From Thermoanaerobaculia bacterium (GTDB lineage Bacteria > Acidobacteriota > Thermoanaerobaculia > UBA5066), in assembly GCA_038245905.1 (NCBI GenBank), contig JBBRRY010000002.1, positions 64,001-128,000 on the forward strand: a DNA stretch of 64,000 nt. The letters run 5' to 3'. Positions 1-64,000 of the stretch are shown piece after piece. The position numbers and the translations under genes were made by a program. Position 1 is the first letter of the stretch. Each line of letters starts with the position of its first letter. The notes under the pieces were generated by a model, which worked only from the letters and a program-made list of their open reading frames with translations, was not told the DNA's origin and did not search any database.

Positions 1-336
1 GGCTCGTCGAAGGGTGCCGTGCGCGAGGCCGTGCGGCGCGCGAACGAACGCGGCCTGAAGGTCGCCGCCTTCGTGCCGCAGATGATCTATCCGTTCCCGA
101 AGAAGGAATTCGAGGCCTTCCTGAAGGGTCTGAAGCGCATCCTCGTCGTCGAGCTCTCGTACGCTGCGCAGTTCCACAAGTACCTCCGCACGTTCCTCGA
201 CCTACCCGCCGATCGCACGCACGTCTACAAGAGGTCGGGCGGCAAGAATCTGACCGTCGCCGAAGTGGACGCGGAGCTCGTCGCGCTCTCTGTCGCCCTC
301 GCGGCCGAGCGCGCCCAGGAAAAGGTGTCCGCATGA
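1..336 (+). CDS. korA: 2-oxoacid:ferredoxin oxidoreductase alpha subunit, C-terminal fragment (truncated by window edge)
   Basis: Open frame from window start with PFOR alpha C-terminal pattern (IYPFP...RILVVELSYAAQF); stop overlaps the beta subunit start (ATGA). Confidence 0.8.
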   Translation, partial: GSSKGAVREAVRRANERGLKVAAFVPQMIYPFPKKEFEAFLKGLKRILVVELSYAAQFHKYLRTFLDLPADRTHVYKRSGGKNLTVAEVDAELVALSVALAAERAQEKVSA

Positions 337-1211
337 GCGAAGCCGTGACCCTTCCCGAATTCAAGCCCGTCGACTACAAGACCGATCTCAAGCCCGTCTG
401 GTGCGCCGGCTGCGGCGACTTCGGCGTCCTGACCGGCCTCTACCGGGCGCTCACCGAGCTGCAGGTGAAGCCATGGGAGACCGTCGTGGTCTCGGGCATC
501 GGCTGCTCGTCGCGCCTTCCCGGTTACGTCGACACGTTCGGCGTGAACAGCCTCCACGGCCGCGCCCTCCCGCTCGCGGCGGGAGTCAAGGTCGCGCGCC
601 CGGACCTCACCGTCATCGCGGTGGGCGGCGACGGCGACGGTCTCGCGATCGGCGGCAACCACTTCATGCACGCCGCGCGGCGAAACCTGGACGTCACGTA
701 CCTCATCATGGACAACGAAATCTACGGCCTCACGAAGGGCCAGGCCGCGCCCACGACCCCCGCCGGCGACAAGACGAAGTCCACGCACTACGGCAACCCC
801 GAGCCCTCGGTCGACCCCTGCGAGCTCGCGATCTCGTTCGGAGCGACGTGGGTCGGGCGGGCCTTCTCGGGCGACCTCAAGGGAACCGTCGAGCTCATGG
901 TGAAAGCCCTTTCGCACAAGGGCTTCGCGTTCCTCAACATCATGTCTCCCTGCGTCACCTGGCGCGGCGACGACCAGTTCAAGGCCCTCAAGGCTAAGCA
1001 GAGGCAGCTTCCCGAGAATCACGACGCCTCGTCGCGCCCGGCGGCGCTCGCATTCACTCGCGAGAAGGAGTTCGTGACGACCGGCGTCCTCTACGACGTC
1101 TCGGAGCCCACGCTCCTCGACCGCCTCGGGACCGTCAAGGTCAACGCGCTCGCGGGCAAGCCGCAGTCGACCGTCCAGGACATCATCAAGAGCTTTCAGC
1201 CGTCGTTCTGA
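333..1211 (+). CDS. korB: 2-oxoacid:ferredoxin oxidoreductase beta subunit (TPP-binding)
   Basis: WCAGCGDF, SGIGCS, GGDGD...MDNEIYGLTKGQ TPP motif, SPCVT. Confidence 0.92.
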   Translation: MSEAVTLPEFKPVDYKTDLKPVWCAGCGDFGVLTGLYRALTELQVKPWETVVVSGIGCSSRLPGYVDTFGVNSLHGRALPLAAGVKVARPDLTVIAVGGDGDGLAIGGNHFMHAARRNLDVTYLIMDNEIYGLTKGQAAPTTPAGDKTKSTHYGNPEPSVDPCELAISFGATWVGRAFSGDLKGTVELMVKALSHKGFAFLNIMSPCVTWRGDDQFKALKAKQRQLPENHDASSRPAALAFTREKEFVTTGVLYDVSEPTLLDRLGTVKVNALAGKPQSTVQDIIKSFQPSF

Positions 1212-1233
1212 CGGCTTTCGTCCACGGGACTTC

Positions 1234-1262
1234 GGGCCGCGCTCGCGCGGCCCTTTTTCTTT
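1234..1262 (+). terminator. Rho-independent terminator after korB
   Basis: GGGCCGCGC-TC-GCGCGGCCC inverted repeat followed by TTTTTCTTT. Confidence 0.8.
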
Positions 1263-1273
1263 CCGCTATCCCC

Positions 1274-1717
1274 TCATGCCGGGATCAATTCGAGGGTTCC
1301 GCGCTCCGCTTCGATCACGGCCGCGACGGGAATACCCCGGTCGAACGTGGCGAGTCTCCCCTTCCTGCTCGTTGTAAGACCCAGTAGGTAGACGTCCGTC
1401 AGCTTCTGATGAGACACGGGCGCGGTCCACCTGAAAAGACCGGGATCGCGAAGCGAGACTTCGTCCGGCCAGAAGACGTGCCCGCCGCTCGCGCAGAATT
1501 CGCCTAGGCGGCGGACGATTGCTCCCCGCGTCTCGGGGCTGGCCATGTAGGCCGGGTTCGAGAGAATCCGCACGAGTCCGTTCTCGGTGATCGGACAGGT
1601 GGCCCAGCCACTCTCGCGGTTTTCGCCAAACCACCGGTGAGCGGCTTCGTGGTGCACGTGATCCGGATCGAACAGAGCGACGAGGACGTTGACGTCGAGG
1701 AGGGCGACGCGCGTCAC
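1274..1717 (-). CDS. vapC: VapC-family PIN-domain toxin
   Basis: LLDVNVLVAL, CPITENG, LTDVYLL, LATFDRG: PIN acidic residues; start overlaps the antitoxin stop. Confidence 0.88.
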   Translation of the reverse strand: MTRVALLDVNVLVALFDPDHVHHEAAHRWFGENRESGWATCPITENGLVRILSNPAYMASPETRGAIVRRLGEFCASGGHVFWPDEVSLRDPGLFRWTAPVSHQKLTDVYLLGLTTSRKGRLATFDRGIPVAAVIEAERGTLELIPA

Positions 1718-1941
1718 GCCTCGTCCCGGAGCCTGTTGACGAGAGCCATCGTCGGGCGAACGCTCCCCTTCGGCCGGCGCGGAATCAGCGGAACACCGTT
1801 GCGCACCCGCGGCGCTTTTCCCGGCTCGAGCGCTTTCCGCGCCAAGTCCGACAGAACCCGGCCAGCTGTGGTCGAGCGGTTGGCCGCGATTTCCTTCGCC
1901 GCCTGCAGGACATCGTCGTCGATCTCGAGTGTCGTCCTCAC
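1714..1941 (-). CDS. vapB: VapB-type (ribbon-helix-helix/CopG-like) antitoxin
   Basis: MRTTLEIDDDVLQAAKE...RNGVPL, typical of partners of this VapC type; GTG start at 1941 inferred from the promoter position. Confidence 0.82.
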   Translation of the reverse strand: MRTTLEIDDDVLQAAKEIAANRSTTAGRVLSDLARKALEPGKAPRVRNGVPLIPRRPKGSVRPTMALVNRLRDEA

Positions 1942-1976
1942 GCGGACATCATCACGCATCACGCATCAGATGTCAA
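1942..1976 (-). promoter_or_regulatory. vapBC promoter with putative autoregulatory TGATG direct repeats
   Basis: Minus strand reads TTGACA-17 nt-GATGAT-6 nt-GTG; the spacer carries TGATGCG-TGATGCG-TGATG repeats. Confidence 0.65.
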
Positions 1977-1994
1977 ACGCGAGAGCAAAGTTCC

Positions 1995-3509
1995 TCAGCG
2001 TCCTCGCATCTCGTAGACGAAGCCCATGCCGGGCGTCTTCCTTGCCTCGAGGTCTGCGCGGAAGACGCGGGCTGCGTCCACGTCGGGGAACTCGCCCACG
2101 ACGACTCGATACCAGACGCCCTTCTCCCCGAGATCCACTTCGACCGCGCGCGCGGGCGACCCCAACGCCGCGCCGAGCTTCAGGGCTTCCTTCGCCGCGC
2201 TGTCGCGGTCTTTCGTCGAAGAGAAGTGAATGACGTAGACAGCCGACTTTCCGGACCAGTCGGGCGTCAGGAGAACGGCCGCCTTTCCCCGCGGCACCTC
2301 GGGCGCGGGCTTTGCCGAAGGAGCCGCTGGCTTTGCCGCTAGAGCCACGGGCTTCGCAGCCACGGCCGGCGCGGCCGTCGGGACCGCGACGGGCACCGGA
2401 ACTGTTACAGGGGCCGGCTCGGGTTTCTTGCGCGCGACGAGCGGTGTCGGCTTCACGATCTCGTTCTTGAAGACGTACTCCCGGACGGCCCACGCGAGGC
2501 CAGCCCCGACCGCGAGGACGAGCCCAACGGCCACGAGCCAGCCTCTCCCGCTCGAACGACGGGGCGGCGGGGGGAGAGGATCGGCCGCCTTGAAGTGGAA
2601 TTCCTCCATCGCCGGCTGCGTGTTGTCCTCGAGCAGCTCGGCGAGGCGCGGCGTCTCGGGCGCGGACCTTGCCGCCGGCTCGTGAGGAGGCACGAGCGGG
2701 ATCGACGGGGCGGACGCGACGGCGGGGCGGGGAAGGGGTTTCGGAGCCTCGGTGAGAAGGTCGTCGAGGTTCTCGTCTGTGAGTCTGGGGCGCGGCTCGC
2801 CGAATGGCAGAGTCCCGCTCTCGGCGGGCGCTTTCGATTCGGGTGCGTACGTGAGCGGTGGCGAGTAGCTGACGGGCGGTGGCGCGCCGGCTGGAGGCGC
2901 AGGCGTAACCGCCGGCGGCCGCGGCGGGCCGGACGAAGTCTCCGGCGCGTACGCGAGGGGCGCGGGCGCCGGCACCCGGTCGCGCTCGGGCTCGATCAGC
3001 ACAGAGATCTCGAGAGGACCGCGCGATCTGCGCGGGATCGGCAGGATCGCCGACCGGAACGGCGCGTCGTCGGGCTGAATCGGCAGGTCTTTTTCCCAGT
3101 TCAGATCCGAACGGGAGGCCAGATCCTGGAAGGGATCGTCGGCCGCCGCCGGCTTCGCGGGCGGCTGCGGATGCTGCGTCGTCGGCGATCCCGGCGCCTC
3201 GCGCGCGGGCGCCGGCCGGGCGGGAAAAATGGGCATGGGCGGCGGCTCGGGCTCCGAAACGGGAATCCCCGACCCGTCCCGCTCGAGCTGGAGGCGTGCC
3301 CGCCGTGCGAGCACGTCGAGCGGCGCCGCCTCGAATCCCTGCTTCACCTTCGCCAGCTCCTCGGCGACCACGCTCCGCGCCGCCTTGAACAGCACGGCCG
3401 GATCCGCCGAAACGGTCTTGGCAAGCTCGCGCACGACGTCCGTCACTGACGGAAGCATTCTCTTCCTGGGCTCTGGATCGCGCGGAAAACCTGTGTCGAG
3501 CGGACTCAT
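1995..3509 (-). CDS. Bitopic SPOR-domain protein (cytoplasmic helical N-terminus, long Pro-rich linker, one TM helix, C-terminal SPOR)
   Basis: ATG at 3509 overlaps the actin stop (ATGA); TM WLVAVGLVLAVGAGLAWAV; C-terminus YVIHFSS...A...GVWYRVVVGEF...A matches the SPOR pattern. Confidence 0.8.
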   Translation of the reverse strand: MSPLDTGFPRDPEPRKRMLPSVTDVVRELAKTVSADPAVLFKAARSVVAEELAKVKQGFEAAPLDVLARRARLQLERDGSGIPVSEPEPPPMPIFPARPAPAREAPGSPTTQHPQPPAKPAAADDPFQDLASRSDLNWEKDLPIQPDDAPFRSAILPIPRRSRGPLEISVLIEPERDRVPAPAPLAYAPETSSGPPRPPAVTPAPPAGAPPPVSYSPPLTYAPESKAPAESGTLPFGEPRPRLTDENLDDLLTEAPKPLPRPAVASAPSIPLVPPHEPAARSAPETPRLAELLEDNTQPAMEEFHFKAADPLPPPPRRSSGRGWLVAVGLVLAVGAGLAWAVREYVFKNEIVKPTPLVARKKPEPAPVTVPVPVAVPTAAPAVAAKPVALAAKPAAPSAKPAPEVPRGKAAVLLTPDWSGKSAVYVIHFSSTKDRDSAAKEALKLGAALGSPARAVEVDLGEKGVWYRVVVGEFPDVDAARVFRADLEARKTPGMGFVYEMRGR

Positions 3510-4525
3510 GCCGACAGCGGCTCCCAGTCTCCTTCGGGCGCGTCCAGCGCGATGGCAAGGCCGCCATTCGAGCCCGCGAAGACCGGATCGTCCACGGTGC
3601 GCACCCGGCCCCCGCCGAGCTCGGAAAGCGTCTTCTCGAGCGCGGCCGCGAAACCGGGCAGCTGCGAGCCGCCGCCCGCGAGGACGATGCTGTGCTGCAC
3701 CTTTTCCTGGTATTCCGGCTCGACCTTGGAGAGGAGGTCGAGCATCGTCTCGGCGATGGGCCCGACGATGCTCTCGCAGGCCTTCTTCATCTCGGCCGTA
3801 ATGTCGACGTCCGCCGGCTTCCCCTTCACGGGGAACCGCACGACGACCGGACCCGGCGGGCTCCCGACGAAGCTGTGCTTCTCCTTCCACTCGCGCACCA
3901 TGTGAACCGAGATACGACCGTCGGGGTTCTTCGCCTTGACGAGCATCATGAGCTGCTCGTCGACGGAGTCTCCCGCGTGCGTGAGCGTTCGCTGGTCGTC
4001 GTCGGTCGGGTAGCGGCCGTTCATGACGCAGAAGTCCGTCGTGCCCGCGCCGATGTCGATGATCATGGTGTGAAGCAGCGCGTCCATTCCGTATGCCACG
4101 GCGAACGGCTCGGACACGATGAGCAGGGCGTCCGCGATCCCCTTCACCGCCGCGCGCAGGTGCTGCCTCGAGACGCGCAGCGCCTCGGCCGGCACGCCGA
4201 CGACGGCCTGCACGGCCTGGCCTTCCTTCCGGCCGGCCAGCGAGATGAGGTGCTTCAGAAGCTCGTGCACGGCCTCCTCGTCCTTCACGGAGCCCTGCTT
4301 GATGAGACCGCGCTCGAGCGGGCGGTGCAGGTCGAGCATGGGCCGGTTCTCGAGCGCCTCGGCGCCAAAGAGGATCGGCTTTTTCACGACCTTGCGGGCC
4401 ACCATGTCCAGGGGCCAGCCCACGTAACTCTCCACGACGTGATGCGCGCCGTTCGAGGCCGTGATCGCGCTCCGCGACGTGCCGAGGTCGATCCCGACGT
4501 GGAGAACATCCTTCTTCCCGCTCAT
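3506..4525 (-). CDS. MamK-like bacterial actin (MreB/MamK superfamily)
   Basis: Actin motifs GIDLGTS, VSEPFAVAYG, DIGAGTTD, LAGGGS; blocks such as VVGVPA, KEKHSFVG, EPEYQ, DPVF resemble MamK more than MreB (from memory). GGAG RBS before ATG 4525. Confidence 0.85.
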   Translation of the reverse strand: MSGKKDVLHVGIDLGTSRSAITASNGAHHVVESYVGWPLDMVARKVVKKPILFGAEALENRPMLDLHRPLERGLIKQGSVKDEEAVHELLKHLISLAGRKEGQAVQAVVGVPAEALRVSRQHLRAAVKGIADALLIVSEPFAVAYGMDALLHTMIIDIGAGTTDFCVMNGRYPTDDDQRTLTHAGDSVDEQLMMLVKAKNPDGRISVHMVREWKEKHSFVGSPPGPVVVRFPVKGKPADVDITAEMKKACESIVGPIAETMLDLLSKVEPEYQEKVQHSIVLAGGGSQLPGFAAALEKTLSELGGGRVRTVDDPVFAGSNGGLAIALDAPEGDWEPLSA

Positions 4526-4526
4526 G

Positions 4527-5519
4527 TCAACTCCGATTGGAGGGCGGATGGTTCCGCGCCTCCGCGTACGCGAGGATTCCGTTCGAAAGCGCCCGTGCGA
4601 TCTGCTGACGATACCCGGGTTCCCGGAGATGACGCGCCTCTTCGTCGTTCGACACGGTCGAGACCTCCGCGAGAATGCCCGGCATCTCCGTTGCGATGAG
4701 GACGACGAACGGCGCGCTCCGGACACCGCGGTCCTGGAGCCGGGGCACGAAGGGCCGGAGCGAGGTCACGAGGCCGCCCTGAACGGACTCGGCGAACTTC
4801 CGGGATTCGCCCTGACGGGCGTCCGCGAGGACTCCCTCGAGAAGGCGCCGGAAGTCGGCCATCGTGTAGCCCGAGGAGCGGTTCTCGTCTCCCGCGAGCT
4901 GCTGCACGTGAGGATCGGTCGTGGTGCCGAGAAAATACGTCTCGACGCCGCGCTTGTCCTTCACCGAGGGGAGCGAGTTCACGTGAATCGAGACGAAGAG
5001 ATCGGACTTCCTCGCGTTCGCGAAGGCCACGCGATCCTTCAACGACAGGGTCGCATCCGCCTCGCGGGTCAGCGACACGGCGATCTTCTGGGCGACGAGA
5101 AGGTCCCGAAGGCGGCGCGCCACGTCGAGCGTCACGTCCTTTTCGGCGATGCCGGAGGCCGTCGCGCCCGGATCCGCCCCGCCATGCCCCGGGTCGATGA
5201 CGACGGAGCGCACTTCGAGACGGAAGAGCGAAGGCTCGAGGCCGTTCGGCGCGTTGATGACACTTGCGGGCGCCGCAGGCGCCGCGGACGGAGACGACAC
5301 GACGAGAACGTCCGTGCGCTCGCCGCGCCCCGTGGTCAGGGCGTTGATGGAGAGGAACAGAGCCAACGGCACGACGATGAAAATGGACGTCCGAAACAGT
5401 ATGCGGCGCACGCGGTCCGAGCGCCGGAGGCCCTTGGGAAGCCGCCCTTCGATGACGTCCACGTTCTCGCGGATCGCGTCCTTGAGGATTGACTGCCGGA
5501 GTCGGTTCACGTTGGCCAT
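4527..5519 (-). CDS. N-acetylmuramoyl-L-alanine amidase (Amidase_3) with N-terminal cytoplasmic tail and TM anchor
   Basis: IDPGHGG, EKDVTL, FVSIHVNS, LAEV zinc/catalytic motifs; hydrophobic segment IFIVVPLALFLSI after a basic tail of about 40 aa. Confidence 0.9.
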   Translation of the reverse strand: MANVNRLRQSILKDAIRENVDVIEGRLPKGLRRSDRVRRILFRTSIFIVVPLALFLSINALTTGRGERTDVLVVSSPSAAPAAPASVINAPNGLEPSLFRLEVRSVVIDPGHGGADPGATASGIAEKDVTLDVARRLRDLLVAQKIAVSLTREADATLSLKDRVAFANARKSDLFVSIHVNSLPSVKDKRGVETYFLGTTTDPHVQQLAGDENRSSGYTMADFRRLLEGVLADARQGESRKFAESVQGGLVTSLRPFVPRLQDRGVRSAPFVVLIATEMPGILAEVSTVSNDEEARHLREPGYRQQIARALSNGILAYAEARNHPPSNRS

Positions 5520-6295
5520 GAATGTCCCAAAAAGGGTAGCACCTGACCGCTCTTCGACTGGAGGAGCCAGCGTGTCGCGGGGTGCTGGGGGTCCTTCAGG
5601 ACCTTCGCGGGCGGACCTTCCTCGACGACGACGCCGTCCGCGAGAATGACGACCCGCGTGGCGAAATCGAGCACGAAGTCGTCGTCGTGCGTCGCGACGA
5701 CGAGCGTCCTGCCGTCCTTCTCCACGAGCGCCGCCAGCGTTCGTCCCAGCTCGTTGCGGCGCGCCGGATCGAGGGAGGCCGTCGGCTCGTCCATCAGAAG
5801 GAGAGGCGGCTCCATCGCGAGCGTGCGCGCGATCGAGACGCGCTGAGCTTCCCCGCCCGAGAGCTCGCGCGGCAGCGCGCGCGCGTGCCGCTCGACTCCG
5901 AGGGACGCGAGCAGCGCGAGCGCCCGCTCTTCGGCGGCACCTCTCGCGAGCCTGGCGACATGCAAGGGAGCGAGCGTCACGTTGTCGAGGACCGAGAGGT
6001 GCTCGAAGAGGCCGTGGTACTGGAAGACCATCCCGACGCGCGTACGCAGCGACCGAAGCGTCTCCGCGGAGGGCGGCGGCCCGGGCTTGAGCGCGACGCC
6101 GCCCACATCCACCGACCCCGCGTCGAATCCCTCGAGGCCGACGACTGCCCGAAGGACGGTCGTCTTTCCGCCGCCCGAGAGCCCCATGAGCGCGAGAAGC
6201 TCACCGCGCGCGACGGAAAGCGTCACGCCGTTCAAGACGCCGGCCGCGCCCCGCGAGAGGCATAGACCGTCGATCGCGAGGACGGATGCGTTCAC
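5507..6295 (-). CDS. Polar amino acid ABC transporter ATP-binding protein
   Basis: GLSGGGKT, LSGGE, LLMDEPT, ATHD. Confidence 0.9.
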   Translation of the reverse strand: MNASVLAIDGLCLSRGAAGVLNGVTLSVARGELLALMGLSGGGKTTVLRAVVGLEGFDAGSVDVGGVALKPGPPPSAETLRSLRTRVGMVFQYHGLFEHLSVLDNVTLAPLHVARLARGAAEERALALLASLGVERHARALPRELSGGEAQRVSIARTLAMEPPLLLMDEPTASLDPARRNELGRTLAALVEKDGRTLVVATHDDDFVLDFATRVVILADGVVVEEGPPAKVLKDPQHPATRWLLQSKSGQVLPFLGHSWPT

Positions 6296-7840
6296 CTATG
6301 AGGCCGCCTTCCAACGTCCCTCGAGTCGTCGCGCGAGGCGCGCGAGAGGGATCGACATCGCGAGATACAGGCCCGCGCACAAGGCGCCGGGGACAGCCCA
6401 GCTCGCGATGTTCGTCGCGAAGATGGCCGTCTGCTTCGTGAGCTCGACGACTGTCACGACGGAAACGAGCGACGAGTCCTTCAGGAGAGCGACGAAGTCG
6501 TTCGTCATGGGAGCGAGCGCGAGCCGGAAGGCCTGCGGCCCGCGAACGAGGCGGAGGACTTGCCCCTCCGTGAGGCCGAGCGTCCGCGCGGCCTCGAGCT
6601 GTCCCTTCGGCACGGCCTCGAGCGCGCCCCGGTAGATCTCGCTCTCGTACGCGGCGTAGTTCAGCCCGAGGCCGAGAAGCGCCGCGACGAACGCGGGCAG
6701 GCGCACGACGGACGAGAGCCCGTAGTAGAGGACGAAGAGCTGGAGGAGAACCGGCGTCCCGCGCGTGATCTCGACGTAGGCCGTCAGGAGCAGGCGGACC
6801 GGCGCGTTCCCGTAGACGCGCCCGCTCGCGATCGCGACGCCGAGGGCGACCGCCAGCGCCATCGCGAGGCACGAAAGCGAGATCGTCACGAAGGCGGCCT
6901 TCAGCAGAGAAGGGAGATAGGAGATGACGAGGGAAAGAGATGAAGAAGAGAAGATCTTCTTAGAAGGTGAAGAAGGCAACGGGAGCTTCTCGCCCGCCCG
7001 AAGCGTTTCAGCGGCGCCTGCAGCCTCTTTACCATTCAAAGAAATCTCTCTCTTCTCTTCCTCTCTTTTCTCAAATGCCGCCTGCTGGTCGTCCCAGACA
7101 TTCCACTTCTCGAAGATCCTTCGCAGCGTCCCGTCCTTCATCGCCGCGACGAGAATTGCGTCGATGCCGTCGCGGAGCGCCGCGTTCTTCTTCGAGAGGA
7201 CGCCGACGTACCACCCCGTCGAGGCGGTGCCGGGCTGGATCGCGATTCCCGCGACGCGGCGCACCGAGCGCGCCGCGAGGACGTGGTCGAGGAGGACGGC
7301 GTCGAGGCGGCCGTTCGCGAGGTCCTCGTATGGATGGACGTCGTCGTCGTAGGAGACCGGGAGGATCCCGTCCGTCTTCCCGGCCGCGACGAGCAAGTCC
7401 CATGCGATCGTCCCCGCGAGCGTGCCAACCCTCCGGCCACGGAGTTCCGCGAGCGTGCGTAAGCGCGAAACGTCGGCCTCTCGCACCGTGAGGACCTCGC
7501 GAAACTCGAAGTACGGGGCCGTGACAGAGAGTGAGGCGCGCCGCTGGGGGGTGTCTTCGATTCCCGAGAAGCCGATGTCGAAGTCGCCGCGCGCGGCCGA
7601 CTGGTCCAGCGACTGAAATGCGACCTGGACGAAAACAGATGTTCTCCCGAGACGTCTTGCGACGAGATTCGCGATCTCTACGTCGAAACCGCGCACCTTC
7701 GAGGGATCGGCCGGGTCGGCTTCGACAAAGGGCGCGCCCCCTTCCGCGTCGCCGCCCCAGCGGAGCACGAGCGGATCCGGCACGGCCGCGCGCGCCGCGC
7801 CGGGGAGCAGGAGGATCCCGGCGAGGACGGCCCGGATCAA
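6296..7840 (-). CDS. Fused amino acid ABC transporter substrate-binding protein/permease
   Basis: SBP_bac_3-like N-half (GFDVEIA, LANGRLDAV) and HisM-type permease C-half (RGTPVLLQLF, EAARTLG, LLKDSSLVS). TTG start at 7840 inferred from overlap with the psd stop. Confidence 0.85.
   Translation of the reverse strand: MIRAVLAGILLLPGAARAAVPDPLVLRWGGDAEGGAPFVEADPADPSKVRGFDVEIANLVARRLGRTSVFVQVAFQSLDQSAARGDFDIGFSGIEDTPQRRASLSVTAPYFEFREVLTVREADVSRLRTLAELRGRRVGTLAGTIAWDLLVAAGKTDGILPVSYDDDVHPYEDLANGRLDAVLLDHVLAARSVRRVAGIAIQPGTASTGWYVGVLSKKNAALRDGIDAILVAAMKDGTLRRIFEKWNVWDDQQAAFEKREEEKREISLNGKEAAGAAETLRAGEKLPLPSSPSKKIFSSSSLSLVISYLPSLLKAAFVTISLSCLAMALAVALGVAIASGRVYGNAPVRLLLTAYVEITRGTPVLLQLFVLYYGLSSVVRLPAFVAALLGLGLNYAAYESEIYRGALEAVPKGQLEAARTLGLTEGQVLRLVRGPQAFRLALAPMTNDFVALLKDSSLVSVVTVVELTKQTAIFATNIASWAVPGALCAGLYLAMSIPLARLARRLEGRWKAAS
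6931..7075. repeat. Intragenic AT-rich inverted motif pair, copy A
   Basis: GAAGATCTTCTTAGAAGG (6950-6967) and CCATTCAAAGAAATCTC (7032-7048), flanked by purine and pyrimidine tracts. Confidence 0.6.
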
Positions 7841-8691
7841 GACGACAGGCTCCCGAGCCGCTCCCCCATCTTCACGGGCCCGAGGCCGCGCGCCGGATTC
7901 CACTCCACGGCTCTCGGCCCGCCGACGAGCAAAACGACGGTCGATCCGAGCTCGAAGACGCCGAGATCGTCGCCCGGCGCGCACGCAACGGAGGCGACCT
8001 CGAGGCGGCCGCGCCGCGGCAGCGCGCGCCCCGCGAGCCAACGCGGGTCGATCACGACGCCGCCCACGTGCGTCGCCGCGACCATGACAGCGGCCACGAC
8101 GAGTCCTTCGGCCTCCCGGACGCCACGCGCAATCCAGTAGGCGCGCCGGTTCCTCACGTAGAGCCGCGGCGTCGCGGCCGTGGAGGCCGCGTTGACAGGC
8201 CAGAGCTCCCCTTCCACGCGTCCGACCGCGACGCACGCTCCCGAGAGCGGGACGTGAATGCGGTGGTAGTCCTTCGGGGCGAGATACAGCGCCAGGTAGC
8301 GGGCGCTGGTGAACTCGGATGCGCAGGCGTCGTCGTCGAGGAGCTCGGCGAGGCGGTACGGCAGGCCTTTGGCCTGGATGAGCGTGCCCTCCTCAACCCG
8401 CCCCTCGGCGATCACGAGCCCGTCGATCGGCGAATTGATTCCGCCCGCCACGACGGGCGCTTGCGGCCTCAGACCCGGCCTCAGCCGCCGCGTGAAGAAA
8501 TCGAGAAACGACACGTAGGTGCCGAGATCCTTCTCCGCTTCGTCGAGGTTCGCGCCGAATGCGGCCGCGAACCGGCCGAGGAGCGGGCGGCGCAAGCGCA
8601 CGGGGAGGCGCAGCCGGGCGAGCGCTCCCACCGCGAGAGAGCCTGCCTTCTTGGGATAGAGCCGAAGGAGGCGGAGATCCGCTACGTCCAT
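7837..8691 (-). CDS. psd: Phosphatidylserine decarboxylase proenzyme
   Basis: DFFTRRL, SPIDG, QAKG, YLAPKDYHRIH, and the LGST autocleavage site. Confidence 0.9.
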   Translation of the reverse strand: MDVADLRLLRLYPKKAGSLAVGALARLRLPVRLRRPLLGRFAAAFGANLDEAEKDLGTYVSFLDFFTRRLRPGLRPQAPVVAGGINSPIDGLVIAEGRVEEGTLIQAKGLPYRLAELLDDDACASEFTSARYLALYLAPKDYHRIHVPLSGACVAVGRVEGELWPVNAASTAATPRLYVRNRRAYWIARGVREAEGLVVAAVMVAATHVGGVVIDPRWLAGRALPRRGRLEVASVACAPGDDLGVFELGSTVVLLVGGPRAVEWNPARGLGPVKMGERLGSLSS

Positions 8692-8716
8692 GCAAGGGCT
8701 CCGAGCCGAACTCGTG

Positions 8717-9103
8717 TCACTTGGCCTCCGGGACGGCCGCAATCGCCTGGATCTCGATCTGCCAGCCGCCGCGGAACTCGTTGACGGGCACGATCGCGCG
8801 AGCCGGGCGGTGCTCTCCCATGACGCGCGCGTAAACCGCGTTGACGCGGCCCCAGAACGCGGCGTCCGAGATGTAAATCGTCATCTGGAGGACGTGCGCG
8901 AGGTCGCTTCCCGCGGCCGCGAGGACGGCCTCGACGTTTCGGAGCGCACGCTCGGTCTGCTCTTCCAGCGTCTCCGGAAGCGCCTCGGGCCTCGCGGCAT
9001 CCTTCCCGAGCTGCCCGGCGACGTAGACGAGCCCTCCGTGGACGATGCCTTGCGAATAGTGGCCCGCGGGCGCGGGCGCATCCTTCGTGAAGACGGCCTC
9101 CAC
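8717..9103 (-). CDS. RidA/YjgF family protein
   Basis: APAPAGHYSQG, YVAGQ, PARA, IEIQAIA. Confidence 0.9.
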   Translation of the reverse strand: MEAVFTKDAPAPAGHYSQGIVHGGLVYVAGQLGKDAARPEALPETLEEQTERALRNVEAVLAAAGSDLAHVLQMTIYISDAAFWGRVNAVYARVMGEHRPARAIVPVNEFRGGWQIEIQAIAAVPEAK

Positions 9104-9104
9104 G

Positions 9105-10052
9105 TCAGACCTTCTTCTTGAACGCTTCCGTGGCCTCGACGAGCGCGCTCGAAATACCCGGCTCGTCCGCCGCGTGGCCGGCCGCGGGCACGACCACGAG
9201 CCGCGCCTCCGGCCAGGCCGCCGCGAGGTCCCACGCGGACTGCATCGGGCAGACCAGGTCGTAGCGGCCCTGCACGATGACGCACGGCAGCGCGCGCAGG
9301 CACCACGCGCCCTTCAGGAGCTGGTCGTCGCTCTCGAGGAACGTCCCGTTGATGAAGTAGTGGGCCTCGATGCGCGCGAGCGCGATCTCGCGCTGGAGCT
9401 CCTCCGGATCGGGACCCTTCGTGTCCGGGATGAGATGGCTCGCCGTCCCCTCGAAAGCGTTCCACGCGAGTGCGGCCGCCGTTCGCTCCTCCTCGTCCTC
9501 GGAGGTAAGCCGCCGGTGGTATGCGCGCACGATGGAACCGCGCTCGCGCACCGACAGGGGCTCCACGAAGGCCTCCCAGGCATCGGGCCAGATGCGGCGC
9601 ACGCCGTCGGCGAAGCTCCACTCGAGCTCCGACTTACGGGCGAGGAAGATCCCACGAAGGATGAGGCCGGTGACACGCGCGGGATACCTCTCGGCATACG
9701 CCAGGCCCAGCGTCGAGCCCCACGAGCCTCCGAACACGAGCCACTTCTCGATCCCGAGGTGAACGCGGATCTTCTCGGTGTCCGCCACGAGATCCCACGT
9801 CGTGTTCTCGCGCAGCTCGCCGAGCGGCGTCGATTTCCCAGCCCCGCGCTGGTCGAAGAGGATGACCCGCCAGAACGTAGGGTCGAAGAACCGGCGGTGG
9901 ATCGCGGAAACGCCGGCGCCCGGGCCGCCGTGAAAAAAGACGACCGGGGGGCCGGACGGATTGCCCGCTTCCTCGACGTGCAGCTCGTGGAGGTCCGAAA
10001 CGCGCAGCCGATACGTCCGGTTCGGCTCGATCTCGGGAAAGAGAGGCGTCAT
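9105..10052 (-). CDS. pip: Proline iminopeptidase
   Basis: HGGPG, FDQRGAGKSTP, GGSWG nucleophile elbow, QGRYD, AGH. Confidence 0.92.
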   Translation of the reverse strand: MTPLFPEIEPNRTYRLRVSDLHELHVEEAGNPSGPPVVFFHGGPGAGVSAIHRRFFDPTFWRVILFDQRGAGKSTPLGELRENTTWDLVADTEKIRVHLGIEKWLVFGGSWGSTLGLAYAERYPARVTGLILRGIFLARKSELEWSFADGVRRIWPDAWEAFVEPLSVRERGSIVRAYHRRLTSEDEEERTAAALAWNAFEGTASHLIPDTKGPDPEELQREIALARIEAHYFINGTFLESDDQLLKGAWCLRALPCVIVQGRYDLVCPMQSAWDLAAAWPEARLVVVPAAGHAADEPGISSALVEATEAFKKKV

Positions 10053-10077
10053 GAGGGGATTATGAGCGACGCCGCCT

Positions 10078-13000
10078 TCAGGGCGACCCGGCGACCGCGT
10101 CCCAGAAGTCGCATCGGGACGCGCGTACACCCTCTCCCGATGTGGTCACGTTGTCGAGGTCGAGATACGTGTCGAGGGCCGGGTCGTAGCGGGGCCAGAG
10201 CGTCGCGCCAGGTCCGTTCGGGTTTCCGTTCGCGGCGAACCGGGACCAGTACCCGTTCATCGCGTCCGAAAGCGCCCGCTCCCGCGCGGAAGGCGTGAAG
10301 CCAGGAAACTTGTCGAGGGTGCCGAATACGAAAGGGAGCTCCAACGAGTGGTACGCCCCGTACGAGGCGGCGGAGGTGGAATCCAGCGACTTCGTGAAGA
10401 AGTAGCGGAACACGGGCTCGGCCTGCCCGGCCGCGGCCGCGCGCGCGATCCGGCGAGCCGGGCACGTGTAGACCTCGTCGGTCGTCGCCCCGATCCAGGC
10501 CTTCTGCGGCGTCGCGAAGGCGCTCGAGGGGTACTCCGCGAGGACGCGCGCGCCAAGCGTGAATCCATAGAGCGAGAAAATGGCCGACCGATAGGCCGCG
10601 TCTGAGGCGAACGAAGGAGCGTCGAGAGAGGTCTCATCCGCGTTCGCACCGACGAGAAGCGGAACATGGTGGTGTCTGCCGGCCGACAGCGCGTCGAGCG
10701 GGGAGTCGAGGAGGACGAACCCGTCCACGTTGGGGCCGTACGAGTTGACGTCCGGCCGGGCCGCCGACACGAGCGTCTCGGTGCTTTGGGCGCGAAGACA
10801 TGCGACCACGTCGGCCGTGCCCCCGCAACCCGCGGCCTCGACGATCGTCGCGCCGGCCGACTCCGCCTCCGGGAGCGTCGGCTGGCTGCAGTGCCCGCTT
10901 TCGATGAGTGCACGCGTGAAGAGCCCCTTCGCGAGCGGCGAGGCGAGGAGAGAGCAGACATCCTCGCCTCCCGCCGACTCGCCCCCGATGAGCACGCGGT
11001 CCGGGTCGCCTCCGAATGCCGCGATGTTGCGCCGCACCCACTGGAGTGCGGCGATCTGGTCGAGAAGGCCGTCGTTCCCGGAAACACCGTGCGCGCTCTC
11101 GGCGTCGAGGGCGGGGTGCGCGAGAAAGCCGAGCGAGGAAAGCCGGTAGTTGATCGTCACCACGACGACTCCGCTCTTTTCCAGGAAGGTCTGGCCGTCG
11201 TATACCGGGAGACTCCCCGCGCCCTGCACGTTTCCACCGCCGTGAATCCAGAAGACGACGGGAGCGCGCGTGGACGGTGGCGTGGCCCGCGCCCAGACGT
11301 TGAGCACGAGACAGTCTTCCGATCCGACGACCCGTCCTGCGCCGTCCGGCTGTGGGCAGATGCTGCCGAATCCCGACGCGTCGCGGACGGTCGCCCACGG
11401 GTCCGGGGTCACGGGGGGACGGAACCGCAACGGTCCGAGCGGAGGGGCGGCGTATGGAATTCCGCGGTAAACCGCCACCTGGTCGTCGAGGAAACCGCGC
11501 ACCGTGCCTCCCGACGTCGGCACGACGGCCGGGACGGGTGCGACGTCGAGCGTGAGCGCGGCCATCCCCGTGCCGCAGGAATTCGCCGCGAAAAGCCGAT
11601 AGGTCGTCAAGGCCGCGGGAGTCAGCGTGAGGGTGCCGTCGGGCGCCGACGCGAACCCGCCCGGCTCGGCGCGCACGGCGGCGCCGCCCGCGGAGAGGAA
11701 GACCGTCACGGGCGTTCCCGGCGTCGCCCGCGCCGGCGAGATCGCGAGCACGACGATCGAGGGCACCGCGCAGGCAGGAGGTTTCGCAAGCGTCGGGGTC
11801 ACCACGGCGTCGCCCGTGACGTTGTCGATGACGCTCGCGTAAGCGTCGGCGGCCCCCGCCGTCACCACGACGTCGACGCGCGTTCCCCGTGGCGCGCTCG
11901 CGACCTCGAACCATCCACCGAGACTCTGCTGCCGCCACTCGGTCGGCCTGAGGGAAAAAGCCGCGCTTGCGATCCGGGCGCCGGAAAGGTCGCGGAGCAC
12001 GAGCAGACCGCTTGCACCCACCGGACCGCCGAGCAGGGCGACGTTCGTCCTGAAGCCTGGCGAAGCCCCGGAATGCGACAGCCCAGGGAGCGTGGCCTCG
12101 CGCCCCGCCGGGACGAGGCCGGTCGTCCAGGCAATGGCGCGTAAGCCCGCGCTGAACCCGCCCGGGCGGACGCCCGTGGGATCCACATTGCTCGTGCGCC
12201 CCGCCGCGAGGAACGGCGCGGATGCCCGAAGGAGGATCGCGCCGGCGACGCCATCCCCCAGAGCGAAGCCACCCGGTCCGAGGACGTCGTCGATCTTCAG
12301 CAGAGAGCGCGGCGGCAGAGTGCGTGTGAAGGAGGACGCCGCTGGGAGGCCGACCGGTGTGAACGTAACGACGAGCGGAGCCAGCCCGGGGTTGAAGACC
12401 GCAAGATCCGTCGACCAGTGCGTTCCGTTCAGGCCGCCGGCACGCGCCGCACCGTCCAGGAGGATGTCGCCCGGCTCGAACGGCATCCGCTCGGCGAGAA
12501 CGGCGATGCCGTCTCCCGTGACGTTGTCGACGACGGACGTGAAGCCGGTCGCGCGGCCGCGCGTGACCTCCACGGTGACACGACCCGTTGCCAGCTCCGG
12601 GCCGGCGGCGAAATCGGCCACCGAAGCCTGCCACGTGACCGGATTCGCCGAGGCAACCCGAGTCGAGCCTCGCGGGAAACCCGATTCGTCCCAGAGCGTC
12701 ACGATCGCCTCGCTGTCGGAATCGAGGAGGGCGACGTTCACGTTCGTGCGGTAACCGCGCAAGGGGTCGGTGGAATTCGAGAGCCAGATCGCATGGCCCG
12801 TCTCCCCCGCCCGGAGCGTCCCCGAGTCGCCCACAGCCGTCAGTCCGACGCCATACGTCGCCGCGGGATCCTTCACGTTCGCCGTCGTTCCGCGCACGAC
12901 GACCGGAGCGTCGCTCAGAATCGTGAGCGTGCCGAACGTGCCTTCGAGGCCGAACAAATCCGAAAGTGCGTTCGAGAAGGCCAGGGACTCACCTGCCAGG

Positions 13001-13248
13001 AGGACCCGCGTGAGAGGAGCCGGGGCGGGGATGCCTCCCGAGGGGACGAGCCCGATCCGGACGGTCGTCTCGACCGGGCCGGGATTCACGAGATACACGC
13101 TCGAGTGAAAGAGCGTCCCATTCTGCCCGCCTGTATTCGCGACGCCGGGAAGAAAGAGCGTGGCGGCGGGCGCCGCGGAAGCCAGACCGGCGAGGCAAGC
13201 GGCGCTCACGAGGCGGCTCACGACGGGTTGGACGCCTCCTGAGCGCAT
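10078..13248 (-). CDS. Secreted carboxylesterase (type B) with two tandem N-terminal repeat modules
   Basis: Signal peptide; repeated blocks (GGQNGT..SSVYLVNPG / GGLNGT..TDLAVFNPG; YRTNV/FRTNV; SVVDNVTGD/SVIDNVTGD); COesterase motifs GIPYAAPP, SEDCL, HGGG, GESAG, YHSLE. Confidence 0.85.
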   Translation of the reverse strand: MRSGGVQPVVSRLVSAACLAGLASAAPAATLFLPGVANTGGQNGTLFHSSVYLVNPGPVETTVRIGLVPSGGIPAPAPLTRVLLAGESLAFSNALSDLFGLEGTFGTLTILSDAPVVVRGTTANVKDPAATYGVGLTAVGDSGTLRAGETGHAIWLSNSTDPLRGYRTNVNVALLDSDSEAIVTLWDESGFPRGSTRVASANPVTWQASVADFAAGPELATGRVTVEVTRGRATGFTSVVDNVTGDGIAVLAERMPFEPGDILLDGAARAGGLNGTHWSTDLAVFNPGLAPLVVTFTPVGLPAASSFTRTLPPRSLLKIDDVLGPGGFALGDGVAGAILLRASAPFLAAGRTSNVDPTGVRPGGFSAGLRAIAWTTGLVPAGREATLPGLSHSGASPGFRTNVALLGGPVGASGLLVLRDLSGARIASAAFSLRPTEWRQQSLGGWFEVASAPRGTRVDVVVTAGAADAYASVIDNVTGDAVVTPTLAKPPACAVPSIVVLAISPARATPGTPVTVFLSAGGAAVRAEPGGFASAPDGTLTLTPAALTTYRLFAANSCGTGMAALTLDVAPVPAVVPTSGGTVRGFLDDQVAVYRGIPYAAPPLGPLRFRPPVTPDPWATVRDASGFGSICPQPDGAGRVVGSEDCLVLNVWARATPPSTRAPVVFWIHGGGNVQGAGSLPVYDGQTFLEKSGVVVVTINYRLSSLGFLAHPALDAESAHGVSGNDGLLDQIAALQWVRRNIAAFGGDPDRVLIGGESAGGEDVCSLLASPLAKGLFTRALIESGHCSQPTLPEAESAGATIVEAAGCGGTADVVACLRAQSTETLVSAARPDVNSYGPNVDGFVLLDSPLDALSAGRHHHVPLLVGANADETSLDAPSFASDAAYRSAIFSLYGFTLGARVLAEYPSSAFATPQKAWIGATTDEVYTCPARRIARAAAAGQAEPVFRYFFTKSLDSTSAASYGAYHSLELPFVFGTLDKFPGFTPSARERALSDAMNGYWSRFAANGNPNGPGATLWPRYDPALDTYLDLDNVTTSGEGVRASRCDFWDAVAGSP

Positions 13249-13260
13249 GAACCGGTGAGC

Positions 13261-14778
13261 CTATTCGATTCCGAAAAAGGCGCGAATCTTCGCGAGCGTG
13301 AGGGACTGCGACCGCTCCATCCTGAGGCGCTTGGCCTCTTCCGAGAGTCCCTCGCGAACGGCCGCGAGCGCCGCGTCCCGCTCCGCCACCAGCTTCGCGA
13401 TCGCATCCGCGACCGCGGGGCGCTTCTCGAGGATCTCCTTGAAGTGACTCTTCTCGACGCGCCAGGCCTCGGCGTCCGTTAGGGCAAGGACCGTCGCCTT
13501 GCGCGGCTCGCCCGTGAGGAGGCCCATCTCGCCGAAGAAATCGGGTGCCTGGAGCGTCGCGACGCTGCGCGGCGTCCCGCCGTCCACGGACACGCGAACC
13601 TCGACGTGGCCCTTCGTGAGGACGTAAAGGTGATGACCCTCGGCTCCCTGGACGACGAGCGATTCCCCTGCGGCGAATGGGGTGAACGCGATCGTGCTCG
13701 CGAGTCCCTCGCGCTCCTCCGGCGTCAACGGCGAGAAGATGGACACCCGCTCGAGCAGGGCGCGCCGCGCGCCGCGATCGGCGTCGAGGGCCCGGGCGCG
13801 GCTCTCGGCGTCGTCGGGCGTGAGGACGACGTGGCGGACCGGGAAAGAGAGATGGAGGCCGGCGCGCCGGAGCGCGAACCAGATCCTTGCCCTCACGATC
13901 GAATCCGTCGCGTCAGCGCGAAACATGTCCGTGAGCCAGTAGCGGACCGCGAATCGCGAGGAGCTCTCCGCGAAGTCGATGAAGACGCATTCCGGCGGAG
14001 GCTCCGGGTCGACATCCGGCACGGCGTCGCGCCGCAGGGCCTCCTCGACGTGCGCGATCACCTCCGTCGGGGGCGCCCCCGACTCCACGTTGAAAAAGAC
14101 CCAGCGGCGCTCGGTGTCGATGGCCCCCATCCCGCGGCCGCGGACCGTCACCGCGTTCTTCATGAAGAGCGCGTTCGGGACGACGACGAGATCGCGGTTG
14201 CGCGTCTCGATCGAGGTCTGTCGCCAGCCGATCTCGCGCACGAGACCGGTCGTGTCGCCAAGGGTCACCCAGTCGCCCGCCTTGACGGACCCGTCGAGCT
14301 GTAGGGCGAGGCCGCCCATGACATTTCCGAGCGTGTCCTGCAGCGCCCAGCCGAGAACCGCGGTCAGGACCGCCGACGTCGCGACGATGCCGGCGACCTC
14401 GACGCGCCCCGACGAGAGGACCGCGAGCGTCGCGGCGACGCTGCCCGCGGCGATCGCGAGATCGCGGAGGATGCGGGGCGGGCGCATTTTCACGAGCGGC
14501 AGGAAGACGTCGAAGAACAGCGTCCCCGCGAGCGCAACGGCGGCGATCGCGGCGATCGCGCGCCCCGTGAGATCGAGGGCGGGCGCGGCCGCGGACAGGC
14601 CGACCTCGGGGGCGAGGTGGGCGGCCGCGTGGACGACGAAGCCCAGAACGCCGAGGAGCAAAACCCTCAGGACGCGGCGCCGCTCGCGGCGGTCGGCCAG
14701 CGCCACGAAGACCGCGGCGGCGCCGAACGCGAGTGCGTCCCGGAGGACGGAGTGGGTCAGGAAGGGCTCTGAAGTCAA
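13261..14778 (-). CDS. MscS-family mechanosensitive channel with C-terminal cNMP-binding domain
   Basis: LGWALQDTLGNVMGG, GDWV, VPN MscS motifs; FFGEMGLLTGEPRKATV cNMP motif. Confidence 0.9.
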   Translation of the reverse strand: MTSEPFLTHSVLRDALAFGAAAVFVALADRRERRRVLRVLLLGVLGFVVHAAAHLAPEVGLSAAAPALDLTGRAIAAIAAVALAGTLFFDVFLPLVKMRPPRILRDLAIAAGSVAATLAVLSSGRVEVAGIVATSAVLTAVLGWALQDTLGNVMGGLALQLDGSVKAGDWVTLGDTTGLVREIGWRQTSIETRNRDLVVVPNALFMKNAVTVRGRGMGAIDTERRWVFFNVESGAPPTEVIAHVEEALRRDAVPDVDPEPPPECVFIDFAESSSRFAVRYWLTDMFRADATDSIVRARIWFALRRAGLHLSFPVRHVVLTPDDAESRARALDADRGARRALLERVSIFSPLTPEEREGLASTIAFTPFAAGESLVVQGAEGHHLYVLTKGHVEVRVSVDGGTPRSVATLQAPDFFGEMGLLTGEPRKATVLALTDAEAWRVEKSHFKEILEKRPAVADAIAKLVAERDAALAAVREGLSEEAKRLRMERSQSLTLAKIRAFFGIE

Positions 14779-14804
14779 GAGAAGGCGATTATGCCCGGAG
14801 CGGC

Positions 14805-15956
14805 CTACGCCCCTTCCCGCGCGAGGCTCACGACCGGCCGGCCCGAGAGGCTGATGGCGGGGACGAGAGAGGAAAGGACCGCGACGAACAGGGACAACCC
14901 CGCGACGACCGCGACCATCGTGGCGTCGGCCCTCAGCAGCGCGCCGATTCCCGCGAACTGCGAGTCGGAGATCGCCCTCTCGACGAGCCGTGCGAACAGG
15001 CTCATGAATCCGACCGCGAGGATCGCCCCCGCAGCTCCGAAGAACGCGCCCTCGAGGACGAGCAACTGAAGCACGGTCTGCCGGGGGAAACCAAGGATTC
15101 TCAGCAGGGCCGCCTCACCCCGCCTCTCGCGGGCCGACATCGCGAGCGTGTTGCTCGTGATGAGGAAGAGCGTGAACGCGGTCGCGAGGCCGATCCCCCC
15201 GAGGAGCGCCTGTACGTTGCCGAGCATGTCCATGAACATGAGCTGCCACTGCTTCTCGCTCATGGCCCGGATCGGAACGGGCGAGTTTTCCAGACGGCGC
15301 TCGATCTCGGCCGTGACGCGCGCGACGTCCGGCCTGGATTTCGCGAGGATCCAGTACATCCCGACCTGCCCCGCGTCCCCCGTCACGTTCTCGTAGTACT
15401 TGCGGTGGACGTAGAGGCCATTGTCGAGCTTGTACGCCATGATCCCGCGGATCGTCGTCTCGACGACGCCGCCCGCCACGGGCGCCTTGAGGACGACCCG
15501 GTCCCCGATCTTCCAGCCGTGCTGCTTCGCGAGAATCGGACCGATCACGCACCCCGTCGGGTCGGCCTTCCACGCGGCCACCTGGTCGGGTGGGATCTTC
15601 GCCTCTATGTAGACCTCGAGAAACGCGTCAGCTGGAGCCGCCTGGAACGGGACCATGTTCTCGGGCCGATCGTCTTTCCACTGCGTCATGAGGAAGTCGA
15701 ACGGGCAGACGCGCTGGACGCCGGGAACGTCTTCGAGCTTCGCGAGGTAAGCCATCGGAAGCCTCTCGAACATGGACGTCTTCGCCATGACCATCGCGCG
15801 GCGGCCCATGTTCTCGGACCAGTCGTTCTTGAGCGCCCCGTTCACGAGGTAGAGAAAGCCCACCAGACCCGCGGAGAGGCCGATCGCGAGGGCCGTCAGC
15901 GCGCTCCGCAAGGGGCGGCTCGTCACGTGTCGGTAGGCGAGGCGAACAGGGGTCAT
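14805..15956 (-). CDS. MacB/FtsX-family ABC transporter permease
   Basis: RPLRSALT N-terminus, NTLAMSARERRGE..LRILGF, LEGA; ATG at 15956 overlaps the upstream stop. Confidence 0.8.
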   Translation of the reverse strand: MTPVRLAYRHVTSRPLRSALTALAIGLSAGLVGFLYLVNGALKNDWSENMGRRAMVMAKTSMFERLPMAYLAKLEDVPGVQRVCPFDFLMTQWKDDRPENMVPFQAAPADAFLEVYIEAKIPPDQVAAWKADPTGCVIGPILAKQHGWKIGDRVVLKAPVAGGVVETTIRGIMAYKLDNGLYVHRKYYENVTGDAGQVGMYWILAKSRPDVARVTAEIERRLENSPVPIRAMSEKQWQLMFMDMLGNVQALLGGIGLATAFTLFLITSNTLAMSARERRGEAALLRILGFPRQTVLQLLVLEGAFFGAAGAILAVGFMSLFARLVERAISDSQFAGIGALLRADATMVAVVAGLSLFVAVLSSLVPAISLSGRPVVSLAREGA

Positions 15957-17014
15957 GCGACGGGCTCTATTCTCAGCGTGGATCCCCGAATCGTCTCGAT
16001 GAAACGCGCTCCGAACGCGAGCGACGGCGTGTGGACCCCCGGCGGCACGGAACCGGCGAGGACGCGCTTCGCGATCGCGACCGACGTCTCCGCCGTCAGC
16101 CCGTAGCCCTCCAGCGTCTCGAGCGCGCCGGTCACGGAGCGCCCGCCCTTCGTGACGCGCCCCCACAGGAACGAGCGCTCCCGCTCGCGCTCCTCGGCCG
16201 TCGGGCCCTTCACGTTTCGCTCGATACGCCTCATGAGGAAGGACTGCACGAGAGGCAGGCCGAGGACGGGGGCAAACCGGCGCATGCGCCGCGCGTTCGC
16301 GACCGCCGAGGGTGGGACCGCCATGTAGACCTCGATGTTCGGGATCCCGGTCGACCGCCAGGCGGTCGCGAGGTCGCCCCACGGAATCGTCATCGCGAGG
16401 CGGGGTTTGTCCGGAAGCGGGACGTCCATCGTCTTCCATGCCGACGGCACTCTCGTGAGCTTCCCTTCGACTCGCACGAGTCCGCCCTTGTGGGCCCCCT
16501 CGACCATCGTCTTCATCGTCCCCGCGCTCGGCTTGAAGCCCCGGAAAGCGAGCGTGAGCGTCTCCGCCCCCGGCAGGGCTTCCGAGAGCGCCTTCGCGAG
16601 GCAGTCCGACGGCACGACGTCGAACCCCGTGCCCGGAAGCACAGAGATTCCCGCCTTCTTCGCGTCCGCGTCGCGTGCGAACGCGGCCTCGAATACCGCG
16701 ACCTCGCCCGTGATGTCGAGATAGGCGGTCCGTGCGCGGAGGCACGCGTCGAGCGCCGGGGCGCTCGTTTTCGAAAACGGTCCCGCCGCGAGGAGCAGCG
16801 CGGAAAACGGCTCGAGCAGACGCGCCACGGTGCCGGGATCCTCGAGGCCGAAACAGAGGCTCTTCAGACCGTGCGCCTTCGCGATCGGCTCGACGGCCGC
16901 CGCGCTTCGGCCCGCGAGGATGGGCCGAAGCCCCTCGCGCAGCGCGACTTCGAGAATGAGCTTCCCCGTGTAGCCGTTCGCGCCGTAGAGCAGCAGGCCC
17001 GACTTTTCGGTCAT
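15953..17014 (-). CDS. Saccharopine dehydrogenase-like NAD(P)-binding oxidoreductase
   Basis: YGANGYTG, AGPF, YLDITGE, GFDVVPSD. Confidence 0.85.
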   Translation of the reverse strand: MTEKSGLLLYGANGYTGKLILEVALREGLRPILAGRSAAAVEPIAKAHGLKSLCFGLEDPGTVARLLEPFSALLLAAGPFSKTSAPALDACLRARTAYLDITGEVAVFEAAFARDADAKKAGISVLPGTGFDVVPSDCLAKALSEALPGAETLTLAFRGFKPSAGTMKTMVEGAHKGGLVRVEGKLTRVPSAWKTMDVPLPDKPRLAMTIPWGDLATAWRSTGIPNIEVYMAVPPSAVANARRMRRFAPVLGLPLVQSFLMRRIERNVKGPTAEERERERSFLWGRVTKGGRSVTGALETLEGYGLTAETSVAIAKRVLAGSVPPGVHTPSLAFGARFIETIRGSTLRIEPVA

Positions 17015-18423
17015 GAGGGGGTTCCTTCCAGAGAGCCGGGCGCGCTTCCCAGCCGCACGCCGCAGACGTTCGTGAGATCACGGCACGCGTCGACCTCGTC
17101 CTCGGCGCCGCGCGCCGCCTCGTCGGACAGAACGTACCGGAATCCCTCGTCCTGAGGAAACACGATCCCGTTTTCGAGGACACGGCGCGGCCCACCGACG
17201 CCGAAGAGGCCGGAGTCCATCACGATCCACATCCAGTCGGCCTCGCGGGCGAGACCAGCGTGGGCCAGGACGTCGCCGAGGCGGAATGCGGGGATGGAGG
17301 AGAGAGAAGAGTCGCTTGCTGAAGAGGGGGAAGGAGAGAAAGAGATTTTCTTAGAAAGGGATCGAGAGAGAGCCTCGAAGCCTCTTGGGTCGAATGCGCG
17401 CGTAGCGCCCTTCCCGTCTTCGAGCGTCAGGAGCGGGGCATCCGCGGGCACGAGCGCGTCCGCCAGCACTCTTTCCCATTCAAAGAAATCCCCGGTTCCC
17501 TCCCCCGTCTCCGGGTCCTTCAGGATCACGTCCACCCGGCTGTCGCGCCGCCACGACGTCGGCTCGCTCGTGAGCCTTCCGCCCGCGATCTCGTGGAGCC
17601 TCCAGCCCGCCGTCGTGTGAAAGAGGCCCTTGGCGCGTGCGACGCGCCCCTTCGTGAGCGTACCTGCGCGGAGCGCTTCGAGGGCGGCCATGAGGCGATC
17701 CGCGTCGAAGACCCTCTCCGGCGGGTACGCAACGCCCTTCCCGACATGTCCCTCGGAGGAATTCGGATTTCCATGGAGGTGGTGTGGCGCCGGCGTCTCG
17801 AGAAGGGTCGCGGCGGCAGCGGTCGCGGGGCGCTCGAGATCCCAGACCTCGTCGGGGAGGATGGCGTGCTTCGCCCGCACGATCAGCAGCTTCGGCGGCG
17901 CCAACGCGCGGACGAACTCTTCACTTCTAAGAATCTCTTCTTCCGAGGCGACATCGCAGCGATTTACGACGATCACGTCGGCAACGTCGATCTGGTCCCG
18001 GAAGAGCGCGCTCTCCGCGTAGGCCTTCGCGAGGTCCTGCTGAGGGTCGAGGATCGTGATGACGGGGCGGACGTCGAAGCGGTTCGCCCAGCGCGGGCCG
18101 CGCAGGAGGTCGACGAGCTCGGACGGCCTCGCGAGCCCGGTCGGCTCGAGGACGAAACGCGTCGGCGCCACGAGGTCGGAAACCTCTTCGAGGGAGGCCT
18201 CGAGGTCGGCCATCGCGGTGCAGCAGACGCACCCCCCCGGCACTTCTCGGAGGATGCAGCTTGCGCAGTCCGACAGGAGCGCGCCATCCACGCCGAGCGT
18301 CCCGAATTCGTTCACGACGACCGCGATCCGCTCGCGATCGGCCCGGCGCGCGAGGAGATTCTTGACCGCGGTGGTCTTCCCGGCGCCCAGGAACCCCGAC
18401 AGCACGTGGAATGGAATCCTCAC
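17011..18423 (-). CDS. COG0523/CobW-family G3E metallochaperone GTPase with C-terminal extension
   Basis: GFLGAGKTT, VNEFG, GCVCC, EPTGLA, RAKG. Confidence 0.88.
   Translation of the reverse strand: MRIPFHVLSGFLGAGKTTAVKNLLARRADRERIAVVVNEFGTLGVDGALLSDCASCILREVPGGCVCCTAMADLEASLEEVSDLVAPTRFVLEPTGLARPSELVDLLRGPRWANRFDVRPVITILDPQQDLAKAYAESALFRDQIDVADVIVVNRCDVASEEEILRSEEFVRALAPPKLLIVRAKHAILPDEVWDLERPATAAAATLLETPAPHHLHGNPNSSEGHVGKGVAYPPERVFDADRLMAALEALRAGTLTKGRVARAKGLFHTTAGWRLHEIAGGRLTSEPTSWRRDSRVDVILKDPETGEGTGDFFEWERVLADALVPADAPLLTLEDGKGATRAFDPRGFEALSRSLSKKISFSPSPSSASDSSLSSIPAFRLGDVLAHAGLAREADWMWIVMDSGLFGVGGPRRVLENGIVFPQDEGFRYVLSDEAARGAEDEVDACRDLTNVCGVRLGSAPGSLEGTPS
17316..17492. repeat. Intragenic AT-rich inverted motif pair, copy B
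   Basis: GAGATTTTCTTAGAAAGGG (17342-17360) and CCATTCAAAGAAATCCC (17476-17492); an extra reversed copy lies at 17924-17940. Confidence 0.6.
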
Positions 18424-18487
18424 AGGATCATCCTACCGCCGAAATTTAGGGCACGAACCAGCCTTCCCTTCCCGTAAGATTCGCGCG

Positions 18488-20443
<1,956 letters not shown>

Positions 20444-20449
20444 CCCCGC

Positions 20450-21397
20450 TTGAACTTCGCCCTGCCCGTTCTTGTTTTAGCTGCCCTCGTTGCCGTCGCC
20501 CCGGAACCCGCGCCGGATCCCGCCGGCGCCGCGGTCGTCGCCGCTGCCCGGACGGCGGAAGGGACCTCTGGTGCCGTCGTGGGCGTTTCCGTCCTGCACC
20601 TCGAGACCGGCCGCCGCGCCTCGTGGCACGGGCACGAGCGCTTCCAGATGGCGAGCGTCTTCAAGCTGCCCGTCGCGATCGCGATCCTCCACGCCGTCGA
20701 GAAGGGAAAGCTGCGGCTCGAACAGGAAGCCGAGATCCGGGAGTCGGACCGGATGGAGATCGGTCCGATCTACGACGAGTGGAAACCCGGGATGCGCGTG
20801 ACGGTCGAGCGAATGGTCGACGTCATGCTCGTCGACAGCGACAACACCTCCGCGGACGTCCTCATCGGCCTCCTCGGCGGGCCGCAGGCGATTGAGAAGA
20901 CGTTAGCGGCGAAAGGCGTCTCCGGCATCCGGATCTCGCTCGACGAGAAGGGCCTCGGCGCCGCGATGAAGAAGGATCTCGCCGCGCTCGAGAGGGGCTC
21001 TGAGAACGGGACGAGCCCCGACGCGATGGCGGCCCTGCTCGGCCGACTCTTCATGGGCGAGCTCCTTTCGCGTCCGTCGACGGACCGTATCCTGGACGCG
21101 ATGCGCCGGTGCGCGACGGGCGGCCGCCGTCTCCGCGCGGGCCTTCCGAAAGGCACGGCGGTCTTCGACAAGACAGGCACGCTGCGCTCGTGCACGAACG
21201 ATTCCGGAATCGTGACTCTCGAGGACGGTTCGCACCTCGTCCTCGCCGTCTTCGTCCGGGGAGGGACCGACGCCGCGACGAGGGAGGCGGCGATCGCGTC
21301 CGTCGCGCGCGCGGCTTGGGAAGCGTTCGTACCCGGACGCACCGTTTCCGGCGGCACCGCCCCCCGCGCTAGTCTCCGCGCATGGTCGAGTCCCTGA
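20450..21397 (+). CDS. Class A beta-lactamase-like serine hydrolase
   Basis: SxxK (ASVFK), SDN, probable E166 equivalent (SLDE), KTG; signal peptide. Confidence 0.82.
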   Translation: MNFALPVLVLAALVAVAPEPAPDPAGAAVVAAARTAEGTSGAVVGVSVLHLETGRRASWHGHERFQMASVFKLPVAIAILHAVEKGKLRLEQEAEIRESDRMEIGPIYDEWKPGMRVTVERMVDVMLVDSDNTSADVLIGLLGGPQAIEKTLAAKGVSGIRISLDEKGLGAAMKKDLAALERGSENGTSPDAMAALLGRLFMGELLSRPSTDRILDAMRRCATGGRRLRAGLPKGTAVFDKTGTLRSCTNDSGIVTLEDGSHLVLAVFVRGGTDAATREAAIASVARAAWEAFVPGRTVSGGTAPRASLRAWSSP

Positions 21398-21942
21398 CGA
21401 CGCCCTATCTGCTCCTGGCCGCACCCGTGATGCTGGACCCGAACTTCTCGAAGACCGTCGTGGTCATGGGCCATCACACGCGCGAGGGCGCGCTGGGATG
21501 GATCGTGAACCGCCTGCTGGGCGAGCCTGCCATCAAGCTTCTCGCGCCGCCGCTCGACACGGCCGTTCACCCGGAGACCCCGCTCCGCGTGGGCGGGCCC
21601 GTTCTCACGAACGGGCTCGTCGCCCTCTTCCCGGAGGCTGTGCAAGGTGTCGAGTCGATCGAGATGGCGCCGGGGCTCCGTGTTTCGGCGGCCGCCGAGA
21701 TCCTCCCCAGGCTCTTCACCGCTCCGCCGTCCGCGGGCACGCCGGGGCTTCTCGTAATGGGCTATTCCGGCTGGGCCGCCGATCAGCTCGAGAGCGAAAT
21801 GGAGGAGGGCTCCTGGCTCGTCCTCCCGTGGGAACCCGGGCTCGTCTTCACGAACGACGTCGACGGGCTCTGGGAACGCGCTCTCGCGCACCTCGGCGTC
21901 GACCCGGCGTCCGTCTCCTCGTCGTCGACGGGCGTGAGCTGA
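21382..21942 (+). CDS. yqgE: YqgE/AlgH family protein
   Basis: DPNFSKTVV, GALGWIVNR, GGPV, GYSGW..QLESE...GSW. Confidence 0.88.
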   Translation: MVESLTTPYLLLAAPVMLDPNFSKTVVVMGHHTREGALGWIVNRLLGEPAIKLLAPPLDTAVHPETPLRVGGPVLTNGLVALFPEAVQGVESIEMAPGLRVSAAAEILPRLFTAPPSAGTPGLLVMGYSGWAADQLESEMEEGSWLVLPWEPGLVFTNDVDGLWERALAHLGVDPASVSSSSTGVS

Positions 21943-21943
21943 C

Positions 21944-22918
21944 GTGAACGAGCTGACGGCCCTCATCCTCCGGCACGGCGTCGGCTTCGTGTTCCTGAAC
22001 GTTTTCCTCCAGCAGCTCGGCGTTCCCGTGCCCGCCGTCCCGACGCTTCTCGTCGCGGGCGCGCTCGCGGCCGACGGGCGGCTGCCGTTTGAGAGACTGC
22101 TCGCGGCGGCGTTCTTCGCGACGGTCGCGGCCGACACGGGCTGGTTCCTGCTCGGCCGGCGCTACGGGCAGAGGGTTCTCAAGACGCTCTGCAAGCTGTC
22201 TCTCTCTCCCGATTCCTGCGTACGCCAGACCGAGGGTCTCTTCGATTCGTATGGCCTCCGGTCGCTCCTCTTCGCGAAATTCGTTCCCGGATATTCCACG
22301 GTGGCACCGCCTCTCGCGGGCGCGGCGGGTGCGACGCTGCCCCGTTTTCTGGCCTTCACGTCCGCGGGAACGCTGATCTGGGTCGGGACCGCTCTCGGCC
22401 TCGGCCTCGTCTTCCATGGCGCGATCGAGCGCGTCCTCGCGTTTCTCGCGGATCTCGGTGGCGGCGCGGTCGCCGTCATCCTGGCGGCGCTCGTCGTCTA
22501 CATCGGCCTCAAGTGGATACAGCGGCGCCGCTTCTACCGGTTCCTCCGCATGGCGCGTATCCGCGTCGCGGACCTCCGCCGGCTCATGGACGAGGGAAAC
22601 GCTCCGCTGATCGTGGACGTGCGCTCGAACAACGCGCGGACGCGCGACGGGCGGCGCATCCCGGGAGCCATCGTGGTCAACATCCTCGAGCTGGACGAGA
22701 AGATTTCTCACCTGCCGACCGACCGGGAGATCGTCCTCTACTGCACGTGACCCAATGAAGCCTCGGCGGCCCGTGTGGCACGCCTTCTCATGGACCGCGG
22801 GTTCGCCCTCGTCCGGCCCCTCGAAGGCGGGCTCGACGCGTGGGAGGAAGCCGGCTACGAAATCGAGGCGGAGCGAATTCCCATGAGTCCGACGGGTTCG
22901 TTCCCTCCCGCGCCCTGA
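21944..22918 (+). CDS. DedA-rhodanese fusion, probable selenoprotein (in-frame TGA at 22748-22750)
   Basis: DedA motifs (QQLGVPVP, FAKFVPG). The rhodanese domain continues past the TGA: IVLYCT-U-PNEASAARVARLLMDRGFALVRPLEGGLDAW, to a stop at 22916-22918. Confidence 0.8.
22751..22791 (+). promoter_or_regulatory. Putative bacterial SECIS hairpin
   Basis: After the UGA: GGCG-GCC [CGUGU loop] GGC-A-CGCC upper stem, with possible lower pairing of AUGAAG with UUCUCAU; G-containing apical loop starts 21 nt after the UGA. Confidence 0.6.
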
Positions 22919-22922
22919 GCCC

Positions 22923-23333
22923 TCACGCCCGCTCCCAGACCTCCTCGACGACGACGTCCGGATGCAGGGAGCGCCTCACGGGACACGTCTTGCCAGCGTT
23001 GACGAGCTTCTTGAAGTCCTCGTCGCTGCAGGGTGACGCGATGCGGTAGCGCGCCACGAGCTTCGCGATGCGCCGCGGGGGCTCCTGCGTCATGTGCTTC
23101 TCGATCTCGAACGTCACGCCCGTCACGGAAATCCCGCTCCGCGTCGCGTAAAGGCTCAGCGTCGTCGCCGCGCACGCGGCGAGCGACGCGGCGCAGAGAT
23201 CCGTAGGCGAGAAGCGGCTTCCGTCGCCGCCGTTGTCCGTCGGCGCCGTCGTCTCGAGGAGCGCGCCGGAAGGGCCATGGCGGAGTTCGGCTCCAGTCGG
23301 AGACGTGAGTCTGCCGGAGATTGAAACGCTCAT
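22923..23333 (-). CDS. OsmC family protein
   Basis: APTDNGG...FSPTDL...LAAC...CPV. Confidence 0.88.
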   Translation of the reverse strand: MSVSISGRLTSPTGAELRHGPSGALLETTAPTDNGGDGSRFSPTDLCAASLAACAATTLSLYATRSGISVTGVTFEIEKHMTQEPPRRIAKLVARYRIASPCSDEDFKKLVNAGKTCPVRRSLHPDVVVEEVWERA

Positions 23334-23348
23334 GGCGGTGAGTCTAGT

Positions 23349-24230
23349 TCAGCGGACAGCGTCCGCTCCGGGCAGCGGCCAGGCCGGGAGCGAGAGGAGA
23401 TCCTCCGGGTTCACGCGCGCGGCGCGCAGCTTCGCTCCCCAGTGGAGGTGCGGGCCCGTGACACGGCCCGTGTGCCCCGACGCGCCGAGGAGGGCCCCTT
23501 TCGCCACGTCGTCTCCCTCCTTCACGTCGATGCGCGACATGTGAAAGTACTGCGAGAAGAGCCCGGCGCCGTGGTCCAGGAGGACCGTGCCCCCGCTGAA
23601 GTAGAGATTCCCGGCGAGCACGACGCGGCCGTCCCCTGCCGCCTGCACGGACGTGCCCTCTGCCGCCGCGAGGTCCAGGCCCGCGTGAAAGCTCTTCGTC
23701 TTCCCGTTGTAGACGCGGCGGGCGCCGAAGTTGCCGTTCGAGGGCGCTGTCGAGGGCCGCGCGAAAGACGTAAAGAGGCGGACTGGCGATCCGCGGCCAT
23801 ACGCCTTGGCCACGCGAACCTGATCGGCCTTCACGCGCTCAAGCTCCTCTTTCGGCACCTCTACGTAGCGCGGGTCGACGGACAGCTTCTGGAGACGGAA
23901 GTTCCCTGCCGCGATCTTCAGCGGCCAGGCCAGCCGGGTGGAACCGTCCGGCGTCTCGAAGACGAGCGACCGCGTGCCGGGCGCCGCGGCCAGGTCCACG
24001 CCGAGGAGCCCGCGAAACGTCGTCCCGGCGATGTCGCGCTCGAGCGGGGTGCGCGTCTCCCCGTCCACCATGACGAGCGCCTGGAGCGGACGTTCGCTCG
24101 TGACCGTTACGAGGCTGACGCCGCCCTGTGTCGGAGACGTCACCGAGGCCGTGACCGTGAGGCCCGCGGCGGGGCCGGGAGCCGGACCGGCCGCGAGGAC
24201 GGCCGCCAGCAGAGTCTCCGGGAGGTTCAT
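23349..24230 (-). CDS. M23 family metallopeptidase
   Basis: HAGLD, YFHMS, TGPHLHW. Confidence 0.9.
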   Translation of the reverse strand: MNLPETLLAAVLAAGPAPGPAAGLTVTASVTSPTQGGVSLVTVTSERPLQALVMVDGETRTPLERDIAGTTFRGLLGVDLAAAPGTRSLVFETPDGSTRLAWPLKIAAGNFRLQKLSVDPRYVEVPKEELERVKADQVRVAKAYGRGSPVRLFTSFARPSTAPSNGNFGARRVYNGKTKSFHAGLDLAAAEGTSVQAAGDGRVVLAGNLYFSGGTVLLDHGAGLFSQYFHMSRIDVKEGDDVAKGALLGASGHTGRVTGPHLHWGAKLRAARVNPEDLLSLPAWPLPGADAVR

Positions 24231-26506
24231 GGGACGAACCCGCCGGTCTCACACGCGGGCCTCGAAAGACGCGTCGCCGCGCCCGACGGATCGCCGCCCC
24301 GCCAGAACGGGAGCTGATCGAAGCGATGCCGGGAGCCCACGTGCCCGGAGACGCCGAACGGGATGACGAGGGTCGCCTCGTCCGGCGTGCCCCAGTCCAC
24401 GATGAAACGCATGGACTGCCCGAACGTCGGAGACGCGACGCGCACGACGCCCGTCGCCCCCTGCTGCGGGAACGAAGGCGGGTCGAAGAGCCAGGACAAT
24501 CCGGGCACGCGTCCGAGCGGATGGCGTACGGCGAGCCGGTTGGCCTCGCCCCACTGGAGCCGGGTTGCGTCCTTGCCGTATTTCGCCTCGAGATCGGCGA
24601 ACGCGTCGTCCCATGCGCTTTTCACGAAGCCAGCCTTCGCGCCGAGACCGGCGCCGCGGAACATCGCGTCGTCCGCACGCGCGAGATCGAGGACTCGGTA
24701 TTCCGCGAGGCCGAAGTCCGGAGCGACACGCCACGCCTTGAGCGCCTGCTCCCCGAACTTCCGGCGAAACACGCGTGCGACGAGGAAACGCGAGGACGCC
24801 GCCTCGGCTCGTCCGTCCCAGTCGTGAAAACGCGCGCCCCAGTCCGGCGGAAGAAAGGGAACGAGCGCCTCCATCGTGGCCGCGAGGACCGGCGACGCCG
24901 TATCGAGCTGCATCGCCTCGACAGCGGCGCGATCGAGCTTCTGTCCCGCACGCCCCGCCCCTTCGAGCATCGTCGCGATCCGACGCGCCCGTGCGGGCGA
25001 GGGCGAGTCGGTCCCGAGGACGTGAGGCCAGCTCGTGCCCGCGACGCGTTGATTCGCGGTCGCAAGAAATCCCTCTCTGGGGTTCACGAGGCGCGGCATT
25101 TCGTCCTGGGGGACAAACCCGGTCCAGTCGTTCCGAGCGTCCGAGCCGTCGTAGGGAATGCTGCCGTCCGTTCCGGGGCGGCGGACCGGCACGAGGCCCG
25201 TCGCCCGCCAGCCGATATTCCCGCCGGAGTCCGCCCAGACGACGTTCTGCCCGGGCGCGAGGAACCCATCGAGCGCTCTCTCGACACTCTCGGCGTCCCC
25301 GGCCCGCATCACGTTCGAAGACGGAAGCCTCAGGTTCGCGGGGTCCAGCGCGACCCACTTCAGGGCGAGATTCTCCGTGACGAGAGGACCGTGCGACGTC
25401 GAGCGGACGACGAGTCGCTCCGCGGCGGCTCCACGGACCGAAATCGTCTCCTCGCGCAGGGCGACTTTCTCCCACTCCGCGCCGCGCTTCGCCCCGCTGT
25501 CGACAATCGTCTCCCTGTAGAGGTCCTGCACGTCGGAATAGAGGTTCGTGAACGCCCACGCGACGCGCTCGTTCCGTCCCAGCGTCACGCCGGGCAGGCC
25601 GGGCAGCGTGACCCCCTCGACGAGGTGCCCGCCGATGACGAACCGCATGGGCAGCCAGATTCCAGGCGCGCCGATTCCGAGGTGCGGATCGTTCGCCAGG
25701 ATCGGCTTGCCGCTCTTCGTGAGGGCGCCCGAAACGGCCCAGCTGTTCGATCCCGGCGCCTCGTCCGGATCGCCCTCCGCCCGGAAGCCGAGGGCCCGGG
25801 TGGGCGCCGCATCGCCCGGAACCGGCAGCGGCGGCAGTTCGGGCTTCCCGGCATCGGGAACGAGCACGAGATCGTCGGCCGTGAAGCCGGACGTGAGGAA
25901 GCGCCGCACGGAGGACGGCCGCGAGAGGAGGCGCTCCGTGGCGATCTCTTTCCTCCACGTGGAGGAGATCTCCTCGCACATCATGAGAAGGACGCGGAGC
26001 GAGTCGGCGGGAGTGAATCTCCGCGGCGTCAGGCCGAGAAGGGTGAACTCGAGCCCCCAGCGTCCCTTGTGCGTGTCGAGAAAGGCGTTGATGCCGTCGG
26101 TCAGAGCGGCCACGTCCGCGCGTTCGTTCGCCGGAAGGAGCGGGACGGCCGCCTCGGCGACACGCGAGAAACCGTAGATCCTGTGCAACCGGTCCGAGGG
26201 AAGCGCGGCGCTGCCGAAGATCTCGGCGAGCTCGCCGCCCGCCAGCCGGCGCTGCAGCTCCATCTGGAAAAGCCTCTCGCGCGCCGTTAGATATCCCTGG
26301 GCCCGAGTGGCGTCTCCGGTATCGGCCGCTGTGATCGTGGCGACGCCGTGGTCGTCGAACGCGACGGTCACCCTCGCGCGGAGTCCGGGGATCTTCGGAA
26401 ACGACAGGTCCGGGAGGTTTCGGAACACGAGAACGCCGAGCGTGGCACCGGCGACGAGCACGGCCGCGACGGTCGCCGCCGCGATCCTCCCCAGCACGCG
26501 CTTCAT
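24227..26506 (-). CDS. Penicillin acylase / AHL acylase family Ntn-hydrolase
   Basis: ERLFQME, GSNSWAVSG (Ser nucleophile), LANDPHL, ATANQ. Confidence 0.88.
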   Translation of the reverse strand: MKRVLGRIAAATVAAVLVAGATLGVLVFRNLPDLSFPKIPGLRARVTVAFDDHGVATITAADTGDATRAQGYLTARERLFQMELQRRLAGGELAEIFGSAALPSDRLHRIYGFSRVAEAAVPLLPANERADVAALTDGINAFLDTHKGRWGLEFTLLGLTPRRFTPADSLRVLLMMCEEISSTWRKEIATERLLSRPSSVRRFLTSGFTADDLVLVPDAGKPELPPLPVPGDAAPTRALGFRAEGDPDEAPGSNSWAVSGALTKSGKPILANDPHLGIGAPGIWLPMRFVIGGHLVEGVTLPGLPGVTLGRNERVAWAFTNLYSDVQDLYRETIVDSGAKRGAEWEKVALREETISVRGAAAERLVVRSTSHGPLVTENLALKWVALDPANLRLPSSNVMRAGDAESVERALDGFLAPGQNVVWADSGGNIGWRATGLVPVRRPGTDGSIPYDGSDARNDWTGFVPQDEMPRLVNPREGFLATANQRVAGTSWPHVLGTDSPSPARARRIATMLEGAGRAGQKLDRAAVEAMQLDTASPVLAATMEALVPFLPPDWGARFHDWDGRAEAASSRFLVARVFRRKFGEQALKAWRVAPDFGLAEYRVLDLARADDAMFRGAGLGAKAGFVKSAWDDAFADLEAKYGKDATRLQWGEANRLAVRHPLGRVPGLSWLFDPPSFPQQGATGVVRVASPTFGQSMRFIVDWGTPDEATLVIPFGVSGHVGSRHRFDQLPFWRGGDPSGAATRLSRPACETGGFVP

Positions 26507-26554
26507 GCGCCGGCGGCGTCCGTCAACTGCTCAAGCAATTGAGCGCCCCTGGTC

Positions 26555-27130
26555 TCAGCCCTTCTTCTTCGCGGGAGCCGCCTTCGCGAGAGGCTCGACC
26601 CACATCTCCTCCACGCGGCGCTGCTTGTCCTCGGACATGCCCATGCGATAGCGAAGGCGGATGCCGCACTGGGGAACGGGCCAGGACGACACTCCCGGAT
26701 CGGACGCGACGGGAGTTCCCTTTCCGTAGCGCTCGAGGATGCCGTCGTAAAGACCGGAGGGCGGGTCGAGGAGGTAGTGCAGCGACACGACCTTCGCGTC
26801 GAGGGCGTCGGACGCGTAGGTCACGTCGACTTTCCACGGCCGCCCCTCGGGGGTGTGCACGACTTTCAGGTCGCGGACGACTGTCTTCTTCGACGGCTCG
26901 TGCAGCGCCATGCGCTCGAACGAAAATGCGCGCGTCTGCCCGATCTCAAGGCCGGCCATCCCCGGGCAGGGGGGCGGCGTGGGCTGCGCCGCGGCAGCGC
27001 CAGTTGACGAGGCGGCCGCGCCGGCCTGAGGGCCAGTCTGTTTCGTTTGAACCTGAATCTGCGCGATCGCCGGAGGTGCGGCGAACCCCGCGAGAAAGAG
27101 GCTCGTGCAGAGGAACGGGGAAACTTTCAT
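26555..27130 (-). CDS. Hypothetical exported protein
   Basis: Signal peptide, AGGAG RBS, Ala/Pro-rich linker; no recognised family. Confidence 0.65.
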   Translation of the reverse strand: MKVSPFLCTSLFLAGFAAPPAIAQIQVQTKQTGPQAGAAASSTGAAAAQPTPPPCPGMAGLEIGQTRAFSFERMALHEPSKKTVVRDLKVVHTPEGRPWKVDVTYASDALDAKVVSLHYLLDPPSGLYDGILERYGKGTPVASDPGVSSWPVPQCGIRLRYRMGMSEDKQRRVEEMWVEPLAKAAPAKKKG

Positions 27131-27183
27131 CGAAACTCCTGAACGGGATGCCCGGCCGCGCCGGCACGGGGTCTCTCGGTGAC

Positions 27184-27198
27184 GCGAGGAGCGTGCCA
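27184..27198 (-). promoter_or_regulatory. Putative sigma-54 (-24/-12) promoter
   Basis: Minus strand TGGCACG-CTCC-TCGC versus consensus TGGCACG-N4-TTGC, upstream of the 27130 start. Confidence 0.55.
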
Positions 27199-27232
27199 GA
27201 CCCGAATTCGAAGAGTGTACCAGCCGGCTCCC

Positions 27233-28663
27233 TCAGGGGGCCGTCGCAAACTCGAGGAGAACCCGTCTCATCCGGTCGATCCCGTCGACGTAAAGCGGCA
27301 GCGAAATCCCCTCATTCACGTGATGGATCGTCGACGCATCGTAGATGCTCACGGCGAAAGGAGACACCCCGTAGGCGCGCAGGCCGCGGGCCCGGATGGC
27401 GGCCGCCGACGTGACCTGCCCGCTCAGGATGTAGGGCCCGACGGGCGCGCTCTCCGGGTCCAGGCCAAACACGTTGGCGATCGCGCGATATGCGTTTCCC
27501 TCGGAGGGGCTCGACACGCAGTCCCTGGTCTCGAGGACGAGACGGAGGCGGAAGCCTCTTGCCAGGGCCCAGCCCTCGATCTCGGCGCGGGCGGACGCGA
27601 CCGGGCTTCCCGGAAGCAGCGTCTTCACGACGTGCAGGGAAAAGCCTTCAGCGATCCGTTCCACCTTGCTCACGTAAATGCTGTCCTTGAGGAGCGAACG
27701 GTAGACCTCGGGAACGAACTTCCAGAACTCCGCTTGAGGGCCGAGCTTCTCGGCTCCGTCCGTCATGTAGCGGCCCCAGACATCCGACCGCGAAGGCGCG
27801 ATGAACCGCAGGAACTCCCGCACGGCGGGGACCACGCGAACGGGCTGCTCCAGATCACGGGCCTTCAGGAATTCGCGAAACTCCTCGAGTGTTCTTTCCT
27901 CGGGTGACAGGACGTCCACCGAGAAAACTGCCTTCTGCATGGTCTCGATGCCGAAGCGCTCTACGTGCTGGTTCTTGACCTCGTTCACTCCCCCCTCGTT
28001 GAACACGTCCGTCACTCCTGCAAGGAGGTCTGGCCGGTGGTCGAAGAGCCAGCCCATACCGAGGTCTTCCCGAAGCGTCTCCTCTCCCGACTCGACGACG
28101 AAAACGATGTCGCGGAGGGGCACGAGGCCCGCACGCGTGAGCGAGGTCATCGCAAGGAGGTTCGCGACCGTCTGCCCCTTCATGTCGAGCGTCCCCCGGC
28201 CGAAGAGGTGGTCGCGGTCGAGGCCGGTGCCGCGTTCGGCCGCGAAGGGCGGCTTGGTCCATGCGCCAAGGTCTCCCGCGGGGACGACGTCCGCGTGATT
28301 CAGGAGGGCGAGCGCTCCGTCCGGAGCGCGGCCCGTGATTCGGGCAACGAGGATCGGGCGCTCCGGGTCGGCGCCGGTGATCGTCACGGGGATTCCCTCG
28401 CACACGAGGAACCGGGCGAGGAACTCGATCGCGGGACGTGTGATTCCGGGCGGATTCGTCGTGTCGATGCGTACGTACTCTACGAGAAGCTTCACGGCCT
28501 CCGTTTCCATGGCCGCGTCCGCCTCGACATCCATCCGGCGAATCGTGAGCGGCGTCGCGAGCCGCGACACGAGCGCCGGAAACCCCCAGAGCGCAAGGAC
28601 GGCAAAAACCGCGGCACCGCCATAAAGGGCGAGGCGCCGCCTTCCGTTGGAGCCCAGCTTCAT
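27233..28663 (-). CDS. Membrane-anchored M20/M25/M40 family metallopeptidase
   Basis: N-terminal TM; NHADVVP, GRGTLDMKG, GEE, NEGG, IHHVNE; ATG overlaps the upstream stop. Confidence 0.85.
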   Translation of the reverse strand: MKLGSNGRRRLALYGGAAVFAVLALWGFPALVSRLATPLTIRRMDVEADAAMETEAVKLLVEYVRIDTTNPPGITRPAIEFLARFLVCEGIPVTITGADPERPILVARITGRAPDGALALLNHADVVPAGDLGAWTKPPFAAERGTGLDRDHLFGRGTLDMKGQTVANLLAMTSLTRAGLVPLRDIVFVVESGEETLREDLGMGWLFDHRPDLLAGVTDVFNEGGVNEVKNQHVERFGIETMQKAVFSVDVLSPEERTLEEFREFLKARDLEQPVRVVPAVREFLRFIAPSRSDVWGRYMTDGAEKLGPQAEFWKFVPEVYRSLLKDSIYVSKVERIAEGFSLHVVKTLLPGSPVASARAEIEGWALARGFRLRLVLETRDCVSSPSEGNAYRAIANVFGLDPESAPVGPYILSGQVTSAAAIRARGLRAYGVSPFAVSIYDASTIHHVNEGISLPLYVDGIDRMRRVLLEFATAP

Positions 28664-30765
28664 GCGTTCCCGAACGCAGGCCGGCGCCGCGGAACGAGCA
28701 GGGCGGTGGCGAGCGCCAGCGCGGTGGCTGCAGAGATCATCGCCCCGATCTTCACCCACCGCGTGTCGGGCCGCAAACGCACCGCATGACGCCCCGGAGG
28801 GACGGCCAGGCCCGCGAACCCGAACGCGACCCGCGAGACGCGGGCCGGGCGGCCGTCGATCGTGGCCTCTTCCGCGGCCTCCCACAGCCGGTACAGCATG
28901 AGAAAGCCCGGACCCGGCCCCTCGACCTCGACGTCGAGAAAGAGCCCCGAGGGGCGGTCGTCGACCGCAAGGATCCGGCCCGCCGCGGGCGCGGCAGAAA
29001 CCCCCGGGACCGCTTCGTCGGCGTACGCGGTGTCGACGGGAAAGCCTTCCTCGAGCAGCCGCTTGAACACCGCGCGCCGGTCCGTAGATGCCACGAGCCT
29101 CCCTGCGAACCGGTACGGCGGAACCGGGTTCACGATCCGCTCGAGGCGCGGCCGGTAGCGCCCGTCCTCTCCCCGTTCGCTGCGGACGATCGCCGTGACG
29201 CCGACGCCCCGTACAAGGCGCTGGGCGAGCGGCGGCGTTTCCCGAACGGCGCGGGACAGAAGGCTCGACCACTCGAACGCCTCGAGGGGAAGCGACAGGT
29301 CGTAATCGACCTCGAACTGATAGCCGACCCCGAACAGCGATCCGTATGCCGGGAGCAGAGACTGCCGGCCGACGCGGGTCGCCGACTCGAGGTCACGCAG
29401 GTCGTACACCGGGACGGGCGCATAGCTGTCCCGGAAAAAAAGGCGCGGCGGGGGCGCGCCGGGGGCGACCGGGACGAGTGAGGACAGGAGCGCCGGAACG
29501 CGCGCGATCACGGAAGCGTCGTCGAGCGGCACGAGGCGCCGCGCCATGCCCTCGCGATCGATGAAAATCGCGAAAGCGAGGAGCAGCAAGACGACGCGAA
29601 GGGCGCGGGGCGAGACGGTTTCCGCGAGGCGCCTCAGCCCGAGCGCGGCGAGCCAGGCGAGACCGAATCCCGCGAGGATCAGGTGCCTTTCCGGATAGCG
29701 GATCCAGCCGAGAGGCGGCACGACCCACCTCACGAGTCCGAAGACCGGCGTCGCGTCGCCGAGCGCGAGGAGGAAGCCCGCCAGCGCGAGAAGCGCCGCC
29801 GCGATCCGTCCAGGCCCTTTCCGGACGAGTCCCGCGAGGACGAGGACCCACGCGACCCGCCCCGGCGTCACGGAGGGGAGGTACGGATAATCCGGTATCC
29901 GGGGTGCCGTCGCGACGACCGTCCAGTCGGCGATCATCCCGTCCGACGCGAGATCCGCGAGGCGCGCCAGCGCAAACGGCTTTAAGGAACTCTTGTCGAA
30001 GGTCCGTCCACTCTCCGGCGAACGGCTGCTGCGCGCCGCGGTCGCGCCCCCCGGAATGACGGAGACCGCGGCAAGACCACCAGCCACGAGAGCGCTGATC
30101 GCCAGGGCCGCGAGAGGCCGCGCGCGCCCGCGCCACCCGCTGTGTTCCTCCCACGCCGCCCAGGAGACCGCCACCGCGACAAACGCCGCATAGAGCACGA
30201 ACTCGGGCGCCGTCGCGAGAAGAATCAGCGCCGCCGCGATCGCCACCTTCGCCACCTCGCGCGTACGCGGCGCCTTCACGAGGTCGAAGACGAAGGCGGC
30301 GAACCACGGAAGAATCGAGAGAGCGGACAGCGTGGGCGGAAACGTGGCGACGGACACCGCCGTTCCGCCAAGCGCGAAGACGAGGCCGGCCACGGCCGCG
30401 GGCGCGCGCGGAACACCGAGGCGCCGCGCGAACGCGGCTAATCCCGCGAGGGCGACGGCGAGGTGGAGAAGGATCCACGCCTTCATCGCCCCGCCGAGCG
30501 GCAGCAGCAGGAAGAGAACGTTCGCGGGGTCGAAGGGCGCCGCCGACAAGCCGCCGAGAAGCGGCGACCCGCCCCAGCGGAATCGATCCACCCATGGCAG
30601 CTCCCCGCGCCCGATCGCTTCGACGAGATGCGCCTTCAGCGGAAAGAAATAGAACAGGAGGTCCCGGCCCACCGGAATGCCGGTGCCGAAAAAATCGCGA
30701 AACGGCAGGAGCGCGAGAAGGAGCGCCCCGAGGAGCGGAAGCAATTCGCGGAGACGTGCCTTCAC
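28660..30765 (-). CDS. YfhO-like polytopic membrane protein (putative GT-C glycosyltransferase)
   Basis: RDLLFYFFP..GELPW....GGSP, many TM helices, IRYPER, C-terminal VPPGRHAVRL plus TM. Confidence 0.7.
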   Translation of the reverse strand: MKARLRELLPLLGALLLALLPFRDFFGTGIPVGRDLLFYFFPLKAHLVEAIGRGELPWVDRFRWGGSPLLGGLSAAPFDPANVLFLLLPLGGAMKAWILLHLAVALAGLAAFARRLGVPRAPAAVAGLVFALGGTAVSVATFPPTLSALSILPWFAAFVFDLVKAPRTREVAKVAIAAALILLATAPEFVLYAAFVAVAVSWAAWEEHSGWRGRARPLAALAISALVAGGLAAVSVIPGGATAARSSRSPESGRTFDKSSLKPFALARLADLASDGMIADWTVVATAPRIPDYPYLPSVTPGRVAWVLVLAGLVRKGPGRIAAALLALAGFLLALGDATPVFGLVRWVVPPLGWIRYPERHLILAGFGLAWLAALGLRRLAETVSPRALRVVLLLLAFAIFIDREGMARRLVPLDDASVIARVPALLSSLVPVAPGAPPPRLFFRDSYAPVPVYDLRDLESATRVGRQSLLPAYGSLFGVGYQFEVDYDLSLPLEAFEWSSLLSRAVRETPPLAQRLVRGVGVTAIVRSERGEDGRYRPRLERIVNPVPPYRFAGRLVASTDRRAVFKRLLEEGFPVDTAYADEAVPGVSAAPAAGRILAVDDRPSGLFLDVEVEGPGPGFLMLYRLWEAAEEATIDGRPARVSRVAFGFAGLAVPPGRHAVRLRPDTRWVKIGAMISAATALALATALLVPRRRPAFGNA

Positions 30766-32984
30766 GGGAGCACCCGCGGCCGAGCGAAGAGGGCGATCGC
30801 CAGGAGCGACGCGAGAGAGAGAGCGGCGCCGGAAGAGAATGCGGGGTTCTCGTATGCGAGTGCGATCTCGTGGTCTCCCCCCGGGACGTTCACGGCCATC
30901 AGGTATCCGTCCGAAGCGTGGACCTGAAGATCCGCTCCGTCCAACCGGGCATGCCAGTTCGGGTCGAACGTCCGCCCGACGAAGAGCACGGCGGCCGGAA
31001 GGCCGACCCGCACTCTGAGGCGGGCCCGACCTGCCCGGCGCTCCTCAACCGTGACGGTCCCGGCACCCCTCGGGAGGACGGCGAACTCTGCCCGCGCGTT
31101 TTCGACGTGCAGGATCCGGTCCTCTCCGAAGCGGCCGATCTCGACGACACCGGGCGGGTCGGGCGGCGCCGCCGCCGTCCTCGTGACCGTGACCCCCAGC
31201 GTCCGCAGGCGCGCGACCTTTTCCTCTCCCCATCGGAGTCGGGCGAGCGCCCGGGCGAAGCGCGCCGACGGCGCCGCCGTCATGCGGTCTATGTCGTTCT
31301 CTCCGGTGTATCGGATCCCGAACGCGACGCCGACGGCAGGGTGCAACGGATCGAGCCCGCCGGCCTCGCGAGTCCGGCGCGCGACCGTCGACGCGTCGTC
31401 GGCGCCGTCATCGTAAAAGCGGCCGGATCCCGCCTGCGCGCGCACGAGCGCGACCTCGGGCGTCTCCTTACGGTAAAGGTCCGGTGGACCGGCGGGGCAC
31501 GTCCCCGCCACGCGCCGGCTCGCATCGGCAATGAACAGAAGAGAAAGAATTCCTGCGAAGAGAGAGACGGGAAGCCGGTTGTGCGAGACGAGCCACCCGA
31601 GGGCGGCGACGAGAGCAAGAGTAAGACTTCCTAGAAGGAGGAGGGGACGGAGAGTCGCGGCCACAGCCGCGGCGGACGTGGGTCCGGAGCCCAAGCCGAC
31701 GCCCCATAAACCCTTTCTAAGAAAATCTTCCGCGCCGATCGCCAACGCGAGAAGCGAGCCGCAGACGACGGCCAATCCAGTCGCGCCCATCCGAAGCAGA
31801 TTGAAAGCCTGTCGTCGTGCCTCCACGTCCGCGAAGAAGACGCGGTCCACGCCGGCCGCCGCCGCCGCCGCGAGCGCAAACGTCACGAGGAGCCACCACT
31901 TTTCCGGATATCGAATGACCGGAAAGGCCTGCGCGAGGAAAGAGGCGCCTGGCAGAAACCGTCCGAACGAGAGCACCGCGCCCCCGAGAGCGAGAAGAAT
32001 CGCGGCTCGCCCGCGCCCGTCGCGCCAGGCAGCCGCCATGAAGAGAAGGGGGATCAGCCCGAGCGCGAGATCCTCGAAGTAGGGGCTCCCTGCATCGAAT
32101 GTGCCCGCGCCCCAATCGGAGGCCGCGTCACCCTCTGGGTCGCCGGTGAGCCGCGGCTCGAGGAGCGTGAGAATGCGCGACGGCCGCACGGACCGGAAGA
32201 GGGCGCCGTGCTCGGGCCGCATCTCGGTACCGCGCGCGGATCGGGAAAGCTCGAGGGCCGCCGGAAAGATCTGGACCGCCGCGAGGCCGGCGCCAAGGAG
32301 GAGCGTGAGGAGCGCTCCGGCGATCGAGCGCCCTCGCGCCTGCCCGGCACCGAAGGCCGCGATCGCGAAGAAGGCCGCCGCGCCCATCAGCGTGACGGCC
32401 GGTTCACCGCCGAGCGCCGAAAGACCGAAGGCGAGAGCCGCGAAGGCGCGCGCGCGGCTGCGGGAAGCCGCGTCGGAAGAGGCAAGACGCGGAGCCTCGG
32501 CGAGCGCGAAGGCGAGCGGAAGAACGGCCGCGCACGTCGTCGCGTATATGGGAAGCGTCTGAAACACGCCCGAGAAAAGCAGCACGAGCGTCCCTGCGGC
32601 CGACGCCTGGGGCGAGAGCCCGAGACGCCACATGGAAAGGAAGAAGACGGCGAGGACGAGGAAGATACTGACGAAAGCGACAGCAGTCGGAGAGAGCACG
32701 AGGAGGAGCGGCGAGAGCGGCCAGAATGCCGCCGCGTTCGGATCGGCCGCGAACGGCCGTCCCGACGACATCCACTCGTTCCAGACGGGCATCTCGCGCG
32801 ACCCGAGGAGCCGCGCCAGGACGAGTCTCCATGGTACGAAGAAGAAGCCCGCATCGCGCCGATACAGCGTGCCGCCGGTCAGGAACGGAGCGAAGCGGAT
32901 CGCGGCGGCCGCGAACACGGCCGCGAATGCCCACCAGAAAGAGCTCGTGCGGAGGCGAGGGGGCTCTTCCGATGCCGGCGTCAC
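30762..32984 (-). CDS. YfhO-like polytopic membrane protein (putative GT-C glycosyltransferase)
   Basis: RDAGFFFVP..MPVWNEWMSSGRPF, IRYPEK, FDPNWHA..DG, VPGGDHEI; GTG start at 32984 inferred. Confidence 0.72.
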   Translation of the reverse strand: MTPASEEPPRLRTSSFWWAFAAVFAAAAIRFAPFLTGGTLYRRDAGFFFVPWRLVLARLLGSREMPVWNEWMSSGRPFAADPNAAAFWPLSPLLLVLSPTAVAFVSIFLVLAVFFLSMWRLGLSPQASAAGTLVLLFSGVFQTLPIYATTCAAVLPLAFALAEAPRLASSDAASRSRARAFAALAFGLSALGGEPAVTLMGAAAFFAIAAFGAGQARGRSIAGALLTLLLGAGLAAVQIFPAALELSRSARGTEMRPEHGALFRSVRPSRILTLLEPRLTGDPEGDAASDWGAGTFDAGSPYFEDLALGLIPLLFMAAAWRDGRGRAAILLALGGAVLSFGRFLPGASFLAQAFPVIRYPEKWWLLVTFALAAAAAAGVDRVFFADVEARRQAFNLLRMGATGLAVVCGSLLALAIGAEDFLRKGLWGVGLGSGPTSAAAVAATLRPLLLLGSLTLALVAALGWLVSHNRLPVSLFAGILSLLFIADASRRVAGTCPAGPPDLYRKETPEVALVRAQAGSGRFYDDGADDASTVARRTREAGGLDPLHPAVGVAFGIRYTGENDIDRMTAAPSARFARALARLRWGEEKVARLRTLGVTVTRTAAAPPDPPGVVEIGRFGEDRILHVENARAEFAVLPRGAGTVTVEERRAGRARLRVRVGLPAAVLFVGRTFDPNWHARLDGADLQVHASDGYLMAVNVPGGDHEIALAYENPAFSSGAALSLASLLAIALFARPRVLP
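31623..31730. repeat. Intragenic AT-rich inverted motif pair, copy C
   Basis: AAGACTTCCTAGAAGG (31623-31638) and CCCTTTCTAAGAAAATCTTC (31711-31730). Confidence 0.55.
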
Positions 32985-32989
32985 GTCAC

Positions 32990-34393
32990 TCAGGGCTTCC
33001 GCGCGAGCACCAGAAGCGACATCCCGAACGACGGCTCCGACTTTTCCTCCGCGCGAAGGAGGGGCATCAGCCATTTGAAAGCGCCCAGCTGTCTCTTCGG
33101 CAGGACACGGCGCTTCAGAACGCGCGAATTCAGCCACCAGCCCAGAACGCCGGGTCGATTCAGGTACCGGACCGATTCCACCGCAAACCCGGCGCGCGCG
33201 ACGAGCGTCGAGAGGGCCCCCTTTTCATAGCGGCGGTAGTGGCGCAGATTCTCGTCGAGCGTGCCGTAGAGCGCCGGCAGGGCCGGCACGAGCAGCGCGA
33301 GGTGCCCTCCGGGCTGGAGAACGCGCAGGAAGTCGGCAAGCGTCCCGGCGTCGTCCTCGATGTGCTCGAGCACGTTCAGACAGACGATCGTGTCGATGCG
33401 CTCCTTCTCCAGGTCGGCGCGATCCTCCCCGGTGAGCGGAAACCGGAATGAGGCGACACGCACGTGGACCTGTTTCTCGAAGCGGTTGAGGAGCTCCCGC
33501 ACGTAGTGCGGCTCGATATCCGACGCGACGACGCGTTCCCGGTCCGCGAAAAAGCGGGTCTGGTTCCCCACTCCCGATCCGACCTCGAGGACGCGCGACC
33601 CGAGCCAGGCTTCGAAACGGTCGTGAATCCACCGGTTGTATACGGACAGCTCGCTCATCCGCCTGAGCGTGATGGCGCCGACGTCGCCCTCGGGCGCCTC
33701 CCAGCGGAAGTACTTGAGGATCGTCCAGACCGCCTGAAACGCGTCCCTGAGGCCGATTTTCTTCCCTTCCTCGTAGGTCCGGCCGTTGTAGGAGATGGGA
33801 ACCTCGTAGATCCGGACGCGCATGCGCGCCACCTTGCACGTGATCTCGGGTTCGACGCCGAACCGCTGGGACCTGAGGTCCAGCCGGTCCACGACTCCGC
33901 GCGTCATGACCTTGTAACACGTCTCCATGTCGGAAAGGTTCAGGTCCGTGAACACGTTCGACATGAACGTGAGAAGGCGGTTGCCCACCGTGTGCCAGAA
34001 GTAGAGGACGCGGTGCCCGTGCGGACTGCCGAGAAAACGGGATCCGTACACGACCTCGGCCTTCCCCGAAAGAATGGGCCTCAGGAGAACCGGATATTCC
34101 TCGGGGTCGTACTCGAGATCGGCGTCCTGGATCACGACAAAGTCGCCCGTCGAGGCGCGCATGCCGGCCCAGACCGCCGCGCCCTTCCCCAGGTTGCGTG
34201 TCTGCAGGAGAACACGCACGCCGTTCTTGCCGTCGAGCTCCCGGAGAATGTCGCGGGTGCCGTCCGTCGAGCCGTCGTCGACGATCACGATCTCGCGCTC
34301 GAGATCCCCGAGGTCCACCGCGAGAACCTGCGCAAGGATCTCGCGAATCGTCCGGCGTTCGTTGAACGCCGGCATCACGATCGACAACTTCAT
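32990..34393 (-). CDS. GT2 (DPM1-like) glycosyltransferase fused to class I SAM methyltransferase
   Basis: IVMPAFNE, DDGSTDGT, QDADLEYDP, DMETCYK; then VLEVGSGVG, LNVLEHI, HYRRY. Confidence 0.88.
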   Translation of the reverse strand: MKLSIVMPAFNERRTIREILAQVLAVDLGDLEREIVIVDDGSTDGTRDILRELDGKNGVRVLLQTRNLGKGAAVWAGMRASTGDFVVIQDADLEYDPEEYPVLLRPILSGKAEVVYGSRFLGSPHGHRVLYFWHTVGNRLLTFMSNVFTDLNLSDMETCYKVMTRGVVDRLDLRSQRFGVEPEITCKVARMRVRIYEVPISYNGRTYEEGKKIGLRDAFQAVWTILKYFRWEAPEGDVGAITLRRMSELSVYNRWIHDRFEAWLGSRVLEVGSGVGNQTRFFADRERVVASDIEPHYVRELLNRFEKQVHVRVASFRFPLTGEDRADLEKERIDTIVCLNVLEHIEDDAGTLADFLRVLQPGGHLALLVPALPALYGTLDENLRHYRRYEKGALSTLVARAGFAVESVRYLNRPGVLGWWLNSRVLKRRVLPKRQLGAFKWLMPLLRAEEKSEPSFGMSLLVLARKP

Positions 34394-34398
34394 CTCTT

Positions 34399-36129
34399 CT
34401 ATCTCTTCTGCTCTTTCAGATCGTAAAGAACGATGGAGTATCCCACGCGATCGATTGGCATTCCCCGCGTCAAAACCGCCTGGCGAAGGCGGAAGAGGCC
34501 CGCGGCACCGGCAGGATCTCCGTGAAACGCCGTCGCCTCAGGGCCGCAGCACATCAGGAACGAGGAGACCGCCCAGAGACCCGGCCGGACCGGCGCGCCG
34601 GCGGGCGCGAACACGGTCGCTCTCGGCGCGTAATACGGCACGTCCCCGCCGCCGAAATACGCGATCGTCGTCCGCTCCTCGTCCCCACGCTCCCGCAGCC
34701 GGCGCGCGAGACGCTCGAGGTCCTGCCCCCAGTCGAGATTCGAATCATTGAGCCAGACCGCGCCGTTCGCCGGGCCTCCGACCGCCTCGTTGAAAAACGA
34801 GAGCTCGTGAGGGTGCACGCGCAGGGTCTCGCCGAGCTGCAGCACGGCCCCGGCAAGAAGCACGGCCGCCGCCGCACGCGCCGGAAGCGCACGGAAGAGG
34901 ACGAGGACGGCGGCCGCGAGAAGGAGCGGATATACCGGCAGCATGTGCCGGATGCCGATGTTGTAGGACGTCGCCATCCCGGTCAGGAACAGATAGGCCG
35001 GAGGGAGCACGAGCGTCAGGAGGACGAGGTCTGGCCGCACCCGCCTGAAGGCGGCTACGCCGCAGGCGACGACGAGGATCGCGAGAAATCCGAGCGAGCT
35101 CTTCACCGCGAACGCGACGAAGAAATACTCCCAGAATCCGTCCACGGAGAGCCTGCCGTGGAGGAAATTCACGCCGCCGCCCGTCCGGTTCTGGACCGCG
35201 ATCCCGGCGAGTCCCGCCGCGTAGTGACCCGCCTCCTTCGAAACCCGCGAGATCGCGAGAATCCTGCCGATCGTCTCTTCGGGCGCCTGCCGCGAAACGA
35301 GAAAGATCCGCACGGCCTTCGCGGCCTCGGGCCCGCTCATGTGGCGCATCGCGACTGCGTAGCTTCCGAAGAGCACGACGGCCGATGCCGCGCCCGCGAG
35401 GAGAAGGCCGCGCAGCGCGACGAGATCGGGAGGGCGGCCCGCACGTGCGGCCTCACGGCGCTCCCTGAGAAGGCCGACGAGAGCGAGGAGCACGACCATC
35501 GGGACGAGAAGGACACACGAGAACTTCGCGGCAAGGCTCGCGCCCAGCGCGAGGCCCGTGGCCGCCCAAAGGCCGAGGGACCCCCGCTCGAGAGCGCGCA
35601 AGGCCAGCACGAGCGTGGCGAAGAATCCGAGAGACGCCGCGAGGTCGGTATGCACCACGCCCGCGTGCGCCAGAAGGTTCGGTTCGAAGGCCAGAACCGC
35701 CGCGGTGAGGATTCCGGCGAGATCACCCGCCCAGCCCCGCACGGTCCACCCGGCCGAGGCGACGAGAATGAAGAAGAGCACCGCGACAGGCGCGCGGGCG
35801 ACACCGAAGAGCTTCCCGGGCGCGAGCATCGAGTGAAAGCTGAAGGGCCGAGGCTGCTCGGCCATTGCCATGGAAAATGGGATTTCCATCTTCGGCGCGC
35901 GACCGCCCGCCGCACGCACCGCGAACCCGGAGAGGAGCTTCACGAGCGGCGGGTGCTCGAGATTCGCATAGTACGTGCCCGCGATCGCATACTCCGCCGC
36001 CGCGAGCGTGTGGAAGGGCTCGTCCATCGTCGGGCTGTCGAGGCGCGTGTGGTCGACGACCAGGGCGACGCCGCACGCGGCCAGAACGAGCACGGCCGAA
36101 CGAAACCTCACGCGGCGGGCCACGGACAC
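34399..36129 (-). CDS. PMT/ArnT-like GT-C glycosyltransferase
   Basis: SPTMDEPFH, EHPPLVK, HTD, AKFS, IGIRHMLP, DSNLDWGQD. Confidence 0.78.
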   Translation of the reverse strand: MSVARRVRFRSAVLVLAACGVALVVDHTRLDSPTMDEPFHTLAAAEYAIAGTYYANLEHPPLVKLLSGFAVRAAGGRAPKMEIPFSMAMAEQPRPFSFHSMLAPGKLFGVARAPVAVLFFILVASAGWTVRGWAGDLAGILTAAVLAFEPNLLAHAGVVHTDLAASLGFFATLVLALRALERGSLGLWAATGLALGASLAAKFSCVLLVPMVVLLALVGLLRERREAARAGRPPDLVALRGLLLAGAASAVVLFGSYAVAMRHMSGPEAAKAVRIFLVSRQAPEETIGRILAISRVSKEAGHYAAGLAGIAVQNRTGGGVNFLHGRLSVDGFWEYFFVAFAVKSSLGFLAILVVACGVAAFRRVRPDLVLLTLVLPPAYLFLTGMATSYNIGIRHMLPVYPLLLAAAVLVLFRALPARAAAAVLLAGAVLQLGETLRVHPHELSFFNEAVGGPANGAVWLNDSNLDWGQDLERLARRLRERGDEERTTIAYFGGGDVPYYAPRATVFAPAGAPVRPGLWAVSSFLMCCGPEATAFHGDPAGAAGLFRLRQAVLTRGMPIDRVGYSIVLYDLKEQKR

Positions 36130-36178
36130 CGTGGGATTGTAGGGGGAGTGAGTCGCCGGCCCTGTTACGCTCGAGTCC

Positions 36179-38095
36179 GTGAGCGCGCGCTCCGGAGGTC
36201 CCTCGCGGAACGGGTGGTTCGTCCTCCTGATGTTTCTCGCGGCCCTCGCACTCCGCCTCGCGCCCTTCTCCGCAGCGACGGCACCGGGATGGCGGCTCCT
36301 GTCGCCGGACTGCTATGGCCATCTCAGGCGCACGGTCTCGGTCGCCCGCAACTTCCCACGCGTTCCCGTCCGCGATTCGTATCTCAACCATCCCGAAGGC
36401 GGCGTCTTCATCTGGCCACCGGCATTCGACCTCCTCGCTGGCGGTATTTCGCGCGCTCTCTACGGGCGCACGGCGACGACGGAACAGGTCTTGCGGGTCG
36501 CGGCCATCCTCCCCGCGCTCCTGGGCGCTCTCCACGTCATCCCTCTCTTCGCAGTTGCCAGAAGGACCCTAGGCAGGCGCCGCGCGCGGATCGCGACCGT
36601 CGCTTATGCCGCGATTCCGGCCGCCGTCCTCTGGGGAGGTTTCGGACATTTCGACCATCATGTCGCCGAGGCGCTCAACTTGCTCCTCGTCCTCGCGGCC
36701 GGTGTTTGGACCGTGGGCGCGCGCGGGGGCGCTCGATTCGCGGGCGCCGCTGTCTTCGGCGCGGCGATCGCCCTCGCCGTCCTCACGTGGCAGGGGGCCG
36801 TGTTCGTGGCCGGCCTCTCGTTTCTGTGGGCGGCTCTCGCACTCGGTGAGGCCGCGGCTGTCGCCGGCCTCGTCGCGGCCGCGCTCGTCGCTCTTGGAAC
36901 CGTGACGACGCTCCCGGGCGGACCCGTGCCTTTTTCGTTCGTCTCGTTCGGCTGGTTCCAACCGCTGCTTCTCGCGGGAGCCTCCGTGCCGCTCCTCGCG
37001 CTGGCCGCGTGGCGCACCGAGTCCGCGTGGAGACGGGCTCTCTGGGGACTGCTCGCGGTTGCCGGCCTGGCCGTGACCATGCCAAACGCGCATCGCCTCC
37101 TCGCCGCTGTCTTCCGCGGGGGAGCGTATGTCTTCAAGGAGAGCGTGGGCGGGAACGCAAACGATTTCGCAGACGGCGGTTTCCTCTCCTATCCGCCGGA
37201 GTTCCTGCGCCTCATCGCCGAGTCCCAGCCGCTCGTTCGCGGCTGGAAATCGTTCGAACGCGCCCTCCGCGAGCTTTCGCCGGGCTTCCTCCTCGTGCCC
37301 CTGGCGGCTCTCCTCTGGGCGAAGGCTGGCATCCTTCGGCCCCGTACGTCTCGTGGCGCCGGCCGGCTTCTCCTCGCCCTCTTCGCCGCGGCCGTCTTCG
37401 CCATGGCTCTTTTCCAGCAGCGTAACGTCTACTACCTCGCCATCTTCGCCGCTCTGGCGCTCGCCGAGGCGTGCGCGCGGGTCGGCCCGCGTGCACGAAC
37501 CTTCCCGAGGACGGCCCTTCCGTTCCTTCTCGCCGCGGGCCTCGTGATCGTACCGGGCTGGCCCTATCTCCAAAGGGCCCGCACGTTCGCGGACGGCCCG
37601 GGCGACGACTTTCTCGACCTCTTCGCGAGACTTCGTGCTCTGGATCCGCCGCCGGTGGACCCTGCGACCGTCCCACAGCTGCCTCCGGGAGCGATTCCCG
37701 GCGTGATGCCTCCGTGGTCCGCGGGGCACTTCGTGACGGCGCTCGCGGAGCGGCCAGCCGCCGCGGACCCGTTCGGCTACGGATGGCGCCGCCAGTGCCG
37801 GCTGTTCACGGCCACGGACGACGCGGAGGCGCTCGCGATTCTGAAGGCCTCGAGGTGCCGGTATCTCGTCACGACGGAGCTAACCCCCCTGCTGCCCGCC
37901 TATGCGGCCGCCGCAGGACGCGCGCCCGCATCCACGCGCGCGATGTTCGCCCGGCGGGTGCACGAGTCCGACGCCGCCCGGCCGCTTCCATTCCTCGAGA
38001 GGGTCCTCGACTCGCGGACGGGCACGCGCCGTTTGGACGGATCCTTCCAGCCGCGATTCCGCGTCTTTCGCGTGCTCGGCCCCGACGCACCCTAG
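36179..38095 (+). CDS. STT3/AglB-like oligosaccharyltransferase (archaeal-type motifs, degenerate WWDYG)
   Basis: DCYGHLRR, FDHHVAE, IAESQP, QQRNVYY, PWSAGH, ADPFG in the order seen in archaeal AglB; many TM helices. Confidence 0.75.
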   Translation: MSARSGGPSRNGWFVLLMFLAALALRLAPFSAATAPGWRLLSPDCYGHLRRTVSVARNFPRVPVRDSYLNHPEGGVFIWPPAFDLLAGGISRALYGRTATTEQVLRVAAILPALLGALHVIPLFAVARRTLGRRRARIATVAYAAIPAAVLWGGFGHFDHHVAEALNLLLVLAAGVWTVGARGGARFAGAAVFGAAIALAVLTWQGAVFVAGLSFLWAALALGEAAAVAGLVAAALVALGTVTTLPGGPVPFSFVSFGWFQPLLLAGASVPLLALAAWRTESAWRRALWGLLAVAGLAVTMPNAHRLLAAVFRGGAYVFKESVGGNANDFADGGFLSYPPEFLRLIAESQPLVRGWKSFERALRELSPGFLLVPLAALLWAKAGILRPRTSRGAGRLLLALFAAAVFAMALFQQRNVYYLAIFAALALAEACARVGPRARTFPRTALPFLLAAGLVIVPGWPYLQRARTFADGPGDDFLDLFARLRALDPPPVDPATVPQLPPGAIPGVMPPWSAGHFVTALAERPAAADPFGYGWRRQCRLFTATDDAEALAILKASRCRYLVTTELTPLLPAYAAAAGRAPASTRAMFARRVHESDAARPLPFLERVLDSRTGTRRLDGSFQPRFRVFRVLGPDAP

Positions 38096-38104
38096 AATCC
38101 GGAA

Positions 38105-38848
38105 ATGCCGATCCAGGGGAAGCGCGTCGCGGTCGTGATGCCCGCCTACAACGCGGAGAAGACGCTGGACAAGACGTGGCACGAAATCCCGAAGGACTGG
38201 GTCGACGACATCATCCTCGTGGATGACGCCTCCACGGACCGCACCGTCGAGGTCGCGCGCGCACTCTCGGGCGTCCACGTCGTGACGCATGCCAGGAACC
38301 GCGGCTACGGCGGCAACCAGAAGACCTGTTACGCGACGGCGCTCGCGCGCGGCGCCGACATCTGCGTCATGGTGCACCCGGACCACCAGTACGACGCGAC
38401 CGTCCTGCCCGACCTCATCGGCCCGATCGCGCGCGGCGAGGAAGACGCGATGTTCGGCAGCCGCATGCTCGGAGGGCGCCCGCTCGAGGGCGGCATGCCG
38501 AAGTGGAAATACCTCGCGAACCTCTTTCTGACCGCCGTCGAGAACGCCACGTTCTATCTCTACCTGACCGAGTATCACTCGGGTCTGCGGGCGTATTCGC
38601 GTCACTATCTCGAGAGCGTCAACCTCGAGGCTTTTTCGGACGACTTCGTCTTCGACACCGAGATCATCGCCGCGGGCATGTGGAAGAACATGCGCATTCG
38701 CGAGGTCCCGATCGTGACGCGCTACTTCGACGAGGCCTCGCAGATCAATTTCTGGAACTCTTGCATCTACGGTCTTTCGATCCTCGGGGTGATGGCCCGC
38801 TTCAAGGCCCGGAAGTGGGGATGGCGGGACGACCCGATCTTTCCGTGA
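38105..38848 (+). CDS. GT2 polyprenol-phosphate glycosyltransferase (DPM1-like)
   Basis: VVMPAYNAE, DDASTD, NRGYGGNQK, HPDHQYD, EYHSG. Confidence 0.88.
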   Translation: MPIQGKRVAVVMPAYNAEKTLDKTWHEIPKDWVDDIILVDDASTDRTVEVARALSGVHVVTHARNRGYGGNQKTCYATALARGADICVMVHPDHQYDATVLPDLIGPIARGEEDAMFGSRMLGGRPLEGGMPKWKYLANLFLTAVENATFYLYLTEYHSGLRAYSRHYLESVNLEAFSDDFVFDTEIIAAGMWKNMRIREVPIVTRYFDEASQINFWNSCIYGLSILGVMARFKARKWGWRDDPIFP

Positions 38849-41145
38849 GCGAGCGGCTCGCGCCCTTCGCCCGGAACCTTCTCACCCCGGCGGCCCTCGC
38901 CACGGCTCTTCTCGTAGCCTCGGCGGCTTTCACGCACGCGGATCTCCTCTCGGGCCGGACGACTCCGGCCTACCGCGACATCGCGACGACGCAGCGGCCG
39001 GCGCGCGCTCTCGCCGCCCGCCTCGGAACGGCGCGCCTCGACCCGTTCGCCTCGTTCGGGCAGACCTACCGGGGAAACCCGAATCTCGTCCTCGCCTATC
39101 CCTTCCCCGCCAATCCTCGCTTCCTCGGCCTCCATCTGCTCCTCCACCTCGGGATCGGACTTCTCGGGACATTTCTCTTCCTCTGCACCCAGGTGAAGTC
39201 CCGGGATGCCGCGCTCGTCGGCGCCTTCGCGTTCGGCCTCTCGGGATACGTCCTCTCCTCCGCCGCGTTCCTGAACGCCACGACGACGATCGCGTGGATG
39301 CCATGGATTCTTTTCGCCGTCCAGCGCGCGCGAGCGGCGGCGTCCCGCGCCGATCTCCTTCGCGCCGGAGCGCTCGCGCTCGTCGCGTGCTGCCTTCTCG
39401 CGCTCGGAGGCGAGCCGGCTCTCGCGGCCCTCGCGATCCTCCTCGCGATCGCGCTCGCGGTCCGCGGGCCGGCCGCCGCGCGCCGCGGGGGCCTCATGGC
39501 CCTCTTCGGCGGTGGGCTCGGGGCGGCGCTCGTCGTCTCGCCGTGGCTCCTCGAAGTCGCCCGCGCCTCCGCGTTCGCGGCGCGGCGTTCGCGCGGCTTC
39601 TCGTGGAACGAGTTCGCCGCCGTCGGTTTCCATCCCCTGCGCCTCCTCGAGACGCCGTTCCCGCTCGTCTTCGGAGATCCCACCCATCTCGTGTCCGGGG
39701 CGTTCTGGGGATTCGCGGTGACGCAGGGCAATCCGCCCTATCACGCCTCGCTCTCCTTCGGCGTCGTCCCGCTCGCTCTCGCCCTCGTGTTCGCATGCTC
39801 GGCGCGCCGCAACGAAGGGCGCTTCTGGATCGGCGTCGCACTGATCGCGCTTCTCGCATCGTTTACGCCCTGGCTCCCGGGCGCGCGCGCCCTTTACGAG
39901 GCCGTGCCGGCCGTCCACGTCCTCCGTTACCCCGTCAAAGCGCTCCTCCCGTTCACACTCGCGCTCTCGGTCCTGGCGGCGCTCGGCGTCGACCGGCTTC
40001 TCGTCGAGGGTTCTCTCCCGCGTTTCCGGCGCCGCGCGGCCGGCCTTCTCTTTGCTCTCGGCGGCCTCCTGGCCGCGCTCGCAATCGCGGGCCGGCTCTT
40101 CCCGGGCCGCGTCTGGAAGATGCTTCTCTCGGGCTGGGACACCTCCTGGCTGTCGGACCCCCAAGTCGTCCTCGCCCCCATCGTGCAGCGTCTCCCGGGA
40201 CAGGCGGCTCTCGCCGCCGCGGGGCTGATCGTCCTCGCGCTCCTTCTCCTCAGAGGAATCGGCGATCCCCGCGGGGCCCTTTTCCTGTTCGGCGCGACCG
40301 CGCTTTCGCTCCTCGCCGGTGCCCCACGCACGATCCCGCGGGTCCCGTCCGCCCTCTACGACACCCCGTCGCCGCTCGTGGCCCGCGCGGCCGCGCTCGA
40401 CGGGCGCGTCTTCGAGCGCGCAGGAAAGGACTTCGACTCGGTGCGCCGCGGTCTCGCGGGACGCGTGGATGGCGACGATCTCCTCGATCTCGCCTCCGCT
40501 CAGGTGCGACAGGGCTGGGCCCTCGTGGGCGCTCCGCACGGCCTCGCCTACGCCTGGGATCCTGACCCGGACGGCAGCTACACGATCCTCACGCGCTACG
40601 CCTACGACGTTCTCCGGCAGCGAAGCTGGGAGCGGCGCGTGAAATGGTTGCGCGCGGGCGCGGTGCGCTCCGTCATCGCCTCGGACGTGCCCGCCGAGAC
40701 GCCGGGCCTCCTTCCCGTCTTCGTGGAGGCTTCCGCCGGCGTGCCCGTGACCCTCTGGCGCCTGACCGCGCCCCTGCCCGGCGTGAGGCGTCTCGGCCGT
40801 GTCGTGGCCTCCGGTTCGATCAGCGAGACCGTGACGACCTTCGAACGGGACGACTTCGAGCCGGCCACCGATGTCGTGGTCTACGGACGGGCGGCCGCCG
40901 CTCTCGCGTCGGACGAACGCGATTCCTCCGCCCAGGCCCGCGTGACGGAGGAATCCCCGGACCGCCTCGTCATCGAAACGTCCGGGGCGCGCCCTGCCGT
41001 CCTCCACGTCGACCGCAGCTTCACGGACCGCGTCGTCGCGCGCGTGAATGGCAGCCCGGTCGTTCCGCTCGTCGCCGACCTCCACCTCATCGGCGTCCCC
41101 GTCCCGGCGGGCACTTCGCGAGTCGTCGTCGACCTCGCGCCGTAA
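38845..41145 (+). CDS. YfhO-like polytopic membrane protein (putative GT-C glycosyltransferase)
   Basis: YRDIAT..., GQTYRGNPN, AFGLSGY, LRYPVK, VPVPAGTSRV; GTG start overlaps the GT2 stop. Confidence 0.68.
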   Translation: MSERLAPFARNLLTPAALATALLVASAAFTHADLLSGRTTPAYRDIATTQRPARALAARLGTARLDPFASFGQTYRGNPNLVLAYPFPANPRFLGLHLLLHLGIGLLGTFLFLCTQVKSRDAALVGAFAFGLSGYVLSSAAFLNATTTIAWMPWILFAVQRARAAASRADLLRAGALALVACCLLALGGEPALAALAILLAIALAVRGPAAARRGGLMALFGGGLGAALVVSPWLLEVARASAFAARRSRGFSWNEFAAVGFHPLRLLETPFPLVFGDPTHLVSGAFWGFAVTQGNPPYHASLSFGVVPLALALVFACSARRNEGRFWIGVALIALLASFTPWLPGARALYEAVPAVHVLRYPVKALLPFTLALSVLAALGVDRLLVEGSLPRFRRRAAGLLFALGGLLAALAIAGRLFPGRVWKMLLSGWDTSWLSDPQVVLAPIVQRLPGQAALAAAGLIVLALLLLRGIGDPRGALFLFGATALSLLAGAPRTIPRVPSALYDTPSPLVARAAALDGRVFERAGKDFDSVRRGLAGRVDGDDLLDLASAQVRQGWALVGAPHGLAYAWDPDPDGSYTILTRYAYDVLRQRSWERRVKWLRAGAVRSVIASDVPAETPGLLPVFVEASAGVPVTLWRLTAPLPGVRRLGRVVASGSISETVTTFERDDFEPATDVVVYGRAAAALASDERDSSAQARVTEESPDRLVIETSGARPAVLHVDRSFTDRVVARVNGSPVVPLVADLHLIGVPVPAGTSRVVVDLAP

Positions 41146-41152
41146 GGGGGGC

Positions 41153-41611
41153 CTACCAGCGGTGGAAGGCGGGGTGGCCCTCCTTGACGGCGACAAACGT
41201 TCCGCGGCACGTCGCCGTGACCTTTCCGCCTGCCTCGATCGTCGCCTCGACGACAGCGCGGTCGCCCGTCGATTCGACGACGCGGGCTTTCAGGAGGAAA
41301 GGCTCGGCGATGGGCGTCGGGCGCTTGAGCGTCACGTGGAAGTCCGCCGTCACGGTCGAGGGCAGCACACCGTCTCCGGCCTTCTTCATGAGGTGCCAGG
41401 CCGCCGTCCAGTTGCTGTGGCAGTCGAGGAGCGCGCCGAGGATCCCGCCGTTCACGACGCCCTCGAACGCGAGGTGGTGGGGCTCGGCCTTCCACGTCGC
41501 GACGACCTCGTCTCCTTCGACGAAACTCCGGATCTTGAGACCCTTCTCGTTCGAGGGGCCGCAGCCGAAGCACCGGGTGGCGGGGCCGTAGGTTTCCTGC
41601 AGGCTCTTCAT
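41153..41611 (-). CDS. PaaI-family hotdog thioesterase
   Basis: CFGCGPSN..GL, NGGILGALLDCH. Confidence 0.85.
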   Translation of the reverse strand: MKSLQETYGPATRCFGCGPSNEKGLKIRSFVEGDEVVATWKAEPHHLAFEGVVNGGILGALLDCHSNWTAAWHLMKKAGDGVLPSTVTADFHVTLKRPTPIAEPFLLKARVVESTGDRAVVEATIEAGGKVTATCRGTFVAVKEGHPAFHRW

Positions 41612-42543
41612 GCGGCGGATGATGCCCCAGTCGCGACGGGGGTCGCCCTTCCCGGGAGCGTCGTCCACGAGAGCGCTTTGACGGGAAGCGTCCCGGCGGA
41701 GAGCAGCGGCCTGCAAATTTCTTCGAAGGTGAGAAACGAGACTCCGTCGTTCCTCCACGCGGAGAGCAGCGAGGCGAACGGCGCGGAAAAGGAGGCCGCG
41801 CCCTCGATCTCCGTGTGGATCGAATGGACATTCAGTCCCTTCTTCACATTCACTCGAAGAAATTCGCAGGCCTTTTCCGCCTGAGTCCCGGCGCCACGAA
41901 GCGGGAGGGCGAGCAGCTCGTCCAGCGTCGGCAGCGTCGTCGGGATCTCGAGCACCTTGCTCGGCGTCCCGTCGGCGCGCATCGCGAAGAACGGGCCGCC
42001 GCCGCGTGTGTCCGACGTGGCCAAGACCCCGTGCGCCTCCTGGACTTCGACGGAGAGGGGCGTCGCCGTCCAGCCGGGCGCGGCCTGCAGCGTCGCGGGC
42101 TTGCCGAAGATCTCCCGAAAGCGGGTGTGCTCCTTCGCGACGACCGTCTCGATCTCCCCGCGCGTCATCTTCGGGAGGTTGTCGTGCCAGTCGATGTGGT
42201 CCCAGGCGTGGATGCCTACCGAGTGCCCCGCGGCTGCCACCTCGCGCATTCGCGCCACGGTCTCGGGGCGGCCACCGATATCGGGCGCGGGGAGGAGCGT
42301 CCCGTAGAGCATCGTTCGTAGCCCGTACGATGCGGCAGGATTCGCGGCGAGAACTTTCTTCACGAAGCCCTTCCGGAAGATCCGCTTGATCGCCTTGCCG
42401 CTCGTGTCGGGGCCCAGCGAGAAGAAGAACGTCGCCTTCACGCCCTCCTTCGCGAAAAGGTCGACGAGGCGCGGCACGCCCTCGAGCGTCCCGCGGTACG
42501 TGTCGACGTCAACCTTGAGAGCGACTCTCGCGGAGCTGCTCAA
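41608..42543 (-). CDS. arnD: ArnD-like deformylase (polysaccharide deacetylase family)
   Basis: [45 protein letters not shown]; arn context. Confidence 0.85.
41715..41865. repeat. Intragenic AT-rich inverted motif pair, copy D
   Basis: AAATTTCTTCGAAGGTGAGAA (41715-41735) and CACTCGAAGAAATTC (41851-41865). Confidence 0.45.
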
Positions 42544-43571
42544 ACTTCGGGGGGCTTGCGGCCCTTGAGGTAGAAGTCCAGCGTCTTTCCGAGGCCGGTC
42601 GGGAAGTCCGTCTTCGGCGTCCAGCCGAGGAGCTTCTTCGCCTTCGCGACCGACGGGACGCGCGTCGTGATGTCCTGGTAACCCTCGCCGTAGTACTGCG
42701 CCGACGTGACCTTCACGATCCGGGTCTTCTTCGCGGCGGCCGCGAACTTCGGATACGTCGCGACCGCGTCGATGAGCGTGTGGGCGAGCGTCTCGATCGA
42801 AAGGTCGGCAGAGGGATTTCCGAGATTGAAGATCTGGCTGTCAGCCTTTCGCTTCGGATTCTCGAGGATCGTCATGAGGCCATCGATGCCGTCCTCGATG
42901 TAGGTGAAGCAGCGGCGCTGCGCGCCGCCGTCCACGAGCTTGATGGGCACGCCGTAGAGGATGTTGTGGAGGAACTGCGTGAGGACGCGGCTGGAACCTT
43001 CCTTCGGCGCGTCCACGTTGTCGAGATTCGGCCCGTACCAGTTGAACGGCCGGAAGAGCGTGTACTGGAGGCCCTGCGCGGCACCCAGCGCCGCGATCAC
43101 CCGGTCGAGAAGCTGCTTGGAGGCGGAGTAGATCCAGCGCGGCTTCGCGATGGGGCCGTATACGAGCGGCGACCGGTCCTCGTCGAACTCCTTGTCGGGG
43201 CACATCCCGTAGACCTCGGAGGTGGACGGGAAGACGACACGCTTGCCGTACTTGGCGGCCATCTTGACGATGCGAAGGTTCTCCTCGAAGTCCAGCTCGA
43301 AGACGGAGAGCGGGTTCTTCACGTAGGTCGCCGGAGTCGCGATCGCCACGAGCGGCAGCACGACGTCGCACTTCTTGACGTGGTACTCGATCCACTCCCG
43401 GTTGATCGAGATGTCGCCCTCGAGAAACCGGAAGCGTTTCTCCGACAGGAACTCCTCGATGCGGTCGCTGCCGACGTCGAGGCCGAAGACCTCCCAGTCG
43501 GTGCCCGTGAGGATCCGGCGTGTGAGGGCGTTTCCGATGAAGCCGTTGACGCCGAGGATCAGGACTCTCAT
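42540..43571 (-). CDS. arnA: UDP-glucuronic acid decarboxylase (ArnA C-terminal domain as a stand-alone gene)
   Basis: [57 protein letters not shown]. Confidence 0.92.
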
Positions 43572-44524
43572 GTGTCTTCCTTTACGCGCGGAAAGATGCC
43601 CGACGGGCGGACGAGCCAGTCGCGGAAGGCCGCGGCGTCGAGATCCTTGCCGCCTTCGGGGCGCGCCGCCAGGATCTCGATCGTATGGTCGTCGCCCGCG
43701 AAGACGATCACGGAGCGCTCCGTCAGCTCGACCTTTCCCGGGAACACGTCGTGCCCGCCGTGGGGCGACAGCCGGGTCTTCCAGACCGTGACCTTCTTTC
43801 CGAAGACGTCCGTGAAGGCCCCCGGCCAGGGTTTCGAAACGGCGCGCACGAGGTCGTGGACCTCCTTCGCGGACTGAGACCAGTCGATCGCGCCGTCCTC
43901 GAGCTTGCGGCCGCCGAAATACGAGCCCTTCGAGAGATCGAGCGGGATGCGCGGCGCGTCGCCCGCCTTGAGCCGCGGAAGGGCCCGTGCGAGCACGACG
44001 GCCGCCGCATCCGACACGCGGCGCGAAACGGCCAGCGCATCGTCCGCCGGACTGATCGGGACCCGTTCCTGGTCCACGAGGTCGCCGGCGTCGGGCTTCT
44101 CGGTCATGTAGTGCAGCGACGCGCCCGTCTCCGTCGCGCCCTTCAGGATCGCCCAGTTCACGGGCGAGCGGCCCCGGAAGAGGGGCAGGAGCGAGCCGTG
44201 CATGTTCAGGGCTCCGCGGCGCGCGAGCGACAGGATGCGTCCCGGAATCATCTTCCTGAAGTAGAACGAGAAGAGGAAATCGGGCTGGACGGCGCGAATG
44301 CGCTCTTCGTCGGCCGGGTCGCCGAGGTCGGCGACGCGCCGCGGCTCGATGCCGTGCTCACGCGCAAGCTCGGCCACGGAATCGAACCAGCGCTCTTCGC
44401 CTTCGACGTCGTCGTGCGTGTAGACGAGGCGCACGCTCTCGCCGGCGTCGAAAAGCGTCTTCAGGCACTTGTAGCCGACGTCGGAGTAGGCGCAAACGAC
44501 GATTCCGCCCATCAGGTCCCCCAC
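43568..44524 (-). CDS. arnA: UDP-Ara4N formyltransferase (ArnA N-terminal domain as a stand-alone gene)
   Basis: [39 protein letters not shown]. Confidence 0.88.
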
Positions 44525-45468
44525 ACTTTCCGGATGAGAAAGCGCGGCCGGCCGCGCACTTGCTGGTAAATCCGGCCGACGTATTCGCCGACGATGCCGA
44601 TTCCGGCCATGAGGACGCCCATGACGACGAAAGCCAGCGCGAAGAGCGTGAAGACGCCGTCCACCTCGACGCCGACGACGAGCCGGCGCGCGAGGAGGAA
44701 GACGCCGAAACCGACGCCAGAAAGGGCCGTCACGAAGCCGAAGAGGGAGAACATCTGCAGGGGGACCACGGAAAAACCGGTCATGAGGTCGAAGTTGAGC
44801 CGCACGAGCTTGTAGAGAGAATACTTCGACTCCCCCGCCGTGCGTTCGGCGTGCGCCACCGGGATCTCGACCGGTTTGCGGGCGTATTGCTGGGCGAGCG
44901 CCGGGATGAACGTGGCCGCTTCGTCCGAGGCAGACATGACGTCCACGACGTCGCGGTGATAGCCACGGAGCATGCAGCCGTAGTCGTTCAGCTTCATCCC
45001 CGTGATGACCGCTGTCGTGCGGTTCACGAGACGCGACGCGGCGCGCCGGAAGAACGTGTCCTGCCGGTTCTCGCGGATCGTGCCGACCACGTCGTGTCCG
45101 GCGTCCATTGCCGCGACGACCTTCGGGATCTCCTCCGGCGGATTCTGGAGGTCCGCGTCGAGCGTGATGACGTACTCGCCGTCCGTCGCCGTGAAGCCCG
45201 CGAGAATCGCCATGTGCTGCCCGGCGTTGCGCACCAGCTCGACGACCTTCACGATGCCTGGATTGTCCCGCGCGGCCGCCTTGAGAATCTCGAGCGAGCC
45301 GTCGCGCGAGCCGTCGTCCGCGAAGACGACCTCGTATGGCCGCGAGAGGCCGGCGAGAACGGGCAGGAGGCGCGGGAGAAGAAGCGGGAGGTTCGCCTCC
45401 TCGTTGAAGACAGGCACGACGACGGAAACCTTGCGGAGCACGCTCGGCGGAAAGGTCGGGACGCTCAT
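44512..45468 (-). CDS. arnC: Undecaprenyl-phosphate Ara4FN transferase
   Basis: VPVFNEE, RNAGQHMAI, LDADLQNPPEEIP, DYGCMLRGY, FIPALA, EYVGRIY. Confidence 0.9.
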   Translation of the reverse strand: MSVPTFPPSVLRKVSVVVPVFNEEANLPLLLPRLLPVLAGLSRPYEVVFADDGSRDGSLEILKAAARDNPGIVKVVELVRNAGQHMAILAGFTATDGEYVITLDADLQNPPEEIPKVVAAMDAGHDVVGTIRENRQDTFFRRAASRLVNRTTAVITGMKLNDYGCMLRGYHRDVVDVMSASDEAATFIPALAQQYARKPVEIPVAHAERTAGESKYSLYKLVRLNFDLMTGFSVVPLQMFSLFGFVTALSGVGFGVFLLARRLVVGVEVDGVFTLFALAFVVMGVLMAGIGIVGEYVGRIYQQVRGRPRFLIRKVWGT

Positions 45469-47447
45469 TGCAGCGGCTGCCCCTTCTGGAGGAGCGTGAG
45501 CCCCTCCTTCACGACCGGTTGGTTCGGGTTGACGGCGAGCGACCTCCTGAAGGCGTCCTCAGCCCGAGTCCTGTCCCCGAGACACCAGCTCGTCAGAGCG
45601 AGAAGATTCAGATTCTCCGCGTTCACGGGTGTCCTTCCCGCGAGCTCCACGAAAATCGGCTGCGCCGACGCGCAGTCCTGATCCTCGAAGAGCGCCTTTC
45701 CGAGCGAGGCGCGATAGTGGTCGTCGACTGGATACGCCGCGACGACCTTGCGCATGAAGGACACGAGCCGCCGGCGCCGCTCCCGGCTCTTCGGGGCCTC
45801 CGAATAAAGAGTCACACGGCGGTAGACGGTCCCCTCGGGATACGAGTAGCCGTTCTGGAGCGCGTTCACGAGCGCATCGTCAGACTCGTCGTATTGGCCG
45901 GTTTGCTGCAGCGCCGTCGAGAGATTCACCCAGGCGGTCGCGGACTTCGGATTCACGTCGAGCGCCTTGCGATACCACGCCGCCGCCTCAGCGGACTTTC
46001 CGCGGGCGCGCAGAAACGTCCCGACGTTCTGAAACGACCCGGCCGTCTGCGTCCCCGCGCGGTCGGCTGGCCGCGCATCCACGGCCGCTGCCTCGGCGCC
46101 CGTGAGATAGCCGAGCGCGATGAGCTGCTTCGTGAACTCGTCGGCGGATTTCCTGTCGGCGTCCGCGTTCGCCGCGACGACGAGGCGTTCGACCTTCGCC
46201 GCACGCGCCCAGGCCACCGGCTTTGCGGCTGGGCGAAGTGAGAATCCCGCGATCGGCTTCCCCTCGAAGGCCGGGTCCACGGGCAGGCCGAGGATCCGGC
46301 AGAGCGTGGGCGTGAGGTCGAAGACGCTCGCCCGCCCGCGCACGCCGGCGTGCGCCACCGCGGGGCCCGCCGCGACGAGGATGCCCGGCTGCTCGTGCCA
46401 CAGGAAAGCGGTGTCGAAAGTCGTTCCGGACGAGAAAGCCGGGCGGTCGGACCCTTGTTTGAATCCGTGGTCCGAAGCGAGGATCAGCGTCGCGCCGTCC
46501 CTCTCGGCGCGGCGCGCAATCTCTCCGAGGATGCGATCGGCCTCGACGTAGAGCGCCACAACACCGTCCTTGTATTTGTCGAAGTCTTCCTCGGAGACGG
46601 CCGCCAGCTTCGGCGTGGCATAGCGACCGAGGACGTGGCCGATCTCGTCGGTGCCCTGGAAATAGACCATCAGGAGCTCTGGAGCTCCGCGGTCATACAG
46701 CTCGACGGTGATCTTCCCGATGACGCGCGTCACGCCGAGGATCTTCCGGAAGCCGGTGATCGGATTCGAAAGATCTTTCTTCTCCGCGACGGCCGCGTCG
46801 AACTCCGCGCGCGAAACGCGTAGCGCCTGCGCGATGTCCTCGTATGCCGGCCTGCCCTCGCGCCGCCCGATGAGCCGCACGCCGTCCGCGAGACCCTCGG
46901 GCCACGTGAGCGCGGGCGACTTCGAGAGCGCCTCGGGGTCGAAGAGTACGGGCGCCGCGCGATCCGAGACGAGAAAGCCGTTCACCTTCTCCGCCGGCCA
47001 CGTCGCCCACCAGCCCACGACCCCCACGGTCGTACCTTTCGCCGACGCGAGGTTCCAGATCGCGGGCACCGCGCGTGAACGGCCGGAGATGGGCAGCCGC
47101 GCGCGCGTTTTCGGGTCCAGCTCCTGAAAGTCCGTCACGCCGTGGTCCACGGGCGTGCGGCCCGTCGCGATCGTCGTCCAGATGAGCGGCGACGCCATCG
47201 GCTGATACGTTTCGAGGTTCCAGGTCCGCCCGCGCGCGATGACTCCGGCGAGGTTCGGGAGGCGCCCTTCCTTCAGGAGCGGGTCGAGCAGCTTCCAGTC
47301 CGCCCCGTCCCAGCCCACGAGGACGACGCGCGGCCTGGATGGCGCCGGGGGCCGAGGACTTATCCCGGATACGGGCAGCGCCGCGGCGAGAAGCGCCACC
47401 GCGACGGAAACGATGAGCGCCCGCGGCTGAGGGGAAAGATGAACCAC
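45465..47447 (-). CDS. Exported alkaline-phosphatase-superfamily (NPP-like) protein with C-terminal TPRs, copy 1
   Basis: GWDGADW, SPLIWTTIATG, GTDEIGH, SDHGF, LIALGYL, then TPR repeats; stop overlaps the arnC start. Confidence 0.82.
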   Translation of the reverse strand: MVHLSPQPRALIVSVAVALLAAALPVSGISPRPPAPSRPRVVLVGWDGADWKLLDPLLKEGRLPNLAGVIARGRTWNLETYQPMASPLIWTTIATGRTPVDHGVTDFQELDPKTRARLPISGRSRAVPAIWNLASAKGTTVGVVGWWATWPAEKVNGFLVSDRAAPVLFDPEALSKSPALTWPEGLADGVRLIGRREGRPAYEDIAQALRVSRAEFDAAVAEKKDLSNPITGFRKILGVTRVIGKITVELYDRGAPELLMVYFQGTDEIGHVLGRYATPKLAAVSEEDFDKYKDGVVALYVEADRILGEIARRAERDGATLILASDHGFKQGSDRPAFSSGTTFDTAFLWHEQPGILVAAGPAVAHAGVRGRASVFDLTPTLCRILGLPVDPAFEGKPIAGFSLRPAAKPVAWARAAKVERLVVAANADADRKSADEFTKQLIALGYLTGAEAAAVDARPADRAGTQTAGSFQNVGTFLRARGKSAEAAAWYRKALDVNPKSATAWVNLSTALQQTGQYDESDDALVNALQNGYSYPEGTVYRRVTLYSEAPKSRERRRRLVSFMRKVVAAYPVDDHYRASLGKALFEDQDCASAQPIFVELAGRTPVNAENLNLLALTSWCLGDRTRAEDAFRRSLAVNPNQPVVKEGLTLLQKGQPLQ

Positions 47448-47467
47448 CGGAGGGATTCTACTGGCCC

Positions 47468-47498
47468 AAAGAAAATGGGCCCCGGTTACCCGGGGCCC
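47468..47498 (-). terminator. Rho-independent terminator after TonB receptor 1
   Basis: GGGCCCCGG-4 nt-CCGGGGCCC hairpin followed by ATTTTCTTT on the minus strand. Confidence 0.8.
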
Positions 47499-47520
47499 GA
47501 AGGATTGGATCGAAACCGGT

Positions 47521-50500
47521 CTAGAAGGAAACGCGCGCGCCCACGCGGAAGACGCGGGGAGTCTGCCAGGCGATGTCCTTCCCGAAGTTCGGGTTCGTGG
47601 CGCAGGCGTTCGTGAAACCCTGCGCGGCCACGGCCGCCGTGCAGTTCGGGTTGCTCGCGGTCCCGACCTGGTGGGCCGGAGCGTTGCTGTCGATCGTGCC
47701 GTCGTTGTTGAAGAGCTCCTCGCGGCTGATGACGCCCTGCCGGTTCAGGATGTTGAAAACGTCCACGATCGGGGTGATCGAGACCTGTCCGACCCGGATG
47801 CCGTACTCGAGGTGCAGGTCGGCCTCATAGACCGCAGGCAGAGTGCCCGCGGAGCCGCGCGGCACGAGATAACCCTCCTGGCTGTAGCCGCCGCCGCACG
47901 CGATCTGATCCGGCGTGCAGCCTCGAATGGAATAGGGACGTCCCGAGGTGTAAGACGCGTTCATACCGGCCGTCAGGCCGAACGGGAAGGCGTAGTAGCC
48001 CGAGAGCTTTGCCTGGTGCGTCCGGTCGTTCCGGAGGTTGCCGTAAGCGTTGATCACGAGGCCCGGGTAGTCGAAGTCGGCGTTGATGTTCGGGTCGGTC
48101 TGACCGCCCTCTCGGGTTTGCGAGAGGTTGCCCGAGTAGTTCCCCTCGAGCTTCGAGTAGAGGTAGGACGCGAGCAGGTAGAAACGGTCCGAGAAGCGGT
48201 GGTTCACCGTGAACTCGATGCCCCGGAAGTAGCGGCGCGCCTGCGTGGACGCGCACGGCAGCCCGGCCACAAGATTGCCGTCTGCGTCGGCGTCCCCGTT
48301 CGGGTAGCAGTTCTTGTCGGTGGGATCCTTGATCGTGCCGAGGGAGTTTCCCTGGCCCGGGTTGATGAGCGCGCACGTCGCCGAGCTGCCGGGCGTGAAG
48401 TACTGCGCGATGTCGGGGTTGATCGCGACGTCGCAGCGGTCTTCCACGACCCCGCCGAGCGCCTTGTAGATGCCCTTGACGCCGATCGCCCAGTTCTTTG
48501 CGACCTCGTACTCGAAGCCCGCGATGAGCTCGTCCTGGTACATCCCCTTGAGGTTGTCCTGGACGAGCTCGCCCCCTTGCACATAGGCGAACGGGAAAAC
48601 CGTGTTGATCGGGTCGACCGAGTTCTGGCTGCTGTTGCGGACGAACATGATGTACTCGTTGCCGAGCGCGCGGGTCTGGATATCCTGGGGAACGATCTCG
48701 TAGAACCGCCCGTAGCTGCCGTAGACCTTCGACTTCCCGTTGTTCAGGAGGTCCCAGACGATGCCGATGCGCGGCGCCCATTCGTTCTGGATCTTGACGA
48801 GAGCGGTCCCCGTGTAGTCCTTCAGCGACTGTTGCTCGTACCGGAGGCCCGCGTTGATCGTGAGGTTCTTGAGAACCTTAAAGGAGTCCTGGGCGAAGAG
48901 GGCGACGTTGTCAGTCGTGGGGGTGTTGTCGACCGAGTGCGCGACCCTGTATCCGTTGCAGTTGTCGATGGCCCAGGGCTTCGCGGGGTTTATGAGCGAG
49001 GTGCAGTTCTGTTCGATGGGGGTCACCGCGAAGTAGCGGTGCTGGACGTTCCGGACGGTGGTCCCGGCCGCGTTCAGCCGAAGCGTCAGGCGGTCGTTGC
49101 CGCCGTACGTCTCGCTGAAGTCGGAGTTCAGGTGCTCCCAGTCGATGCCGCCCTTGATCTCATGGGTCCCCATGAAGAAGGTGCCGGAGGCCTTGTAGAC
49201 GTTGCGGTGATAGAGCTCGTCCCGGAGGATGACGGGTCCCGACCCGGGGAGCGCTTCCGTCGTGTATCCGGCCTGGCTCTGCTCCCGGTATAGAGAGCTC
49301 GAGAACGGCGAGGTCTCGCCGGCTTTGTCCTGGTGAAACCCGAACTGCGCCTGCACGAGGAAGTTCGTGCCGAAGATTCCGTCGTATTTCGCCGAGAAGT
49401 CCGCGCCGCCGACCTTGCGGTCGATCCGGTTCGAGGTCTCCGAGCCGACGGCCGTGTTCGACGCGCGCCCCTCGAACGTGCCCGGATCGCCAAAGACCGA
49501 GGCCGCGAGCGTGTTCGACTCGCCGAGGCGGAACGTGAGCTTGCCGGAGTAGAGGTCGTTTCGGACGTTGTCCGTTCCCGTCGTGAAGACCGCTTGTCTC
49601 AGTGCCGGGATAGAGTTTCGAGTCGTGGCGAGGCCGCGCTCGTAGGGCTGGTCCTGCGAGACCCGGTCGTACGCACCGAAGAACCAGAGCCGGTCCTTGA
49701 CGAAGAACCCGCCGAGGTCCGCGCCGGCGTCGATGCGCTTTGGCACGGAGTACGCGCCCTGAAGGACCGTGTGGCGATCCTCGGTCTTGCCGTCGCCGGC
49801 GGCCAGGGAGTCGTTGTCGTAGTACCCGAAGACGTCTCCCTTGAACTCGTTGCCCCCCGATTTCGTGATCACGTTGATCGTCCCGCCGAGGACGCGGCCA
49901 TATTCGGCCTCGTAGCCCCCCGTCCTCACTTCGACTTCCTGCACGAACTCGTTGTTCAGCGTCTTGGCCTGGGTGCCGATCTTGACGCCGGTCGTGTTCA
50001 CGCCGTCGATGATGTAGGAATTCTCGAGGCCCGTCGCGCCGTAGACCGTGACGTTGCCGGAGACGTCCGTTCCCGTTCCCGCGACGGTGTTCGCGATCGA
50101 GGCGAAATTCCGCCCGAGCGGCAGCCGCTGGATCGACTCGAGAGTGGCGTTCGTTCCGACCGAGGTCTTCGTCGTGTCGACGACCGGCGCCTCACCCGTG
50201 ACGACGATCTCTTCCTTGACCGAGACCGACATCGAGATGGGGATCGTTGCCGTCGCGCCTAGCTGAACGCGGATGTTCGATTTCTCCACCTTCCCGAATC
50301 CGGACAGCGATGCGACGACGGTGTAGACGCCGGGAGGGAGCGCCGGGAAACGGAAACGTCCCGCCGCGTCCGAGACTTTCGTGCGCGCGCCCTGAAGACT
50401 CGGTGACTTCGCCTCGAGCGACGCGCCGGGAAGCGGCGAGCCGTTCGTGTCGGTGACCGTGCCTTCGATGTCACCGACGGTCTGGGAATAGGCCACGTTC

Positions 50501-50562
50501 GCCGTCAAGCCGAGAACAGCGAGCGTGAGCACCAGGAACGTGCGCAGCCGACGAAATCTCAT
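47521..50562 (-). CDS. Oar-type TonB-dependent receptor with N-terminal carboxypeptidase-regulatory-like domain, copy 1
   Basis: Signal peptide, GTVTD..G.PLPGA, plug motif GGYEAEYGR..GG.INVITKSGGN, C-terminal GARVSF. Confidence 0.9.
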   Translation of the reverse strand: MRFRRLRTFLVLTLAVLGLTANVAYSQTVGDIEGTVTDTNGSPLPGASLEAKSPSLQGARTKVSDAAGRFRFPALPPGVYTVVASLSGFGKVEKSNIRVQLGATATIPISMSVSVKEEIVVTGEAPVVDTTKTSVGTNATLESIQRLPLGRNFASIANTVAGTGTDVSGNVTVYGATGLENSYIIDGVNTTGVKIGTQAKTLNNEFVQEVEVRTGGYEAEYGRVLGGTINVITKSGGNEFKGDVFGYYDNDSLAAGDGKTEDRHTVLQGAYSVPKRIDAGADLGGFFVKDRLWFFGAYDRVSQDQPYERGLATTRNSIPALRQAVFTTGTDNVRNDLYSGKLTFRLGESNTLAASVFGDPGTFEGRASNTAVGSETSNRIDRKVGGADFSAKYDGIFGTNFLVQAQFGFHQDKAGETSPFSSSLYREQSQAGYTTEALPGSGPVILRDELYHRNVYKASGTFFMGTHEIKGGIDWEHLNSDFSETYGGNDRLTLRLNAAGTTVRNVQHRYFAVTPIEQNCTSLINPAKPWAIDNCNGYRVAHSVDNTPTTDNVALFAQDSFKVLKNLTINAGLRYEQQSLKDYTGTALVKIQNEWAPRIGIVWDLLNNGKSKVYGSYGRFYEIVPQDIQTRALGNEYIMFVRNSSQNSVDPINTVFPFAYVQGGELVQDNLKGMYQDELIAGFEYEVAKNWAIGVKGIYKALGGVVEDRCDVAINPDIAQYFTPGSSATCALINPGQGNSLGTIKDPTDKNCYPNGDADADGNLVAGLPCASTQARRYFRGIEFTVNHRFSDRFYLLASYLYSKLEGNYSGNLSQTREGGQTDPNINADFDYPGLVINAYGNLRNDRTHQAKLSGYYAFPFGLTAGMNASYTSGRPYSIRGCTPDQIACGGGYSQEGYLVPRGSAGTLPAVYEADLHLEYGIRVGQVSITPIVDVFNILNRQGVISREELFNNDGTIDSNAPAHQVGTASNPNCTAAVAAQGFTNACATNPNFGKDIAWQTPRVFRVGARVSF

Positions 50563-50703
50563 GTTGGATCTACCTCCTGAAAAAAATAAAAAGAAATGCG
50601 GTGAATCTCAACGCAAGAAATTCGACGTCGTCACAACGCTTGGACCCGAGACCGCGAGCAGTGCTCAGACGCAGGTGCAATTACCCTGCCCTGAAGTTGA
50701 GTA

Positions 50704-50732
50704 AGGCTACAGAGGGGAGGCATTGTAGTCAA
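50704..50732 (-). promoter_or_regulatory. Putative sigma-70 promoter for TonB receptor 1
   Basis: TTGACT-17 nt-TAGCCT on the minus strand in an AT-richer intergenic region. Confidence 0.55.
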
Positions 50733-50819
50733 AGGGGAAAAAACCGCAGGGGTGATGGTTATCCACCGCCGAATCCAAGAAAGCAGATCTGAGTCCCATT
50801 CGCTGGTCACGTTCCGGTT

Positions 50820-52799
50820 TCAGCGCTGGGGCGCGCCCGAGGCTGCGTCGATCATCGCGAGGGCGGATCGGATCTCCGGCTGGTCCGGCTTGAGCGCGAG
50901 CGACCGCGAAAGCTCGTGGCGGGCTTCCGCCAGACGGCCCTGACAGAACAGCGAGAGTCCGAGGCCGTTCCTGGACACGACGTCACCCTCCTCCTGGGCG
51001 ACCGCGTCCGCGAACGCCGCCTCCGCTCCCGCGCAGTCCTTCACCTCGAAGAGGGCGTCGCCGAGAGCACGTTTCGTCCGCGCGCTCCGAGGCAACGCCG
51101 TCGCGGCCGCCTTCAGGAAAGAGAGCCTGTGGGCGGCGACGGCGCTCGACCGCGCCGCGAGGTGCCGGTATGCGGAGGCCCGGCGCTCGACGGCCCCCTC
51201 CGGGTCGTGGTAGCCGTTTCGGAGAGCCGAAAGGAACGCGTCGTCCGCCTCGAGAAACTTCCCGAGCGCGAAGTACGCCTCCGAAACGTTCATCCAGACC
51301 TTGGGAGCGCCCGGGTCGAGGTCGAGGGCCCTCCGGTACCACGGGATCGCATCGGACGGCCGCCCGCGCTTCCTCAGGAACGTTCCGACGTTCGAGAACC
51401 CCATGGGCGTCTCGAGTCCGGCCCGCGGCACCACGGCGCTCTCGACGTGCGCCGCCTCCGTGCCCGTGAGGTATCCGAGCGAGATCAGCTTCTTCGTGAA
51501 CTCGTCCGCGACGCGTTTCTCCTCGGCCGGCCTCCCGGCGGGGACGAGCCGCTCCACGGGGCCGAACGCGGCCCAGCTCTTTGCCAGCACAGGCGCCGGC
51601 GCCTTCGCGACGATCCCCGGGACGGGGTGCCCCTCCCAGGCGGGATCGGGAGGGAGGCCGAGAAGGCGTGACATGGTCGGCGCGACGTCGAAGACGGTCG
51701 ACTTCCCCCGCGCGGAGGACGGTGCCACGGCCGGTCCGGCCGCCACGAGGATTCCAGGCGTCCGGTGCCAGAGGTACGCCGTCTCGATCTGCACGCCGGA
51801 AAAGGAGGCCGGCCGGTCCGACCCCGACCGGAAGCCGTGGTCGGAGAGGAGCAGCAGCGTCGCCCCGTCGCGTTCGGCCCGGGCGGAGAGCTCGCCCAGG
51901 AGCCGGTCTGCCTCCTCGTAGAGTCCCACCACGCCGTTTCCGTACTTCCGGAGGTCCTCCGCGGTGACTCCGGCAAGCCGTGGCGGGCTGAAGCGTCCGA
52001 GGACGTGGCCGATCTCGTCCGTCCCCTGAAAGTAGACCATCAGAAGCTCCGGCTTCTCGCGGTCGTAGAGGTCGAGGGCGATCCGCCCGGTCACGCGGGT
52101 GACGCCGAGGATCTTTCGAAAGCCGGTCACGGGATCCGCGAGGTCCTTTCTGGCGAGGACCGCCGTGTCAAACTCGGCGCGCGTCACCGCGAGCCCTCTT
52201 GCGACGTCGTCGTAAGGCGGGCTCCCCTCGCGGCGGAGGACCAGGCGCGCCCCGTCCGCCAGCTCCTCGGGCCACGTCAGCGCAGGAGAGCGCGCGAGGC
52301 TCTCGGGGTCGAAGAGGACGGGTGCGACGCGGTCGGAGACGAGGAAGCCATTTACCTTCTCGGCGGGCCACGTCGCCCACCACCCCACGACGCCGACGGA
52401 GATTCCCCGCGCCGAGGCCGCGTTCCAGATCGCGGGCACCTTCCGCGAGCGGCCGGTGACCGGGATCAGGACCCGGTTCGTCGCGTCGTTTTCCTGGAAA
52501 TCGGTCACGCCGTGGTCGACGGGCGTCCGGCCCGTCGCGATCGTCGTCCAGATGAGCGGCGACGCCATCGGCTCGAAAGTCCCGAGATCGTACGTCCGCC
52601 CGCGCGCGACAAGTCGTGCGAGGTGCGGCAGCTTCCCGTCTCTCAGCAGCGGGTCGAGAAGCCCCCAGTCCGCGCCGTCCCATCCGACGACGACGACCCG
52701 CGGCCGCGGCGGGGCGGAAGAGCCCGTTCCCGCAGCGAGCGCGAGGCCCAGGAGCGCGCCGGGCACGCGGAGGCGTCGAATCGGTCGCACCTCGGCCAT
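50820..52799 (-). CDS. Exported alkaline-phosphatase-superfamily protein with TPRs, copy 2
   Basis: Paralog of 45465-47447 with shared PMASPLIWTTIATGRTPVDHGVTDFQE and ELLMVYFQGTDEIGHVLG; exact start uncertain. Confidence 0.82.
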   Translation of the reverse strand: MAEVRPIRRLRVPGALLGLALAAGTGSSAPPRPRVVVVGWDGADWGLLDPLLRDGKLPHLARLVARGRTYDLGTFEPMASPLIWTTIATGRTPVDHGVTDFQENDATNRVLIPVTGRSRKVPAIWNAASARGISVGVVGWWATWPAEKVNGFLVSDRVAPVLFDPESLARSPALTWPEELADGARLVLRREGSPPYDDVARGLAVTRAEFDTAVLARKDLADPVTGFRKILGVTRVTGRIALDLYDREKPELLMVYFQGTDEIGHVLGRFSPPRLAGVTAEDLRKYGNGVVGLYEEADRLLGELSARAERDGATLLLLSDHGFRSGSDRPASFSGVQIETAYLWHRTPGILVAAGPAVAPSSARGKSTVFDVAPTMSRLLGLPPDPAWEGHPVPGIVAKAPAPVLAKSWAAFGPVERLVPAGRPAEEKRVADEFTKKLISLGYLTGTEAAHVESAVVPRAGLETPMGFSNVGTFLRKRGRPSDAIPWYRRALDLDPGAPKVWMNVSEAYFALGKFLEADDAFLSALRNGYHDPEGAVERRASAYRHLAARSSAVAAHRLSFLKAAATALPRSARTKRALGDALFEVKDCAGAEAAFADAVAQEEGDVVSRNGLGLSLFCQGRLAEARHELSRSLALKPDQPEIRSALAMIDAASGAPQR

Positions 52800-52813
52800 T
52801 CTAGGGTCTGGAG

Positions 52814-52852
52814 AAAAACGAAGAGGGGGAGGGCCGAAGCCCTCCCCCTCTT
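52814..52852 (-). terminator. Rho-independent terminator after TonB receptor 2
   Basis: 14-bp stem AAGAGGGGGAGGGC with UUCG loop, then CGTTTTT on the minus strand. Confidence 0.85.
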
Positions 52853-52882
52853 TCCCGCAAATGCCGGGTGAAGCGAGAAGCG

Positions 52883-55800
52883 CTAGAAGCTGACGCGGGC
52901 GCCGAGCTTGACCGACGCCGGCGCCGCCCGCCACGTGACCTTTCCGTAATTGGGATTGTAGCCATCGGGATTCTGGACCGCGGAGCAGTTGCTCACGAGA
53001 TCGGGGTTGCCGCCCGTCGGCGGATTGACGGAGCAGTCCTGATCCACGCCCCAGATGGTCTGCTTGTTCAGAAGGTTGAACCCCTGCGCGAAGAGCGTGA
53101 CGGTGATCGGGTTGAGCTTGAGCGCGTAGGACACGGACAGGTTGATGTCGTAGTCGGTGGGGAGGTTTCCCTCGGTCCCGCGCGGCGTGACGAAGTTGGC
53201 TTCGGCGCCGTAGCCGCCGTTGTAATAGCCGTACTTGCTGAGCGGCGCGCCCGACTTCACGTGCGCGTTGAAGCCCACCGTCATCCCGAATGGAGCCGTG
53301 TACGCCACATCCAGCCGGAAGGCGTGGCGACGGTCGAGGAAGAGGTTGCCCTGCGCGTACTTCAGGAACCCGGGGTAGTCGTAGTCGGCGTTGATACCGG
53401 GATCCGTCTGGCCGCCGCCGGCGTACGTGAACTCGCCGATCGACGCCTCGCCGTCGTAGTTGCCGTACACGTGAGACCAGAGGTAGCTCGCCTGGGCCCA
53501 GAGCTGGTCACTGACGCGCTTCTTCACCACCAGCTCGACGCCGTGGTACTTGCGCTCCGCGGCTGGAATCGAGACGTTGCTCGTCTGCGGTCCCGTGCAC
53601 TGCGAGTCCGGGGAATTGCCGCTCGAGTCGACGTAGTCGCGCCCGTCGCACGTGTGGACGCCGACGCCCGTCGCGAAGGGGCTGCCCGAGCCGGGGTTGA
53701 CGATGACGCACGTGTTTCCGTTGGACTCCGCGTAGCCCGCGTCGAAGTCGCACCGGTCCTCGATCACGCGGCCGAGGTTCCGGTAGATGTACCTTAGGCC
53801 GACCGAGAACGTCGGGTCGAAGGCCTTCTCGACACCGATCGTGAACTCGTCCTGGTAGATCCCCTTGAGGTCGTCCTGGAACGGCTCGTTGTTGACGCCG
53901 CCCTGCGTGAAGGGCTGGCGCTTGAGAGCCGGATCCTGCGCGACGCTCAGCGGGTCGCCGCTGAAGTTGTACGTCGTGGCGGTGATCTTGCGGTTGTAGG
54001 AGCGGACGGTCAGGTCGGTTGGCAGCGCGTAGTAGAAACGCCCGAACGAGACGGCGACCTTCGTGGAGCCGTCCTTCATCGGGTCCCACGCGATACCGAG
54101 CCGCGGCTGCCATTCGTTCTTCAGCTTGAACGTCTGGCCCCCCTCCTGGAGGACCTTGCCGGCGGCGTCGACCGCACGGTCGTTGAAAATCTCGCTCCCG
54201 TCGAACCGGCGGATGTCCTCCTGGTCGTACCGTACGCCAAGGTGGACCGTGAGGTTCGGGATCACCTTCCAGGTGTCCTGGAGGAAGACCCCGAGACGGT
54301 ACGCTCGCGGCTGCACGGTGTTTCCCCCGGGGAGGAATGCGCTCTCGAGCTTCGTCTTGTCGGTCGTGAGCGTGTAGAAGGCGTGTCCGTAGTAGAAGGG
54401 GTCGTTCGCGTGCGCGCCGGTGCAGATGGCGGTCGTGCAGTTGTACTTGAGGAGCTGCGCCCCACCGCTGTAGATGTCCGTCGACGTCGTCAGGTTGTTC
54501 TCGAAGTCGACGCCGCCCTTGATCTCATGCGACGAGAAGAAGACCGTCCCGCTCCCCTTGATGGCGTCCCGCTTGGACTCGTTGTAGTCGCGGAAGCCCC
54601 GGACGGAGCCGAAGCCGCCGGAGTCGATCGGGTTGTTGGGGTCGAACGTGTAGTCTCGGGTCTGCGCGATGCTCGCGCCCGCGCCGGTCACGGTGTAGCG
54701 GTCCATGTGGCGCGAGAAGCGCGCGTCGAAGAGGCCCGAAGCGCCGAAAATCTGCGAAATGCTCCCCGAGAAATCGGTCGCGCCGATCTTGCGCGTGCCG
54801 TCCTGCGACAGGGGATTGCTGGACGTGAAGTTGCGGAGCGCGCCCGTCCGCTCCTCCGGGTCGCCGAAGATCGTCCCGACGATCGTCGTCGAGTCGGTGA
54901 CCCGGGCCGTCAGCTTCGCGGAGAAGAGGTCGGAGTGGTAGCTGATCGGGAAGGTCTTGCCAGCGTTCGGGAGGCCCGTTCCGGCCAGCGTGTTCTGGTC
55001 GACGTCCGTGTCCACGCGGTTGTACGCACCGAAGAACCACAGGCGGTCCTTCAGGGCGTAGCCGCCAAGGTCGATGCCGTAGTCCCCGGAGCTCTGCTTC
55101 GAGGTGTCGACGCCGTACGGGGGACCCGTGAAGACCTCGTCGGTCGTCGCATCGCCTTTCCGGTCGGCGGTCAGGCTCTTGGGCTGGAAGTAGCCGAAGG
55201 CGTCGCCCTTGAATGTGTTGCCGCCCGACTTCGTGACGACGTTGATGATGCCGCCCATCGCGCGGCCGTACTCGGCCTCGTAGCCGCCCGTCTTGATCTG
55301 AACTTCCTCGACGAACTCCTGGGACAGGGCCTTCCCCTGGAAGCCACGGATGACGTTCGTCGTGTTGACGCCGTCGACGAGATACTGGTTCTCGATCGAC
55401 GTGGCGCCGTAGATGCTGAACGAGAGGGCCCGCCCCTGGGTGTCGCCCGGGTCGAGCGAGACGCCCGGGTTCATCGCCACCGCGGACGCATAGTTCCGCC
55501 CGAGCGGCATCTTCCCGACGATCTCCTGCCGGACGTTGATCCCGGACGTGGTTTCCGTGGTGTCGACGACGGGCATCTCGCCGGTCACGACAATGTCGGC
55601 TGTCTTCGAGATGTCGAGGCGGAAGGGGACGCTGGCCGTGCCGTCGAGGGTGACGACGACGCCGTTCCGCTGGACGGATCGGAAGCCCGCAAGCACCGCC
55701 GTGACGGTGTAGCTCCCCGGCGGAACGGCGGAGAACCGATAGCGCCCCGCGGCGTCCGTCGCGGCGCTCCTTACGCCCTGGAGCGACGGCGACTTCGCCT

Positions 55801-55945
55801 CGACCCTGGCGCCGGGGAGCGGAGCACCCCCGGAATCGGACACGACCCCGTCGATGGAGCCCGTCGTCTGGGCGGCTGCCGGGAGCGCCGCGGTCGAGAC
55901 CGCGACAGCGAGCACGAACGGAATGATGGATCCTCGCAATCTCAT
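52883..55945 (-). CDS. Oar-type TonB-dependent receptor, copy 2
   Basis: Same architecture as 47521-50562; shared EDRCD, GGQTDP.INAD.DYPG and GARVSF blocks. Confidence 0.9.
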   Translation of the reverse strand: MRLRGSIIPFVLAVAVSTAALPAAAQTTGSIDGVVSDSGGAPLPGARVEAKSPSLQGVRSAATDAAGRYRFSAVPPGSYTVTAVLAGFRSVQRNGVVVTLDGTASVPFRLDISKTADIVVTGEMPVVDTTETTSGINVRQEIVGKMPLGRNYASAVAMNPGVSLDPGDTQGRALSFSIYGATSIENQYLVDGVNTTNVIRGFQGKALSQEFVEEVQIKTGGYEAEYGRAMGGIINVVTKSGGNTFKGDAFGYFQPKSLTADRKGDATTDEVFTGPPYGVDTSKQSSGDYGIDLGGYALKDRLWFFGAYNRVDTDVDQNTLAGTGLPNAGKTFPISYHSDLFSAKLTARVTDSTTIVGTIFGDPEERTGALRNFTSSNPLSQDGTRKIGATDFSGSISQIFGASGLFDARFSRHMDRYTVTGAGASIAQTRDYTFDPNNPIDSGGFGSVRGFRDYNESKRDAIKGSGTVFFSSHEIKGGVDFENNLTTSTDIYSGGAQLLKYNCTTAICTGAHANDPFYYGHAFYTLTTDKTKLESAFLPGGNTVQPRAYRLGVFLQDTWKVIPNLTVHLGVRYDQEDIRRFDGSEIFNDRAVDAAGKVLQEGGQTFKLKNEWQPRLGIAWDPMKDGSTKVAVSFGRFYYALPTDLTVRSYNRKITATTYNFSGDPLSVAQDPALKRQPFTQGGVNNEPFQDDLKGIYQDEFTIGVEKAFDPTFSVGLRYIYRNLGRVIEDRCDFDAGYAESNGNTCVIVNPGSGSPFATGVGVHTCDGRDYVDSSGNSPDSQCTGPQTSNVSIPAAERKYHGVELVVKKRVSDQLWAQASYLWSHVYGNYDGEASIGEFTYAGGGQTDPGINADYDYPGFLKYAQGNLFLDRRHAFRLDVAYTAPFGMTVGFNAHVKSGAPLSKYGYYNGGYGAEANFVTPRGTEGNLPTDYDINLSVSYALKLNPITVTLFAQGFNLLNKQTIWGVDQDCSVNPPTGGNPDLVSNCSAVQNPDGYNPNYGKVTWRAAPASVKLGARVSF

Positions 55946-56026
55946 TTAGACCTCCTGAATAAAAAATGAAAAAGAAACAGCACGTCGACCTGCCGTCGTT
56001 CCAAACCACCCCTGAGAATTTTTCGC

Positions 56027-56055
56027 AATCTGACGCCACGGCCCCGCTCTGTCAA
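56027..56055 (-). promoter_or_regulatory. Putative sigma-70 promoter for TonB receptor 2
   Basis: TTGACA-17 nt-CAGATT on the minus strand. Confidence 0.45.
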
Positions 56056-56078
56056 GCGTGAACCGCGGTCCCGCTGCA

Positions 56079-57788
56079 CTAATACGACGGGTTGATTTTC
56101 GCTGCCACGGGCCGATTCGAGAGCAGCACGTGCTTCCCGCTCGCCTCCCTGGCGATGATCTGCGCCTTGGTACTCGAGAGTGGGGGCCGGCCGAACTCCG
56201 AAAGGTGGTCCCGGTGCACCACGACAAGGACTCGCCGGTCCCCGTTCCAGCTCGCCGCGAACTCCTCGTCCTTCGGAAAGAGCGCCTCCGTTCCAGCGTG
56301 TGAGCGCCCGAAGTCGAGCTCGCTCCAGGAGAGAGAGGCAACAGGCGTAAGACGCTTCGCGTAGAAGGGAAGCACCTCGAGGTAGTGCCCCTTCTGCATG
56401 AGAAGGTCGCCCTCGTCGAGAATCTCGCTCACGCGCGACGTGACCGGCCACGGGGTAACGGACCGCGCGGCACCGGGCAGCACGACGAGGAGGCCCGCCA
56501 CGAACGCGAGCCAGGGAGCGGCCACCCAGGGAACGGGATCTCCCTCGCGCCTCAGGCCGAAGACTCGCGGCGAGACGTTGACGACGAAACCCCCGAGCAG
56601 CGCGCCGAGCGCGAGGAGGCCCGTGCGCCCGCTCCCGAACCGTTCGAGAAAGCCGGCGCCCCAGCCGTACGCCGCCGCCGCGGCGAACAGCAGCCCGAAG
56701 AACACGGCCGCGAGGCGACGGTCTCCCCGGAACTCCGCGCCGCGCGCGCGGGCCCGCTCGATGCCGAGCGCGAGGAGCACCGAGAGCGCGGGCCAGATCG
56801 GGAGAACGTACGGAATGAGCTTCGACCTCGACGCCGAAAAAAAGGCGAAGACGAGCAAGGCCCAGATCCAGAGGAAGGCCTCCGTGGAACGTGCCCTCCA
56901 CGCCCCGCGCGTGAAGCCGGGCCAGGACTCCCGAAAGCGCCCGAAAAAAGCCGTCCAGGGCAGGAAGCCGGCGACGAGGACCGGAATGAAATAAACGGCG
57001 GGCCCCGTCCGGCGATGCTCCGTGGTCGCGAAGCGCTGGAAGTGCTCGTGAACGAAATAGAACTGGAGAAAGTCAGGATGGCGCAGCGCCATCGCGACGT
57101 GCCACGGAACGGCCAGCGCGAAGAACAGGAGGAGCGGCCCGGGCGAGAACACGCGCCGAAGCGTGAGCCAGCGGCCCGTGACGAGCGTCCAGACGACGAT
57201 GGCGCCTCCGGGAAGGACAACCCCGATGAGCCCCTTCAGGAGGATTGCCGCCGCGCACGCGGCGTGGAACGCGTAGAGCGAGTAGCGCGAACGCCGCGCA
57301 TCCCCCGCGGCATCCGCCTCCGCGAAGGACGCAAACGCGAACGTCGCGGCCGCGAGCGCCGCCGAGAGCATGGGGTCGATGAGCGCGACCCGCGCGAGAG
57401 CGACGAGCAGGATGGAGCTAGCGAGGATGAGACCTGCGAGGAGGCTCGTCCGTGTTCCCCACCGCCGCCGAGCGAAGGCGACCGCGAGCAGGACCATCGA
57501 GACCGCGGCGAGCTTTCCCGGCAGGCGCACGGCCATCTCGGTCGGGCCCAGGATCGCGAGCGAGGCCGCGACGCTCCAGTAGTAGAGCGGCGGTTTCTCG
57601 AAGTAGAGAACGCCGTTCAGGCGTGGGGTCAGGAAATCCCCCGTGGCGAGCATCTCGCGCGGAATCTCGGCGTAGCGGCCCTCGTCCGGCTCGAAGAGCG
57701 GGACCTTTCCGGGCTCGAACACGAGGAGAAGCACCGCCAGAAGGAGGAGGACTAAGAGCGTCCGGTCGACGCGCTCGGGCCGTTTCAC
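56079..57788 (-). CDS. arnT: 4-amino-4-deoxy-L-arabinose transferase (GT83)
   Basis: PDEGRYAEIPREM, YFEKPPL, LKGLIG, FLPW, SKLIPYVLP; GTG start overlaps the wzt stop. Confidence 0.88.
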   Translation of the reverse strand: MKRPERVDRTLLVLLLLAVLLLVFEPGKVPLFEPDEGRYAEIPREMLATGDFLTPRLNGVLYFEKPPLYYWSVAASLAILGPTEMAVRLPGKLAAVSMVLLAVAFARRRWGTRTSLLAGLILASSILLVALARVALIDPMLSAALAAATFAFASFAEADAAGDARRSRYSLYAFHAACAAAILLKGLIGVVLPGGAIVVWTLVTGRWLTLRRVFSPGPLLLFFALAVPWHVAMALRHPDFLQFYFVHEHFQRFATTEHRRTGPAVYFIPVLVAGFLPWTAFFGRFRESWPGFTRGAWRARSTEAFLWIWALLVFAFFSASRSKLIPYVLPIWPALSVLLALGIERARARGAEFRGDRRLAAVFFGLLFAAAAAYGWGAGFLERFGSGRTGLLALGALLGGFVVNVSPRVFGLRREGDPVPWVAAPWLAFVAGLLVVLPGAARSVTPWPVTSRVSEILDEGDLLMQKGHYLEVLPFYAKRLTPVASLSWSELDFGRSHAGTEALFPKDEEFAASWNGDRRVLVVVHRDHLSEFGRPPLSSTKAQIIAREASGKHVLLSNRPVAAKINPSY

Positions 57789-59170
57789 CGCGCACCGACC
57801 GAGACGCCGCCCGAGAACGTCCAGCGGCGCTCGGGGCGATACAGGCCCGTGCCCTGGTCCGGCGAGTCCACCTGAAAGCGACACGCGCCGCGCCAGTAGT
57901 CGTAGGGCGTCTCGCGCCGCGAATGAACCGCGACATCCAGGAGATACGTCCCGGCCCCGAGGTCGAGACGAGGCAACGTCACGCGCACCGTCGCGGGGCC
58001 GTCGAGACTCTTCGGGAGGATGCCGTCGATTTCCGTGTTCGTGCCGTGCACGCAGACTTCGTCGGGCGTGAAGATGGCGATGCCGAAGACGAAATCGGAC
58101 GTCGGAACCCGCGGCTCCGCCGCGATCTCGATCGTCACGGATTCGCCCGAACGGAACGCATAGCGCTCGACGCCAGCGGCGTCGAGCAATCTGCAGCCCG
58201 TGATCGAAACGTCCCGGTTGCCCCAGCGGCGGGGAGAAATTTTCTGTTTCGGAGGCGCCGGCTCCGCCGAAGTCGTCGCCTGCTGCAAGCCCTCTTCGGG
58301 ATCGGCTGGTTTTTCTTCGATGGGTAAAGAGGACGAAGCTGCGGCGAGAATCTTCTGATCTTTCCGGTGCTCTGTCTCGAGCCGCACGCCTTCCCCCGCC
58401 GCGACGTCGAGGCGGTAGGCCGCCAGCATCTCCCGCGGGTCACCGAGGCCCTTCACGCGGCCCTGCTCGAGATAGAGGACGCGATCGCACAGCTCCTCCA
58501 CGAGGACGAGCGAGTGCGAGACGAAGAAAATCGTCTTTCCGCGCCGCGAGAAATCCGCGATCGTGTCGAGGCATCGGTGCGCGAACGCCTCGTCGCCCAC
58601 GGCGAGCACCTCGTCCACGACGAGGATGTCCGGGTCGACGTGCACGGCCACGGCGAAACCGAGGCGCACGTACATGCCCGACGAGTACGTCTTGACGGGC
58701 TCGTCGATGAAGTCTTCGAGGCCCGAGAACGCAACGATCTCGGGGAGCTTCTTCTCGATCTCCTTGCGCGTGAGGCCGAGCATGACGCCGTTGATGATGA
58801 CGTTCTCGCGCCCCGAGATCTCGGGATGAAAGCCCGCGCCGAGCTCGATGAGGGCCGAGACCTTCCCGTCCACGAGGAGCTGACCCGACGTGGGCTTGAA
58901 GAGGCCTGCGACGAGCTTCAGGAGCGTCGACTTGCCGCTGCCGTTCGGCCCGATCACGCCGAACGTCTCGCCCCGCGCCACCGTGAACGAAACATCTGAA
59001 AGAGCCGCCACCACCTCGGACGGAGCGAGCGCGGCCCCGAGGGAACGTCCGAGGAGCGCCGACTTCAGCGTGCCGAACGCGCGCGTGCGTCCCCACTTGC
59101 GATACGCCTTCGAGAGCTGGACGGCAGTCACGGCGGCCGTGGCGGGCGTGGGGGGCGCAGCGGGCTTCAT
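57785..59170 (-). CDS. wzt: Polysaccharide ABC exporter ATP-binding protein with Wzt_C domain
   Basis: GPNGSGKST, LIELGAGFHPE, YSSGMYVRLGF, VDEVLAVGD, C-terminal RWGN..Wzt_C-like domain. Confidence 0.9.
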   Translation of the reverse strand: MKPAAPPTPATAAVTAVQLSKAYRKWGRTRAFGTLKSALLGRSLGAALAPSEVVAALSDVSFTVARGETFGVIGPNGSGKSTLLKLVAGLFKPTSGQLLVDGKVSALIELGAGFHPEISGRENVIINGVMLGLTRKEIEKKLPEIVAFSGLEDFIDEPVKTYSSGMYVRLGFAVAVHVDPDILVVDEVLAVGDEAFAHRCLDTIADFSRRGKTIFFVSHSLVLVEELCDRVLYLEQGRVKGLGDPREMLAAYRLDVAAGEGVRLETEHRKDQKILAAASSSLPIEEKPADPEEGLQQATTSAEPAPPKQKISPRRWGNRDVSITGCRLLDAAGVERYAFRSGESVTIEIAAEPRVPTSDFVFGIAIFTPDEVCVHGTNTEIDGILPKSLDGPATVRVTLPRLDLGAGTYLLDVAVHSRRETPYDYWRGACRFQVDSPDQGTGLYRPERRWTFSGGVSVGAR

Positions 59171-59976
59171 ACAGCCTCCGGATACGAATCGCGCAGCCGG
59201 TCGAAGAGCGCGTAGCCGGCGAGAAAAGCGAAGCTCGCGATCGCGAGAAGGACGCCCCAGCGAGACGGCTCGATCCAGCGGCTGTAGAAGAACGCATCGC
59301 GCCAGGCGTCGAAGAGCGGCGCCGCCGGGTTGAGGACGAGGAGCGCGCGCACGCGCTCCTGCTTGACGTCGGAGAGCGCATAGAGGACGGGCGTCGCGAA
59401 AAACCAGAGAGACAGCACCGTCGCGAGGAGATCTTTCACGTCCCGGAAATGAACGGTGAGCGCGGCGAGGAAGAGGCCGATCCCCGCGAGGAACACTCCT
59501 TCGAGAACGATCAGCGGCAGCGCCTGAAGAAGCGGCCAGCCGATCGGGACCGCCTGGCCGAAAACACCGAAGGAGCCGAGAACGAGACCCGCGAGGAGGA
59601 CGGGCAGCGCGAAGACGAAGTGAATGCCTTGCGCGACGACCGCCACGAGCGGCAGCACCTCGGCAGGGAAGAGGATCTTCCGGAGAAGCGCCCCGTGGGT
59701 CGGGAGGGACGAGGACGCGTCCGTGAGGGCCGACGAGAGCCAGTTCCACGGGAGGAGCCCCGAGAAAAGGAAAAGGGCGTAGGGAGACGTCGACGCGCCG
59801 CGGCCCTGGAAAATGACCGCGAACACGACGGCGTAGACGGCGAGCATGAGGAGCGGATTCAGGAGCGACCAGAAGAATCCGAGGACGCTGCCGCGGTAGC
59901 GGGCCTTGAGCTCGCGGGCCACGAGCACATAGAAGAGCGCGCGATGGCGCCAGAGGCCGACGAGGTTCTTCAGCAC
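59167..59976 (-). CDS. wzm: Polysaccharide ABC exporter permease
   Basis: RELKARYRGSVLGFFWSLLNPL, FRD, FFATPVLY, LNP. Confidence 0.9.
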   Translation of the reverse strand: MLKNLVGLWRHRALFYVLVARELKARYRGSVLGFFWSLLNPLLMLAVYAVVFAVIFQGRGASTSPYALFLFSGLLPWNWLSSALTDASSSLPTHGALLRKILFPAEVLPLVAVVAQGIHFVFALPVLLAGLVLGSFGVFGQAVPIGWPLLQALPLIVLEGVFLAGIGLFLAALTVHFRDVKDLLATVLSLWFFATPVLYALSDVKQERVRALLVLNPAAPLFDAWRDAFFYSRWIEPSRWGVLLAIASFAFLAGYALFDRLRDSYPEAV

Positions 59977-60020
59977 GCGGCGTCCATCCCGACGCGAGCA
60001 TCATACGTAGGATGAGGGTG

Positions 60021-60701
60021 ATGGGCGCCCGCGTGATCGCCGAGTCCCTGACGAAATCGTATGGAGGCGGCCGCGGCGCCGCCGGTGTGGACGCGCTCCT
60101 CGGGGTCTCCCTGACGCTCGAGCCGGGCAGCTTCACGGCGCTCCTCGGACCCTCGGGCTGCGGCAAGTCGACGCTCCTGAACCTCCTCGGCGCTCTCGAC
60201 CGCCCGGCGGGGGGTCGCATCCTGGTCGACGGGCACGATCTCGCGACGCTCTCCGAGGACGCGCGCGACACCTACCGAAGGAAGACCGCCGCCACGATCT
60301 TCCAGTTCTTCAACCTCCTCCCGACGATGACCGCGCTCGAGAACGTCGCGCTCCCGCTCCTCCTGGAAGGCGTCTCCCCGGCAGAAGCCGACGCGCGGGC
60401 CGCGCGAGGCCTCCAGGATCTCGGGATGGGCGACAAGGAGCGCGCCTACCCGTACGAGCTCTCGGGCGGACAGATGCAGCGCGTGGCCGTGGCGCGAGCA
60501 CTCGCGAATGGGCCCGTGCTCCTTCTCGCGGACGAGCCGACGGGCAATCTCGACTCGAAGACCGGCGAGCAGGTCCTCTCTCTCATCGCGGGCCTCGTCG
60601 CGGAACGCGGGATCACCGTCGTGATGGCCACGCATTCGGCCGAGGCGGCGGGGCGCGCCTCGCGCGTCGTGCGCCTGCGCGACGGGCAGCTCCAGTCGTG
60701 A
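60021..60701 (+). CDS. LolD/MacB-type ABC ATP-binding protein
   Basis: GPSGCGKST, FQFFNLLP, LSGGQMQRV, LADEPTGNLD. Confidence 0.9.
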   Translation: MGARVIAESLTKSYGGGRGAAGVDALLGVSLTLEPGSFTALLGPSGCGKSTLLNLLGALDRPAGGRILVDGHDLATLSEDARDTYRRKTAATIFQFFNLLPTMTALENVALPLLLEGVSPAEADARAARGLQDLGMGDKERAYPYELSGGQMQRVAVARALANGPVLLLADEPTGNLDSKTGEQVLSLIAGLVAERGITVVMATHSAEAAGRASRVVRLRDGQLQS

Positions 60702-63403
60702 CCGGCCCTCGCGCCGGATTTCGCGCTCTGATCGGGCCGCTCGTCATTCGCCCGGCGCTGAAGGATCGGCTCCGGTTCCTTCTCACGATCTCGGGCATCG
60801 CCGTCGGCGTCGCGACGGTCGCCGCGATCCGCCTCGCGAACGCCTCGGTGCTGTCGTCTTTCTCCGACACCGTCGACTTCGTCGCCGGAAAGTCCGGGAT
60901 CACGATCCTCGCGGACGGCCCCGGCATCCCCGAAGCGACTCTCCAGCGCCTCGCGTGGGTCCGGCGCGCGGGCGCGACGCTCGCGCCCGCGATCACCGAG
61001 ACGGCGGCGGCCGGCGCGAGAGACGGCGAAGTCGTCGAGGTGCTCGGCATCGACCCGCTCGCGGACACTGCGGCGCGGGAATATTCGTTTGCTGAAGAGG
61101 GAAGAGAGAAGAAAGAGAAGATTTTCTTTGAAGGGGAAGAGGGGAAGATGCGCGCCGAGGCGGCGGCTGACAGCGGCGGCGGCGCGGCGCGCTCCTCCGA
61201 GACACACACCTTCGAAGAATCCCCCCGTCTTTTCTCCATCTTCAAAGCAAATTCCATCCTCGTCACCAGCGCCCTCGCTGAGCGTCACTCGCTACGCGCC
61301 GGGTCTTCGTTTCCCCTCGTTACGAATGGCGTCGAACGCACGTTTCGAGTCGCGGCGATCCTCCAGCCCGTCGGCGCGGCGCGCGCGGCTTCGGGGTCGA
61401 TCGTCTTCATGGACCTCGCCGCCGCGCAGGAAGCTTTCGGAAAGGTCGGCCGGCTCGACCGCATCGACGTCGTGCTCCCCGCGGGTCTCACCGAGGCCGA
61501 TCGTCTCCGGTTCGAGGAGGAGATCCGCGCGTCCCTTCCTCCCGGCACGACCGCGGGCCGCCCCGAGCGCCGCACGGAGACGGTCGACCGCCTCGTGCGC
61601 GCGTTTCGCGTGAACCTCTCGGCCCTCGGTCTCATCGCGCTCCTCGTCGGAATGTACTTCGTCTACAACACACTTTCGATCTCCGTGCTTCGCCGCCGGA
61701 CCGACATCGGGACCGTCCGCGCGCTGGGAGCCTCGAAGCGGTCCGTCTTCGCGGTCTTCCTCGCCGAGGGCCTCGCGCTCGGCGTCCTCGGAAGCGCCGC
61801 AGGCATGGCCCTCGGCGTCGTCCTCGCGAAAGGAGCGCTTCTCCTCGTGGGCGGCACGACGACCGAGATCTACATCCCGTCGGCGCATCCTTCGCTGCAC
61901 CTCGATCCGCTCGTCCTCCTCCTCGCGTTCGCGCTTGGCGTCGCCTCGTCCGTTCTGTCGGCGCTCGCCCCCGCGCTCGAGGCCGCGGGTGTCGACCCTG
62001 CCGCGACGATGCGCCACGGCTCCGTCGAGGCCGTCCGGCGCCGGCGCACACGCCCCCTTGCGCTCATCGGCGCCGCTCTCCTCGTCCTCGCCTTCCTCGC
62101 GACCCGGTTCGGCCCGATCGGCGGCCTGCCGCTCTTCGGGTTCCTATCGGTTTTCCTCATCGTCTCGGGCGTCTCCCTGCTGGCCCCCGCGGCCGTGACG
62201 TTCGCGGCCGCGCGCCTCGACGGGCCCGCGCTCCGTCTTTTCGGCGTCGAGGCGCGTCTCGCGCGCGCGAACCTGACGGGCAGCCTCTCGCGCACCTCGG
62301 TCGCCGTCGCCGCGCTCACGATGGCGCTCGCGATGATGGTCTCCGTCGCGGTCATGGTGGGCTCCTTCCGGACGACCGTCGCGACCTGGGTCTCGCAGAC
62401 CCTGTCGGCGGACCTTTTCATCTCGCCCGCGAGCGGAAAGTCGGGCGTGTCGGTCGGACGGATCCCCGACGCCGCGATCGCGATCGTGCAGGGCGTCGAC
62501 GGAGTGGACGAGATCGATCCCTTCCTCGCCTTCGGAGCGACGCGGGACGGCGTTCCGTTCACGATCGGCTCGGGCCTCTTCGCCTTCATCGCGAAGCACG
62601 GGAACCTGCCCCTCGTCGACGGGCGTGACCCGCGAAAGGTATTCATGGAGGCGCTCGGGAAGGACGAGGCGATGATCTCGGAGCCGTACGCCGAGAAGTT
62701 CCGCGTCAAGACGGGAGACTTCGTCGAGCTTCCGACGGACAAAGGGCCGGTACGGGTGCGCGTTTCCGGAATCTACACGGACTACTCGAACGACCGCGGC
62801 ACGGTCACGCTCGATCGCGCGCACTTTCAGAGACTCTGGCCGCTTACGGGTGCCGTGACGGTCGCCGTCACGCTGAAGGAGGGCGTCTCGCCCGAGGAGG
62901 GCGCGCGGCGGGTTACGGCGGCGCTCCAGGGCCGCTATGTGCTCCGCGTACGCACGAACGCGACGCTGCGAAGGCTCGTCCTCCGGATCTTCGACCGCAC
63001 GTTCGCCGTGACGTACGCGCTCGAGGCCGTCGCACTCGCCGTGGCGGTTCTCGGCGTCCTGAACACGCTCACGGCGCTGGTCCTCGAAAGGCGGCGCGAG
63101 ATCGGCCTCCTGCGCGTCCTCGGCGCCTCGGCCGCGCGCGTGAGGCGTGCCGTGCGCTACGAGGCGGCCGCGATCGGAGGCCTCGGCGTCGGCCTCGGGG
63201 CGCTATCCGGAGGCGCCATGTCGCTCGTCCTCGTCCACGTCATCAACCGCCAGTCGTTCGGCTGGACGATCGCGATGCACCCGCCTTGGGGATTCCTCGC
63301 GGCCGCTCTCAGCCTCGTCTTCGCGACGACGCTCCTCGCCGCCGCCCGCCCCGCCGGCCTCGCCGCGGCTACGGACGTCGCGGCGGCGCTGAAAGAGGAA
63401 TGA
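60698..63403 (+). CDS. Double FtsX/MacB-type ABC permease (AttFG-like)
   Basis: Two MacB/FtsX halves (RRRTDIGTVRALGAS; ERRREIGLLRVLGAS; INRQSFGW). Confidence 0.88.
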   Translation: MTGPRAGFRALIGPLVIRPALKDRLRFLLTISGIAVGVATVAAIRLANASVLSSFSDTVDFVAGKSGITILADGPGIPEATLQRLAWVRRAGATLAPAITETAAAGARDGEVVEVLGIDPLADTAAREYSFAEEGREKKEKIFFEGEEGKMRAEAAADSGGGAARSSETHTFEESPRLFSIFKANSILVTSALAERHSLRAGSSFPLVTNGVERTFRVAAILQPVGAARAASGSIVFMDLAAAQEAFGKVGRLDRIDVVLPAGLTEADRLRFEEEIRASLPPGTTAGRPERRTETVDRLVRAFRVNLSALGLIALLVGMYFVYNTLSISVLRRRTDIGTVRALGASKRSVFAVFLAEGLALGVLGSAAGMALGVVLAKGALLLVGGTTTEIYIPSAHPSLHLDPLVLLLAFALGVASSVLSALAPALEAAGVDPAATMRHGSVEAVRRRRTRPLALIGAALLVLAFLATRFGPIGGLPLFGFLSVFLIVSGVSLLAPAAVTFAAARLDGPALRLFGVEARLARANLTGSLSRTSVAVAALTMALAMMVSVAVMVGSFRTTVATWVSQTLSADLFISPASGKSGVSVGRIPDAAIAIVQGVDGVDEIDPFLAFGATRDGVPFTIGSGLFAFIAKHGNLPLVDGRDPRKVFMEALGKDEAMISEPYAEKFRVKTGDFVELPTDKGPVRVRVSGIYTDYSNDRGTVTLDRAHFQRLWPLTGAVTVAVTLKEGVSPEEGARRVTAALQGRYVLRVRTNATLRRLVLRIFDRTFAVTYALEAVALAVAVLGVLNTLTALVLERRREIGLLRVLGASAARVRRAVRYEAAAIGGLGVGLGALSGGAMSLVLVHVINRQSFGWTIAMHPPWGFLAAALSLVFATTLLAAARPAGLAAATDVAAALKEE
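61089..61255. repeat. Intragenic AT-rich inverted motif pair, copy E
   Basis: GAAGATTTTCTTTGAAGGG (61117-61135), then reversed CCTTCGAAGAATCCCC (61209-61224) and CTTCAAAGCAAATTCC (61240-61255). Confidence 0.6.
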
Positions 63404-64000
63404 TGAAGAACGTCGCGCTCGCGCTCCTCCTCCTCGCCTCACGCTTCGGGTCTCTCGATCCGAAGCAGAAGATTTTCTTCCCCCGCGACCACGGCTCGCA
63501 CGACGACGCACGCGTGGAATGGTGGTACGTCACGGGCCAGCTCGAGACGCCGTCCGGCAGGAGGCTCGGCTACCAGCTCACGTTCTTCCGGACCGGCATC
63601 GAGGACGGGCCGAAGGGAGCCCGCGCCTCGTCCTTTGCCGCGCGCGACCTTTTCCTCGCGCATTTCGCGATCACGGACGCGGCCGCCGGAACATTCCGAT
63701 TCGCGGAGAGGATGCACCGCACGGGTGTTGGAGCGGCCTTCGCGCGCGAGGACCGCCTCGGCGTCGCGAACGAGGACTGGCGCCTCGAGGAGGTCGGCGG
63801 CCGGCTCGTCCTCTTCGCATCCGACGGTGGGGACGAGCTCTCTCTTGTCCTGACGCCCGAGAAGCCTCCCGTCCTCCACGGCGAGGGCGGCCTCTCGAGA
63901 AAGGGGTCGGAGCCCGACGCGGTGAGCCGGTACGTGAGCCTCACGCGCCTCCGTTCCGAGGGCTGGTGGACCTCGGGCGGAAAGAGCGCATCCGTGAGCG
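63400..64000 (+). CDS. AttH/CrtC-like lipocalin-domain protein (truncated by window edge)
   Basis: Not in the ORF track; translates as MMKNVALALLL...FPRDHGSH...EWWYVTG...GYQLTFFRTG...LAHFAITD, typical of proteins downstream of this permease type. Confidence 0.82.
   Translation, partial: MMKNVALALLLLASRFGSLDPKQKIFFPRDHGSHDDARVEWWYVTGQLETPSGRRLGYQLTFFRTGIEDGPKGARASSFAARDLFLAHFAITDAAAGTFRFAERMHRTGVGAAFAREDRLGVANEDWRLEEVGGRLVLFASDGGDELSLVLTPEKPPVLHGEGGLSRKGSEPDAVSRYVSLTRLRSEGWWTSGGKSASVS

Follow-up and report, generated by a model that had tools for sequence, protein, structure and literature searches.

The locus described here raises the question of what a MamK-like actin does when it is encoded between a peptidoglycan amidase and a SPOR-domain protein. 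It belongs to a Thermoanaerobaculia MAG (96.4% complete) and lies in a stretch of 64,000 nucleotides that was analysed as a whole, here called the window. The original prediction described three tightly coupled genes, with a 1-nt gap and then an ATGA overlap, and the open reading frames and junctions proved to be as claimed: a single nucleotide lies between the stop codon of the amidase gene and the ATG of the actin gene, and the end of the actin gene and the start of the SPOR gene share an ATGA (Table 1). An ABC-ATPase gene (5507-6295) lies upstream and its stop overlaps the amidase start by 13 nt; as the amidase start thus falls inside the end of that gene, the transcription unit in this genus may begin further upstream of the amidase gene. 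Soil metatranscriptome contigs from close relatives span both gene junctions (records 3283-3533 and 4417-4567), which gives weak support and no proof of transcription, because such libraries can contain DNA. A VapBC-like pair is found just downstream of the module.

The two flanking proteins had been described as single-pass membrane proteins with cytoplasmic N-termini. Hydropathy finds one strong hydrophobic segment in each of them and none in the actin, so the first part of this description stands, and the cytoplasmic N-termini are probable from domain logic and hydropathy.

Table 1. Coordinates of the amidase, actin and SPOR protein genes and of their domains and segments in the window
Feature	Position	Strand	Description
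Amidase_3 gene (P0003)	4527-5519	minus	330 aa; putative cytoplasmic tail, one TM segment, periplasmic domain
Amidase tail motif, codons 4-25	5445-5510	minus	conserved cytoplasmic helix; predicted actin-docking peptide
Amidase TM segment	5334-5402	minus	residues ~40-62, after an Arg-rich stretch; Kyte-Doolittle
Amidase_3 catalytic domain	4572-5204	minus	amidase residues 106-316; Pfam
MamK-family actin gene (P0001)	3506-4525	minus	339 aa; amidase-linked subfamily
Bitopic SPOR protein gene (P0002)	1995-3509	minus	504 aa
SPOR protein cytoplasmic N-domain	3270-3452	minus	residues ~20-80; three predicted helices
SPOR protein TM segment	2478-2549	minus	residues 321-344; Kyte-Doolittle maximum 2.22 at residue 324
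SPOR domain	2046-2240	minus	residues 424-488; Pfam PF05036

Family and phylogeny of the actin

The best family match of P0001 is NCBIfam MamK (NF040964) at 371.8 bits, yet this is under the curated cut-off of 400, which is reached in none of 121 genomes of the class and is passed by clade-mates of other phyla (403-441 bits). P0001 shares the actin family and all nucleotide-binding motifs with Magnetospirillum MamK (PDB 5LJW, 5JYG, 5LJV), and its match to the solved protein (5LJW/5JYG, E 1.6e-74) is gapless over 333 residues, 5-337 onto 9-341. All the motif blocks from which a MamK had been recognised by eye (GIDLGTS, VGYPKD, AVIGVPA, VSEPFMVGYG, DIGAGTTDIC, KEQFSFVG, QPEYQ and DPTF) are found in that alignment. 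DLGT, DIGAGTTD and GGGS, which we take to be the phosphate-1, phosphate-2 and adenosine motifs, align with those of MamK, as in a probable nucleotide-binding protein of the actin/ASKHA type. Residues D13, G15, D157, G159 and G284 are invariant in a 74-row alignment; E139 and D157 are the equivalents of MamK E143 and D161, presumably the ATPase residues, and in the actin alignment A4 D157 is invariant and E139 kept in at least 90% of rows.

The MreB models give a different picture, with 78 bits for PF06723 (above its gathering score), 72.7 and 57.2 bits for two NCBIfam models with cut-offs of 293 and 365.75, and E ~5e-11 for MreB in the PDB. Set against the MamK values, these scores confirm at the level of sequence the earlier assignment of the actin to the MamK family and not to MreB. 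The BeeR model (NF053558) gives 217.3 bits against a cut-off of 530; a BeeR would score over 530 bits and carry 30-50 disordered residues as an N-terminal extension, and the actin fold of P0001 begins at residue 8.

A phylogeny had been proposed as a check of this assignment. The amidase-linked actins, P0001 among them, form a single group with 99/96 support in a careful 41-row tree; P0001 falls outside both clades of high-scoring MamK (alphaproteobacterial, 94/98; Nitrospirota, 100/100), and the actins of the class form one clade (100/100). The amidase-linked group is recovered in a 98-row quick tree (SH-aLRT 90), and the branching order among actin subfamilies is weakly supported in both trees. 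Judged by these trees, P0001 is a member of a distinct, well-supported subfamily and not a stray MamK. Some horizontal transfer is suggested because phyla are intermixed in the 98-row tree, as seen for a Rhodospirillaceae row among Desulfobulbaceae rows.

Conservation of the amidase-actin pair

An amidase gene is found directly upstream of the actin gene, on the same strand, at 113 of 113 loci of the actin subfamily, which are not independent observations, since much of this agreement is shared descent within clades. The linkage holds in all 20 loci of the class, which cover 12 families and were selected from 77 actin-bearing genomes, in 80/80 best loci from nine named phyla (the best 80 of 586 relatives retained from a one-genome-per-species scan), and in 13/13 lower-scoring loci of Thermodesulfovibrionia. 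Neighbours other than the amidase vary between loci. In contrast, high-scoring MamK (455-549 bits), which forms separate clades, has no such amidase at any of 37 loci, 17 from Nitrospirota and 20 alphaproteobacterial, and the one such locus checked (L172) stands among MamA, MamB, MamQ, MamM and MamP.

The original prediction had treated the three genes as one self-contained module and proposed a search for the neighbourhood in related genomes. The pair is kept in at least nine phyla, much further than that search required, but the set of three does not hold, given that tblastn finds a homologue of P0002 at only 6 of the 20 class loci. What is conserved is the pair of amidase and actin, and no description of such a two-gene module was found in the literature.

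The amidase and its predicted docking to the actin

The amidase matches Pfam Amidase_3 (PF01520) with 163.5 bits (gathering score 27; 6.7e-48) and aligns over its full length with E. coli AmiA (8C2O, 5.4e-29) and AmiB (3NE8), including an insert at residues 197-250 that we take to hold the autoinhibitory helix; the LytH chain 7TJ4_B is matched too (2e-14). All 73 relatives aligned have the same H112, E126, H179 and E285, which presumably bind the metal or act in catalysis. Over 19-residue windows, Kyte-Doolittle hydropathy peaks at 2.28, in the one that begins at residue 40. The protein is probably a single-pass membrane enzyme of the regulated, AmiA/B/C-like type. Assignment as an AmiA, AmiB or AmiC equivalog, for which a curated cut-off and a soluble periplasmic enzyme with a Tat/Sec signal are needed, as well as an AMIN domain for AmiB/C, was rejected: the scores are 118.5 bits for AmiA (cut-off 400), 106.9 for AmiC (700) and 76.8 for AmiB (532), and a putative cytoplasmic tail and TM segment stand where the signal peptide would be expected. 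Two more Amidase_3 proteins are encoded in the genome, one secreted and 525 aa long (173.8 bits) and the other a weaker match, so that the actin-linked amidase is an extra paralogue.

Short and probably cytoplasmic as it is, the tail of the amidase has been kept from phylum to phylum. Its consensus is K..ILRGVYEENL, the sequence in this genome is RLRQSILKDAIRENV, an ILRGVYEENL-type motif is present in the amidases of all phyla sampled, and at least 90% of the 73 aligned rows have N19. A test of this tail with the actin had been proposed, and their binding is supported at the level of complex prediction: three runs gave ipSAE values of 0.80, 0.79 and 0.80, the best of three controls 0.02; the mark applied is reached by 58/80 solved complexes and 2/110 mismatched pairs, counts that are only approximate here because our own alignments served as input. 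The runs share at least 90% of contacts, with a partner pLDDT of 66-67, and place tail residues 4-25 against actin 117-124, 134-151, 170-172 and 325-337. The amidase N-terminal helix is accordingly modelled as docking in the actin hydrophobic cleft. Peptide-in-cleft complexes have been solved for other actins, and part of the ipSAE score may come from likeness to them. Within the predicted interface, actin position 124 carries a basic residue (R or K) in 110 of the 113 amidase-linked actins and L in 34 of 37 high-scoring MamK; the cleft residues F141, Y145, L150 and G170 are conserved in high-scoring MamK too, the cleft being generic to actins.

The SPOR protein and the third-gene position

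The SPOR protein appears to consist of a helical cytoplasmic N-domain, a Pro-rich linker, the TM segment, a Pro/Ala-rich linker and the SPOR domain, which scores 27.1 bits (cut-off 21; 5.4e-6) and up to 1.5e-18 in homologues. Its N-domain has 11 invariant columns in an alignment of nine relatives (A7), is modelled by AlphaFold2 with a mean pLDDT of 79 (helices 22-32, 37-56 and 64-78), and has no match in a Pfam search or, at E <= 0.001, in a PDB fold search; by these comparisons it is a novel domain, outside known families. No FtsN model is among the NCBIfam matches of the protein, and no similarity to FtsN was detected in it beyond SPOR.

In other lineages the third gene encodes a receiver-TM-SPOR protein, a PilZ-TM protein or another product, or there is none on the same strand. 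Among 39 downstream proteins scanned, a SPOR domain is present in 32 and a receiver domain in 21, and the cytoplasmic domain that precedes SPOR in these third-gene products is of at least two unrelated kinds, a receiver or, as here, the novel helical domain. The SPOR partner is therefore not general, since 51 of 113 loci have no same-strand downstream ORF, a count made with a crude ORF caller and with some loci cut by contig ends.

Proposed mechanism and alternatives

We give a probability of about 60% to the reading that an actin filament positions or gates the periplasmic amidase, as a two-gene wall module; the evidence points to a module unrelated to magnetosomes. The actin would polymerise in the cytoplasm, and its hydrophobic cleft, lying between subdomains IA and IIA, would receive the amidase N-terminal helix as modelled. 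Removal of stem peptides from peptidoglycan by the periplasmic domain would then be under the control of the filament, either in its location or in whether it happens at all. SPOR domains bind amidase-processed glycan, as stated in the abstract of PMC7822825, and in this lineage a translationally coupled bitopic protein would have been added, with a SPOR domain that would recognise the denuded glycan left by the amidase and a cytoplasmic domain that may send a signal back to the filament. Taken together, this would make a smaller counterpart of the FtsA-FtsN-amidase loop in the E. coli divisome, serving cell separation, perhaps, or local remodelling of shape. A wider view is tentative and on balance doubtful, namely that of a phylum-spanning, hitherto unrecognised cytoskeleton in which the filament grips the amidase tail, often with a SPOR signalling protein, and patterns wall cleavage, magnetosome MamK being an organelle-recruited offshoot.

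Among the alternatives, it is unlikely that the genes are co-regulated with no physical coupling, the actin serving DNA, inclusions or polarity and the amidase being a mere conserved operon neighbour. What ties the two proteins together is indeed no more than a structure model plus the order of their genes, the docking cleft is a general feature of the actin family, and the MamK-like actins of non-magnetotactic bacteria (BeeR, saltatorellin) are given no assigned function in the accessible portions of their reports; but mere co-regulation is opposed by the strict adjacency at 113 loci in nine named phyla while other neighbours change, by a conserved cytoplasmic tail with otherwise no obvious use for a periplasmic enzyme, by the predicted ipSAE of 0.80 against 0.02, and by the clade-specific basic residue in the predicted interface. 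We consider it quite improbable that the tail is an actin regulator and not a cargo-bearer, one through which filaments are nucleated, capped or tethered at the membrane, in the way that ParR acts on ParM, with the amidase domain as the anchor's periplasmic read-out. The predicted site is the cleft used elsewhere by longitudinal contacts or partner peptides; in a filament it may be occupied by the next subunit, which would limit the tail to monomers or ends and make capping or nucleation, instead of positioning, the mechanism. This is a variant of the physical coupling in the positioning or gating reading, and present data do not separate the two.

A second MreB-like shape determinant, acting as a partner of the elongasome, is very unlikely. 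The Pfam MreB_Mbl score lies above its gathering score and relatives are publicly annotated 'rod shape-determining protein', but the NCBIfam MreB scores of 57-73 bits compare with cut-offs of 293-366, and contig C34 of the genome already encodes a canonical MreB (487.5 bits) with MreC and a weakly matching MreD after it, which is where the proposed check for a separate mreBCD found one; no mreC or mreD stands beside P0001, whose neighbours are the amidase and the SPOR protein.

There is very little probability that P0001 is a MamK for positioning magnetosomes or another organelle, with the remaining cluster elsewhere or lost, even though MamK is its best family match and it is ~39-43% identical to high-scoring MamK. 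The claim that magnetosome genes are absent held for the five families searched genome-wide (MamM, MamB, MamP, MamQ and MamE), none of which has a match over cut-off in the 96.4%-complete genome, and the same models recognised the true cluster at L172; the position of P0001 outside both high-scoring MamK clades and the lack of an amidase at their 37 loci are also against this reading. Scattered generic CDF, LemA and HtrA matches occur in the genome, and control genomes give similar ones. A mobile or phage-derived cassette for lysis or defence, which the mixing of phyla in the actin tree and the adjoining VapBC-like pair might suggest, is equally improbable given a single match in every actin-bearing genome of the class, the single clade (100/100) formed by the class, the lack of phage or transposon genes among scanned neighbours, and a toxin-antitoxin pair that is not kept beside the module at the class loci compared.

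Comparison with known systems

The E. coli divisome has an FtsA-FtsN-AmiA/B/C loop, and the module resembles it in a cytoplasmic-side actin-family protein, in bitopic proteins with short cytoplasmic parts, and in a regulated-type Amidase_3 enzyme with a SPOR domain reading the amidase product. Here, by contrast, the amidase itself is probably membrane-anchored and bears a predicted actin-binding tail, the actin is of MamK type and not FtsA, and three genes stand in one cassette. FtsN has a short FtsA-binding cytoplasmic tail, a TM segment, an essential periplasmic helix and SPOR, of which only TM and SPOR are in common with P0002, whose cytoplasmic part has ~320 residues with the novel helical domain.

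In Bacillus subtilis, MreBH-LytE and MreB-guided hydrolases are cases of an actin homologue governing the site of a wall hydrolase, as is proposed here; LytE is secreted and its link indirect, whereas the present module has a predicted direct tail-to-actin contact and a fixed gene arrangement. Staphylococcus aureus LytH is likewise a membrane-anchored Amidase_3 enzyme needing a dedicated partner, ActH, which is a polytopic membrane protein and not a cytoskeletal filament. ParM binds a ParR peptide in its hydrophobic cleft, much as a short helical partner peptide is predicted to occupy the IA/IIA cleft here, but ParM belongs to a different actin family and functions in DNA segregation.

Two other MamK-related actins of non-magnetotactic hosts form filaments, as is proposed for P0001: BeeR of Verrucomicrobiota, 25-30% identical to MamK and forming three-stranded tubes (PMC11929497), and saltatorellin of Saltatorellota (bioRxiv 10.1101/817700). 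The accessible portions of both papers assign no function and mention no amidase; the BeeR model gives only 217 bits on P0001.

Implications

MamK is commonly taken as a marker gene for magnetotactic bacteria. As amidase-linked genes of other phyla exceed the model cut-off, mamK-like matches or the NCBIfam name 'MamK family' are unsafe as evidence of magnetotaxis. The largest MamK-like group outside magnetotactic bacteria, with at least 586 relatives in the one-genome-per-species scan, gains a testable candidate function: a partner is named, along with a peptide predicted to bind and a residue that tells the groups apart. Wall biology has yet to explain how cytoplasmic filaments direct hydrolases in the periplasm, and a hydrolase with its own filament-binding tail, if true, would be the simplest such coupling known to us.

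Gene organization and expression

The amidase, actin and SPOR genes follow one another in the same direction on the minus strand of the window (see table). The amidase stop codon and the actin ATG are one base apart, the end of the actin gene overlaps the start of the SPOR gene in ATGA, and the ORF calls agree with the tight three-gene coupling of the original prediction. The amidase (P0003) and the SPOR protein (P0002) each carry a single strong hydrophobic segment, and the actin (P0001) has none.

Features of the amidase-actin-SPOR region and its neighbours (window coordinates; residues refer to the encoded protein)
Feature	Position	Strand	Details
Fused solute-binding/permease gene (SBP_bac_3 + BPD_transp_1), upstream	6296-8236	-	Pfam
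ABC ATPase gene, upstream	5507-6295	-	Stop overlaps amidase start by 13 nt
Amidase	4527-5519	-	330 aa, ORF
Hydrophobic segment, single strong	Amidase residues ~40-62	-	Hydrophobicity
Amidase_3 domain	Amidase residues 106-316	-	Pfam 6.7e-48
Actin	3506-4525	-	339 aa, ORF
SPOR protein	1995-3509	-	504 aa, ORF
N-domain	3225-3509; SPOR protein residues 1-95	-	
Pro-rich linker	2600-3250; SPOR protein residues 90-320	-	
Hydrophobic segment, single strong	SPOR protein residues 321-344	-	Hydrophobicity
SPOR domain	SPOR protein residues 424-488	-	Pfam 27.1 bits, cut-off 21
Promoter-like site	1976-1948	-	
VapBC-like pair, directly after SPOR gene: 82-aa gene of no family, then an overlapping PIN-domain gene	1274-1962	-	PIN by Pfam 1.1e-5

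The upstream ABC genes and the downstream PIN pair are not counted as parts of the module. Among 20 loci of the class Thermoanaerobaculia, an ABC-ATPase match near the module is found only in one of the same genus (L059), where about 725 nt separate its end from the amidase, with weak matches 3-5 kb away in two more; a PIN or antitoxin match beside the module is found in none of the 20. The sole promoter-like site on the minus strand fits the downstream toxin-antitoxin pair, and a scan for minus-strand terminators within or after the three genes gave none; both results carry little weight in a 68% G+C genome. In one soil metatranscriptome library, contigs 88-96% identical to the stretch span both gene junctions, SPOR/actin at 3283-3533 and actin/amidase at 4417-4567; they give a weak hint of transcription, as DNA may be present in the library and a two-gene contig is no proof of one transcript. 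Most of the stretch occurs in one DNA run only, possibly its source, and its shares in other runs are small.

Identity of the actin

Among NCBIfam models, P0001 fits MamK best (371.8 bits, E 2.9e-111, cut-off 400), against 217 bits on the BeeR model (cut-off 530) and 57-73 bits on the MreB models (cut-offs 293-366). Its closest solved structures are those of Magnetospirillum MamK (5LJW, 5JYG and 5LJV; E 1.6e-74), the alignment running gapless from residues 5-337 to MamK residues 9-341; the match to solved BeeR (8R2N) has an E-value of 3.3e-44 and that to solved MreB one of about 5e-11. All of the MamK motifs cited in the original prediction are seen in the alignment to solved MamK, and model scores and structure matches agree with the earlier assignment: P0001 belongs to the MamK family and is not an MreB.

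The host assembly (3.8 Mb, 113 contigs, 96.4% complete) is assigned to Thermoanaerobaculia, Acidobacteriota, by the names that near-identical public proteins carry. It encodes a canonical MreB on another contig (C34; 487.5 bits on PF06723); MreC (104 bits) comes next and then a weak MreD match, which at 21.2 bits stays under its cut-off of 24, so that a separate mreBCD is present. In a Nitrospirota genome with a true magnetosome cluster (L172), NCBIfam models recognise MamA, MamB, MamQ, MamM and MamP, with MamM at 388.7 bits (cut-off 350). The genome-wide search of the host with five models, MamM, MamB, MamP, MamQ and MamE, gave nothing over cut-off, in line with the earlier remark that the window has no other mam gene; it yields scattered generic CDF, LemA and HtrA matches on separate contigs, and control genomes give matches of this kind as well.

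Actins of the MamK family with an Amidase_3 gene directly upstream, referred to here as amidase-linked actins, exceed the NCBIfam MamK cut-off in other phyla (403-441 bits). One of them, in a Nitrospira MAG, is publicly named 'MamK family actin-like protein', and most relatives are annotated 'rod shape-determining protein MreB'; both names are misleading on function.

Linkage of amidase and actin across bacteria

The MamK model gives one match each in 77 of 121 sampled genomes of Thermoanaerobaculia (a tally that takes in one unpublished genome, G104), distributed over 34 of 60 genera, and in none of the 121 does a match exceed the cut-off. Regions of 13 kb were fetched from 20 of the 77 genomes, covering all 12 families with matches, and an amidase homologue lies directly upstream of the actin in every one of these 20 loci. 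A locus scan with a 7-row profile and one genome per species was then restricted to the best 80 of 586 relatives, and in all 80 the actin is preceded, at a distance of 0-150 nt, by an amidase gene of the same strand. These 80 loci come from nine named phyla (Nitrospirota, Pseudomonadota, Thermodesulfobacteriota, Rhodothermota, Acidobacteriota, Myxococcota, Rokuibacteriota, Bacteroidota and Gemmatimonadota; 8 of the records have no phylum label), with Rubrivirga litoralis F394 (L136) as a cultured strain among them.

High-scoring MamK proteins (455-549 bits) behave differently. Of 201 sampled Thermodesulfovibrionia genomes, 45 have a MamK-model match, and the scores fall into two groups: an amidase accompanies none of the 17 loci at 455-507 bits and all 13 loci at 420-441 bits. 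In an alphaproteobacterial order (251 genomes, 33 with a match), the best 20 loci, at 521-549 bits, have no amidase. When all loci are pooled, the amidase is present in 113 of 150 and absent in 37, and this split matches the score groups. High-scoring MamK and amidase-linked actin do not occur together in any of the 78 genomes with matches in these two samples (45 and 33), a count whose weight is limited by kinship and incomplete genomes. The Thermodesulfovibrionia genomes with two matches (G255 and G260) lack a lower-scoring match of the amidase-linked type, and in those of the alphaproteobacterial order (G388 and G455) both matches score at MamK level. The two kinds of actin may thus be mutually exclusive, or the pattern may be an effect of kinship and incomplete MAGs.

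Phylogeny agrees with this division. In a quick tree of 98 rows, with the MreB of the host genome as outgroup, one clade (SH-aLRT 90) takes in every one of the 44 amidase-linked rows, plus a representative whose context is unknown, and inside it Thermoanaerobaculia is a subclade (100). A more careful tree of 41 rows (LG+G4) recovers the amidase-linked clade with support of 99/96 and Thermoanaerobaculia with 100/100; for the MamK clades the values are 100/100 in Nitrospirota and 94/98 in the alphaproteobacteria. The branching order among these actin groups is weakly supported (81-88). Ten further representatives were tried as BeeR and none reached its cut-off (at most 207.5 bits against 530), so the trees do not include BeeR. 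Phyla are mixed inside the amidase-linked clade, which suggests some horizontal transfer within it.

MamK-like actin domains are also found at the C-terminus of proteins of 700-1232 aa (P0131, P0140-P0148, P0150, P0151, P0153 and P0164). These domains are 38-44% identical to P0001, no Pfam family matches the Lys/Glu/Gln-rich N-terminal 400-900 residues of the fusions, and six of the fusion proteins form their own clade in the 98-row tree (SH-aLRT 96).

The amidase and its predicted docking on the actin

P0003 aligns across its whole catalytic domain, an insert at about residues 197-250 included, with E. coli AmiA (8C2O, 5.4e-29) and Bartonella AmiB (3NE8); CwlV-type amidases match it only to about residue 199. 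In division amidases this insert holds the autoinhibitory helix. Residues H112, E126, H179 and E285 do not vary among 73 relatives. P0003 falls below the cut-offs of the AmiA, AmiB and AmiC models and, unlike these enzymes, has no signal peptide, carrying instead a predicted cytoplasmic tail of about 40 residues followed by a transmembrane helix. A motif in the tail is kept from Acidobacteriota to Pseudomonadota (consensus K..ILRGVYEENL; RLRQSILKDAIRENV in the window), and 90% of rows or more have N19. The host genome encodes a second Amidase_3 protein, secreted and 525 aa long (173.8 bits, with a Cu_amine_oxidN1 domain), as well as a third, weaker match, and the actin-linked amidase is therefore an additional paralogue.

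Complex prediction paired the actin (74-row alignment) with residues 1-40 of the amidase (73-row alignment). Three runs gave ipSAE values of 0.80, 0.79 and 0.80, against 0.02 for the best of three controls; in calibration 58 of 80 solved complexes reached the ipSAE mark, as did 2 of 110 mismatched pairs, a guide that is rough here because our own alignments were used. Partner pLDDT lies at 66-67. At least 90% of contacts are common to the runs, and they place tail residues 4-25 on actin residues 117-124, 134-151, 170-172 and 325-337. This surface is presumably the hydrophobic cleft that separates subdomains IA and IIA, and high-scoring MamK shares most of the cleft residues. At position 124, 110 of the 113 amidase-linked actins have R or K, and 34 of the 37 high-scoring MamK proteins have L. 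Since peptide-in-cleft complexes of other actins exist, likeness to them may account for part of the score. Binding of the actin by the cytoplasmic tail of the amidase, proposed at the outset as something to check, is predicted, and the complex model supports it.

Variable third genes and the SPOR protein

In 62 of 113 loci a crude ORF caller finds an ORF on the same strand shortly after the actin; these ORFs cluster into groups of 25, 9, 4, 3 and 2 plus singletons. A domain scan of 39 of the products (the three largest groups and P0002) detects SPOR in 32, a receiver domain in 21 and PilZ in 5. The third gene encodes a receiver-TM-SPOR protein in Nitrospirota and neighbours (L076, L080 and 19 further loci), a helical domain-TM-SPOR protein in the window, and a PilZ-TM protein with an unassigned C-terminal domain in other families of Thermoanaerobaculia; for the latter domain, a suspected likeness to AMIN finds no match in Pfam. 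In the receiver of L076, the usual phospho-acceptor position, inspected by eye, is apparently Lys and not Asp. One Thermodesulfovibrionales locus has, 38 nt after the actin, a gene with a Ysc84 domain and a hydrophobic N-terminus (L100:1695-2465, plus strand; 7.8e-38); Ysc84 is described as 'Las17-binding protein actin regulator' and was seen beside the actin in this locus only.

A tblastn search detected homologues of the window SPOR protein in 6 of the 20 Thermoanaerobaculia loci (families f1, f3 and f11), and they have a common conserved cytoplasmic N-domain. The model of this domain shows three helices (mean pLDDT 79), and it has neither a Pfam match nor a significant match among PDB folds. 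A suspected likeness to the SelA N-terminal domain is unsupported: Pfam gives nothing, and Foldseek places SelA (3WCN) at rank 18 (E 2.0, TM 0.45, 24% identity over 63 columns), no hit having E of 0.001 or less. The long Pro-rich cytoplasmic linker contains, at about residues 124-150, a short island (DDPF ... DL.WE.D) that is kept among the family f1 homologues and may be a linear binding motif.

SPOR recurs behind unrelated cytoplasmic domains. This recurrence fits the earlier idea that the SPOR protein reads the product of the amidase, but a SPOR partner is not universal: as third members of the module, SPOR proteins are common but vary. Of the three-gene synteny looked for in relatives, the amidase-actin pair is kept in all 113 loci of the actin subfamily and the third gene varies; the conserved unit is amidase plus actin.

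Relation to known actins and functional reading

BeeR, from non-magnetotactic Verrucomicrobiota, is related to MamK (25-30% identity) and is described as an actin 'presumably with a distinct function' (PMC11929497), and saltatorellin, a MamK-like protein from Saltatorellota, forms filaments in E. coli and Magnetospirillum (bioRxiv 10.1101/817700); neither paper mentions an amidase. A full-text literature search for MamK with N-acetylmuramoyl-L-alanine amidase returned nothing, a looser one listed no work on such a pairing among its top 20 matches, and a search for MamK in non-magnetotactic bacteria or Acidobacteria gave nothing relevant (subscription journals and supplements were outside the scope of these searches).

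The observation behind the original prediction is confirmed, and the core of its interpretation holds in a sharpened form: the window actin belongs to an amidase-linked subfamily of the MamK family that is both distinct and widespread and whose fixed partner is a tail-anchored amidase. Parallels can be drawn with FtsA-FtsN-amidases, MreBH-LytE, LytH-ActH and ParM-ParR. With a probability that we put at roughly 0.6, the actin filament would hold or gate the amidase through the cytoplasmic tail of the enzyme.

Follow-up and report, generated by a model that had tools for sequence, protein, structure and literature searches.

What does a protein of the oligosaccharyltransferase family do when the site of its Trp-Trp-Asp (WWD) motif reads Pro-Trp-Ser (PWS) instead? 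The question is raised by a gene in a 64,000-nt stretch of contig JBBRRY010000002.1 (here called the window) from an uncultured member of the Thermoanaerobaculia (Acidobacteriota). Its product is a predicted active glycosyltransferase of the GT-C type with the STT3/AglB fold. It may act as a periplasmic transferase that takes its sugar from a polyprenyl phosphate and does not follow the N-x-S/T rule in choosing its acceptor, and we give this reading as a whole a probability of about 0.5. Since the catalytic centre is kept while the Ser/Thr-reading pocket is lost, a different cell-envelope target is probable.

The 638-aa product is encoded from a GTG start at 36179 to a stop codon ending at 38095, and this start is backed by the N-terminus 'VSARSGG.SR.G.F' shared by the orthologues compared. 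One database gene call (P0004, 621 aa) begins at M18 instead of the GTG and would thereby truncate the first predicted helix (residues 10-27). A plus-strand ORF at 34522-36849 runs across the PMT-like gene, which is on the opposite strand, and the STT3-like gene, which is read in a different frame; both of these have coding-type GC3 and match known families. The minus-strand ORF 38767-41196 was ruled out as a high-GC shadow by its codon-position GC and zero Pfam matches. A scan of 35800-41800 returned 0 promoter-like sites and 5 terminator-like sites, with 3.7 expected. The features of the locus are collected in Table 1.

Table 1. Genes and motifs of the STT3-like locus, numbered from the first nucleotide of the window.
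Feature	Position (nt)	Strand	Remarks
Two tandem large membrane proteins, distantly YfhO-like	30762-33137 and 28660-30765	-	Pfam YfhO 23.8 and 16.1 bits, under the cut-off of 28.5
GT2 fused to SAM-methyltransferase domain	32990-34393	-	Pfam Glycos_transf_2, 117 bits, and Methyltransf_23/12/11
PMT/ArnT-like GT-C membrane protein	34399-36129	-	49 nt from the STT3-like gene, in divergent orientation
STT3/AglB-like GT-C glycosyltransferase	36179-38095	+	About 13 predicted membrane helices and a short C-terminal core domain (residues ~470-638)
EL1 motif D44-C-Y-G-H-L-R50	36308-36328	+	D44 is the counterpart of AfAglB Asp47
D159-H160-H161	36653-36661	+	Counterpart of the second 'DXD' of AfAglB, Asp161-His-His163, metal ligands
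EL5 motif L-I-A-E348-S-Q-P	37211-37231	+	Counterpart of TIXE, AfAglB Thr-Ile-Ala-Glu360
Q413-Q-R415-N-V-Y-Y	37415-37435	+	Late membrane helix; pattern Q413-x-R415-x-x-Y-Y
P-P512-W513-S514-A515-G516-H517	37709-37729	+	At the WWDYG position; first Trp to Pro, Asp to Ser (Ala in relatives)
A-D530-P-F	37763-37774	+	Aligns with A-N-N-F(Q) of canonical homologues
Small GT2, 247 aa	38105-38848	+	Starts 9 nt past the end of the STT3-like gene; similar to polyprenyl-phosphate sugar synthases
Large polytopic membrane protein, ~775 aa	38821-41145	+	ATG at 38821, overlapping the end of the GT2; paralogous to both upstream YfhO-like genes
Arn-type genes: ArnD-like deformylase, UDP-4-keto-pentose/UDP-xylose synthase, formyltransferase, ArnC-like GT2	41608-45468	-	

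By profile and by predicted fold, the product belongs to the STT3/AglB/PglB family of catalytic subunits (PF02516, CAZy GT66). Pfam STT3 was matched over residues 44-243 with 34.2 bits (cut-off 24.5; 36.4 bits in a genome-wide scan) and AglB_core-like with 28 bits (cut-off 27). The top Foldseek match of the AF2 model (pLDDT 83, pTM 0.87) was Archaeoglobus fulgidus AglB (AfAglB, 7e9s; E 5.8e-19). Compared by VIA, the model superposed on AfAglB 3waj with Z 33.5 and an rmsd of 3.9 Å over 546 residues at 21% identity, and its C-terminal domain (residues 472-633) on AfAglB-S2 3vu0 with Z 15.8 and 2.4 Å over 143 residues. Scores were lower for human STT3A (Z 31) and PglB (Z 23.8-24.9). A 13-helix GT-C membrane domain and a C-terminal mixed alpha/beta core unit were both recognised, by VIA and by the AglB_core-like match. 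The sequence-only reading, which had called the protein an archaeal-type AglB/STT3, is thus borne out on the family by the two Pfam models over their cut-offs and by the superposition on Archaeoglobus AglB. The words archaeal-type AglB hold insofar as the nearest solved relative is AglB and not PglB (Z 24.9), but the model for the archaeosortase-A-associated oligosaccharyl transferase (TIGR04154) gave 180.2 bits against a threshold of 450, over profile positions 2-431 of 831, so that the term describes a resemblance and not membership.

The residues on which catalysis would depend are retained. The acidic residue of the first DXD, the second DXD in the form D-x-H and the Glu of TIXE/SVSE are all present, and every metal and catalytic motif that had been read from the sequence in AglB order was found. 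The functions assigned to D44, D159, H161 and E348 are taken from those of AfAglB Asp47, Asp161, His163 and Glu360 in the available part of PMC8342417, where DHH and (T)IAE are metal-coordinating motifs of AfAglB; the description of the two motifs as archaeal in style agrees with this. In an alignment of 24 homologues with 51-84% identity to the query, D44, D159, H161, E348 and R415 were invariant or at least 90% conserved, and D159, H161, E348, Q413, R415, Y418 and Y419 were invariant. The conserved R415 presumably binds the donor phosphate. A profile search collected 2,721 cluster representatives at E <= 0.001, and in the 117 nearest full-length ones the columns were also well kept: D44 in 117, D159 in 116, H161 in 108, the Glu of E348 in 106 and the Arg of R415 in 111. 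All five residues occurred together (D-D-H-E-R) in 95 of the 117.

The variant is maintained under purifying selection and is not decaying. Of 28 orthologue pairs, 15 allowed dN/dS to be computed, with values of 0.15-0.28, and full-length, intact orthologues were found across 60 related loci. Three of the four genus genomes searched carry the ORF intact, and in the fourth (G154) it is split over two contig ends. No second STT3 match was found in the organism's own genome (96% complete). The loss of the signature WWDYG might still suggest a catalytically dead oligosaccharyltransferase remnant or a scaffold, but this is highly improbable given the invariant metal and catalytic residues, the low dN/dS, the intact orthologues and the presence of D-D-H-E-R in 81 of the 102 representatives that lack WWD. 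Two outcomes had been named beforehand as speaking against the sequence-only reading, a missing profile or structural match and random decay of the motifs in orthologues; the match is clear, and the orthologues are selected without decay.

The acceptor side differs. According to PMC3703281, WWD makes up the pocket for the +2 Ser/Thr, the second half of which is a kinked helix with a DK or MI motif, and the A. fulgidus AglBs have a variant motif for which a structure was needed. Here the pocket-forming WWDYG of the family is replaced by P512-W-S-A-G516. The replacement, already proposed from the sequence, is confirmed by two alignments: phmmer placed 'vmPPWSAGH' without gaps on 'VLSWWDYGN' of the AfAglB-S C-terminal domains 3vu0 and 3vgp, and hmmalign matched residues 512-516 to WWDYG in canonical homologues. 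The ADPF reported to follow was likewise found, and aligned as given in Table 1. In the 24 homologues, down to 51% identity, P512, W513, G516 and H517 never change, whereas position 514 holds either Ser or Ala and position 515 varies; conservation of the variant thus holds for the four fixed positions but not for 'PWS' itself. Position 533 is Q in all 15 WWD-type rows and G in 18 of 21 PW[S/A] rows. The helix at 536-543 (W-R-R-Q-C-R-L-F) was aligned to the D-x-x-[R/K]-F-F of relatives with the canonical motif, with R541 at the R/K. Position 538 is R in the query, against D or E in 14 of 15 WWD rows, and position 541 is R. The model has pLDDT <50 for residues 512-514, the PWS loop. From the lost Trp-Trp-Asp pocket and the gene context, the acceptor is probably altered.

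The protein might still be an oligosaccharyltransferase that glycosylates Asn in proteins, reading a relaxed or different motif with a new +2 pocket built from Trp513, His517 and the Arg-rich helix 536-543. All the AglB catalytic residues are kept, including the TIXE-like strand and the pair D44 and E348, proposed to twist and activate the Asn amide; the retention of both counts against the reading preferred here. The superposition of the C-terminal core domain on AfAglB-S2 (rmsd 2.4 Å) and the place of R541 at the canonical D-x-x-R/K-F-F site point the same way. In the available part of PMC8342417, the TIXE of AfAglB forms hydrogen bonds with the sequon peptide backbone, and since L-I-A-E is retained, a peptide acceptor is fully possible. 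Two more distant acidobacterial STT3-like genes adjoin prepilin-type genes, and pilins are classical targets of glycosylation. Against this, two of the three pocket residues are gone and the Asp position tolerates Ser or Ala, the locus is without pgl-like genes for assembly of lipid-linked oligosaccharides and has GT2s of the synthase type only, and the neighbours are enzymes for the modification of envelope glycans and lipids. Asn glycosylation is a possibility of some substance, but a doubtful one.

PWS was at first taken as a singular substitution, a view that did not survive the wider comparison, as 102 of the 117 nearest full-length representatives likewise lack WWD. The second Trp is present in 113 and the Gly in all 117. 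As judged by alignment, PWS is the form that a variable site takes locally within a vast bacterial STT3-like set with the signature W-x-x-G-H. The homologue tree (FastTree, unrooted, with many long branches) gives no direction as to WWD loss or gain. At 12 acidobacterial loci (106 ORFs) around canonical-WWD and variant STT3 homologues, a GT2 adjoined neither kind, and a single locus of the WWN type (L100) adjoined sugar-modifying genes, so the contrast in context between WWD and variant homologues is uninformative. A literature search covering sources other than subscription journals turned up no account of bacterial STT3 homologues that lack WWD, nor are they described in the available part of PMC4973528.

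Judged from its gene content, the Thermoanaerobaculia gene sits in a conserved envelope-glycosylation locus. The small GT2 matched Pfam Glycos_transf_2 with 74.9 bits, and its top NCBIfam scores, all far under the equivalog cut-offs, were for AglJ (71.6 bits), PpgS (63.5) and dolichyl-phosphate hexose transferase (47.8); the best PDB sequence match was dolichol monophosphate mannose synthase 5mlz (E 4.2e-9). It was found downstream of the STT3-like gene in 34 of 37 assessable orthologous loci and was missing in three. Where both genes were found, the GT2 started no more than 36 nt from the end of the STT3-like gene in 24 of 39 loci, and in the sister family a small GT2 was divergently adjacent in all three genomes examined. 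In 11 loci a 1.6-kb insert lies between the two genes and bears, on the opposite strand, a gene for a 527-aa membrane protein with at least 11 hydrophobic segments and no Pfam match. A frame that would have made the insert an N-terminal extension fused to the GT2 was rejected as an antisense shadow (Arg/Glu-rich, GC1 0.95), and a second frame in the insert is also non-coding.

Downstream, the large membrane-protein gene shows coding-type GC3 on the plus strand from ~38800 and occurs in 30 of 31 assessable loci; its product has no Pfam match of its own and is 29% identical (E 5e-16) to that of 30762-33137. Upstream, 39 of 40 assessable loci have the PMT/ArnT-like gene, whose product scores 24.8 bits on Pfam PMT (cut-off 22.7) and 23.9 bits on PMT_2 (under 26.1); the GT2-methyltransferase fusion is present in 38 of 38 and has 123.1 bits on the AglJ model, under its cut-off of 325. 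The tandem YfhO-like proteins match each other with a BLASTP E of 5e-5 and are conserved in orthologous loci. Among the Arn-type genes, the synthase resembles the C-terminal half of ArnA and the formyltransferase the N-terminal half; the NCBIfam scores, with cut-offs in brackets, were 202.8 (382) for PRK15394, 551.3 (294) for PRK11908, 372 (316) for PRK06988 and 367.2 (529) for PRK10714. Of 60 related loci, 24 have a homologue of the ArnA dehydrogenase downstream, and many of the 60 end before that point. Down to 50% identity of the STT3-like protein, the locus retains its GT-C-type membrane proteins, its GT2s and its Arn genes, and homologues at 40-47% identity are without it altogether (0/2 to 0/5 by marker). 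The window ORFs that were picked by length and GC3 and scanned with Pfam included no flippase of the GtrA, MATE, SMR or Wzx type, and none was seen by eye among the small gap ORFs. A gene with a DedA/VTT domain is located at 21944-22750, 14 kb off.

Known STT3/AglB/PglB enzymes transfer oligosaccharides en bloc, and the protein might do likewise, as a ligase that moves a pre-assembled oligo- or polysaccharide from a polyprenyl-(pyro)phosphate to an envelope acceptor while the GT2 works for a different enzyme encoded there. Its products could be used by the remaining four polytopic membrane proteins, of which one is a PMT/ArnT-like GT-C and three are only distantly YfhO-like, and at 11 loci the GT2 does not adjoin the STT3-like gene in the same direction. 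The conserved locus is, however, without elongating cytoplasmic glycosyltransferases of the GT4 type, an initiating phosphoglycosyltransferase and Wzx/Wzy genes, and the close spacing of the GT2 in 24 of 39 loci speaks for two genes that work as a pair. We consider such a ligase improbable.

The preferred reading, a periplasmic transferase fed with a polyprenyl-phosphate sugar, may be depicted as follows. Enzymes of the DPM1, AglJ, PpgS and GtrB types load a sugar onto polyprenyl monophosphate, and the adjacent GT2 would do so on undecaprenyl monophosphate at the cytoplasmic face. A putative flippase would carry the lipid-linked sugar across the membrane, and at the periplasmic face the STT3-like enzyme would transfer it, or a short glycan built on it, by means of the AglB-type metal site, the acceptor being selected independently of the N-x-S/T rule. 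The available part of PMC11127046 describes a three-component paradigm of a lipid-phosphate sugar synthase, a flippase and a GT-C enzyme, and here a GT2 of the polyprenyl-phosphate sugar synthase kind, with matches under the equivalog cut-offs, is encoded together with a GT-C enzyme. Points against this reading are those low GT2 scores, the loci in which the GT2 is missing or set apart by the insert, the homologues at 40-47% identity that have no such locus, and the negative flippase result for the window ORFs scanned. As acceptor, an envelope glycan or lipid is slightly favoured over a protein that is recognised through some other feature; by analogy with Gtr-, Arn- and YfhO-type systems, the candidates would be LPS, O-antigen or exopolysaccharide. 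It is unlikely, though conceivable, that Thermoanaerobaculia possess an archaeal-style protein glycosylation with a polyprenyl-monophosphate donor, an STT3-derived transferase and a rule other than N-x-S/T, read by a rebuilt pocket (W513, H517 and the Arg-rich helix), and that the W-x-x-G-H proteins form a third branch of the OST fold beside the N-oligosaccharyltransferases and the DPY19 C-mannosyltransferases.

The locus thus presents the catalytic machinery of an oligosaccharyltransferase kept under selection, together with a rewritten Ser/Thr-reading half of the acceptor site. A glycan or lipid acceptor would mean that the oligosaccharyltransferase fold has been taken over for decorating the envelope; a protein acceptor would mean that there are bacteria with a glycosylation rule independent of N-x-S/T. 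The STT3-like gene and the 247-aa GT2 are a small, clonable pair, which makes the question testable and could widen the glycoengineering toolbox.

Among the known systems, A. fulgidus AglB (AglB-L, PDB 3WAJ/3WAK/5GMY/7E9S) is the best structural match and shares the single Asp of EL1, Asp-His-His and (T)-I-A-Glu, and with AglB-S1/S2 (C-terminal domains 3VGP/3VU0) the likeness is in the core C-terminal unit only (AglB_core-like alone; Z 15.8 to 3vu0). The archaeal enzyme has WWDYG where PWSAG stands here; the present host is bacterial, and the acceptor is probably not N-x-S/T. Campylobacter PglB (PDB 3RCE/5OGL/6GXC) is the characterised bacterial N-oligosaccharyltransferase. It has the same fold (Z 23.8-24.9) but is farther from the model than AglB and the eukaryotic STT3, and here neither WWDYG nor a nearby pgl-type glycan assembly locus is present. 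The systems GtrA/GtrB/GtrC, CsbB/GtcA/YfhO, ArnC/ArnT, PpgS/Rv3779 and GT136 pentofuranose have in common with this locus a DPM1/GtrB-like GT2 beside a GT-C enzyme in an envelope-glycan locus. They differ in that no GT-C enzyme named in the available part of PMC11127046 is STT3-derived. A further difference is the flippase gene, not found here among the window ORFs scanned. The locus is similar to the Agl pathway of Haloferax volcanii in that both its GT2s score best on the AglJ model (71.6 and 123.1 bits) and stand beside an AglB-like enzyme, although these scores are far under 325 and the locus is without elongating Agl glycosyltransferases. In H. volcanii the dolichyl-phosphate hexosyltransferase AglJ works with AglB, and the locus resembles this archaeal arrangement with a monophosphate-linked donor. 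The tryptophan C-mannosyltransferase DPY19 (PDB 7ZLG/7ZLH/7ZLI) is much farther from the model (9-11% identity) but shares the OST-like GT-C fold (Z 19.4-20.4), and it is a precedent for the combination of this fold with a polyprenyl-monophosphate monosaccharide donor and an acceptor other than N-x-S/T.

The G+C content of the window is 64-70%, and shadow ORFs are therefore frequent and long. The STT3-like gene has the pattern of a coding frame (GC3 0.81 > GC1 0.73 > GC2 0.56) and a stop-free translation of 638 residues. The sequence-only reading had listed metal and catalytic motifs in AglB order, with PWS where WWD is expected, and every one of these was found at its place in the translation. 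The GTG start is backed by the N-terminus common to the orthologues, while one database gene call (P0004) has M18 as an alternative start.

By fold and profile the window protein belongs firmly to the STT3 superfamily. It matched Pfam STT3 (34.2 bits, cut-off 24.5) and AglB_core-like (28 bits, cut-off 27), and its sole NCBIfam match, the archaeal subfamily model TIGR04154, scored 180 bits, under the cut-off of 450. The only solved relatives by sequence were the C-terminal domains of the short Archaeoglobus fulgidus AglBs, to which a gap-free alignment places P512-W-S-A-G516 on W-W-D-Y-G. An AlphaFold2 model made from 24 homologues (pLDDT 83, pTM 0.87) had A. fulgidus AglB (AfAglB) 7e9s as top Foldseek match (E = 5.8e-19). 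In VIA-align the model reached Z 33.5 against AfAglB 3waj (rmsd 3.9 Å, 546 residues, 21% identity), 31.0 against human STT3A, 24.9 against PglB, 22.1 against ArnT, about 21 against PMTs and about 20 against DPY19. The C-terminal domain alone (residues 472-633) aligned to AfAglB-S2 with Z 15.8 and rmsd 2.4 Å.

The AglB-type catalytic centre is, in its residues, intact. The AfAglB metal is described as held by Asp47 and by Asp161 and His163 of an Asp-His-His motif, with Glu360 of Thr-Ile-Ala-Glu contributing indirectly (PMC8342417); the counterparts here are D44, D159-H-H161 and L-I-A-E348. In an alignment of 24 sequences (51-84% identity) D159, H161, E348 and R415 were invariant and D44 was at least 90% conserved. 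The Ser/Thr-pocket region is rewritten yet conserved. The +2 Ser/Thr pocket is described as built from the Trp-Trp-Asp part of WWDYG and the second of the DK/MI signature residues (PMC3703281), and the window protein has Pro for the first Trp and Ser for the Asp. P512, W513, G516 and H517 were invariant across the clade in the same alignment; residue 514 was Ser or Ala, and the side chain replacing the Asp is therefore itself without tight constraint. The protein thus lacks WWDYG, a criterion of the functional oligosaccharyltransferase family, and its function is a predicted one. Pseudogenisation, the alternative named in the sequence-only reading, does not describe this gene: the catalytic residues are conserved, and dN/dS among six orthologues was 0.15-0.28 (15/28 pairs), showing purifying selection.

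This gene is the only STT3 match (n = 1) in its genome, which is 96% complete. Family-profile matches were present in 30 of 401 Acidobacteriota genomes sampled, in 4/4 genomes of the genus and in 4/4 genomes of a sister family in the same order (3/3 leaving out one, G024, flagged as unpublished). The 26 aligned ORFs from the Acidobacteriota sample displayed P-W-[S/A]-x-G-H (n = 8), W-W-[D/N] (n = 5) and other states (n = 13), including D-W-N-L-G-H, T-W-D-L-G-H and Q-W-H-Y-G-H. A scan with one genome per species gave 60 related loci, labelled as Acidobacteriota, Thermoanaerobaculia or Holophagales MAGs with a single exception (Acidithiobacillales).

Of 1.84 billion cluster representatives searched by profile, 2,721 matched at E <= 0.001, including 300 at E <= 1e-30. 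The best 150, once fragments below 560 aa and rows without the motif columns or the N-terminal ones had been removed, gave 117 rows, query included: 15 WWD (W-W-D or W-W-N), 21 PW[S/A], 26 x-W-D, 51 x-W-x and 4 other. G516 and D44 were kept in all 117 rows, D159 in 116, W513 in 113, R415 in 111, H161 in 108 and E348 in 106. His517 occurred in 85 of 102 non-WWD rows versus 1 of 15 WWD rows, and at position 533 every one of the 15 WWD rows had Gln and most remaining rows Gly. A FastTree tree, unrooted, with many long branches and without named anchors, shows how the motif types cluster rather than the direction of change: all 15 WWD rows fell inside one supported group of 24 (support 96), and the window protein inside a group of 17 (support 98), 15 of them PW[S/A]. 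The nearest ESM Atlas cluster had 506 members, mainly acidobacterial, and look-alike clusters exist in other bacterial phyla. The literature searched, with most subscription journals lying outside it, contained no account of bacterial STT3 homologues lacking WWD; a 2016 Stt3/AglB/PglB phylogeny mentions only 'a few bacterial homologues', within the euryarchaeal clade (PMC4973528).

The STT3-like gene opens a tight co-directional trio. The best family matches of the small GT2 were AglJ, PpgS and dolichyl-phosphate hexose transferase, and its best solved relative was dolichol monophosphate mannose synthase; the best-match enzymes all load sugar onto a polyprenyl monophosphate, and all scores were far under the equivalog cut-offs. 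Divergently upstream lie a PMT/ArnT-like GT-C gene, a GT2-methyltransferase fusion, in which a polyprenyl-phosphate-sugar-synthase-like GT2 is joined to a SAM-methyltransferase domain, and two large membrane proteins paralogous to the third trio member and distantly YfhO-like at most. These three polytopic proteins of 700-790 aa (29% identity, E 5e-16 and 5e-5; Pfam YfhO 23.8 and 16.1 bits against a cut-off of 28.5, the third without a match) look like an unnamed GT-C-like family.

Downstream of the trio, on the other strand, the Arn-type genes include a split ArnA, with separate formyltransferase and UDP-4-keto-pentose/UDP-xylose synthase, besides an ArnC-like GT2 and an ArnD-like deformylase. 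Together with a PMT-family protein 10 kb away that has an ArnT C-terminal match, they form a near-complete Arn-type pathway, which suggests that this Thermoanaerobaculia bacterium modifies lipid A in the aminoarabinose manner; among the scanned window ORFs none was recognised as an ArnB-type aminotransferase. A gene pair in tandem duplicate follows (45465-55945). The only candidate lipid-carrier flippase seen in the window was a DedA/VTT protein; DedA proteins are linked to undecaprenyl-phosphate carrier recycling.

Features at the STT3-like locus and in related loci
Feature	Location	Strand	Remarks
DedA/VTT-domain membrane protein fused to rhodanese-like domain	21944-22750	+	14 kb from locus
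Two paralogous membrane proteins	28660-33137	-	
GT2-methyltransferase fusion	32990-34393	-	
PMT/ArnT-like GT-C	34399-36129	-	
STT3-like gene	36179-38095	+	first of trio
Small GT2, 247 aa	38105-38848	+	second of trio; starts 9 nt past STT3-like stop
Polytopic membrane protein, ~775 aa	38821-41145	+	third of trio; ATG overlaps GT2 stop
ArnD-, ArnA(C-half)-, ArnA(N-half)-, ArnC-like genes	41608-45468	-	
Type I phosphodiesterase/alkaline-phosphatase-like, C-terminal TPR repeats	45465-47447, 50820-52934	-	first of each duplicated pair
CarboxypepD_reg, TonB-dependent-receptor-like outer-membrane barrel	47521-50562, 52883-55945	-	second of each duplicated pair
Second PMT-family protein	56079-57884	-	ArnT C-terminal match 25.8 bits (cut-off 26.5); 10 kb from Arn-type genes
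Insert membrane protein, 527 aa	L067 8802-10385	-	at least 11 hydrophobic segments
Split small GT2, same-genus MAG	L036 10890-11581 / L038 9214-11833		two overlapping ORFs
Prepilin N-terminal methylation motif gene	L104 10874-11398	-	
Prepilin N-terminal methylation motif gene	L093 3066-3854	-	

Linkage of the STT3-like gene to a synthase-type GT2 and other envelope-glycosylation genes is conserved. In assessable loci with an STT3-like gene of 48% identity or more, the small GT2 was downstream in 34/37, the large membrane protein downstream in 30/31, the PMT-like gene upstream in 39/40 and the GT2-methyltransferase upstream in 38/38 (at 69-96% identity). Homologues at 40-47% identity were without the locus. 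Three sister-family genomes carry a small GT2 next to the STT3-like gene in divergent orientation, with GT2-methyltransferase and PMT-like genes again in the vicinity. Of 39 loci, 24 had no more than 36 nt between the STT3-like gene and the GT2, and 11, a subgroup labelled Holophagales, had about 1.6 kb, where an opposite-strand membrane-protein gene is inserted; the example in L067, with equivalents in the 10 other loci, had no Pfam match. The split GT2 of one same-genus MAG, where the downstream membrane-protein gene matches in part only, is explained either by a frameshift or by misassembly.

From these genes we infer that the neighbouring GT2 would make a polyprenyl-phosphate sugar, which the STT3-like enzyme would take and transfer, on the periplasmic side of the membrane, to an acceptor set by something other than N-x-S/T. 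This acceptor may be an envelope glycan or lipid, as favoured by the lack of genes for oligosaccharide assembly and by the neighbouring Arn genes and polytopic membrane proteins, of which two are PMT/ArnT-like and three distantly YfhO-like. It may also be a protein, since the TIXE-like strand and acidic pair, which in AfAglB handle peptide and Asn, are kept, and prepilin-type genes adjoin two more distant acidobacterial homologues. The latter are Thermoanaerobaculia genes of the P-W-H-F-G-H type and of a 44%-identity group, in loci L104 and L093, and their company may be chance; in L104 there is also a gene for a T2SS/T4P ATPase upstream, and a YfhO-like gene is close by. In streptococci, protein glycosylation by YfhO-type GT-C enzymes has been reported (10.1101/2024.05.05.592596). 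The proposed pair, a GT2 that would charge the lipid carrier and an STT3-like enzyme that would pass the sugar on, follows the same logic as the three-component systems outlined in PMC11127046.
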